Shown piece by piece: positions 1-28,819 of a stretch of 28,819 bases of DNA. Source of the stretch: a virus (lineage: Duplodnaviria; Caudoviricetes); IMG/VR virus record IMGVR_UViG_3300002091_000091, positions 1 through 28,819 of that record. One strand, 5' to 3'. The first letter of the stretch is position 1. Every line of letters begins with the position of its first letter. The notes under the pieces are model-generated. The model ran no database searches and was not told the DNA's origin. It worked only from the letters and a program-made list of their open reading frames with translations. Both the position numbers and the translations under genes were made by a program.

Positions 1-94
1 TTTGATACCCAGTGACTGCTCCAAGAAGCGTAACAGAACCCGTACCAGTAGTGGTCGTGGTTTCTTGGACACGATCTGCTAAGACTAACGCCAT
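1..94 (-). CDS. 5' part of putative tail fibre/tail protein (runs off the window)
   Basis: ATG at 94 with a GGAG RBS; reads MALVLADRVQETTTTTGTGSVTLLGAVTGYQ, an N-terminus typical of phage tail-fibre-like proteins; follows the tail genes. Confidence 0.6.
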   Translation of the reverse strand, partial: MALVLADRVQETTTTTGTGSVTLLGAVTGYQ

Positions 95-106
95 GTTAGT
101 CTCCTA

Positions 107-700
107 TTAGCCTGCTGCGCTGAGCTGGTAAGTAACGTTGATCGTATCACCAGAAGTAACTGTTTTAGAACCAGCCGTAAATGCGCCAATACTAAACAAA
201 GTGCCTGTGGTGTTATCAATCGCTGTAGATCCACCTACGTTAATAAATGCACCATATACAGTTCCAGAGCCAGTCATGCTAAACACCACTGCAGCGCTGG
301 TTGACAGAACGGAAGGGTTAGCAGAAGTTGCGGTGGAGAAGGCTGGGGTCTTGCGAGTACCAGAGTAAGTAGGAGCATTAGTACCACCAACTTCATACCA
401 ACCAGCATGGGATGCTTGAGTGTCTGTGTAAGCTGGGGTAAACGTTGAAGAACCATTTGCGCCTCCTAGGCCCATAACGATGGCACCGCCACCTGTGTTT
501 GCAAAGTAAGAATCCATTAAGTTTTTACGACCAACGTTGGTAGTTAAGTTTTCAATAGTATCAGACCATTTCTCAATACCATTAGCATCAAAACAAGTAG
601 CTACGTACACGCCTTCAAGTCCAACAGTTTCAGTGGCACCGCCACCATAAGAAGCATTAGCCCCGAAGCTATCGCCCATTTTTGTAATTTCAGAACTCAT
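107..700 (-). CDS. putative virion/tail structural protein
   Basis: 197 aa, G/T/S/A-rich beta-type composition, GGAG RBS, located in the structural operon. Confidence 0.65.
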   Translation of the reverse strand: MSSEITKMGDSFGANASYGGGATETVGLEGVYVATCFDANGIEKWSDTIENLTTNVGRKNLMDSYFANTGGGAIVMGLGGANGSSTFTPAYTDTQASHAGWYEVGGTNAPTYSGTRKTPAFSTATSANPSVLSTSAAVVFSMTGSGTVYGAFINVGGSTAIDNTTGTLFSIGAFTAGSKTVTSGDTINVTYQLSAAG

Positions 701-708
701 AATTGCTC

Positions 709-1140
709 CTAGCTAATTCTAATAATGGCGTTAGTCGCCGTGGGTGTTGGGAAAGTTACAGTAAAAGTTGAGGTGGAAGTTTTATCCGCCCCAAAATCTA
801 AAACACAAACTGCTGCCCCAGTAGTGCTATTATAAACTAAAGCCCCTCTAGCCGTAAAGCTAGCGGGATTCCAAACTGCGTTGGCAAAAGAGATATATGC
901 AGTCGTAGTGCCAGTTTGATAAGTAGGGGTTTGGGAGATAATTAATACATTTCCGCCAGCTGTATATCCTGTACCTACAACTTCTCCAGTAGAAATATAC
1001 CCAGTAGTATCCGCATTTAATGTAGCATCAGCTGTGTAAAGCGCTATTTTATAGGTATACGGAGTACCAGTATTAAAGTTTTCTACCCCTTTAAGAAGGT
1101 TATCTTTAAATATAGTGCAGGCAGTTTGAGATATTGCCAT
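709..1140 (-). CDS. putative tail structural protein
   Basis: 143 aa with KIALYT, GTGYTAGG, ARGALVYN and LDFGADK motifs common in phage tail-associated proteins; start overlaps the upstream stop. Confidence 0.65.
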   Translation of the reverse strand: MAISQTACTIFKDNLLKGVENFNTGTPYTYKIALYTADATLNADTTGYISTGEVVGTGYTAGGNVLIISQTPTYQTGTTTAYISFANAVWNPASFTARGALVYNSTTGAAVCVLDFGADKTSTSTFTVTFPTPTATNAIIRIS

Positions 1141-2051
1141 TATGGATTAACCTTAATCTTTGCTTGGTTGTCTCTGTATGCGTCGCCACGTTCCAAACCA
1201 GTTCCTAAGCGGTTTAACTGGGCAACAGCTTCTTGATATTTTTGCTCATAATAGCCAACCAAATCAGCCTCACCCTTCATAAAGAGCATTGCTTCGCGCA
1301 TAGCGCCATAGAATAGGACAGGATCGTAGTTATCACCTAACCAACTTGTACCTGTAGCATTGGTAATAGTTCCTACTGTAATAGAAAAGCCGCTACCAGT
1401 AGGGCCAAGGGAAGCACAAGAAAGAACATCCCCCACGACATAAAAATTACCGCCAAACTTAAGGCTACAGGATGTAACGACGCCTCCTGCGATAACGATA
1501 TCAGCAGTTGCATTAGCACCGGAACCTCCAGTTAAGATTACATTTTGATATACACCATTGGTATATAGCGACCCACCGACCAAATTAATAAGATTAATAA
1601 CCTGACCTTGAACAATTGATGGTGGGTAGTAGAAATAGTGCATCTCTACTGTATAGTTTTGGTCTGGCGTGGGTCCTAGAATATAAGTCATCTCATTTAC
1701 ATTACTGTACTGAGAACCAAATAAAGCATAATATTGAGGCATACCAGTACTAGATGCTGAAGGAAAGGCTTCTCTAATAAAGTTAACGTCTTTATTTAAT
1801 AAGTAACTATAGTTGCCTGACGAATCTATAACTGCGACAGAATAGTTAGCTAACCAATCATTAGGCAATGCAACATATGGATTAGATGTAGTTAGCGTTC
1901 CTGTCACATTTTTACGCAACGAAGGTATTTGAACTGAGTTGTATATACGATCCTCAGCCTCCTGAATAAATACAGGAATAGACGCTACGAATAACTGTTC
2001 AGTATTCTCAGCGTAGGCTTGGATATTGTTATATAACTGTTCGTAGTTCAT
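1140..2051 (-). CDS. putative head-tail adaptor protein with internal Gly-rich insertion
   Basis: 303 aa; FIQEAEDRI, PTPDQNY and LFYGAMREA motifs of adaptor-like proteins; position in the structural module. Confidence 0.6.
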   Translation of the reverse strand: MNYEQLYNNIQAYAENTEQLFVASIPVFIQEAEDRIYNSVQIPSLRKNVTGTLTTSNPYVALPNDWLANYSVAVIDSSGNYSYLLNKDVNFIREAFPSASSTGMPQYYALFGSQYSNVNEMTYILGPTPDQNYTVEMHYFYYPPSIVQGQVINLINLVGGSLYTNGVYQNVILTGGSGANATADIVIAGGVVTSCSLKFGGNFYVVGDVLSCASLGPTGSGFSITVGTITNATGTSWLGDNYDPVLFYGAMREAMLFMKGEADLVGYYEQKYQEAVAQLNRLGTGLERGDAYRDNQAKIKVNP

Positions 2052-2065
2052 TAGGGTTTACCCTA

Positions 2066-2302
2066 TTAAGCCAATGGTCCGTAAGCCTTACGGCCTTTAG
2101 TTGCAGCACCATTTCCACGTGTTTCTACACCAACACGCTTTTGCTTGGAAACTGCATAGCTAACACCATTTGGAATCGGATCAGTTAAGTCAGCTTCTTT
2201 AGCTGATTTCTCCGTTGCATAAGTCTTAAAAGGGCTTTCTCCATCTTTTACGGATGTGCCATTCATTGCATAGACTTCTGCGGGTTTGTTATTTTTAGCC
2301 AT
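2066..2302 (-). CDS. small basic hypothetical virion-associated protein
   Basis: ATG at 2302 after a GAGG RBS; C-terminal TRGNGAATKG motif related to neighbouring basic proteins. Confidence 0.65.
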   Translation of the reverse strand: MAKNNKPAEVYAMNGTSVKDGESPFKTYATEKSAKEADLTDPIPNGVSYAVSKQKRVGVETRGNGAATKGRKAYGPLA

Positions 2303-2303
2303 A

Positions 2304-2495
2304 TTAACGACCTCTTTGGTTATTAGCACGAGCCATGTTACGGCCTACAGCTTTCATTGCATTACCTGATACGCTACGTGCGCCTTTGCTGCCCTTACCA
2401 TTTTCAATACCAATGGTCGGACCTGTATCACCTAGGTTTTTACCTTTGGTTCTACCGCTTTTAGTAACGCCATCTGCGCCTGATTTATATCCCAT
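2304..2495 (-). CDS. small basic hypothetical protein
   Basis: 63 aa, GGAG RBS; GRTKGKNLGDTGP is nearly identical to a segment of the 4773-5918 protein. Confidence 0.7.
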   Translation of the reverse strand: MGYKSGADGVTKSGRTKGKNLGDTGPTIGIENGKGSKGARSVSGNAMKAVGRNMARANNQRGR

Positions 2496-2505
2496 TTTGC
2501 TGCTC

Positions 2506-2895
2506 CTAAGTTGTTGTTACTGTTACTGTACCTATTGCTATTGTACTGATTAAATAGTTCGGTGTTAACACCGTATCAAAGAGACTAGCACCACCTACTG
2601 GTGCCCAACCCCACTGAATTACTCTGCTACCACCGCTTGCATACCCATTTACATCTAATCCCGATACCTCATAACTAATATCTTTCCGTGGCTCTCGTAC
2701 AGCTTGCGGGTCATTAACTGGGTACATACCTAGCTGTAACTGTGGTTGATCAGGATCCCAACACGTAGGGCAAACCTTAATCTGGAACAGCTTGGTCTTA
2801 ATAACCTCTTTTTTCAGTTCTTTTAGCTTGTAGCGCTGCCCACACCGATCACACTCGGCGATTGCATATTTACCCGATGCAAACTTTGATGGCAT
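2506..2895 (-). CDS. conserved phage protein with CxxC...CxxC zinc-binding motif
   Basis: CDRC and CPTC pairs followed by D..QPQL. Confidence 0.7.
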   Translation of the reverse strand: MPSKFASGKYAIAECDRCGQRYKLKELKKEVIKTKLFQIKVCPTCWDPDQPQLQLGMYPVNDPQAVREPRKDISYEVSGLDVNGYASGGSRVIQWGWAPVGGASLFDTVLTPNYLISTIAIGTVTVTTT

Positions 2896-2901
2896 GGCTA
2901 C

Positions 2902-3840
2902 TTAATAAAATAACTGACGTGGTACAAACCGAATAGAAGCTTTTTCTCTATCTTCTTCTGCGGCGTTCTTAAATTCTTCTTCATAGGCCATCTTTAACCC
3001 CATTACTCGCTGTGGGTCTACTTCTGGCTTTTTAACTGCAATCATATATGCTAGTCCAGCAACCATCGCTGGGATGAAACGAAACGGAATATCCTCGACA
3101 TTAATACCTCCGCCAGCATCTTGCATACGACGCAAACGCCAATAAATGAAAGTATAAGGGCCACCACCATCACCAGTAGGCCAAACGTTAATATTTGGAA
3201 GCTTCTGGACAATAATAGGAGAGTTATATGCATGAGAAACAGCAGTCGTATTGTTTTGGCCACGCCAGCAAGATAGAAGCTGGTTTCCTGAAACATTTTC
3301 ATAGGCAATAATTTCTGAACCAATCTGAATAAATCCAGTAGTTGCAAAACCTACAGTAGAACTTAATTGAATCGTAGTATCTGTAGCAGATATGCCGCCG
3401 TTACCATTAGACCCATTGCCAACCAAAGTAGCTGTTGTGGTATTAGACTGGCCTGTTTGCCGATCAATCCATACTTGAATAGGGCGTCCATTAGCGTTTT
3501 TGTTTGGTATTGTGGAGTATGTAGACTCAGAGATACGGGTTATATTAATATCAATTTGATTTGTACCTGTACCTGTGCGTACCACATGGTCAAGTAAGTC
3601 AATAGTATCTACAGGAAGTGGGTAGCTATTTTGCCCGGTATTAATAACAACTTGGCCTTGCTCAATAGTCCATAAGTTAATACCACGGTTTGCCCATTCA
3701 ATAGTAAGCAAGTTAAGGCTACGGCGGGCTGTTTTTAAATCATAACCCGAACGCATCTCAAGACCAGCACGTTCAAAAGCCTCCTCAACTATTTCAGTTA
3801 ATTGAAGATTGAATGTACTTACGCCTGAGGTATACGCCAT
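2902..3840 (-). CDS. putative head-tail connector/adaptor protein with inserted domain
   Basis: 312 aa; EEAFERAG, ARRSLNLL..EWANRG and DIPFRFIPAMVAGLAY motifs typical of podoviral adaptor/tubular proteins. Confidence 0.6.
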   Translation of the reverse strand: MAYTSGVSTFNLQLTEIVEEAFERAGLEMRSGYDLKTARRSLNLLTIEWANRGINLWTIEQGQVVINTGQNSYPLPVDTIDLLDHVVRTGTGTNQIDINITRISESTYSTIPNKNANGRPIQVWIDRQTGQSNTTTATLVGNGSNGNGGISATDTTIQLSSTVGFATTGFIQIGSEIIAYENVSGNQLLSCWRGQNNTTAVSHAYNSPIIVQKLPNINVWPTGDGGGPYTFIYWRLRRMQDAGGGINVEDIPFRFIPAMVAGLAYMIAVKKPEVDPQRVMGLKMAYEEEFKNAAEEDREKASIRFVPRQLFY

Positions 3841-4034
3841 TATTTAGCCTTTTTCTTTACAGTCTTTTTTACCGCAGGTTTAACTTTGCGGGTTGTGGCT
3901 TTGCGAACGTATTTACGTTTTGGTTTTGCCGGTTCTTCTATAGGGAAAGGCCAAGCTGTGGTTACTGCGTTATCAAAAGTAACTTCTTCTTTCGGCTTAC
4001 TAAATAAACCTAGAATCCAGTCAATAAGTTTCAT
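3840..4034 (-). CDS. small Lys-rich hypothetical protein
   Basis: 64 aa; WPFP motif then a histone-H1-like K/R-rich tail; translationally coupled at both ends. Confidence 0.65.
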   Translation of the reverse strand: MKLIDWILGLFSKPKEEVTFDNAVTTAWPFPIEEPAKPKRKYVRKATTRKVKPAVKKTVKKKAK

Positions 4035-4288
4035 TTCTTTACCTTTGCAGTTTTAGCAGATTTAATAAAGTCCTTTTTAGTAGGTGCACCCTTAGATCCA
4101 ACAGGACGCATCTTTTCACCAGAGCCAGCTGCAATACGTGCTTGCTTTTTATGAATGTTTTCGTATAAACCAACTTTACCGCCTTCTTTATACATCTCAA
4201 CATCTTGTGGCTTGTCCTTACGTTTGATAATTTTCTTACCAGGCATCTTGGAAGGATTTAAATCGCCCATACCACGAGAAGCTCTCAT
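4031..4288 (-). CDS. small basic hypothetical protein
   Basis: 85 aa; YKEGGKV linker followed by a GLYENIH...GSGEKMR...GAPT module. Confidence 0.7.
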   Translation of the reverse strand: MRASRGMGDLNPSKMPGKKIIKRKDKPQDVEMYKEGGKVGLYENIHKKQARIAAGSGEKMRPVGSKGAPTKKDFIKSAKTAKVKK

Positions 4289-4482
4289 TACTTAGCTTTC
4301 ATACGGCCACCGCCGCAAAAGCCTTTAACTACGTCGGAGTTCATAGGATGCCCAGCAGCATGTTTTTTAAATTCTTTAGCGTGGTGCATATGCCCACCAT
4401 CTTCATGCTGTGAGATAAAGTCATCATGGTGAACCATGTCTGGACCTACGATTGGCTCAATAGCCTCTTTTACCATTTTCAT
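4288..4482 (-). CDS. small His-rich hypothetical protein
   Basis: 64 aa with many His residues (HHDD, HMHH) and C-terminal FCGGGRM; GGAG RBS. Confidence 0.65.
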   Translation of the reverse strand: MKMVKEAIEPIVGPDMVHHDDFISQHEDGGHMHHAKEFKKHAAGHPMNSDVVKGFCGGGRMKAK

Positions 4483-4491
4483 ATAAGCTCC

Positions 4492-4770
4492 TTAAGCTCT
4501 TGTTTTACCACGAATTGCACAGCCATCAGCACGAGCTGAAGCCGAACTAACTTTGCCACCACGCTTCATGCCAGTGGGGTTTCCCATTTGATCTGCTGGC
4601 GCAGGGGCAGGAGCAGGCATAGCAGCTTCAGCTGCGGTAGGTGCCCCAATAGAACTTCTCATCCTATCCATAACTTCAGCGTCGTGAATAGCAGAAGCAA
4701 GGTCCTTTTCTTTTTTGACTTTGGCTTCTTTTTCCCGAATTTTCTTTAGTTCTTCTTTAGTAAAGGCCAT
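4492..4770 (-). CDS. small basic hypothetical protein
   Basis: 92 aa ending MKRGGKV...RADGCAIRGKTRA. Confidence 0.7.
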   Translation of the reverse strand: MAFTKEELKKIREKEAKVKKEKDLASAIHDAEVMDRMRSSIGAPTAAEAAMPAPAPAPADQMGNPTGMKRGGKVSSASARADGCAIRGKTRA

Positions 4771-4772
4771 GA

Positions 4773-5918
4773 TTAGCAGTACTTTCCTTTTGTGCGACCA
4801 CGTTGAGCAATGCCATCACCGCGACTTGGACCTACTTTACCACCTTTACGCATTGCATTACCAACTGAGTAGTCAGTACTGCTTGAACTAGATTTCTTTT
4901 TAGCAGGCATATTTTGTTCTGAGCGCTTAGGACCAACTTGTTCAAATCTAGCTAGTGGGTCAGAAGGCTTTTTAAACCCTAAACTACTTACGTCTGCCTT
5001 AGAGGGAGAAGCCTTAGTATTGCCGCCAGCAGCTGTAAAGGATTTAGGAGTTGAAGCGCCTTTAGCGGATATAACATCTTTAGCTTGCTGTACTGGAGTT
5101 GCTTTGGGCTCAGACTTAGGGGCTGCTTTAGGCTCAGACTTAGGTGCTGGTTTGGGGGCAGGGGCAGAAACTTTAGTTGTTGGTGCTGGAGTAGTATCGC
5201 TATCACCTTTAGACATAGCTGCCATAGCACGAGCACGGACGTCATCACCAATGCTCTTATTTTCACCTTGAGTAGTTTCTGTCTCAATATCACCGCCTTC
5301 ATCATAGCGTTTAACTTTACCACCTGTGCGCATCTTAACTGGACCTGTATCGCCAAAATTTTTACCTTTAGTGTGGCCTTTCTTTTGTACAGCAGATTCA
5401 CCAAACTTAGTAAGTTTATTTGAACCCTTTTCTACATCTTTAGACATAGAGCGTGGGCCCATTGTTTCACCACCACTGGCCATTTTTTTCATCGCCATTC
5501 CGCCTTTTTTAAGTTTGGATAAGTCAGTACCAGGACCGCTTTTATGCTCTTGTTTATCATGCATTTTAAATGCTTTTTTGACGATGGCTTTGTCTTGTTT
5601 AACATCCGCCTTCATGTCTTCTTTCATATCGCTCTTAGCCATACCGCCTTCTTTCTTACCAATATACTTATTTAAGTTAATGTTAGGTACTTCTTTCTTT
5701 TGCCCAAATACGCTACCAGCACGGGTTTCTTGCCTATTAACCATGCCTTTACCACCCTGAGTCTGACTAACTCCACCACCCATGCCAAACTTTTTGCCTT
5801 TATCCGCTGTAGAAAAATCCTTGCCAACTGATTGTGGTATACCAACTTTCTTAGCAAAAGCTGGGTTATGGGCTACAGCTTCCATAAGTCTATGTTGTTT
5901 TGCTGTTTTACTTGGCAT
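4773..5918 (-). CDS. Lys-rich low-complexity protein with repeated x-x-GG motifs (putative internal/core protein)
   Basis: likely start MPSK at 5918 (TAATG overlap with the upstream stop); about 8 GG motifs, PKSEPKA repeats, C-terminal RGDGIAQRGRTKG. Confidence 0.75.
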   Translation of the reverse strand: MPSKTAKQHRLMEAVAHNPAFAKKVGIPQSVGKDFSTADKGKKFGMGGGVSQTQGGKGMVNRQETRAGSVFGQKKEVPNINLNKYIGKKEGGMAKSDMKEDMKADVKQDKAIVKKAFKMHDKQEHKSGPGTDLSKLKKGGMAMKKMASGGETMGPRSMSKDVEKGSNKLTKFGESAVQKKGHTKGKNFGDTGPVKMRTGGKVKRYDEGGDIETETTQGENKSIGDDVRARAMAAMSKGDSDTTPAPTTKVSAPAPKPAPKSEPKAAPKSEPKATPVQQAKDVISAKGASTPKSFTAAGGNTKASPSKADVSSLGFKKPSDPLARFEQVGPKRSEQNMPAKKKSSSSSTDYSVGNAMRKGGKVGPSRGDGIAQRGRTKGKYC

Positions 5919-6169
5919 TAGTGACTCCACCAACCTTGAAATAAATTAGCAAAAATAGCTCCAATAAGAGCCGCTGCACCGCCAACACCTAGAAGCATTC
6001 TCCAACCACCATGAGCTTCTGTAAGTGTTTTTTGGATAGCTTGGATGGCTTCTTTAATTTCTTTCATTTCATTAACCATCTTATCCATATCTGCCTGTAA
6101 ATGCTCAATATCGTTCGCATGGGTGGCTAACTCTCTAGCCGTTGAAATTGGATCTATTTCGGCACTCAT
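5918..6169 (-). CDS. coiled-coil protein with C-terminal transmembrane helix (holin/XhlA-like candidate)
   Basis: heptad N-terminal half, then hydrophobic MLLGVGGAAALIGAIFANL. Confidence 0.55.
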   Translation of the reverse strand: MSAEIDPISTARELATHANDIEHLQADMDKMVNEMKEIKEAIQAIQKTLTEAHGGWRMLLGVGGAAALIGAIFANLFQGWWSH

Positions 6170-6424
6170 TTAACATTTCCACCGTTTTAAACTAGCTGCC
6201 TTACGTGTAGGCTTGCCGTTTTCATCTTTCATCGGTCCGGGCATACCAGACATTCTAGCGCAAAATGATTTTTTACGGGCGCCACCTTCGGGCTGCGGAG
6301 CCTTTAAGTTACTACCTGTAGCTGCATTATATTTTGCTCGGCCTTTTGCAGTAAGACCTGCCCCTTTTGAGACTGGAAGTTTCTCACCACGACCAACTGC
6401 AAGAGAAGGAGTCTTTTTAGCCAT
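6170..6424 (-). CDS. conserved small basic phage protein
   Basis: GLTAKGR, RKKSFCARM and terminal WKC motifs of a widespread phage family. Confidence 0.7.
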   Translation of the reverse strand: MAKKTPSLAVGRGEKLPVSKGAGLTAKGRAKYNAATGSNLKAPQPEGGARKKSFCARMSGMPGPMKDENGKPTRKAASLKRWKC

Positions 6425-6704
6425 AAGTAATAGCTAGTGAATTTAAAGTTGTACCAACTACATAAACACCAGTTTGGCAAACAATTCCTTCGCCAGGAAG
6501 TAGGACTTGAAATGGTTGTACGGCAGTAGCGTATTTAAACTGATACACAATGGGTCCAGTATTATCTGTGCCATCATAAATAGTAAATGTACCTGTTGTA
6601 CCGTTGCCTAAAAAGACAATAGATTTTATTCTAGTTCTTCCCGTATACAATTGCGCAGGAAAACTAGTCGCAGTTGCCGACTTTATGTCATATTGCATTG
6701 TCAT
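6417..6704 (-). CDS. putative small virion structural protein
   Basis: 95 aa beta-rich ORF with PGEGI motif and GGAG RBS. Confidence 0.65.
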   Translation of the reverse strand: MTMQYDIKSATATSFPAQLYTGRTRIKSIVFLGNGTTGTFTIYDGTDNTGPIVYQFKYATAVQPFQVLLPGEGIVCQTGVYVVGTTLNSLAITYG

Positions 6705-6724
6705 AATTAATCTCCTAAAGATTT

Positions 6725-6752
6725 AAAAAGGAGGCAGGGTTAACTACCCCCT
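6725..6752 (-). terminator. putative rho-independent terminator
   Basis: minus strand AGGGGGTAG-TTAACC-CTGCCTCCT-TTTT (stem includes G-U pairs) just after the 6763 stop. Confidence 0.55.
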
Positions 6753-6762
6753 AGTAGATTAA

Positions 6763-7464
6763 TTAATCGAAGTTACCATAAGGATAAGCAGTAGAAGAAC
6801 CAATATTTAGGTCTTGTTGTGCATATTTCAATGTAACAACAATTTGGCCAGAAGTAGGAGCAACTAAACTAGTATTAGTAATTTTCAAAGTTACTACAAC
6901 TTGACTAAACCATGTAGGTTGTGTGCCAGGTTGTAAGTTTTGTACGTCTTGCAATGAACCAAATGCGTAATCTAATTGAGTTCCGACAAATGTTGCTGTA
7001 CCACGAGTTGCTGTAGTAATAGCAGCCATAGTTGCGTAAACACCGGTAGATGTAGCAAAGTTATTAGAAACATATGGCTGGATTGAGTTAGCTGTAACTG
7101 TTCCATCAGTTGGCAATACACCAACATCAACAATAACGTCAGTAATATTTGAGCCTTGTGGGATTAAAAATACAGCGCCACGATAAATAGTTCCAGAAGT
7201 ATCCGCTGTAGGAGCTGAAGCTTTTGTAGGGCCGCTAGTACTATAAGCACCAGATTGTGGGGTATAAATAGTGGCGGAGTTATTAGGGATATTATTTGGT
7301 GTAACAAAAATTCCTGAACCACCACCATAATTAGTAGTATTTGGTGTGGTTACTGCAAAATCTAAAAATGCTTGTTGGGCTAACAAGACTGGGCCAACGT
7401 CACGTTGTGGGCCAAAACGATTATCTCCAGATAAAACTGGACCTTCAAATGTACTACGTCCCAT
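6763..7464 (-). CDS. putative virion structural (decoration-type) protein
   Basis: start MGRSTFEGPV at 7464 after AAGGAG; T/S/G-rich; follows the major capsid gene and has its own promoter. Confidence 0.65.
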   Translation of the reverse strand: MGRSTFEGPVLSGDNRFGPQRDVGPVLLAQQAFLDFAVTTPNTTNYGGGSGIFVTPNNIPNNSATIYTPQSGAYSTSGPTKASAPTADTSGTIYRGAVFLIPQGSNITDVIVDVGVLPTDGTVTANSIQPYVSNNFATSTGVYATMAAITTATRGTATFVGTQLDYAFGSLQDVQNLQPGTQPTWFSQVVVTLKITNTSLVAPTSGQIVVTLKYAQQDLNIGSSTAYPYGNFD

Positions 7465-7476
7465 AATGGACTCCTT

Positions 7477-7546
7477 ATGCAAAAGCGCTTATTTCAATCG
7501 TTGCATCGTCTGCTGGGGCAGTGGCGAAATAAGCAATCACCCAGAT
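7477..7546 (-). ncRNA. candidate structured cis-regulatory 5' leader (two hairpins with loop-loop pairing)
   Basis: CUGGG/CCCAG and AUGCAA/UUGCAU stems; loops GCUUAUUUC and GAAAUAAGC are perfectly complementary; lies between promoter and SD. Confidence 0.55.
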
Positions 7547-7552
7547 AGGTTA

Positions 7553-7581
7553 TTTATACTACTTTTTAAAGCTGTGTGCAA
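7553..7581 (-). promoter_or_regulatory. sigma70-type promoter
   Basis: TTGCAC-17 bp-TATAAA on the minus strand. Confidence 0.55.
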
Positions 7582-7592
7582 GTATTTAAAGG

Positions 7593-7618
7593 AAAAACCC
7601 CGCCTTTTGAGCGGGGTC
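7593..7618 (-). terminator. rho-independent terminator after the major capsid gene
   Basis: minus strand ACCCCGCT-CAAA-AGGCGGGGT hairpin region followed by a T run. Confidence 0.7.
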
Positions 7619-7650
7619 CAAACTTCTTTACGTTTGCGTAAAACTACGGA

Positions 7651-8553
7651 TTAATAAGAACCGTAGATACCTAGTGGGTCAGAGTAACCAAAGCTGTAAC
7701 GCTCACGAGACTTGTAGCGTACGTTTCCAGTATCAAAATCACCATCCATTGAATTTTGTAGCGGGGTACGCTCAAAATGCTTAAGACCGTTAGGTACATC
7801 AGTTGTCAAGAACCATGCATTGGTAGCAGTCAAGAAGTGGTTAATTGTGTAACCTTCTGGAATGGAACCATTGTTTTTAATAGCGTTGACGTCGTTATTG
7901 TTTGTACCAACACGGAGTTCTGTTTCGAGCAAACGAGTTGCAACGAATTGGAGTGCAGGTGGAACAACCAATTTACGTGGTTTTGCAGCGATCAAAAGGC
8001 CACGCTCATCAGTCCAAGCAGCAATTTGAATAACAGCATTTTCAAGTGCAGTTTCGTTCAAGTCAGCAGGGGTTGATGGAGTGTTACCGTTTGTACCGCC
8101 GTTTACCAATGGGTGAGCAGTGCTGAACAAAGTCTGGCCATCACCACCAACGAAGGCGGAGTTAAAACCATTATTTAATACAGCAGCAGCTTTAACCTGT
8201 TTGGTATAAGCCATAGCACGAGCTAGACCTTTGGTATAGCGAGCTGATAAAGAATCGTACAAGTTATCTTCGATTGCTTCTTCAGTTAAGCTAAAGCCAA
8301 GGGCAATAGTTTCGTGGTTGTAGCGAGCTGTCCAAGCTTCTTGCGCATTGTCATAAGCAATGGCAGAGCCTTCATTCTTAACCGGGGCGGCTGAGAATCC
8401 AGACAGTTTTGTTTCTTCTTCGAAAGAACGCTCAGAGGTCTCTGTTTCGTAGATCTCTTTGTGCTCTTCGCCATAGCGTGCATACTCTAAACCGAACAAT
8501 GCGTTCAATCCAGGAAGCAACTCTTTCAGTAGTTGTGCGCGTGAAATAGCCAT
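7651..8553 (-). CDS. major capsid protein (Mu gpT-like family)
   Basis: 300 aa; MAISRAQLLKELLPGLNALFGLEY N-terminus, EDNLY, LVVPPAL and RERYSFG motifs; follows the scaffold and precedes a terminator. Confidence 0.85.
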   Translation of the reverse strand: MAISRAQLLKELLPGLNALFGLEYARYGEEHKEIYETETSERSFEEETKLSGFSAAPVKNEGSAIAYDNAQEAWTARYNHETIALGFSLTEEAIEDNLYDSLSARYTKGLARAMAYTKQVKAAAVLNNGFNSAFVGGDGQTLFSTAHPLVNGGTNGNTPSTPADLNETALENAVIQIAAWTDERGLLIAAKPRKLVVPPALQFVATRLLETELRVGTNNNDVNAIKNNGSIPEGYTINHFLTATNAWFLTTDVPNGLKHFERTPLQNSMDGDFDTGNVRYKSRERYSFGYSDPLGIYGSY

Positions 8554-8567
8554 TTATAGCTCCTTAA

Positions 8568-9398
8568 TTAAACTGCAGTAGCAGAATAGTAACCGTGATA
8601 ACCGAAGTTAAATTTCACGAGTACTTCTGGATACTGTGTGAACACCAATGTTGAGCTTGCTGCAAATGCTGTTGTTGGTGCTGCATTTAGAACAACCGTA
8701 GTAGCACCAGCAGCGGCAGCTGTAGCAACATACGAACCACTTTGAATGATCTGACCAGATGAATCCAAAGAACCTACATCAGTACCAACTACCAACGCAG
8801 CAGCGTTAGAAGAAGCTAATGTAACGGTTGCTGTAGAAATACTAGAGTAAACGCCAGTACCTAGAGCAACTGCAGTATCACGAACAATATCAATTACACG
8901 GAAAGGCAGTGTAGCTGTACTGAGTGAAGCTGGAACCAAAATTGCATTGGCTGAGTCACCTGTATTTGTGTTACCAGCGTTAGTAGTAATACCACCAACG
9001 TTAGAACCGATCATTACTTGAGCTGCAGAACCAATGGTAGAACCAGAAGTACACATAACAGCCTTGATAACGATATCTGGATCATCGGAAATGATTGCAG
9101 TGATATCACCAGCATTAATAGAGCCAGGATAGTACTGTGACCATAAACGTTGCTTAGTTGTTGGGCTAGTGTAGTAGCAACCCAAGAACACACCAGTAGT
9201 TTGGTTAGCAGTAGTTGCAGATGCAATTGATGCACGGGTAACAAACCCGTTTACTTCTTTAATCGCGTCGCCAAAAAAGATTGGGGTTGCATAGGCATAC
9301 TGAATCTGCACATTACGTGTAGAGCCAGAAAATACCTGACCACCAATCAAATTAAGCGGCTTGTACCCATAAGGGGCTGGAACGATAGGATAAGCCAT
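8568..9398 (-). CDS. putative capsid-associated structural protein
   Basis: 276 aa immediately upstream of the capsid gene; PYGYKP, GVFLGC and DDPD motifs; A/T/S-rich. Confidence 0.65.
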   Translation of the reverse strand: MAYPIVPAPYGYKPLNLIGGQVFSGSTRNVQIQYAYATPIFFGDAIKEVNGFVTRASIASATTANQTTGVFLGCYYTSPTTKQRLWSQYYPGSINAGDITAIISDDPDIVIKAVMCTSGSTIGSAAQVMIGSNVGGITTNAGNTNTGDSANAILVPASLSTATLPFRVIDIVRDTAVALGTGVYSSISTATVTLASSNAAALVVGTDVGSLDSSGQIIQSGSYVATAAAAGATTVVLNAAPTTAFAASSTLVFTQYPEVLVKFNFGYHGYYSATAV

Positions 9399-9412
9399 TT
9401 AGAACTCCTAAG

Positions 9413-9865
9413 TTATTGATTACCTTTACCAAAACTAGTCGAGGATCTGCTTTCTTTAAAAATCGGCATTCTCGAATCGCTTTGGCGCATTAAATTATTA
9501 TCTACAGCTTCTGTCTGGGCCTGGGTTTGTCTAGCGTAATACTCTTGCTGTTGAACCAAGAACTCTTCGGGAGTTTTGCAAAGTAATAATCCGCCGATCT
9601 CGATATTGTCTTTAAAACGACTATCAGGATCAACTAACAGTTTAAATTTGGGTTGCTCTTCAATTCTTACTGGCTCCCAACCTTCTCTTATTTTGGAAGA
9701 GACGTTGCGTGGGTCAGCTTTATCAAGCATCGAAACACGAATCCAACGATACGCATACCCAGCCTCTTTGTCAGGCTCTGGGAGTAATTCTGGGGGCATC
9801 CACTGTTTAGGACGTTCCTGTGTTACACGGGTATCTAATTCACGAGTAATTCTGTTGTTAGCCAT
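9413..9865 (-). CDS. conserved head-module hypothetical protein
   Basis: 150 aa; YRWIR, REGWEPV and GGLLLCK motifs; between scaffold and capsid genes. Confidence 0.7.
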   Translation of the reverse strand: MANNRITRELDTRVTQERPKQWMPPELLPEPDKEAGYAYRWIRVSMLDKADPRNVSSKIREGWEPVRIEEQPKFKLLVDPDSRFKDNIEIGGLLLCKTPEEFLVQQQEYYARQTQAQTEAVDNNLMRQSDSRMPIFKESRSSTSFGKGNQ

Positions 9866-10818
9866 TATTGTTTCTCCAATTTCATTTGTTCACGGGCATA
9901 CTGCTCTGGGGTTAAACCAAGCTTTTTAGCAATTGCTTGCGCTGAGGTTGTTAAGTTCACTTTTTTGGAAGATGTACTACGGGTCGCAGGCGCTACAACT
10001 ACCTTTGGCTTAGCTTTAGTAACAGGTTTTTGGGCCTCTTCTTCGCTCTCTGCCTCCCCTTCTAAAGTACTAAAGTACTCAGGGAACTTTTCACGCATAG
10101 TTTTGTCAATGCGTTTGAAATATTGGTCGGTACCAACAATGTTCTGTCCGTACTCGTCTAACAATTCTTCATGCACACCTACAGCAAAACTGGACATAGC
10201 CTTTTTGGAACCATACCAAGGATTACTATCTAGCCATGCTTGAGTTTTAGGCTCAATTTTTGGCTTAGTGTCTTGCACTGACTCTATTGTTACATCCTTT
10301 TCAAAATCTTGTAAAGCACTAGGTTTAAAATGCTTAGCTTGCTGAGTTTTATAAGACGCTTCGTTAAGTTTGGTCTGTGCTTCGACAATTAGATTAGCGT
10401 CGCCACTCTCTAATGCGTCCTTGTAGTCCCGTTGGGCTTGTTGTAGCTCGAGGTTAGCAGAGCTTTGTACGGTCTCAATGTAGGATTTTTCGCCTGTAGT
10501 GAGGGTTGCACGTAGTCTTTTATTCTCTTCGAGGGCTTTTTTCGCTAGGTTAATAGCTTCTTGCTGCTCTCTTAAAGCTGCTTCTTTAGCCCTACGCTCG
10601 TCATTCCATACCTTTTTATACTGCGCAAGGCGTTCTTTTTGAGCTTTTGGGTCTAATTCTTCTTCCTCTGGGTCTGTCTTTTCCAGTTTTTCTACAATCT
10701 CTTTGGGCATTGGCTCACGATTGCGGTCTTCTGGGGGTGTGTCATCTTCGATTTCGATTTCGATATTTAAGTCTTCGTTGTCGATTTCATCGGGAAATTT
10801 GTACTCTTGTTCGGCCAT
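9865..10818 (-). CDS. putative capsid scaffolding protein
   Basis: acidic N-terminus, long coiled coil, C-terminal AKKLGLTPEQYA helix; start MAEQ after AAGGAG. Confidence 0.7.
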   Translation of the reverse strand: MAEQEYKFPDEIDNEDLNIEIEIEDDTPPEDRNREPMPKEIVEKLEKTDPEEEELDPKAQKERLAQYKKVWNDERRAKEAALREQQEAINLAKKALEENKRLRATLTTGEKSYIETVQSSANLELQQAQRDYKDALESGDANLIVEAQTKLNEASYKTQQAKHFKPSALQDFEKDVTIESVQDTKPKIEPKTQAWLDSNPWYGSKKAMSSFAVGVHEELLDEYGQNIVGTDQYFKRIDKTMREKFPEYFSTLEGEAESEEEAQKPVTKAKPKVVVAPATRSTSSKKVNLTTSAQAIAKKLGLTPEQYAREQMKLEKQ

Positions 10819-10828
10819 TTGGGGCTCC

Positions 10829-11248
10829 TTAATTTGCACGTTTGATGCCGCGTGGGTCTTGAACTACGGCCTCTACGGAATCATCGTTGATCATACGAAA
10901 CTCACGGCCATGAATAAGTAGGCGTGTACCAGCATTGGGTCTGACCAATACAAAATCACCTTGTTTACACCACGGACCTGAGGGGAAACGCTCTTTATCT
11001 GAATAACAGTCTGGACCAAGCGATACTACGAATAAGACTGTTGCCAGCTTTTCCTCGAAGTTAATCGTTGTATCTGCCTTAAGAATCCCGCTATCAAATT
11101 CTTTTTCCACTTCTGGTACAGCGCACATAATGCGATAACCTGATGGAGTTGGTACTTGGCGGGCTTTTGCTTCTTCTGTTGCTTGTAAATTTACTGAACC
11201 TACTATTTCTGGATTATTGGGGTTTGAGCCAATAAGTATTTCAGTCAT
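10829..11248 (-). CDS. groES: co-chaperonin GroES (Cpn10) family protein
   Basis: PSGYRI, SGIL, V..LGPD, GDFVL and GREFRMINDDSVEAVV match the Cpn10 pattern; likely start MTEIL at 11248. Confidence 0.8.
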   Translation of the reverse strand: MTEILIGSNPNNPEIVGSVNLQATEEAKARQVPTPSGYRIMCAVPEVEKEFDSGILKADTTINFEEKLATVLFVVSLGPDCYSDKERFPSGPWCKQGDFVLVRPNAGTRLLIHGREFRMINDDSVEAVVQDPRGIKRAN

Positions 11249-11429
11249 CTGAGTGCTCCAATTGTTGTTTGAGGTCTTCAATGATTGCACATGCAGCTTC
11301 TAGACCTCGAATCTGTCCACATGTGTACCTATATTCCTCAAAGTCTGTACAGGCGCCTCTGGATAATGCTGTTTGTAGCATCGCCATCCGCTCCTTTAGT
11401 TCTTTGAGGTAATACTCGTTTTGATCCAT
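11241..11429 (-). CDS. conserved small phage protein
   Basis: 62 aa with EEYRY.CGQIRGL; coupled to the portal stop. Confidence 0.7.
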   Translation of the reverse strand: MDQNEYYLKELKERMAMLQTALSRGACTDFEEYRYTCGQIRGLEAACAIIEDLKQQLEHSDD

Positions 11430-13975
11430 TATTCTTTACCTTTTGGGGTTTGATTACGGGATTGTGCTTCTAATTGTGCCAAGGCTTGCTCGTGTGTAAG
11501 TCTAGCCTGACGGTTCTGAGCGGCAATTTGATCTTTAGATTTAGCTACATCTACGCCAACTCTTAGACCATCTATTTGCTGCCTTGCTGCTAAATTCGCC
11601 TTATCATTTTGGGTTTTTGCTCCAATATTCATACCAGCGATTTTTTCTTGTGACGCTATGCGTGCCCGCTCAAGCTCGATCTGATCTGCCTTAGCTGCAG
11701 CATCGGTAATAACTTTCTTCTGCTTGGTCTGGGCATCCATCTGTTTAATCTGGAGTTCTTGTTGTTGCATTTGAACGATCGGATCTTGTTGCGCTTGTTG
11801 AGCTTGTTGTGCTGCAATAGCTGTCTTGTTCTGATTGAGGATAACTTGCGATGCTTGCGCTGCGAGTTGAGAAATATGGACTTCCATTGCTGGAGGCATA
11901 CCTTGATCTTCTGGGTCATCATCTGGGTGGAACGGCAACTCTGCGCCCATCTGAGCTTCCATTTGTTTGCGATACTCATAGGCAATGTGCTCATTAATAT
12001 GAGCGGTCATTGTTGCCATAAGTGTTTGCGCCTGTGGGTTCTGGCCAATAAGCTGAGCAATTTTAGGATCTTGCATAGCAGACTTATGCACTGTGATATG
12101 AGCTTGGTGATCTTGGTAGAGGAATGCCTTGACAGGCTTGCCCATGAGAATGTTTTGATTCTCAGTTATCGGATCTTCTGGCTTTTTATCATCTGGTAGA
12201 GCTACAAGTTTTTGCGCATTCTTAATACCAAGAACTTCTAACATCTGACGATGTAAGTATGGCAAGTTATATAACTGCGGCGCCTGCTGTGCTAACTGCA
12301 TAACTGCCTGATACTGAACCACTTTTTGCGACATGGTAGCTGCATTAGGATCACTAACAGGAATAACCTCTACTAAGTCATAGTCAGACTTCTTAGCTTT
12401 GCGACTTCCCTCTTCTGGCTCATATGTGTACTCATCAGGGGTATAGTCACGAATAATGTCGCGCAGGAGACAGAGCTCTTTCTTAAGTGAATAGTGGATG
12501 CGGGCTTGTACTGCGGACATAACTTTCAGGGTACGTTCTAGAATTGCTAGGGTTGTACCAACGGGGGCTTGAGCGGACATGTCACTAACTTGTAAGTCAG
12601 CTGCACCAGCAAAGCCACGACCTTCTGTAATAATTTTATCTAAGAGACCTGCAAGGACTTGACTTGGTTCTTTGTAGGGTAGTGGCATGATGTTGTCGCG
12701 CATGGTCCCACTTGGAACGTCGACATCTCTAAATTCACCGGGGGCGATGGGGGTGTCGTCTCCTTTGACACGCAGTCCACGGGTCTTAAAGCCACCTGGC
12801 AAGTTTGCAAGTGATCCGGCATCGACAAGCTGACGTAGGATAGAAGTCCCGCTCTTAGCAAATGCCCCAATAAGATGAATAAGACCAAAACAATAAAAAC
12901 CAAAACCAGGTATGTAACCGTAGTGTACAAAGTGCGATCGGGCTTTTCTGAGTTCATCTTCTGGTCTCCAGTTTCTGCGAATAGCTAGGATAGTACCTGT
13001 AGCTTTCTCGATTGTTACAATATATGGAAGTGCAATACCAGTTGGCTCGCCTTCATCGTCGGTGTCCTCATACCCTTCAAGGTCAAGGTTAACCATCATT
13101 TCTAAAATCTTATAGCGGCTATCTACTGAGGCACGAAAGCCCATCTTCTCCGCAATTTTCTTCTCTACTTCATCAAAGCTATCTACTGGCTCAGGTAGGT
13201 CAATATCTAACCAAAACCCAGCATGTTGCAATATGCGAACTTCATTCTCTGTCTTGCGCATCACATGTGTTACACGCGGAGCTGACTCTAAACTTGAAGC
13301 ACCATAAGGTACAACTAAGTCTTCGGCCGGGACAAACATACTAACTTGGCGATTTAAACTTGGGTCAAAGTAAACCTTTTTGAACGCATTACCCGATAGA
13401 CCTAAGCCCCACAACATTCGCTCGGTTTCTGGGCGGTACTCTTCCATCACGTCGGTTAGCTGGTAGTTCATGTCATCTTGGACACGAGTTGCTGCATCTT
13501 TTTTCTCTTGGGTTTCTTTACCAATGATCTGGGTTTTTACAGGGCCCGATGCAGGGAATATGCTAGTAATTGTTTCTGCTTGGAACTTAACTAGGGTTTC
13601 TGATAATAGCGGATGGTACACACCACAAGCACCAGGCCAAGGCTCCATGCGCTCTTCGATGTTCATACCTAGCAACTGCAGGCCATCTACGTATGTTTGT
13701 ATCCAGTCTTTGCGAGAGCTGACATCTTCTTCGTACTCTCCAACTAAATCACTAGCTAGCATCTGCAAAACGGAAGAAGGAAGGTACTCGGCTAAGTTAT
13801 CATCAAACCCTTCTTCGTCCTCACCGTCTTTCTCGATGCGAACGATAGGCTTTCCATTAGCGTCAATCTCTACGGCTTCTGGGTCCTCAATAGTAATTTC
13901 TAAATCTGGCTCTTCCTCTTGGGATGCCTGATCAATCCCTATCGGGGCTGCGTATAAACCTTTTTCCATTGCCAT
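11429..13975 (-). CDS. portal protein (podoviral, P22/N4-like size)
   Basis: 848 aa after TerL; GSAFKK-like GNAFKKVYFD motif and Q-rich coiled C-terminal barrel-like region. Confidence 0.85.
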   Translation of the reverse strand: MAMEKGLYAAPIGIDQASQEEEPDLEITIEDPEAVEIDANGKPIVRIEKDGEDEEGFDDNLAEYLPSSVLQMLASDLVGEYEEDVSSRKDWIQTYVDGLQLLGMNIEERMEPWPGACGVYHPLLSETLVKFQAETITSIFPASGPVKTQIIGKETQEKKDAATRVQDDMNYQLTDVMEEYRPETERMLWGLGLSGNAFKKVYFDPSLNRQVSMFVPAEDLVVPYGASSLESAPRVTHVMRKTENEVRILQHAGFWLDIDLPEPVDSFDEVEKKIAEKMGFRASVDSRYKILEMMVNLDLEGYEDTDDEGEPTGIALPYIVTIEKATGTILAIRRNWRPEDELRKARSHFVHYGYIPGFGFYCFGLIHLIGAFAKSGTSILRQLVDAGSLANLPGGFKTRGLRVKGDDTPIAPGEFRDVDVPSGTMRDNIMPLPYKEPSQVLAGLLDKIITEGRGFAGAADLQVSDMSAQAPVGTTLAILERTLKVMSAVQARIHYSLKKELCLLRDIIRDYTPDEYTYEPEEGSRKAKKSDYDLVEVIPVSDPNAATMSQKVVQYQAVMQLAQQAPQLYNLPYLHRQMLEVLGIKNAQKLVALPDDKKPEDPITENQNILMGKPVKAFLYQDHQAHITVHKSAMQDPKIAQLIGQNPQAQTLMATMTAHINEHIAYEYRKQMEAQMGAELPFHPDDDPEDQGMPPAMEVHISQLAAQASQVILNQNKTAIAAQQAQQAQQDPIVQMQQQELQIKQMDAQTKQKKVITDAAAKADQIELERARIASQEKIAGMNIGAKTQNDKANLAARQQIDGLRVGVDVAKSKDQIAAQNRQARLTHEQALAQLEAQSRNQTPKGKE

Positions 13976-13977
13976 AA

Positions 13978-14241
13978 TTATTTCCTAAGTGTCGCTCTGT
14001 TTGTTTTTGGGTCGTACTTATACTCGGATGGAGTTCGCCCAGATTCTTTAGTTGCTCTATCTAATGCACGTTCCCTAGCAGTCATATTGTCACGTTTCTG
14101 ACCTGCTTTCGTTAATGTTTTTCCGTCTGCTTCTAACTGACCCCGCTTTTGTAAGATACCAATAGCTGTTTCTTTGCTACCCACTTGAGCTGCAAGTCTT
14201 TCAACCAATTGATGGCGCCCCATATACTTTTGCGTTGTCAT
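13978..14241 (-). CDS. small basic hypothetical protein
   Basis: 87 aa ORF coupled to the TerL stop, filling the gap to the portal gene. Confidence 0.6.
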   Translation of the reverse strand: MTTQKYMGRHQLVERLAAQVGSKETAIGILQKRGQLEADGKTLTKAGQKRDNMTARERALDRATKESGRTPSEYKYDPKTNRATLRK

Positions 14242-15788
14242 ACGTTGTAGTACCCCATATTTCGCTTTGACCTAAACTGCAGTGGCTCATCTTCCTCATC
14301 GGAATCTAAGCGAACAAAGCCCCCACGACGAAAACGTAACAATGCCTGGGTCATCGAATCTACTAAGTCATCGTGCTCCCCAGATGGAAAACTTGCTACA
14401 TCTTCTACTAACTCTTCTGCCCAATGTGTTGCAGGCACCCAAACTCTTCCCGAAGCGAACATATCTGCCACGGCATTTAATCTAGCTATTTTATCATTGC
14501 CTTTGCTAGGAGTGTACTCTTGAACGGGGATACCCATTGCTCGCAACTCAAAAACAAGGGGTGCCCCAGAAGCTTTAGCTTCCACAATGAGAGCATCAGG
14601 TTCCCATTCTTTATAGTGTTCTAGCGCTGTTTGCTTTAACTCTGGGAACTCCATACGCTGTTTAAAGGAGTTAAGAAGGATAATACAGGCTATTGGAACA
14701 ACGTTTTGCCCACGTTTTTCGTCGTTATAAAACACACCCCAAGTAGTGCAAGCACTATAGTCTGAACGTTGTGTCTTTAAGAAAGCTGTGTCCCAGCTCT
14801 GTATGATAAATTCGCAAGGCGGTGGGGTATCGCTTTCCCATATCTTCCACCATTCTCGTTTGACAATAGCAGACACATCTGAGGTAGGGGACTGCATATA
14901 CTGCGCCATCCACTTACCATTTGGCAGTTCATTACGTAAGGCTAAGAGCTCTTCTAATTTCCAAAACTCAGGCCATAGAGGTTTTTCGTCCGGTAAAATA
15001 GCAGGGAACTCAATTACTTCCCATTGTTCGCCACTGCGTGCAGATGCAGCTTTAACTACTTGCCCAGTTAGATCTTTCTTAGACCATCGGGTCATAACTA
15101 TAATAATTGCACCACCTGGCTGTAGGCGCTGACGAGGTCCAGAGGTATACCACTCGTAAGTCTTATCGTAAACCTCAGGGTTTGACTCTGCTAGGGTTGC
15201 TTCTTGTTCTGAATGTGGGTCATCAATAATGAGGATATCCGCGCCCTTACCCGTAACTGCTCCTCCCACACCAATAGCAAAATAGTCTCCACCTTGGTTA
15301 GTCGCCCACCGGCCAGCAGCCTTAGAATCAGATTGGAGCCCCACGCCCGGGAATATGGACTTATATACATCTGAATCAACCAAGTTACGCACTTTTCTAC
15401 CAAACCCGACCGCCAGCTCTGCTGTATGTGCTGTCTCGATAATCTTCTTTTTTGGAAACTTACCAAGAAACCAAGCGGGTAATAGATAAGAAGCGAACTC
15501 AGATTTAGTGTGGCGAGGCGGCATATTGATAATAAGCCGTTTAACTTCTCCATTTGCTACCCTTTCAAATGCTCGTGCCATCTCTTGATGATGTTCACCG
15601 TCAATAAACCCAGGCCATACCTTATGAGCAAAATCCATAAAGTTTTCCTGGCAATTTTCTACTTCTTTAGACTCCACAGTCTCAGATAGATCAGCATAAA
15701 GAGCCCTTAGTTGGCCCTCGTTTAGCTTTGTCAGGTTACTTTCTAGAGCTTTTAGCTCTGCGTTACTCAGTTTCTTGAGCGCTGTCAT
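14238..15788 (-). CDS. terL: terminase large subunit
   Basis: Walker A MPPRHTKS, Walker B IIDDPH, C-motif MTRW, nuclease SWDTA and HDDLVDS. Confidence 0.93.
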   Translation of the reverse strand: MTALKKLSNAELKALESNLTKLNEGQLRALYADLSETVESKEVENCQENFMDFAHKVWPGFIDGEHHQEMARAFERVANGEVKRLIINMPPRHTKSEFASYLLPAWFLGKFPKKKIIETAHTAELAVGFGRKVRNLVDSDVYKSIFPGVGLQSDSKAAGRWATNQGGDYFAIGVGGAVTGKGADILIIDDPHSEQEATLAESNPEVYDKTYEWYTSGPRQRLQPGGAIIIVMTRWSKKDLTGQVVKAASARSGEQWEVIEFPAILPDEKPLWPEFWKLEELLALRNELPNGKWMAQYMQSPTSDVSAIVKREWWKIWESDTPPPCEFIIQSWDTAFLKTQRSDYSACTTWGVFYNDEKRGQNVVPIACIILLNSFKQRMEFPELKQTALEHYKEWEPDALIVEAKASGAPLVFELRAMGIPVQEYTPSKGNDKIARLNAVADMFASGRVWVPATHWAEELVEDVASFPSGEHDDLVDSMTQALLRFRRGGFVRLDSDEEDEPLQFRSKRNMGYYNV

Positions 15789-16356
15789 CGTCTAAATCTT
15801 TAGTAAGGCGTTCTGAGGTGGGGGTTATATCAATTGTGTTCATTTGCATGAGCAAACGTATCTTTTCCCTGATTCCTTCTTGCAATTCAAGGGAATTTTT
15901 GTGTGTAATAGTAATTTCTTGGTGTTCTGTGAACAAATCTGAGGCTTTTCCAAGTAATTCGACCGCTTTAATAGCTATTTTTAAGTCGTCTTCTTTACTC
16001 ATCTCAAGCAGTCTATTAACTGCAATGTTGCGAAGCTGTACTTTATCCGCAATAACCTGTTTGTCGTAGTGAGATATATACCCTGCTAACGCATAAGCAA
16101 CGCCCGGGGTTGACGCAACAGCAACTTCTTTTTTCTGAACTGGTTTAGAAGGGTCTTCGCCGTCTATTTGAGCAAAAAGTCTACGAGCTTCTTCTTGTTC
16201 TTCTTCTGTAACTTCCATAGTAGCGCCAAGCTCTTTTAATATGAGGGCTGTGTTCGCTTTAATGCGTAAGTTATCTGAATGTGACTGTGCCACAGCATCA
16301 CGGGTGTGACTTTCTGGGTGTGGAACGTCTTTGGTCGGTTCTACATTTACCGGCAT
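15763..16356 (-). CDS. putative terminase small subunit
   Basis: 197 aa helical protein directly upstream of and overlapping terL; AIKAVELLGK..DLFTE motif. Confidence 0.55.
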   Translation of the reverse strand: MPVNVEPTKDVPHPESHTRDAVAQSHSDNLRIKANTALILKELGATMEVTEEEQEEARRLFAQIDGEDPSKPVQKKEVAVASTPGVAYALAGYISHYDKQVIADKVQLRNIAVNRLLEMSKEDDLKIAIKAVELLGKASDLFTEHQEITITHKNSLELQEGIREKIRLLMQMNTIDITPTSERLTKDLDDDSAQETE

Positions 16357-16373
16357 GTTTGGTTGCAGGTTGG

Positions 16374-16733
16374 TTATGATGGGCTAAGTGTACCAGCTTT
16401 TTCGTCGTAATGATGTTTTCTGTGGCAATTTGCGCATAATACTATGCACTTTTTAATTTCTTTATACGCTTTAGTAAACATCCTATTACTGATTAGCTGA
16501 CTAACCTCGTACTCTTTTTCGGTAGGATCTATATGGTGGAAGTCTAATGTAGCTGTATGGTTTTCTGGACAGCGAGCGCAATGTAGGGCTGACTTATATA
16601 AGTCCCATTTTTCTTTGCCTCGTTTAGAGGACTGCGCTGTGGTAGCTAATACCTTATCTTTATTTGCTAGATAGTACTTACGGCTGTACTCCTTGTGCTT
16701 GCTTTTTCTTACGCTCTCGTCTTTGTATGGCAT
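16374..16733 (-). CDS. HNH endonuclease
   Basis: CARC, LDFHH and LCANCHRKHH motifs; adjacent to the terminase genes. Confidence 0.8.
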   Translation of the reverse strand: MPYKDESVRKSKHKEYSRKYYLANKDKVLATTAQSSKRGKEKWDLYKSALHCARCPENHTATLDFHHIDPTEKEYEVSQLISNRMFTKAYKEIKKCIVLCANCHRKHHYDEKAGTLSPS

Positions 16734-17166
16734 CTGGATCTAGTTTCCTTTTCCAATAAACGGCCTTGGACATCCCCCAAGGATTTGCTGGAGTATACAT
16801 CTTGAAACCTGCATTGATTAAAGAATTTGCACTAGCGGGATTATTTGTTGTATCCGTGATACACCATGCCCAACCTAACTTCTTAGCTTGCACGAGGCGA
16901 ACTTTAATCATACGTAGTTGTAGGCCATGACCTGTAAAGCCATCCATTACACCTGCTCTACATAAGTAACCGGTATCTGTCCATTTGATCGAGCGTGCCA
17001 GACCCGCAAAACCTACGGGCTTCCCACATTCTGCATAAGCTATCCACCAATGTCCGCGGTCCGGTGTGTATGGTTGGTCTGCTGGCAAAATCTTTTTCTG
17101 AAGAAACACTAACAGATTCCGAATTGCTGGGTTTCTTATATCTACTTTTCTTACCGTGAACTTCAT
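16678..17166 (-). CDS. GNAT-family acetyltransferase
   Basis: PVGFAG, motif-A-like FTGHGLQLRMI and NPASANSL...GF. Confidence 0.75.
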   Translation of the reverse strand: MKFTVRKVDIRNPAIRNLLVFLQKKILPADQPYTPDRGHWWIAYAECGKPVGFAGLARSIKWTDTGYLCRAGVMDGFTGHGLQLRMIKVRLVQAKKLGWAWCITDTTNNPASANSLINAGFKMYTPANPWGMSKAVYWKRKLDPDAIQRRERKKKQAQGVQP

Positions 17167-17193
17167 ACATTGGGTCCCCTTCCGTGAATCTAA

Positions 17194-17222
17194 ATTATAC
17201 CGGGGGGTATGTGGGAGGTAAA
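17194..17222 (-). promoter_or_regulatory. putative sigma70 promoter for the packaging operon
   Basis: TTTACC-17 bp-TATAAT on the minus strand upstream of the GNAT gene. Confidence 0.45.
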
Positions 17223-17270
17223 CGACCTATAGGGGGGTATTTCTAGAGAATAGGATTGTCTATGTTGCCT

Positions 17271-17300
17271 AAAAACAACGTATGGGGGCCGTAGCCCCCT
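17271..17300 (-). terminator. putative terminator hairpin
   Basis: GGGGGC-TACG-GCCCCC hairpin followed at a short distance by GTTGTTTTT. Confidence 0.45.
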
Positions 17301-17311
17301 AATTTTATTAC

Positions 17312-17440
17312 TTATTTTATTTTAAAGAACTCTTTCCAGCTAGAAGTAATGCAGCCAGCCCAGAATTCATATGCTTGCTTGGTTTGGTCAGATAGAGCTT
17401 CAAAGCGCTTAAATACTTTTTCAAAATCAGTTTCGAACAT
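17312..17440 (-). CDS. 42-aa amphipathic helical protein (phasin-like candidate)
   Basis: not in the ORF track; MFETDFEKVFKRFEALSDQTKQAYEFWAGCITSSWKEFFKIK with AGGAG RBS, own promoter and downstream hairpin. Confidence 0.6.
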   Translation of the reverse strand: MFETDFEKVFKRFEALSDQTKQAYEFWAGCITSSWKEFFKIK

Positions 17441-17492
17441 TATGTTCTCCTATAAGTAGTGTTGGGCCCTACTTTTGTAGGGGGTTTTGTGT

Positions 17493-17521
17493 AGTATACG
17501 ATACATTTTGTTGCAATGCAA
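17493..17521 (-). promoter_or_regulatory. sigma70 promoter with TTGCAATGCAA palindrome over the -35
   Basis: TTGCAT-17 bp-TATACT on the minus strand; palindrome at 17511-17521. Confidence 0.55.
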
Positions 17522-17867
17522 TATTTGATATATGACAGTTCCGTATGCATATTGTTTTGATATGTATACTTTTTGCGGTTTTTTATACACGTTTTATTAA
17601 AGTTTCATGCACTTTATGGCACATGTTTGCATGGCTTTTTCTTTTGTAATCATAAGGTTACAGTAATGTTCCATTTAGGTAGTCTTAAAATTTTTTATAT
17701 AGGGGGGTGGGGGTGTGCACTATAAAGAGGCATGGGGGATGTTTCTAGAATTTTATTTTTAATATATCTACTGTGCAAAACACTGTGTATGTATTGCAGT
17801 GGGTCCCATTGTTGGTATATCGGGGCATGGGGGTATAGTGGGGTAGGCTGGCTGGCATAGCGAATCA

Positions 17868-17897
17868 GGACAATCTGAGTTAAAGCTAAATTAGTCT
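17868..17897. repeat. degenerate copy of the 12-6-12 palindromic site
   Basis: GGACAATCTGAG-TTAAAG-CTAAATTAGTCT; several mismatches but the same spacing. Confidence 0.4.
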
Positions 17898-17917
17898 GAA
17901 AATAATCTCGAAAAGGC

Positions 17918-17946
17918 TTGACAATGTAAGTATTATTTGCGATACT
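17918..17946 (+). promoter_or_regulatory. sigma70 early promoter 1
   Basis: TTGACA-17 bp-GATACT with TG upstream of the -10. Confidence 0.7.
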
Positions 17947-17987
17947 CAAAGCGTACCAATTCGGTACTTACTTATAAAGGATATACC

Positions 17988-18596
17988 ATGTCATACATTA
18001 CTACTGAATTAACTAAAGCTGGTTTCATCTCTATCGGATCAGCCTGTGCTGATATTGATGGTCAACGTGATGAGGCTTTACTATCATTTTACAATGCTGT
18101 GCTGGTTGATGGTGATATTGATTATAGCGCATGGGTTGATGGTGCTACATTTTGGAAGCAAGGCTATGCTGAGGCTAAGCATTGCCAGCCTGACGATAAC
18201 AAGGTCTCAGTAGCATGGCATAGCTTTACTAGCGATCTCAAGACTCAATACGATATCGTTAAGCCAGCTAAGCCCACAAAGGCTGGCGCTGATAAGGCTA
18301 AGCAAAGGACTAAACAAGCTGAGGAGATGGAAGCAATCAAGGCTAAGCCAATTGAAGCGCTGGTTGAAGAGGTTGCAATGCTTACCCAAAACCCTACACT
18401 TGCTAACATTCAGAAGGCTACCAAAATACAGAAGGCTGTGGAAGCTAAGCGAAAAGAGGCTATTAAGGATCGCATGGCTGGCATTACTGAGTTACAAAAA
18501 GATGTCAAAGCATTAGTAGGACAATGCTTAGATGAGGAGAAACTAGGCTATATCAAGATGATGTTAGAAGGTGAGGTTGATATCTCCATAATGTAA
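17988..18596 (+). CDS. hypothetical early protein (paralog A)
   Basis: start MSYIT at 17988 after AAAGGA; shares NPTLxNIxxAxK with 19339-19938. Confidence 0.75.
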   Translation: MSYITTELTKAGFISIGSACADIDGQRDEALLSFYNAVLVDGDIDYSAWVDGATFWKQGYAEAKHCQPDDNKVSVAWHSFTSDLKTQYDIVKPAKPTKAGADKAKQRTKQAEEMEAIKAKPIEALVEEVAMLTQNPTLANIQKATKIQKAVEAKRKEAIKDRMAGITELQKDVKALVGQCLDEEKLGYIKMMLEGEVDISIM

Positions 18597-18601
18597 TAAT
18601 G

Positions 18602-18655
18602 GCTGGGGGAAACCCCAGCTTGTTTTATCTAACCCGCTTAGGCGGGTTTTATTTT
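18602..18655 (+). terminator. GAAA-loop hairpin plus rho-independent terminator
   Basis: GCTGGGG-GAAA-CCCCAGC then AACCCGC-TTAG-GCGGGTT-TTATTTT. Confidence 0.8.
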
Positions 18656-18659
18656 GCCT

Positions 18660-19200
18660 ATATATAAGGGAACTGGTTGTAAGCGACGCATTAGCCCTGT
18701 TCGCAAAGCGAACGCAGTCGGCATCAAACGCAAGGCGAACGGAACATTACAAGGGTGAACCAAACTAACGCAATAATCGAGTAGGACAAAGTTAGATCGA
18801 GCTAAGAATGTCCGTTACGTTGGTAATGTTCGAGAAATTCGCTTTGTTCCAAAACGCTAAAATAAGTGGAACAAAAGAAACTGAGTTAAATCAATGAGTT
18901 ACACGCTTTGTTCTAATGTTCCTAATGTTCCATTTTTTTACTTCGCTCAGAATTTTTAATTTTCTCGTTCGCTTCGCCCCTCTCGCATAGTGCAGAGAAT
19001 AGATTTTTTAACCTCGTAATATAAAAGTTATAACAATATAACATTAGAACATTATATATAAAACAGACAGCAAACCCTTGTAGTTATAAGGTTTTGTAAT
19101 GTTCCAACGAAGCGAACAAAATAGAACAAAGCACCTCTTTTTAGAACAAAGCGAATTACACTTCTCGCAGATTCTTTAGAACCACGACGGACACTAGGAC
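18660..19200. repeat. non-coding region rich in GAACA/TGTTC direct and inverted repeats
   Basis: 14-bp IR 18836-18849/19144-19157, 12-bp IR 18909-18920/19040-19051, at least six AATGTTC/GAACATT units, AT-rich core. Confidence 0.6.
18784..18813 (+). repeat. 12-6-12 palindromic site copy 1
   Basis: GGACAAAGTTAG-ATCGAG-CTAAGAATGTCC (one mismatch). Confidence 0.85.
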
Positions 19201-19206
19201 AACCCC

Positions 19207-19235
19207 TTGACATTGTAATGGTATTCTGTTATACT
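19207..19235 (+). promoter_or_regulatory. sigma70 early promoter 2
   Basis: TTGACA-17 bp-TATACT with extended -10 TG. Confidence 0.8.
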
Positions 19236-19276
19236 ACAAGGGTAGTAAAGATTAAAAGGCAGTAAGTAACAAAAGC

Positions 19277-19306
19277 GGACAAACTTAGGTAGTGCTAAGA
19301 ATGTCC
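19277..19306 (+). repeat. 12-6-12 palindromic site copy 2
   Basis: GGACAAACTTAG-GTAGTG-CTAAGAATGTCC. Confidence 0.95.
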
Positions 19307-19338
19307 ATAAACCAAACTTAAAAGGATTTAAAAACACT

Positions 19339-19938
19339 ATGAAAACTGTTATCAAAACCCAAGAAATGATTTACGCTTTTGATGAGCAACAAACTGCTTC
19401 AATTAAAGCAAGCGCAATTAACTTCTTTGAATCTGAAGAATCCGCAGAAAACGCAGTATTAACTTATCAGCGCATCATTGGTCTAAAACCGACTTTCGAT
19501 CAGTACGAAATGGGTCGTTTGCTATTCCTCGAAGCGATCACCGAAGTAAAACCCGATATTACCGACAATGCCTTAAACGTGCGCTGGAATACGTTTAGCA
19601 AAAAACTCGGGATCGATAAGCCTAAAAAGACGGACTCTGCCGATGCTGTTCGCAAAGCGAACGAGAGAGCCTTGGCAAAAGAAAAGCAACAGGAAGAATT
19701 TAAGGGCATGACTATCGAGGAATTAAAACACGAAGCCAAGAACTTGCTAAGCAATCCCACACTCAAGAACATTGAGCAAGCGAAGAAATACACAAAGCAA
19801 GCCGAGTTACTTTACAAGGAAGCGAACAAGGAAGAACAAGAACAAAAGGCGCAGTTAGTTAAAGACTTAACTGCATGGGCAAAAGACCAAAGTTATCTTG
19901 ACCTCTACACTATTTGCGAGAACATGGGAGTTATCTAA
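19339..19938 (+). CDS. hypothetical early protein (paralog B)
   Basis: 199 aa, helical K/E-rich; NPTLKNIEQAKK matches paralog A. Confidence 0.75.
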   Translation: MKTVIKTQEMIYAFDEQQTASIKASAINFFESEESAENAVLTYQRIIGLKPTFDQYEMGRLLFLEAITEVKPDITDNALNVRWNTFSKKLGIDKPKKTDSADAVRKANERALAKEKQQEEFKGMTIEELKHEAKNLLSNPTLKNIEQAKKYTKQAELLYKEANKEEQEQKAQLVKDLTAWAKDQSYLDLYTICENMGVI

Positions 19939-19942
19939 ACCA

Positions 19943-19990
19943 TAGGGGGAAACCCCTAGTAACTCTAAGCCCACTTCGGTGGGCTTTTTT
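19943..19990 (+). terminator. GAAA-loop hairpin plus rho-independent terminator
   Basis: TAGGGG-GAAA-CCCCTA then AAGCCCAC-TTCG-GTGGGCTT-TTTT. Confidence 0.85.
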
Positions 19991-20078
19991 ATTACCTAAA
20001 ATAAATGTGAGAACTGGTCAGCCAAAGCCAAGCGACGCAAAAGCGCAATCAAATCAAGCCCTTACGAAGGACAACCCC

Positions 20079-20107
20079 TTGACATTGTCATGATTCTATG
20101 GTATACT
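20079..20107 (+). promoter_or_regulatory. sigma70 early promoter 3
   Basis: TTGACA-17 bp-TATACT; shares GGACAACCCCTTGACATTGT with promoter 2. Confidence 0.8.
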
Positions 20108-20145
20108 AGAGGGGTTAGTGGGAATTTAATTTATTTGTTTTTGCT

Positions 20146-20175
20146 GGACATTCTTAGGTGTTACTAAGTTTGTCC
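20146..20175 (-). repeat. 12-6-12 palindromic site copy 3 (inverted)
   Basis: GGACATTCTTAG-GTGTTA-CTAAGTTTGTCC is the reverse complement of the consensus. Confidence 0.95.
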
Positions 20176-20196
20176 TAATTTATGAAAGGTAGTGCA

Positions 20197-20457
20197 ATGT
20201 CCAACCGACAAGCGACACACGAGTCACACCGCTATTTCTGCGTAGCTAATATTGCCAAAGACTGCGATACCTATGTAGATAGCAAGCGTGCTGATATTCT
20301 AGCAACACAACACCGACTACTAACTTGCTTGAAATGTGGCGATGTAATAGCTAAGGGTAAAAAGCATATTGTGCAGATTCCCTATTCCAAAGGTGCGTAT
20401 CAATACATACATAACCCGCAAGACTTATTCTTCACTAACCCAAAGAGGACAACATGA
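20197..20457 (+). CDS. small putative zinc-binding protein
   Basis: Cys pairs C-x7-C and CLKC; C-terminal SKGAYQYI; start 20197 after GAAAGGT (20182 also possible). Confidence 0.6.
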   Translation: MSNRQATHESHRYFCVANIAKDCDTYVDSKRADILATQHRLLTCLKCGDVIAKGKKHIVQIPYSKGAYQYIHNPQDLFFTNPKRTT

Positions 20458-20603
20458 CCTACATATTTGGAGCATTGGCAATCGTGGTATCTATCATGAC
20501 AGTATGTGCGTCTTTCTTATTCGAGGTTACTGGAGTATTGCCTATCCTTGGCTTAGCTTTATCTGCGTTTACTTTCGGCTTCATTATGGGGGAGAACTCA
20601 TGA
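20454..20603 (+). CDS. 49-aa membrane protein
   Basis: not in the ORF track; GAGGA RBS, ATGA overlaps at both ends, two hydrophobic segments. Confidence 0.6.
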   Translation: MTYIFGALAIVVSIMTVCASFLFEVTGVLPILGLALSAFTFGFIMGENS

Positions 20604-20830
20604 GTGTGATGACCGAAGCGAACAAAGAATGGCGTAAGTTCATTGACATACTAGAGCAACACGACAAAGAAACATACCTTAACTTGTGGATGAAAGTGCC
20701 GTCGGCAACTGACAAAGTTATAAGTAATGACTACCAGCGTTGGCGACACATAGTGCAAAAAGCGTTTTTCGATGGGTATGAAGCTGGCTTTACCGATAGA
20801 TTATTTAAGGGGGATATAAACGATGATTAA
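20600..20830 (+). CDS. hypothetical protein
   Basis: start MSVMTE at 20600 after GGGGAG. Confidence 0.65.
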   Translation: MSVMTEANKEWRKFIDILEQHDKETYLNLWMKVPSATDKVISNDYQRWRHIVQKAFFDGYEAGFTDRLFKGDINDD

Positions 20831-20924
20831 GTTTATGGGTGTTATGTTATTAGGGGCAATCGGTGTATTCCTAGCCGTATTTGCTATTGGCTTGGGTGTG
20901 TATGTTGGAGGGCTAGTATTTTGA
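20823..20924 (+). CDS. 33-aa membrane peptide
   Basis: not in the ORF track; MIKFMGVMLLGAIGVFLAVFAIGLGVYVGGLVF; GGGGGA RBS. Confidence 0.5.
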   Translation: MIKFMGVMLLGAIGVFLAVFAIGLGVYVGGLVF

Positions 20925-21097
20925 GAGTTGTAAAGCTATACCGCAAACCCGATAAGCCCGAGTTCTTCATTTTGGTGCGACGCATAGCGAACGAGATTCT
21001 TTTGGTTTACCCCATTGAATTGCCTGAGCGAAAGCGGCAAGCAAGGTGGCTTAGTTTGGACGAAGTTTATATTGATTGGATAAGGGAGTTTGTATGA
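20921..21097 (+). CDS. 58-aa hypothetical protein
   Basis: TTG start after GGAGG; coupled overlaps at both ends. Confidence 0.5.
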   Translation: MRVVKLYRKPDKPEFFILVRRIANEILLVYPIELPERKRQARWLSLDEVYIDWIREFV

Positions 21098-21288
21098 CTG
21101 AGTATTACAAAGGGCAACGCATTACTGAATTGTTAGAAGCCATAACAACGATGGAGACCCGATTAAAAGCCCTAACCGCCGACGCCGACCCCTTTTCTTT
21201 AGCACAGTATGAAGAAGTAGCACAGGGCTATACCTCGCTTGCCCTAGCAAAAGCGAAACTAACTGCATTACAAGGAGAGAGTAAATGA
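21094..21288 (+). CDS. hypothetical coiled-coil protein
   Basis: start MTEYY at 21094 after AGGGAG. Confidence 0.6.
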   Translation: MTEYYKGQRITELLEAITTMETRLKALTADADPFSLAQYEEVAQGYTSLALAKAKLTALQGESK

Positions 21289-21503
21289 GCATGATGGCGG
21301 ATTTACACCAAGAACTATCGGAGTTTATTACCGATGAGCGTGACCAAGCAACCCTGTTGGAAATCTTTTGGGGTATGAACGACAAGCATGGCGATTCCGA
21401 CAGTCGCAAAAAAATGGCTCAGCAGATTGTTGATTTGCAGACTATCTATGGGGACTTGTTGGAAGATGCTGTTGAGGTTCTCTACAAGTATAAGAATCTA
21501 TGA
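21285..21503 (+). CDS. hypothetical protein
   Basis: 72 aa, AAGGAG RBS, ATGA coupling at its 3' end. Confidence 0.65.
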   Translation: MSMMADLHQELSEFITDERDQATLLEIFWGMNDKHGDSDSRKKMAQQIVDLQTIYGDLLEDAVEVLYKYKNL

Positions 21504-21661
21504 CTCTTGATGAATTAAAAGTATTAAGCGAAGTAAGTAACAACCTAAGCCTCATTAACATAGAAAGGACACCAGCGACATTAGTAAGACTACTAGCATT
21601 ACAAGCAAGAGATGCAATCGAGAAGTTAATAAAAGATCGGGACAAACTTAGCAACCACTAA
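21500..21661 (+). CDS. 53-aa hypothetical protein
   Basis: ATGA coupled; its last codons and TAA stop lie inside palindromic site copy 4. Confidence 0.55.
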   Translation: MTLDELKVLSEVSNNLSLINIERTPATLVRLLALQARDAIEKLIKDRDKLSNH

Positions 21662-21669
21662 GAATGTCC
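21640..21669 (+). repeat. 12-6-12 palindromic site copy 4
   Basis: GGACAAACTTAG-CAACCA-CTAAGAATGTCC. Confidence 0.95.
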
Positions 21670-21689
21670 AAACAACAAAAGGAGAAGTT

Positions 21690-21968
21690 ATGTATTGGAA
21701 TAATAGAACAGTAAGAACAGTTGCTCGTTATGAGCACAAAGGACAGGCAGTAATTGAGCCGTTCTTTGAGATCTGCGAAGTATTCTACAACGACAAAGGT
21801 CAGCCATGCGGTTATACCTCGGCAAATGTTGGCGGGGAAACACCTGAGGAATTGCTTGCAGTATACGAGAGAATGGCAGAGGCTTTAGAGCACCCAGTCT
21901 TAGATAGCGAGACGGACTTTAACAATAAGTTTGAAGAAGATGAGGAGGACGGACATGAGTTCGCTTGA
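21690..21968 (+). CDS. hypothetical phage protein
   Basis: 92 aa; W.NR and I.EVFY...G motifs; AAGGAG RBS. Confidence 0.7.
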   Translation: MYWNNRTVRTVARYEHKGQAVIEPFFEICEVFYNDKGQPCGYTSANVGGETPEELLAVYERMAEALEHPVLDSETDFNNKFEEDEEDGHEFA

Positions 21969-22170
21969 GAAAAACTTACGCCCATTACCACGCACGATGG
22001 ACGAGGCACAACGCAACGCTAACTATGCTAGTTCGATATATATGTTTAAGAGCGACGCACAAAACTCATGGGAATTTATAGTTGGTGCGGTATATGGGTT
22101 TGTCGTAGTTGGGTTAGCCGTTGGCTCTATTGCTTTATTACTTTACTGGTTGATTGGAGATAAATTATGA
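21955..22170 (+). CDS. hypothetical protein with C-terminal TM helix
   Basis: start MSSLEK after GGAGGA; PRTMDEA motif; hydrophobic C-terminus. Confidence 0.65.
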   Translation: MSSLEKNLRPLPRTMDEAQRNANYASSIYMFKSDAQNSWEFIVGAVYGFVVVGLAVGSIALLLYWLIGDKL

Positions 22171-23120
22171 GTTGGGGATTTGGGAATTGTGGTAGGTTAA
22201 AACCTATATCTACCTATAAGCAAGCAAAGGAACACTTTGAATGGGTGACTCCTATTCGTGGTCGCAAGGAAGAAGTTAAGCCTTTGGGGTTAAACCGACG
22301 CTATACATGGTATCGCATTAAAGAAAATATGCGGGTGGTTGACGACGGCTGTCTAGGTGCGTGGCAGAAGACTTACTCTGCTAATCTTTACAACACCGAC
22401 ATGGTTGAGTGGTTTCCTAATGGCGATATTGCAATAGGAACTGGTGGGTGGCAGTCCCCGACTAGTCTTGCGTTTATCAATTACACGACTCAAGACTTTG
22501 GGCATATTGAATCATGGAATGGCAAATGGTATTTTACTAATAGAGAGAACAAAAGCTATCTACTAAAGAGTAAGACTAAAGAAAAGCTATTGTTGGTTAA
22601 TACCGGACGGCAGATCCAATCCTATGCTAGAGGAATGGTTGATGTATATGAGCCAGCTCATCCACAACAGGAACACAAGTACTCAGCGAACAGAAAGGAG
22701 ATGAATCGTCTTAAGAAATACTACGCACCATTTACCGAGTATTGCAAGAATATGCTACTCATCGACAATAAGTTTAACTACACATCAGAAGAAATGGATA
22801 AAGCGTTTGGCAAGATGACGAGTCCTCACATGGTTTCTTATAGCTACCACAGAGATATTGCTAAAGAGCATAGGAGTTTCTTTATGGAAAAAGTCGGAGA
22901 GTTTATTGATGGCGGGTCCATAAATTTAAACCTAGCCTATAACTTAGCATTGCTTGGTGCTAAGTCGGCAGCGGGTTGGAGACAACGATGCGAACCTAGA
23001 CAGTTCGAGGATAACTTCATTGAGATAATTAGAAACCACCATAACGCAGAAGTATTTAAAGCCACCCCTATGGAAGTAGGTGTTGCCTTTGTTGACCGCA
23101 ACGCAAAGTATTTTTATTAA
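22167..23120 (+). CDS. hypothetical protein
   Basis: 317 aa open frame with GGAG RBS; PIRG...PLG..R motif. Confidence 0.75.
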   Translation: MSWGFGNCGRLKPISTYKQAKEHFEWVTPIRGRKEEVKPLGLNRRYTWYRIKENMRVVDDGCLGAWQKTYSANLYNTDMVEWFPNGDIAIGTGGWQSPTSLAFINYTTQDFGHIESWNGKWYFTNRENKSYLLKSKTKEKLLLVNTGRQIQSYARGMVDVYEPAHPQQEHKYSANRKEMNRLKKYYAPFTEYCKNMLLIDNKFNYTSEEMDKAFGKMTSPHMVSYSYHRDIAKEHRSFFMEKVGEFIDGGSINLNLAYNLALLGAKSAAGWRQRCEPRQFEDNFIEIIRNHHNAEVFKATPMEVGVAFVDRNAKYFY

Positions 23121-23135
23121 GGTAGTTAACTCAAC

Positions 23136-23165
23136 GGACAAACTTAGTAAGACCTAAGAATGTCC
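23136..23165 (+). repeat. 12-6-12 palindromic site copy 5
   Basis: GGACAAACTTAG-TAAGAC-CTAAGAATGTCC. Confidence 0.95.
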
Positions 23166-23187
23166 ACAATAACGGAAGGAAGTAACC

Positions 23188-24282
23188 ATGTCTGAAGTAT
23201 TTTTAAATAAAGTAGCAACTCTTGCAGAAGCAGAGAATCTTATCCTCTCTCTTGGTGCTAACGGAACAGTTCATTTAGTAGGTGAGCCGGGCGTAGGCAA
23301 AACTTCAATGTTTAAGAATATCGTGCGTCGCACAGGCTTTAAAGGTATTTACATTGATGCACCTAACATTGAACTAGGCGAATTAGGTATTCCAATCCCT
23401 GACCATGCCACAAAAACAACCCGAATCTACCCGAATGAGCAATGGGGTTTTCATGTAAATGAGCCAAAGGTTATCTTTATTGACGAGTTCACTAAAGCCC
23501 ACAATGCAGTTAAGAATATGCTTCATCCTATGCTTAATGAACCTCGTATGATTATGGGCATCCCATTGCACGAGAAGGATATTGTCGTAACGGCAGGGAA
23601 TTACTCAGGCGATGGGGTAGGCGATAACATGATGGCTCATAGCCGGAACCGCGTGACTGTTGTGCAAGTAAAAAAACCTCACGCGGGATTTAATCCTGAT
23701 GGCTCGATAGACCATGATTCTTGGGGTGCTTGGGCAGTAGATAATGCGATAGCACCTGAGGTTTTAGCATGGGTTAAAGAAACACCTCATTGCTTGTCTT
23801 CATATCTCGACGGAGCACAAGCGGGGAATAAATATATCTTTAATCCTAAAGAGGCACAGAAGTCTTTTGTTTCCCCTCGTTCTCTTGCTAGAGCATCAGC
23901 TATTCTTACGGCTCGTACAGGTGTAACACTAAACGCAACTATTTGTGCATTAGAGGGGACGATTGGTGCGCCTGCGGCTAGAGATTTGATGGCATATGTG
24001 GAGGTCGCCGACTCGCTACCAACTTGGGATGAAATTTGCAAGTCACCCAATACTGCAATAGTGCCGTCATCACCCGCCGCTTTGTGTCTGCTAGCTTTCT
24101 CTGCGGTGCAAAAGGTTGATCGGGAATCTATCAGTAAGTTCTTTGAATACTTAAAGCGAACTCCAAAAGAATTGCAATCGGTATTCTGTCTTACTGGTAT
24201 GAAGAACGACGACAAGAAGAAGTTGTTTTTGACTAGCCAATCATTCACGACATGGATGCGTGAGAATCAGTACTTATTCTAA
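23188..24282 (+). CDS. AAA+ ATPase (MoxR/dynein-related type)
   Basis: Walker A GEPGVGKT, Walker B IFIDE, sensor-1 TAGN, arginine finger RNR, sensor-2 SPRS. Confidence 0.88.
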   Translation: MSEVFLNKVATLAEAENLILSLGANGTVHLVGEPGVGKTSMFKNIVRRTGFKGIYIDAPNIELGELGIPIPDHATKTTRIYPNEQWGFHVNEPKVIFIDEFTKAHNAVKNMLHPMLNEPRMIMGIPLHEKDIVVTAGNYSGDGVGDNMMAHSRNRVTVVQVKKPHAGFNPDGSIDHDSWGAWAVDNAIAPEVLAWVKETPHCLSSYLDGAQAGNKYIFNPKEAQKSFVSPRSLARASAILTARTGVTLNATICALEGTIGAPAARDLMAYVEVADSLPTWDEICKSPNTAIVPSSPAALCLLAFSAVQKVDRESISKFFEYLKRTPKELQSVFCLTGMKNDDKKKLFLTSQSFTTWMRENQYLF

Positions 24283-24291
24283 GGAAAATAT

Positions 24292-24501
24292 ATGTTAAAA
24301 GAAATTGTTGATGTGATGCGTGAGCATAGTAGGGTCAAAGCCGAGGGTAAACGCTTAGTTGTTGAGATGATCAAGTTGGCAGTAGAAACTGGGTTGACTC
24401 AAGAGGAGGCACTCAAGGCACACCTACCTACTTATTTAGATGGTTACTTAATGGCATTAGGACATATGCCGGAATACAGAAAGGATGCCTTAAATGATTG
24501 A
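24292..24501 (+). CDS. hypothetical protein
   Basis: 69 aa, AAGGA RBS. Confidence 0.6.
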   Translation: MLKEIVDVMREHSRVKAEGKRLVVEMIKLAVETGLTQEEALKAHLPTYLDGYLMALGHMPEYRKDALND

Positions 24502-24691
24502 GATTACCTACGCAGATATGTTCCTATTCGTTGTTATCCTGTTCTTATTAGCTATCTGGGTAAAGACAAAAGTGGAAATGAAAATGCAGAGAAAAGCCAT
24601 GATGCGAGGGTTGTATGCTTTGCATGAAGGTAAAGCCGAAGTAATCGTCGATGAAGTAGAAGGATCAATTCGTTTACAGGAGAAAGTATGA
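24494..24691 (+). CDS. small protein with N-terminal TM helix
   Basis: MFLFVVILFLLAIWV segment; AAGGA RBS. Confidence 0.6.
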   Translation: MIEITYADMFLFVVILFLLAIWVKTKVEMKMQRKAMMRGLYALHEGKAEVIVDEVEGSIRLQEKV

Positions 24692-25905
24692 GTAAGTTAA
24701 CAGCAGAACAACGCATTGAACGCACCCATGTGCAACTAATGAAACACCCTAACTTTTGTTTGTTTTCGGGGTTATTCATGGTTGGCAAGGTGAAGGTTGA
24801 TGAGGAGTGTCCTAGTGCTAAGACTAATGGGGTTGATGTTACCTATGGTCGTGGGTTCGTGGATAGCTTAACTGATAAGGCTCTTGCCTTTTTGATATTG
24901 CATGAGAATATGCACAAGGCTTATCGGCATTTGGTTGTGTGGAAACACTTGCACAAGAAAAACCACCAGCTAGCAAATGCGGCTTGTGACTTTGTTATCA
25001 ACTTGCAAATCCGTGACTACGACCCTGATGGTAGGGATACCGAGATGCCTGTTGATGCCGACGGCAATGTAATGGGACTTATCGATGAGAAGTATCGAGG
25101 TATGGATACGGCTCAAATCTTCCGTCTGCTAGAAGATGAGTATGGTGGTAAGGGCAAAGGCGCTGGTGGCGGTAAAAGGGGTAACGAGGCTGGTCAAGAT
25201 TTAGACGACCATGACTGGGAAGGTGCGGAAGAAGCAACACCTGAGGAACAAGAAGCCGTAGCGAACGAAATCGAGCGAGCATTACGACAAGGTTCAATCC
25301 TAGCGGGTAAGATGGGCGGTAAGGTTTCTAGAGAACTACAAGACTTACTTACTCCGAAGGTTGACTGGCGTGAGGCACTAAGGGACTTTGTTAAGACTTC
25401 AACTCAAGGTAAAGACCAAACAACTTGGCGTCGGTTGCATAAGCGTTACATCGGGTGCGACATCGTCATGCCTTCTTCTTATGATGAGAAGGTTGGGTCT
25501 ATTCTTATTGGTATAGATACCTCAGGCTCTATCGGTGGGGAAGAACTGGCGGGGTTTTTGAGCGAGGTCAAATCTATTTGTGATGAGGTCTCTCCCGAAA
25601 AAATTGATTTACTTTATTGGGATACGCATGTGGCATCTCACGAAGTTTATCAAGGCTCTGAACTTTGCAACTTAACTGAAACAACTAAGCCAGCGGGGGG
25701 TGGTGGTACTAGCCCTGAGTGTGTGCCTCGTTACATGAAGAAAGAAGCCTTAGAGCCTGAGTGCGTAATTATGCTAACCGATGGGTATATCGGGTCGCAA
25801 GACCCAAGCGACTGGCAAATCAACAAGCCTATTCTTTGGTGTATCAAAGGCAATGAAAGATTTAATAGTTCTCAAGTATCAGGAAAGGTGGTTCATGTGG
25901 AATGA
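24688..25905 (+). CDS. metallopeptidase-like (HExxH) plus VWA domain protein (DUF2201-type)
   Basis: LHENMH, N.ACD..IN, MIDAS DTSGS, GGGGT and TDG motifs. Confidence 0.85.
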   Translation: MSKLTAEQRIERTHVQLMKHPNFCLFSGLFMVGKVKVDEECPSAKTNGVDVTYGRGFVDSLTDKALAFLILHENMHKAYRHLVVWKHLHKKNHQLANAACDFVINLQIRDYDPDGRDTEMPVDADGNVMGLIDEKYRGMDTAQIFRLLEDEYGGKGKGAGGGKRGNEAGQDLDDHDWEGAEEATPEEQEAVANEIERALRQGSILAGKMGGKVSRELQDLLTPKVDWREALRDFVKTSTQGKDQTTWRRLHKRYIGCDIVMPSSYDEKVGSILIGIDTSGSIGGEELAGFLSEVKSICDEVSPEKIDLLYWDTHVASHEVYQGSELCNLTETTKPAGGGGTSPECVPRYMKKEALEPECVIMLTDGYIGSQDPSDWQINKPILWCIKGNERFNSSQVSGKVVHVE

Positions 25906-26188
25906 TAAGAAACCTTGGTGGCAGAAACCTAAAGGCGACCCAAGAAAGGCTGTCGATAGTAAGTATGCCAAGAATTGGTGCGTGGTTGCGATGGTCAGAA
26001 TGGAGCATACACCGAATAGGTTTAGTCCTGTGGTAGTAAGTTTTTATAGGGCATGTACCATGCTTAACGCACCAAAGTATTTTACAGAAGATGGCAAGGT
26101 AGAAAGTAGCGCAGTAATGAGTAACCTAACCAAGCAAGATGCGCTTGCGTGCGCTAAAGGCTTAAACTTTTTTGATGGACAAACTTAG
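25895..26188 (+). CDS. hypothetical protein
   Basis: start MWNDK at 25895 after AAGGTGG; TAG stop lies inside palindromic site copy 6. Confidence 0.6.
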   Translation: MWNDKKPWWQKPKGDPRKAVDSKYAKNWCVVAMVRMEHTPNRFSPVVVSFYRACTMLNAPKYFTEDGKVESSAVMSNLTKQDALACAKGLNFFDGQT

Positions 26189-26206
26189 CAACAACTAAGA
26201 ATGTCC
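26177..26206 (+). repeat. 12-6-12 palindromic site copy 6
   Basis: GGACAAACTTAG-CAACAA-CTAAGAATGTCC. Confidence 0.95.
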
Positions 26207-26224
26207 TTAACGATAGGAATGATT

Positions 26225-27127
26225 ATGAACCAAGAAAATAGTATTTCCATTGCATCTTCTGCAATGTTAGTTGAACTTAGCATTAGTGGTTGGAGTGCTA
26301 GAAAGCTAGACAAGCGTGCGTCGGCTCAGGTAGATATTACTAACTCTACCAAAACTAAAGCTGGCAACTATAACAAGAACCTTCTTGCCGGTACTGGGTT
26401 TCTCGACACCATAACAAAGTATGCTGCACAGGCTAGAGCATGGCATTTAAGTCAGACGCTTCCTTGGTCGGATAATGGTTTACGCTTATTGCCTATGGGC
26501 AGGTTTCTAGAGTACAAGGAGCAGTTACATACTCTGGAGACAAACTACATGGCGCTAGTGGATAAGTTCGTAGTAGCCTACCCCAACCTAGTAAGTGCCG
26601 CCGCATTTCAGTTAGGTGATTTGTTTGACCGAAGCGAATATCCCGAGGTCGAGAAGATTCCAGCGAAGTTTAAATTCTCAGTGAACTATTTGCCTGTACC
26701 TATGGCTGGTGATTTCCGAGTAGACATTAACGAAGAAGCTAAGGCTGAACTTGTTAAGTCATGTGAAGATGCTTACAACGAGCGACTAGGTAACGCTATG
26801 AAAGATGCTTGGAGTAGATTGCATGGATGCTTGACTCGCATAAGTGACCGCTTAGATAGCGATATTGTAGATAAGGAAGTTGATGGTGAGTTTATCCAAG
26901 TAGTGCAACGCAAACGAATCCACGACACAGTAATAGAGAATGCTGTTGAATTAGTAGAACTCTTAAAACATTTTAACCTTACAGGCGACGCTAACATGGA
27001 GATGGCACGTAAAGAATTAGAGAGGGCAATCGGTGGGCGCAGTGCCGACGACCTTAAAGACAGCGAAGCTACTCGCAACCTAGTCAAGAGCCAAGTAGAT
27101 GCAATCCTTGGCAAGTTTAACTTTTAA
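26225..27127 (+). CDS. conserved helical phage protein associated with AAA+/VWA modules (DUF3150-like, tentative)
   Basis: SSAMLVELSISGW, TLPWSDNGLRLLP and LGDLFDRSEYP motifs; likely start MNQEN. Confidence 0.6.
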   Translation: MNQENSISIASSAMLVELSISGWSARKLDKRASAQVDITNSTKTKAGNYNKNLLAGTGFLDTITKYAAQARAWHLSQTLPWSDNGLRLLPMGRFLEYKEQLHTLETNYMALVDKFVVAYPNLVSAAAFQLGDLFDRSEYPEVEKIPAKFKFSVNYLPVPMAGDFRVDINEEAKAELVKSCEDAYNERLGNAMKDAWSRLHGCLTRISDRLDSDIVDKEVDGEFIQVVQRKRIHDTVIENAVELVELLKHFNLTGDANMEMARKELERAIGGRSADDLKDSEATRNLVKSQVDAILGKFNF

Positions 27128-27136
27128 GGAGGTAGT

Positions 27137-27334
27137 ATGCGAGTATATAAACCACGCAACAGGAACAAACTAATTGAGGAAGCGAATCGCAACTCCTTAA
27201 CTGCACTGCTAAAGCAAGACCTACCACTAGAGGAGAAGTATGCATTAGTAGAAGAACGCAATCCGTTTATCCATGCGTTCGGAAGAAAACTTAAAGTTGT
27301 TATTAAAGGAGAAGAAGATGATTGTGGTAAATAG
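27137..27334 (+). CDS. hypothetical protein
   Basis: 65 aa, perfect AAGGAGGT RBS. Confidence 0.65.
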   Translation: MRVYKPRNRNKLIEEANRNSLTALLKQDLPLEEKYALVEERNPFIHAFGRKLKVVIKGEEDDCGK

Positions 27335-28187
27335 AGATGGTTTAAAAGCCGAGTATCGTAACACTATAGGATATATGGAAAAGCTGGAGGACTTTTTACA
27401 AGATGTTGCCTTAGCCAAACCATTGCTAAGTTTTAGTGTTGACGATCACTGCGTCACTAATGAACGCAAGAAAGATGCGAACGGAGATATAAAAAATGAA
27501 AAGATGCTGTATCGCATTAAGGTTTATGGTGCTGGTGAAGAACTAGGTAGTATCGGTATTGTCGATAGATGGAGAGGCGGAATTACCGAAAAAGCCTATA
27601 TGGTAGAGTGTTTCCGTATCAATAAGCATAGAGGTAGGGGGAATACGACCACGTCTATTGATGTTAAGTTAGCCTTGCGAGAAGCTAAGAAAGCATTTAA
27701 CCCTAGAGAAGATTCGGAATTAAAACACCTTATTAGGGATCGTGTTACTCAACAAGTAAGTAATGCTTTTAATTCTTATCGTAATAATTTGCGTTGGGAC
27801 TTAAACCAAGAAGATGAACTATGTAACTATGCCCTAACAGCTTATGAGGCTAGAAAATCAGGAGAGGCATATGCCGAGTTACCTTCAGCTATTGCTAGCG
27901 TTAAGGACTTTAAAGCACATGATAAAAAATGCGAGAAGTTTATTCATTATAGAGAACTATCTGATGCCCTATTTAGTAAGCAAGGGTTTGGTATTAGAGC
28001 TAACTTAGACAACTCTATTATTGTGTATAGCTACATGAATGATAGTATTACTAGGTTTAATTCTTTTACCGATTTGCCCGACAGCATCCAATCTAAGTAC
28101 GCAGTCTTTAAAGTACTAGATGAACTTGATGCTGTAGATGGGATTGGAGTTAAATTTTCTGATGGGTATGCATATATTATGCCTTGA
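27318..28187 (+). CDS. hypothetical protein
   Basis: start MIVVN at 27318 after AAGGAG; 289 aa open frame. Confidence 0.75.
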   Translation: MIVVNRDGLKAEYRNTIGYMEKLEDFLQDVALAKPLLSFSVDDHCVTNERKKDANGDIKNEKMLYRIKVYGAGEELGSIGIVDRWRGGITEKAYMVECFRINKHRGRGNTTTSIDVKLALREAKKAFNPREDSELKHLIRDRVTQQVSNAFNSYRNNLRWDLNQEDELCNYALTAYEARKSGEAYAELPSAIASVKDFKAHDKKCEKFIHYRELSDALFSKQGFGIRANLDNSIIVYSYMNDSITRFNSFTDLPDSIQSKYAVFKVLDELDAVDGIGVKFSDGYAYIMP

Positions 28188-28353
28188 TGTATAATATGGT
28201 CAGGTTGACTTCATAGTTAATCCTTTCGTGAGGTGGGCTGAAATGTATAGCAGATGCAAATCAACTCGTTTTACCTTATTAGCATACTAGGATGTAATCT
28301 GCTTTACCTAGGAATGTGTTGATGCATATTCATACTCCAAAAAAGGAAACACT

Positions 28354-28379
28354 AAGCCACCCTTCGGGGTGGCTTTTTT
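28354..28379 (+). terminator. rho-independent terminator
   Basis: AAGCCACCC-TTCG-GGGTGGCTT-TTTT. Confidence 0.85.
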
Positions 28380-28382
28380 ATT

Positions 28383-28412
28383 GGACAAACTTAGCAAGAC
28401 CTAAGAATGTCC
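28383..28412 (+). repeat. 12-6-12 palindromic site copy 7
   Basis: GGACAAACTTAG-CAAGAC-CTAAGAATGTCC. Confidence 0.95.
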
Positions 28413-28440
28413 ACCCTAGGGAAACTCCCTATAAATAAAT

Positions 28441-28469
28441 TTGCTAAGTCGTTTTTGTTGTGGTATACT
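28441..28469 (+). promoter_or_regulatory. sigma70 promoter
   Basis: TTGCTA-17 bp-TATACT with extended -10 TG. Confidence 0.6.
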
Positions 28470-28507
28470 TTGTCAATAATAATAGTACCACCGAAAGCGA
28501 TAACCAA

Positions 28508-28816
28508 ATGAAAACACCTGAGTCTAAGGTAAAAGACGCAGTAGTAAAGATACTTAAGAAGCACGAGGTCTACTACTTCTTTCCAGCTACACATGGCTAT
28601 GGTCGCTCGGGTGTGCCTGACATTATAGCGTGCTTTCGTGGTCAATTCGTAGCTATCGAGTGCAAGGCTGGTAGCAATAAGCCGACTGCACTGCAACGAC
28701 GAGAACTCAAAAACATTATGACTGCTGGCGGTCATGCCTTCGTAGCGAACGAAGAAAACATTAACTTTTTTAAATCTTACTTTAACTCTTTGGTCGACGA
28801 CGATGGACGTTGCTGA
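28508..28816 (+). CDS. VRR-NUC domain nuclease (PD-(D/E)xK)
   Basis: PE..VK, GVPDII, AIECKA and PTALQ motifs; start MKTPE. Confidence 0.85.
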   Translation: MKTPESKVKDAVVKILKKHEVYYFFPATHGYGRSGVPDIIACFRGQFVAIECKAGSNKPTALQRRELKNIMTAGGHAFVANEENINFFKSYFNSLVDDDGRC

Positions 28817-28819
28817 CCA

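Follow-up and report, generated by a model that had tools for sequence, protein, structure and literature searches.

What occupies the space between a phage major capsid gene and the gene behind it, and what might it do there? We examined this question in a 28.8-kb viral fragment (28,819 nt, estimated to be 42% complete; hereafter the window), the minus strand of which carries terminase, portal and major capsid genes. The capsid gene is of the Mu-like gpT type, with a match to PF10124 over 7654-8553 of 43.4 bits against a cut-off of 20.1, and the element studied here lies downstream of it. The initial annotation had placed at this position a leader RNA with two kissing hairpins, and its coordinates for the promoter, the stems, the complementary 9-mers and the Shine-Dalgarno (SD) sequence are all exact on the minus strand. 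The features of the locus are as follows.

7651..8553, minus strand: major capsid protein gene, Mu-like gpT type (PHROG 371 major head protein, E 1.4e-25; Pfam PF25209 and PF10124 Mu-like_gpT)
7590..7619, minus strand: intrinsic-terminator-like hairpin with U tract (10-bp stem; fold z -2.68)
7553..7581, minus strand: predicted sigma70-type promoter (-35 TTGCAC 7581-7576, -10 TATAAA 7558-7553, 17-nt spacer)
7546, minus strand: predicted transcription start (A), two bases before P1, from promoter spacing
7474..7546, minus strand: structured leader RNA with a three-way junction and two pseudoknots (covariation, descriptor, model R1)
7513..7544, minus strand: P1, pseudoknot 1, CUGGG 7544-7540 with CCCAG 7517-7513 in the P3 loop (covariation)
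7487..7534, minus strand: P2, 9-10 bp, 7534-7526 with 7495-7487 and a possible G7525-U7496, closing the junction (covariation)
7510..7521, minus strand: P3, mini-hairpin CUG 7521-7519 with CAG 7512-7510, 6-nt loop (covariation)
7499..7508, minus strand: P5, mini-hairpin CG 7508-7507 with CG 7500-7499, 6-nt loop AUGCAA 7506-7501 (pair counts)
7477..7506, minus strand: P4, pseudoknot 2, AUGCAA 7506-7501 of the P5 loop with UUGCAU 7482-7477, reaching the SD (covariation)
7474..7485, minus strand: P6, weaker 3-bp helix, CUU 7485-7483 with AAG 7476-7474 (pairing compared with shuffles)
7471..7476, minus strand: Shine-Dalgarno sequence AAGGAG (sequence)
6763..7464, minus strand: gene for a 233-aa jelly-roll protein, probable trimeric capsid cement (structure model, weak fold matches, related-family profile)

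The hairpin at 7590..7619 would end the capsid transcript, and a similar terminator-like element lies at most 110 nt upstream of the leader in 46 of 80 homologues. The promoter behind it matches 8 of 12 consensus bases, and a consensus promoter scan of the window did not include the TTGCAC/TATAAA site among its calls. Across homologous leaders, the best -10 box ends 8 nt ahead of P1 in 46 of 79 and a TTG begins at -37 or -36 in 47 of 80. A purine is found two bases before P1 in 68 of 80 homologues, compared with 32 and 24 of 80 at the two neighbouring positions. On the basis of this spacing and purine position, we infer that the RNA would begin at 7546 and that the structure would fill the whole untranslated leader. 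The initial annotation was right in describing a pseudoknotted leader. It fills the interval from a promoter of conserved position to the SD of the gene behind it, which probably encodes a virion protein and has its ATG at 7464 on the minus strand. Immediately 3' of this gene is another terminator-like hairpin (6729-6752, minus strand), so the gene may be a separate transcription unit.

Elsewhere in the window, two paralogous lysine-rich open reading frames (17937-18596 and 19339-19938, plus strand; 37% identical over 115 aa) lie in a stretch poor in open reading frames of any kind, where the GC skew changes sign near 17 kb. Judged by eye from their translations, an AAA-ATPase-like frame accompanies a VWA/metallopeptidase-like frame at 23188-25905 (plus strand), and an HNH-like and acetyltransferase-like pair precedes the terminase region (16374-17166, minus strand).

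The leader is approximately 70 nt long, is present in a single copy in the window and scores 80.8 bits against model R1, which was built with the window sequence included. Because the loops of P3 and P5 form crossing helices, what had been read as two stems are pseudoknots (P1 and P4), and the supposed kiss, P2, is the scaffold. The pairings of P1, P2 and P4 thus stood, whereas the two-hairpin kissing-loop architecture gave way to a three-way junction with two crossing helices, and P3, P5 and the weaker P6 had been missed. The junction linkers are single adenines at 7509 and 7498 and a CCA ending at 7522; a purine at 7522 and at 7509 and an adenine at 7498 were found in 69 of 69 representatives. 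P2 ends 11 nt before the SD in the window, and P4 ends directly at it, as had been noted, with 7477 adjoining 7476-7471. Of the 80 leaders, 18 have an SD core that begins within P4; the distance from P4 to the SD core is 0-1 nt in 50 others and 2-5 nt in the remaining 12. The end of P4 lies 10-14 nt ahead of the AUG in 70 of the 80. P6 would enclose the 3' strand of P4 in a loop and tie up the first three bases of the SD. Three or more contiguous pairs can form in 54 of 69 representatives, compared with a mean of 43.2 and a maximum of 49 in shuffles, and 5 of 69 have no pair at all; some GUG/CAC and CUC/GAG variants support the helix. In a nested model, however, it brings no stability (-9.6 kcal/mol with P6, -9.7 without).

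Nested folding of the window sequence by itself was no better than shuffles (z -0.16, 0.12 and 0.69), so that, with a promoter that the consensus scan passed over, the single sequence proves little. We therefore turned to the homologues. Given that the descriptor imposes pairing, covariation was assessed on a structure-blind, sequence-only MAFFT alignment of 80 leaders, composed of 69 representatives (<90% identity, drawn from 275 aligned leaders) and 11 of the 24 leaders off the fixed register. In this alignment, 86.8% of cells pair, a fraction that none of 500 shuffles equalled (71.5%); controls with slid partners gave 28.6-39.1%, and 23 of the 24 proposed pairs show changes on both sides. 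When all 2,701 column pairs were ranked with a home-made tree-aware null, the top nine were all proposed pairs and spanned all five main helices; four of them have E <0.1, and the best P5 pair has E 0.2. The check for covariation that the initial annotation had called for thus came out in favour of the structure. In the fitted alignment, which is in descriptor register, 13 pairs reached E <=0.025, all of them proposed.

The helices differ in how this support is distributed. Two-sided changes were found in 5 of 5 pairs of P1 (95.2% of cells paired), in 8 of 8 tested pairs of P2 and in 6 of 6 pairs of P4, with 65 and 18 double-change branches by parsimony for P2 and P4, respectively. The middle pair of P3 is the top-ranked covarying pair (UA 59, CG 13, AU 7). 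In P5, the outer pair is CG in 72 and UA in 3 of 80, and the inner pair is GC in 42, UA in 9, AU in 7 and unpaired in 22. The closing pairs are nearly fixed, with C7521-G7510 in 80 of 80 leaders and C7508-G7499 in 72 of 80. The window has a descriptor score of 23.5 and none of the 80 representatives falls below 19.1, whereas no shuffle came to 19, whether made from the window (2,000) or from homologues (2,400). Collectively, these comparisons of homologous sequences indicate that the leader structure is real, far beyond chance.

The product of the gene behind the leader received no name from PHROG, Pfam or the ESM Atlas. It was modelled as a beta-sandwich (pLDDT 88.9), and fold searches were led by the cement proteins GP4 gp1, KHP40 and Pam1, all weakly: the best Foldseek match, 8H89_J, was weak (E 7.7e-3, probability 0.98), and VIA gave Z 6.7 for 7DOU_4 (rmsd 4.5, 114 aligned) and 7EEL_H (5.0, 126), tied with a plant-virus coat. 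The profile of a shorter related family matched the Pam1 cement 7EEL_H at E 0.0011, and the homologue in phage DSL-LC04 carries the annotation 'cement protein'. Prediction of a homotrimer gave 0.93 compared with 0.00 for the best control, a value to which likeness to solved cement trimers may contribute; the runs had at least 87% of contacts in common with pLDDT of at least 87. Among solved pairs, 20 of 30 attained the mark, as did 1 of 23 single chains. Taken together, the weak fold matches, the short-family profile, the DSL-LC04 annotation and the trimer model suggest that the 233-aa protein is probably a trimeric jelly-roll capsid cement. In GP4, as given in the part of PMC9698820 that treats it, the cement is trimeric and 1:1 with the capsid protein, at 540 copies each.

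To assess how closely the leader is tied to this gene, we surveyed its distribution. Among the best 80 loci for the downstream protein, 64 have the leader (63 parsed, and 1 short but visibly intact), 15 have a GIY-YIG gene in its place and one is cut off. An exact 20-base leader pattern, estimated to occur in approximately 820 stored stretches, gave 119 listed matches in viral contigs, of which 111 precede the protein family of the window, 6 precede a gene of the shorter related family and 2 run into the end of the contig. The shorter cement family also yielded more diverged leaders. The descriptor parsed 299 of 310 leaders that were 85 nt or longer, some of them counted in more than one scan; its 11 failures comprise 8 GIY-YIG loci and 3 near misses, and the set leaves out 13 loci that were too short and 11 that were not caught by the gene pattern.

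Searches against cultured phages with tblastn (the cement proteins of the window and the short family) and blastn (the leader) returned nothing useful; a search with the capsid protein, unlike these, did find cultured relatives. Among nine records with related capsid genes, R1 matched DSL-LC04 (40.7 bits) and SAR11 phage HTVC023P (31.7) and found no match in the other seven (HTVC027P, 023Pt_psg01, MinM2, CRP-902, QDWS535, GB2A and ct2G2228). The relaxed descriptor, which is not the null-calibrated version, parsed HTVC027P (23.0) and 023Pt_psg01 (19.4), and in some cultured relatives the leader was not found. A relaxed pattern run over genome contigs gave 120 listed matches, of which 119 were chance and the single real one lies in a phage context; the motif was not found, by partial scoring, in 121 sampled genomes of one bacterial family. 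The leader motif is thus common and is present in cultured phages (HTVC023P and DSL-LC04).

The 15 GIY-YIG alleles (loci L010, L011, L012, L014, L015, L020, L022-L027 and L033-L035, at about 880-1500) retain the promoter and the SD and have no leader, which therefore looks dispensable. In these loci, a GIY-YIG/NUMOD3 endonuclease gene stands directly behind the promoter, its last codons hold the SD of the cement gene and its stop codon abuts or overlaps the cement start. The enzyme may be a candidate cutter of the leader's DNA. No copy of the leader was found elsewhere in five records with this allele (9-34% complete). HNH-type genes are also often inserted upstream of the leader, between the capsid gene and the promoter (L036, L062, L070 and L668), and in Caulobacter phage GB2A (L461) an annotated HNH-type gene occupies the same place, marking the slot as a hotspot for homing endonucleases.

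Does the leader belong to a known RNA family? Rfam gave no gathering-level match for the window, nor for 20 homologous loci; when the cut-off was relaxed to E 10, the weak matches that appeared lay over the terminator or the capsid gene end and none on the leader. The leader did not fit the self-cleaving ribozymes (HDV-like, pistol, twister and hammerhead), there being no model match and no conserved catalytic bases. Polynucleobacter-1 (RF01718) was excluded, with no Rfam match and with seed sequences, in the part of the supplement that gives them, unrelated to the leader. We found no description of the leader in the published literature, although it could be among the 8,500 candidates of PMC10690425 or in the supplement of PMC5737381.

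One Rfam family nevertheless resembles it. Mu-gpT-DE (RF03012) is a 53-nt RNA typed 'Gene; sRNA', which we take to originate from the Weinberg 2017 collection; the name is absent from that paper's main text. The RF03012 model had no match over the window leader at E up to 10 (gathering threshold 49 bits), and its best score in the window's own record was 7.9 bits, away from the leader, compared with 72.3 for the positive control CRP-902. As reciprocal searches also failed, each model missing the other, the leader is not a member of Mu-gpT-DE. Both RNAs, however, occupy the same slot, after a Mu-like gpT gene and terminator and before a cement-type gene, and both end at the ribosome-binding site. 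They share the junction core P2-A-C..G-A-C..G-A-P2', so that the single-A-linked junction with C-G closing pairs that characterizes Mu-gpT-DE is present in the leader, and each has a pairing between its second hairpin loop and a 3' strand. Around this core they differ. The leader is longer (approximately 70 compared with 53 nt), with a P2 of 9-10 rather than 4 bp and a 5' pseudoknot P1 that Mu-gpT-DE lacks, and the outer 4-bp stem of Mu-gpT-DE, CCUG/CAGG, overlaps the SD, as P2 of the window leader does not. The 3' strand of P4 lies before or on the SD in the leader, and its equivalent lies on the AUG in Mu-gpT-DE, where the 3' strand of P2 lies on the SD. The junction triplets are CAC, GAC and GAU in the window compared with GAC three times.

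The pairing over the start codon was examined in 107 distinct Mu-gpT-DE-like leaders, collected by our own pattern with the core fixed (approximately 3,900 stored stretches estimated). The second loop pairs over at least 4 bp with the start region in all 107, compared with a mean of 58.9 and a maximum of 72 in shuffles; covariation is seen at position +5 (G-C 70, C-G 36). This loop pairs with the start and second codons, covarying with Ala or Gly at residue 2 (L459:2996-3053, L463-L583), and the pairing is not shown in Rfam's nested model line. By sequence comparison, the AUG-pairing loop of Mu-gpT-DE is the counterpart of P4. Two covarying pairs are added to the family by CaCoFold in the section of the PMC7657543 supplement that covers it.

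The two leader types also meet in front of related genes. Roseobacter phage CRP-902 has Mu-gpT-DE in the same slot, and its cement gene is 71% identical to that of DSL-LC04, which follows the leader type of the window. In one cement subfamily of 80 loci, we counted 23 leaders of the Mu-gpT-DE type, 10 of the window type, 4 intermediates, 6 of another double-knot form, 16 with other junction forms (SD in P2 or in a loop), 17 that are reduced and 4 that are cut. The intermediates combine P1 and a long P2, as in the window leader, with an AUG-pairing loop, as in Mu-gpT-DE. On the cement protein tree, the two main types are interleaved, with 3 and 4 changes, at least 2 of each being forced. Of 36 distinct leaders, 17 carry GAC at each of the three junction sites, compared with 12 of 1,800 shuffles; for the window's own leader variant, simple threefold symmetry was rejected, GAC being at all three sites in only 3 of 80. 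Other leaders with a GAC three-way junction (L629-L647; L613, L621 and L665; about 640-710) include one form whose closing helix contains the AUG and whose SD sits in a hairpin loop, and another whose closing helix takes up the SD. The shared slot and core and the intermediates make it likely that the leader is a larger relative of Mu-gpT-DE, a homology drawn without a significant model score. The earlier statement that it matches no known family thus held for Rfam searches but not for kinship, given its apparent relationship to RF03012.

What, then, might the leader do? The reading that we favour, and regard as somewhat probable, is that it is a cis-acting element controlling translation initiation, its folded state likely restricting ribosome access. 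The structure is predicted to contact the SD or the start codon. In the window, P4 would lie against the SD and P6 would occupy its first bases; other members would have the SD covered by P4; and Mu-gpT-DE would cover the SD with P2 and pair the AUG with the P5 loop. The junction would be the recognized part and the outer helices would carry the output. A ligand, most likely a phage protein that signals capsid assembly, would stabilize the fold and lower translation, and cement would be made in step with capsids. This reading follows from the retention of the core while the outer helices were repeatedly rearranged to pair over the SD or AUG: within one cement subfamily, leaders with different wiring retain the junction and differ in how they cover the SD or AUG. 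It also draws on the fixed place of the leader between a promoter-like site and the SD and on its association with a single gene family. In 26 of 49 short-family leaders, P1 faces a competing 5' hairpin of 4-5 bp that changes with it, which is what a switch would need; loci with this hairpin include L322, L328, L333, L390, L422 and L452. In the family of the window, however, only 1 of 31 leaders has it. Against the reading, only three of the six SD bases would be paired in the window, and by the marginal helix P6. With 15 of 80 loci lacking the leader, 17 of 80 reduced in another subfamily and some cultured relatives without it, such control would not be essential.

The main rival, to which we give a modest chance, is a constitutive, ligand-free 5'-end stabilizer or translation enhancer that buries the 5' end of the transcript, two bases from its predicted start, and presents the SD for high-level synthesis of an abundant virion protein. 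P1 does begin approximately 8 nt after the -10 box in most members, few unpaired bases are conserved, and the topology recalls exoribonuclease-resistant RNAs, with a three-way junction, a 5' strand that pairs back and a loop paired to a 3' strand. Yet the related Mu-gpT-DE, without P1, pairs over both the SD and the AUG, which would hinder translation, and P4 covers the SD in the same 18 of 80 members noted above. The conserved core with its variable output region, three junction purines, multistem junction with pseudoknots and occurrence in phages of different hosts would suit a riboswitch in which a small molecule or ion binds the adenine-linked junction. This we consider improbable, as only one unpaired column is at least 97% conserved (two more are always purine) and the gene is structural, without a metabolic link. 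That it was not found in the 121 sampled genomes (partial scoring), and the phage context of the sole real match among the 120 listed genome loci, point the same way, and for these reasons a protein ligand is likelier than a metabolite.

Two further alternatives would make the position ahead of the gene incidental or transient. A trans-acting or virion-associated small RNA, for example a packaging RNA, would agree with the predicted promoter of its own, the compact fold and the 'Gene; sRNA' type given to Mu-gpT-DE, but there is no terminator-like site between leader and gene, and the helices extend into the SD or AUG. Loss of the leader in the GIY-YIG alleles, with no copy elsewhere in the five partial records, speaks against an essential trans-acting RNA, and we regard this account as very improbable. 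Least probable of all is a small self-cleaving ribozyme processing the leader. Its double pseudoknot and compact size recall such RNAs, and yet no Rfam ribozyme matched even at E up to 10, and the base at the would-be HDV catalytic C position varies (C 40, A 22 and U 7 of 69). Only nine columns are at least 97% conserved and eight of these are paired, a pattern that weakens both the ribozyme and the metabolite riboswitch put forward in the initial annotation.

If translational control is the function, free surplus cement trimer is a candidate ligand, taking about a quarter of the probability that we assign to that reading. The cement proteins are acidic (pI 4.05-5.45, 4-8 Lys+Arg), unlike typical RNA binders, which counts against feedback by cement itself. 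A bolder and unlikely version would place the leader in a superfamily with Mu-gpT-DE built on a pseudo-threefold adenine-linked junction (its purest form having GAC three times), onto which a threefold ligand (free cement trimer or a cyclic trinucleotide-like signal) would dock, locking the outer helices over the SD or AUG. If true, this would be a symmetry-matched feedback switch by which phages that are among the most abundant in aquatic habitats count the unoccupied sites on their capsids.

We thus describe a structured RNA that appears to be a previously undescribed relative of the orphan Mu-gpT-DE, with a function that we infer from sequence. How tailed phages match cement output to capsid number has been little studied. 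Linking the leader, Mu-gpT-DE and the re-wired forms yields one conserved core with a testable output, occlusion of the SD or AUG. At 70 nt, with two pseudoknots and linkers of one base, the RNA is also a good target for structural work.

Several known RNAs share parts of this design. HDV-like and pistol ribozymes are small and doubly or singly pseudoknotted, with a strand order that partly resembles the leader; the leader's order differs, however, and the catalytic bases are not conserved. In the translational riboswitches preQ1-II, SAM-II and SAM-V, a pseudoknot helix reaches the SD, as in the leader, which, unlike them, has no Rfam match, has few conserved unpaired bases, precedes a structural gene and is phage-restricted in the data searched. 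Functional parallels are the E. coli alpha operon/S4 and rpsO/S15 translational operators, described in the relevant part of PMC10931766 as pseudoknot or three-way-junction structures, and the autoregulation of the P22 scaffolding protein, as presented in the corresponding part of 10.1101/2022.12.13.520362. The product of the leader's gene, unlike theirs, is acidic and without an RNA-binding fold, and a protein ligand is putative. As in these systems, to the extent that those sources portray them, a structured leader lies at the initiation site of a gene whose product is stoichiometrically matched to a partner, and its structure varies by lineage around a recognized core.

Follow-up and report, generated by a model that had tools for sequence, protein, structure and literature searches.

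Why should one arm of a tailed phage be punctuated by copies of a single 30-bp palindrome? The DNA analysed here (hereafter the window, 28,819 nucleotides) is part of a ~60-68 kb tailed phage from freshwater, and its 11-kb early arm follows the terminase genes and a non-coding gap. An earlier note on this DNA had left two readings open: the palindromes either bound exchangeable cassettes as recombination sites, or are operators at which one phage protein shuts the early arm down. The operator half of that alternative has held up and the recombination half has not. From sequence comparisons, we lean towards a lineage-specific protein-operator system, in which the products of early genes 1 and 2 bind the palindromes and likely turn early transcription down. 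A candidate reader encoded within the window is the new element of this analysis.

A palindrome array in the early arm

Seven copies of the repeat (sites 2 to 8, Table 1) were recovered where they had first been reported, with the same 6-bp spacers, all of which differ from each other; the repeat gave 0 matches in 100 dinucleotide shuffles. When up to 7 mismatches in the 24 arm bases were allowed, the window yielded one extra site only (site 1, 5 mismatches), and none was found at positions 1-17,800, in agreement with the claim that the structural arm lacks copies. Site 1 had been described as a degenerate copy. It is an additional copy but not a decayed one, since G001, G002 and G003 carry the same TGAG half at the same place, which marks it as a conserved variant; it is possibly the own operator of gene 1. 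Both strands fold as described (5 bp, a 2x2 mismatch, 5 bp and a 6-nt loop), with a hairpin energy, calculated as RNA, of -9.9 to -13.5 kcal/mol. Most sites lie 18-32 nt 5′ of a start codon, and sites 5 and 7 indeed supply the stop codons of the ORFs at 21500-21661 and 25895-26188. The asymmetry of the arms, said to be fixed, is so within this lineage and not clade-wide: perfect arms occur (4 of 9 sites in L067), and they are depleted (10 of 235 sites vs 42 expected, from genomes that are not independent).

Table 1. Features of the early arm, in window coordinates
Feature	Position	Strand	Remarks
Site 1, variant (one TGAG half)	17868..17897	.	21 nt upstream of promoter 1 -35
Promoter 1, sigma-70-like (10/12)	17918..17946	+	
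Early gene 1, 202 aa	17988..18596	+	Paralog of gene 2; candidate site-binding protein
Terminator-like hairpins (two) after gene 1	18601..18648	+	
Non-coding gap between sites 2 and 3	18650..19200	.	Rich in GAACA/TGTTC words
Site 2	18784..18813	+	Start of non-coding gap; 1 mismatch
Promoter 2 (11/12)	19197..19235	+	TTGACA preceded, at exactly 10 nt, by outer box GGACA
Site 3	19277..19306	+	Between promoter 2 and gene 2; 32 nt before ATG
Early gene 2, 199 aa	19339..19938	+	Candidate site-binding protein
Gene 2 codons 76-90, predicted helix 4	19564..19608	+	N77, N80, V81, W83, N84, T85
Terminator-like hairpin after gene 2	19967..19986	+	
Promoter 3 (11/12)	20069..20107	+	Same outer-box echo as promoter 2
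Site 4	20146..20175	-	Inverted arms; between promoter 3 and next gene
Site 5	21640..21669	+	Gene junction; contains stop codon 21659-21661
Site 6	23136..23165	+	22 nt before AAA ATPase gene
Site 7	26177..26206	+	Contains stop codon 26186-26188; precedes DUF3150-like gene
Terminator-like hairpin closing early arm	28354..28375	.	
Site 8	28383..28412	+	After terminator; 28 nt upstream of -35 of replication-gene promoter
Promoter-like site before VRR-NUC gene	28441..28469	+	Conserved in relatives

Relatives were compared at 46 close and 16 distant loci, and 6 long contigs were checked for copies outside the early arm. At least three palindrome copies occur at matching positions in 42 of the 46 close loci and in all 16 distant ones. 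These 58 loci carry 3-11 copies of a lineage-specific palindrome of 26-29 bp, unlike the window's in sequence, and the position of site 6 holds a palindrome in the close relatives examined. The array is confined to the 11-kb arm in the 6 long contigs, where one weak match with 5 mismatches was found outside. Spacer length is 4-7 across lineages (among 33 loci, 5 bp in 21, 6 in 10 and 7 in 2), and arm bases 5-7 are A/T-rich, with A and T interchangeable. Arm orientation flips at matching positions between relatives (1 of 7 copies is inverted in the window vs 4 of 8 in G002), and no predicted transcript covers sites 1 and 8; these two observations fit the claim that function is at the DNA rather than the RNA level.

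Beyond this clade, neither the gene 1/2 family nor the array was found in 30-40 kb of each of the cultured capsid relatives Pag-Yong1, HTVC023P and DSL-LC04. A tblastn search of 50,697 phage records with gene 2 gave no match, an ATPase profile search of genome contigs gave no prophage, and a scan for further genomes of the TAGG type brought up nothing beyond the contig already known and three isolated matches.

None of the 8 sites was called a terminator or overlaps a strong promoter, and most sites are clear of promoter boxes. Helical phasing to the promoter is absent for the leader sites (p 0.70) and for the last site (p 0.42); activation by a phased upstream site is therefore not supported. 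With so few overlaps and no phasing, the direction of regulation is not readable from the layout of the sites.

Candidate site-binding proteins

Genes 1 and 2 belong to a family of at least 246 proteins, found in 5 of 5 near-complete genomes. The gene 2 product is predicted to have a four-helix N-terminal domain, a KP linker, a basic helix (99-121) and a helical tail; helix 4 would be the recognition helix, and may resemble that of a Myb-like or integrase core-binding helical DNA-binding domain. The corresponding helix of gene 1 contains W77, with V75 and S79 in the co-varying positions.

Neither protein has a Pfam, PHROG or PDB match, and no HTH family appeared among the 25 listed Pfam matches for 46 family members. 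The alignment-based model of the N-terminal domain is confident (pLDDT 88.6) and carries no structural support for DNA binding. Fold searches with the gene 2 model gave no HTH among the folds listed, and Foldseek returned no match at E 0.001; the best VIA-align hit (Z 7.4, rmsd 4.3, 86 aligned) is within the range of common helical arrangements. The absence of a match, with single-sequence and alignment models alike, speaks neither for a novel fold nor against an HTH. A PDB sequence search and an Atlas feature search gave chance-level matches only. The statement that no recombinase or HTH regulator is recognisable in the window stands for known ones, but likely binding proteins are present.

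Residues of helix 4 co-vary with bases of the site

Two rules relate helix 4 to the inner box of the arm. Arginine at residue 85 agrees with C at base 11 in 33 of 34 genes (rule 1), and lysine or arginine at residue 81 agrees with GA at bases 9-10 in 34 of 34 (rule 2). Both come out on top of 56,914 column tests spanning 11 early-arm families. For base 11, T85 leads 1,295 columns by z (9.5; the next is 5.6), and V81, N77, N80 and N84 make up four of the top six columns in which paralogs agree within a site type. When helix 4 is left out of the tree, genes 1 and 2 fall into two distinct clades; the changes needed on the tree are 4-5 for the residue, 5 for the base and 5 jointly. The pairings fit known chemistry of major-groove readout, where R contacts G, and D or E contacts C.

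Both rules were read off the training set. Rule 1 agreed in 17 of 19 hold-out genes when three genes were scored against their own upstream site (14 of 19 against the genome consensus), and few of these are informative because most have R with C. Rule 2 agreed in 11 of 19; the eight failures have Q or A at position 81 with a GA box, and all 10 hold-out genes with K or R at 81 have GA. A prediction made beforehand, that an R..R helix goes with an xGAC box, proved right in L214, and another, for gene 2 of L215/L216 (rule 2), failed. In L208/L209, L210 and L213, one TGAG site stands immediately ahead of the start of the non-R paralog, and all remaining sites have TGAC; no clear matching site was found for the non-R paralogs of L198 and L206.

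The independent contrasts all point one way and are too few for significance: five pairs for rule 1 (4.4 the same way, 0 opposite, p 0.06-0.25) and four for rule 2 (p 0.125-0.5). Since genes 1 and 2 are interspersed with the sites, any correlation gains from linkage. The link of the outer box to K106 and R110 is confounded with the tree, and other columns do as well. The outer-box echo before the -35 also co-varies with the sites (159 of 175 bases, against a mean of 131 and a maximum of 150 under the null). Because the versions of the site change in step with two residues, an early-gene protein likely binds the sites.

The screen covered early-arm families by column and 57 further gene clusters by the coarser measure of whole-protein identity; the gene 1/2 family was kept out of both whole-protein-identity screens and analysed by column. 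None of the early-arm or genome-wide families separated motif types cleanly by whole-protein identity. The LPD39 virion protein (2,070 aa) tracked motif type in 5 of 9 pairs.

A model for early turn-down

We propose that the gene 1 and 2 proteins bind the double-stranded sites as dimers, one subunit per 11-12 bp arm. Helix 4 would contact the inner box (arm bases 8-11) from the major groove, the basic helix (K106, R110) would read the outer box (bases 1-4), and the KP linker would cross the A/T-rich bases 5-7. Since genes 1 and 2 come first behind strong host-type promoters, their products should accumulate early; they could then occupy the sites that follow promoters 2 and 3, those at gene junctions and the one ahead of the replication promoter. 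Bound protein would be a block that works in either orientation and dampens both its own genes and those for host takeover. Joint drift of protein and site would sort related phages into specificity types, and a resident phage could silence an incoming one of its own type.

Alternative readings

The same protein-site pair might instead organise, protect or pull in the first-entering DNA, or activate through the outer-box echo, which we consider rather unlikely. The sites recur every 0.5-3 kb over an arm that lies behind the terminase genes and the gap, three of them far from any promoter. The gap holds 13 GAACA/TGTTC words resembling the outer box, vs 1.3 per 550 nt window-wide, and the echo is fixed 10 nt before TTGACA, a place beside the -35 from which an activator could touch RNA polymerase. 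Against such roles, the last site lacks helical phasing to its promoter, sites are placed after a promoter and ahead of the ribosome site, and a site specific to one paralog precedes that paralog's own gene; the latter two arrangements are the usual pattern of negative autoregulation.

That a different protein, of phage or host, uses the sites as operators, and that the helix 4 correlation is the outcome of linkage or chance, is improbable, even with so few independent contrasts and no fold support for gene 2. An RHH-like gene (read as such from its sequence, with no Pfam match) tracks the motif within one site type. It is found in 13 of 26 records, three rows of its cluster being false joins left uncounted, and keeps one strand sequence across motifs. 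It was rejected as the reader because it was not found in the four records of this lineage, which are incomplete and all cover its usual place. A conserved HTH gene near the primase is present in 27 of 49 records (24 extracted, 3 not); its S/T-R/K-M-T/S helix is kept in all 24 aligned proteins over 9 motif types, so it is not the specificity factor. The exact pattern occurs just twice in 185,579 prokaryote genomes, each time as a single perfect palindrome, and paralog-specific sites match the residue of that paralog; both findings speak against another protein.

It is very improbable that the palindromes act as RNA hairpins, in processing or stabilisation, or as extruded DNA hairpins. Stable folding, the position of most sites shortly before start codons, the depletion of perfect arms and a mismatch favoured at arm positions 5-6 (z -8.5 and -5.6) would suit such a role, as would the excess of G-U over A-C on the sense strand (66 vs 41, in genomes that are not independent). 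However, two sites are not covered by any predicted transcript, and sites are found in either orientation. Their primary sequence is constant in any one genome, varies from genome to genome and follows protein residues, and a lone outer box co-varies at promoters. There was no Rfam match at the gathering score, and no RNA holder is listed.

Least probable of all is that a tyrosine recombinase (phage-encoded or host XerCD) uses the sites as its core sites and that they bound exchangeable cassettes, as the 12-6-12 layout of this lineage had suggested: none of 21 records, among them 5 with a completeness of at least 90%, has PF00589, and none of those 5 has PF00239, the seven spacers are unmatched and vary in length across lineages, gene order is collinear with gain and loss inside blocks, and all listed alignment blocks of 15 genome pairs are on the plus strand, without inversion. 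Small genes between two sites do come and go in some relatives, two replaced stretches in a close strain touch a site (20126-20196 and 25905-26169), and 22 of 180 alignment block ends fall within 15 nt of a site; yet 141 of the 180 are more than 40 nt away, and alignment ends fall on sites anyway, since these are conserved islands. No change of strand was seen at 15 of the 29 contig joints from 4 runs, the 15 being those listed. Occasional homologous exchange at the repeats is possible as a by-product. A contig joint from 20125 to 28383 can be a repeat artefact.

Implications

The protein-operator reading suggests what the gene 1/2 family may do, whose members, at least 246 in number, have hitherto lacked a match in Pfam, PHROG or PDB. 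If binding is true, there would be some 15 natural orthogonal protein-site pairs, with a small recognition code and a helical domain unlike the listed DNA-binding folds, and one may ask why integrase-less phages would diversify repressor specificity as temperate immunity groups do. A speculative extension, possible rather than probable, is that an undescribed DNA-binding family with a residue-to-base code and at least 15 specificity types confers immunity between lytic siblings in integrase-free freshwater phages. The first phage would then silence the early arm of a later one of the same type, and rare types would escape.

Comparison with known systems

The core sites of dif, pdif and loxP consist of a spacer of 6-8 bp flanked by arms of 11-13 bp. 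The sites of this lineage share the two arms and a 6-bp spacer, but differ in the lack of a recombinase, the unmatched spacers, the 5-bp spacer of most relatives and the absence of rearrangement. Lambda Cro and plasmid KorB are HTH repressors that turn down early or global expression from 13-17 bp operators, and KorB sites also act away from promoters. The gene 1/2 family has no such sequence match; the proposed role, an early protein on palindromes damping its own and neighbouring operons, is similar.

The PeSL cassettes of T4-type phages are promoter-plus-terminator units, as outlined in the part of that account used here (PMC2839356). Like them, the palindromes are repeats between variable early genes, which may anchor gene exchange; unlike them, they are separate from promoters and terminators, and breakpoints lie mostly elsewhere. 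The ESAS elements of Cluster K mycobacteriophages have 17-bp arms, a variable spacer of 4-13 bp and a linked 13-bp start motif, and their function is given as unknown in the sections of PMC3203893 drawn upon. Both are imperfect inverted repeats shortly before start codons, with a genome-specific consensus; the present sites have 11-12 bp arms, a spacer length fixed per genome and a candidate protein at hand.

The Cluster A stoperators are, in the portions of two accounts on which we draw (PMC6550527, PMC9283540), asymmetric and share one orientation for the most part; in these temperate phages, the protein that binds them is an HTH immunity repressor acting as a monomer. The present sites differ in being 26-29 bp palindromes in either orientation, restricted to the early arm; their candidate protein has no HTH match, is the first early gene product and often comes as two paralogs, and no integrase or resolvase was found in 5 near-complete genomes. 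According to the same portions, the Cluster A repressor has two DNA-reading elements per chain and is proposed to block both initiation and elongation, and here a similar block and two such elements are suggested. The two systems also share many dispersed sites, with a motif that is particular to each genome and changes along with a phage protein (PMC6550527, PMC9283540).

The palindromic array in the early arm

The earlier note had described dispersed palindromes in the early arm, and this description was borne out: the 12-6-12 pattern was matched 7 times in the window, with no match in 100 shuffles, and a looser scan added a single site (site 1). All eight sites lie within the plus-strand arm (17.9 to 28.4 kb), which encodes an AAA ATPase, a DUF2201 protein, a VRR-NUC nuclease and otherwise unnamed products; genes for terminase, portal, GroES and capsid are on the minus-strand arm. 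The source record is a 28.8-kb fragment, its near-complete relatives measure 60-67 kb, and genes for DNA polymerase A, primase and helicase are present in the one fully annotated relative. With its counterparts in Pag-Yong1/MinM2 and pelagiphages HTVC023P/027P, the capsid protein shares 63-71% identity, and the runs holding the window sequence best are freshwater metagenomes.

Coordinates of the features discussed (window positions unless a locus is named)
Feature	Position	Remarks
Site 1 (variant)	17868-17897
Gene 1	17988-18596
Non-coding gap	18650-19200	site at each end
Gene 2	19339-19938
Stretch including the inverted site	20126-20196	runs X6 and X7 have 229 different letters in its place
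317-aa gene	22167-23120	no known family
Slot gene	25895-26188	between DUF2201 and DUF3150-like genes; unrelated to the RHH-like gene
Stretch in the slot	25905-26169	replaced by 259 other letters in a close strain
Promoter form	28441-28480	TTGC-N17-TATACT, then TGTCAATAA-like bases
RHH-like gene of the same slot	L061:12661-12891	example; present in 13/26 records
Virion-region protein (contig G006)	L105:11894-18118	2,074 aa; LPD39 and DarB-like matches
Pag-Yong1 (OL906435.1) helical gene	L222:17004-17843	first in early arm
Pag-Yong1 (OL906435.1) helical gene	L222:23933-24496	before ATPase

The exact window motif is present in 5 other virus contigs. For the wider survey, the best palindrome upstream of the ATPase served as seed at the 46 loci (73-96% identical) whose ATPase start is intact; of 52 ATPase loci, 6 were set aside as incomplete or remote. 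At 42 of the 46, the locus's own motif was found in 3-11 copies, and a seed-free search of more distant loci (55-64%) detected an array in 16/16. The clade shares one layout: the outer box (xAC) is followed by three A/T-rich bases, then by a 4-bp inner box and a spacer of genome-typical length. About 15 lineage-specific site types were counted by eye. Apart from one weak hit, the copies in six long contigs stay within the early arm. Sites recur at matching positions across genomes: before the first gene, flanking the non-coding gap, behind early promoters, before the ATPase and the DUF3150-like gene, and downstream of the last terminator. The array is real and clade-wide. In one distant clade (loci L198-L213) the two paralogs described below lie on the strand opposite the ATPase and the early arm is divergent; the array is still there.

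The non-coding gap holds 13 GAACA/TGTTC words where 1.3 would be expected per 550 nt; low-affinity binding, an origin, or a signal for packaging or entry are possible roles. The promoter form is kept in most relatives, upstream of replication genes, and the word downstream of it looks like an inverted -35 box. The 317-aa gene occurs in all 26 long records, always immediately preceding the site upstream of the ATPase, and had no match in the cultured phages searched. The form C....C, or the complementary G....G, is frequent in spacers of window-type sites irrespective of arm orientation; loop and arms seem to flip separately, and our guess is hairpin micro-inversion.

A candidate reader co-varies with the sites

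Genes 1 and 2, the first of the early arm, are paralogous members of a family found in 5/5 near-complete genomes, with at least 246 relatives bearing uninformative names. The N-terminal domain has four predicted helices (pLDDT 88.6); fold searches with its model returned no match supporting DNA binding. A conserved HTH gene was rejected as specificity reader of the sites, as was the RHH-like gene as reader. The two helical genes of the cultured relative Pag-Yong1 look similar to these early genes, and the early-gene family profile gives no match to them.

With residues numbered as in gene 2 and arm bases from the outside (outer box 1-4, inner box 8-11), 34 genes from 24 dereplicated loci were compared. 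When base 11 is C, residue 85 is R, and otherwise E, D, S, T, A or K (rule 1; 33/34 genes); bases 9-10 are GA exactly when residue 81 is K or R (rule 2; 34/34). The TTAG box of the window pairs with V81 and T85 in gene 2, and with V75 and S79 in gene 1. Columns 85 and 81 were the best of 56,914 tests across 11 families. In a tree built without helix 4 (residues 76-90), the two paralogs form separate groups (97/93 and 99/95); despite this split, residues 81/85 shift in parallel with the site in both paralogs, and residue and base changes fall on the same branches.

Among hold-out genes fetched after both rules had been noted, rule 1 held in 17/19 (14/19 when the genome consensus, rather than their own upstream site, is the yardstick for three paralogs) and rule 2 in 11/19, its failures all pairing Q or A with GA boxes. 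The most telling case comes from L208/L209, L210 and L213, where the paralog lacking R has a single TGAG site immediately upstream of its own start and the other sites are TGAC; in L203/L204 the same paralog has R, and its site ends GAC. Three loci retrieved by DNA motif alone (L084, L089 and L098) carry a helix identical to the window's. Independent pairs number 5 for rule 1 and 4 for rule 2, none opposite (p 0.06-0.5), and linkage of genes and sites favours such a correlation. In the next helix, K106 and R110 vary with bases 1 and 4 of the outer box (K alongside G in 23/25); a reading of the outer box by these residues is weakly indicated, because other columns track equally well. The identity of the large virion-region protein tracked motif type in 5/9 pairs.

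Function of the sites

The array is most likely a protein-operator system in which both partners evolve together, with a candidate reader not described before. Of the two options raised in the earlier note, the operator one is supported in this form, and exchangeable cassettes became unlikely. It is quite probable that the gene 1 and gene 2 proteins bind the sites; they would do so as a dimer, via helix 4 and probably helix 5. Bound protein would probably turn early transcription down, since sites are placed between a promoter and the ribosome site, upstream of the gene for the protein itself and elsewhere in the operon, unphased. Repression is somewhat more likely than not as the job of the system overall. 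As main rival, the protein might serve DNA entry or protection, or activate via the outer box GGACA that precedes the -35 of early promoters; the sites lack helical phasing to promoters, so that an occupancy block suits better than activation.

It is possible that the sites act as RNA hairpins: they fold, and a mismatch at arm positions 5-6 is commoner than under random pairing. This fits less well, since no predicted transcript covers site 1 or site 8, arm orientation flips at matching positions, as expected from the DNA-level function that had been preferred earlier, and the outer box recurs alone exactly 10 nt before TTGACA, varying with lineage (GGACA, CACAA, AACAT, TACTT). This echo matched in 159/175 bases, against a null of 131 and a null maximum of 150, the genomes not being independent. 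Perfect arms are depleted; as guesses, strong hairpins may be selected against in transcribed DNA, or the two paralogs may form an asymmetric complex.

Recombination sites bounding exchangeable cassettes are unlikely: the tyrosine recombinase sought was not found (PF00589 in 0/21 records), nor was PF00239 (0/5 near-complete records), positive controls matching in both searches; the window spacers all differ; and blocks shuffled or inverted at sites did not appear, every block among those listed in 15 genome pairs being on the plus strand, 22/180 block ends lying within 15 nt of a site and 141/180 more than 40 nt away, with genes gained or lost inside blocks and single sites coming and going. 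Some small genes flanked by two sites are nevertheless present or absent between relatives, and a close strain has two replaced stretches that touch a site, so the repeats may at times anchor homologous exchange.

Comparison with known systems

In the literature searched, with most subscription journals outside its scope, we found no description of the array or the protein, and 'palindrom' is absent from the main text of a genome study of HTVC023P-type pelagiphages (PMC9599517). ESAS (PMC3203893) and PeSLs (PMC2839356) are looser analogues, and the closest in working is the Cluster A repressor-stoperator system, from which the present array differs in site symmetry and orientation (PMC6550527, PMC9283540).
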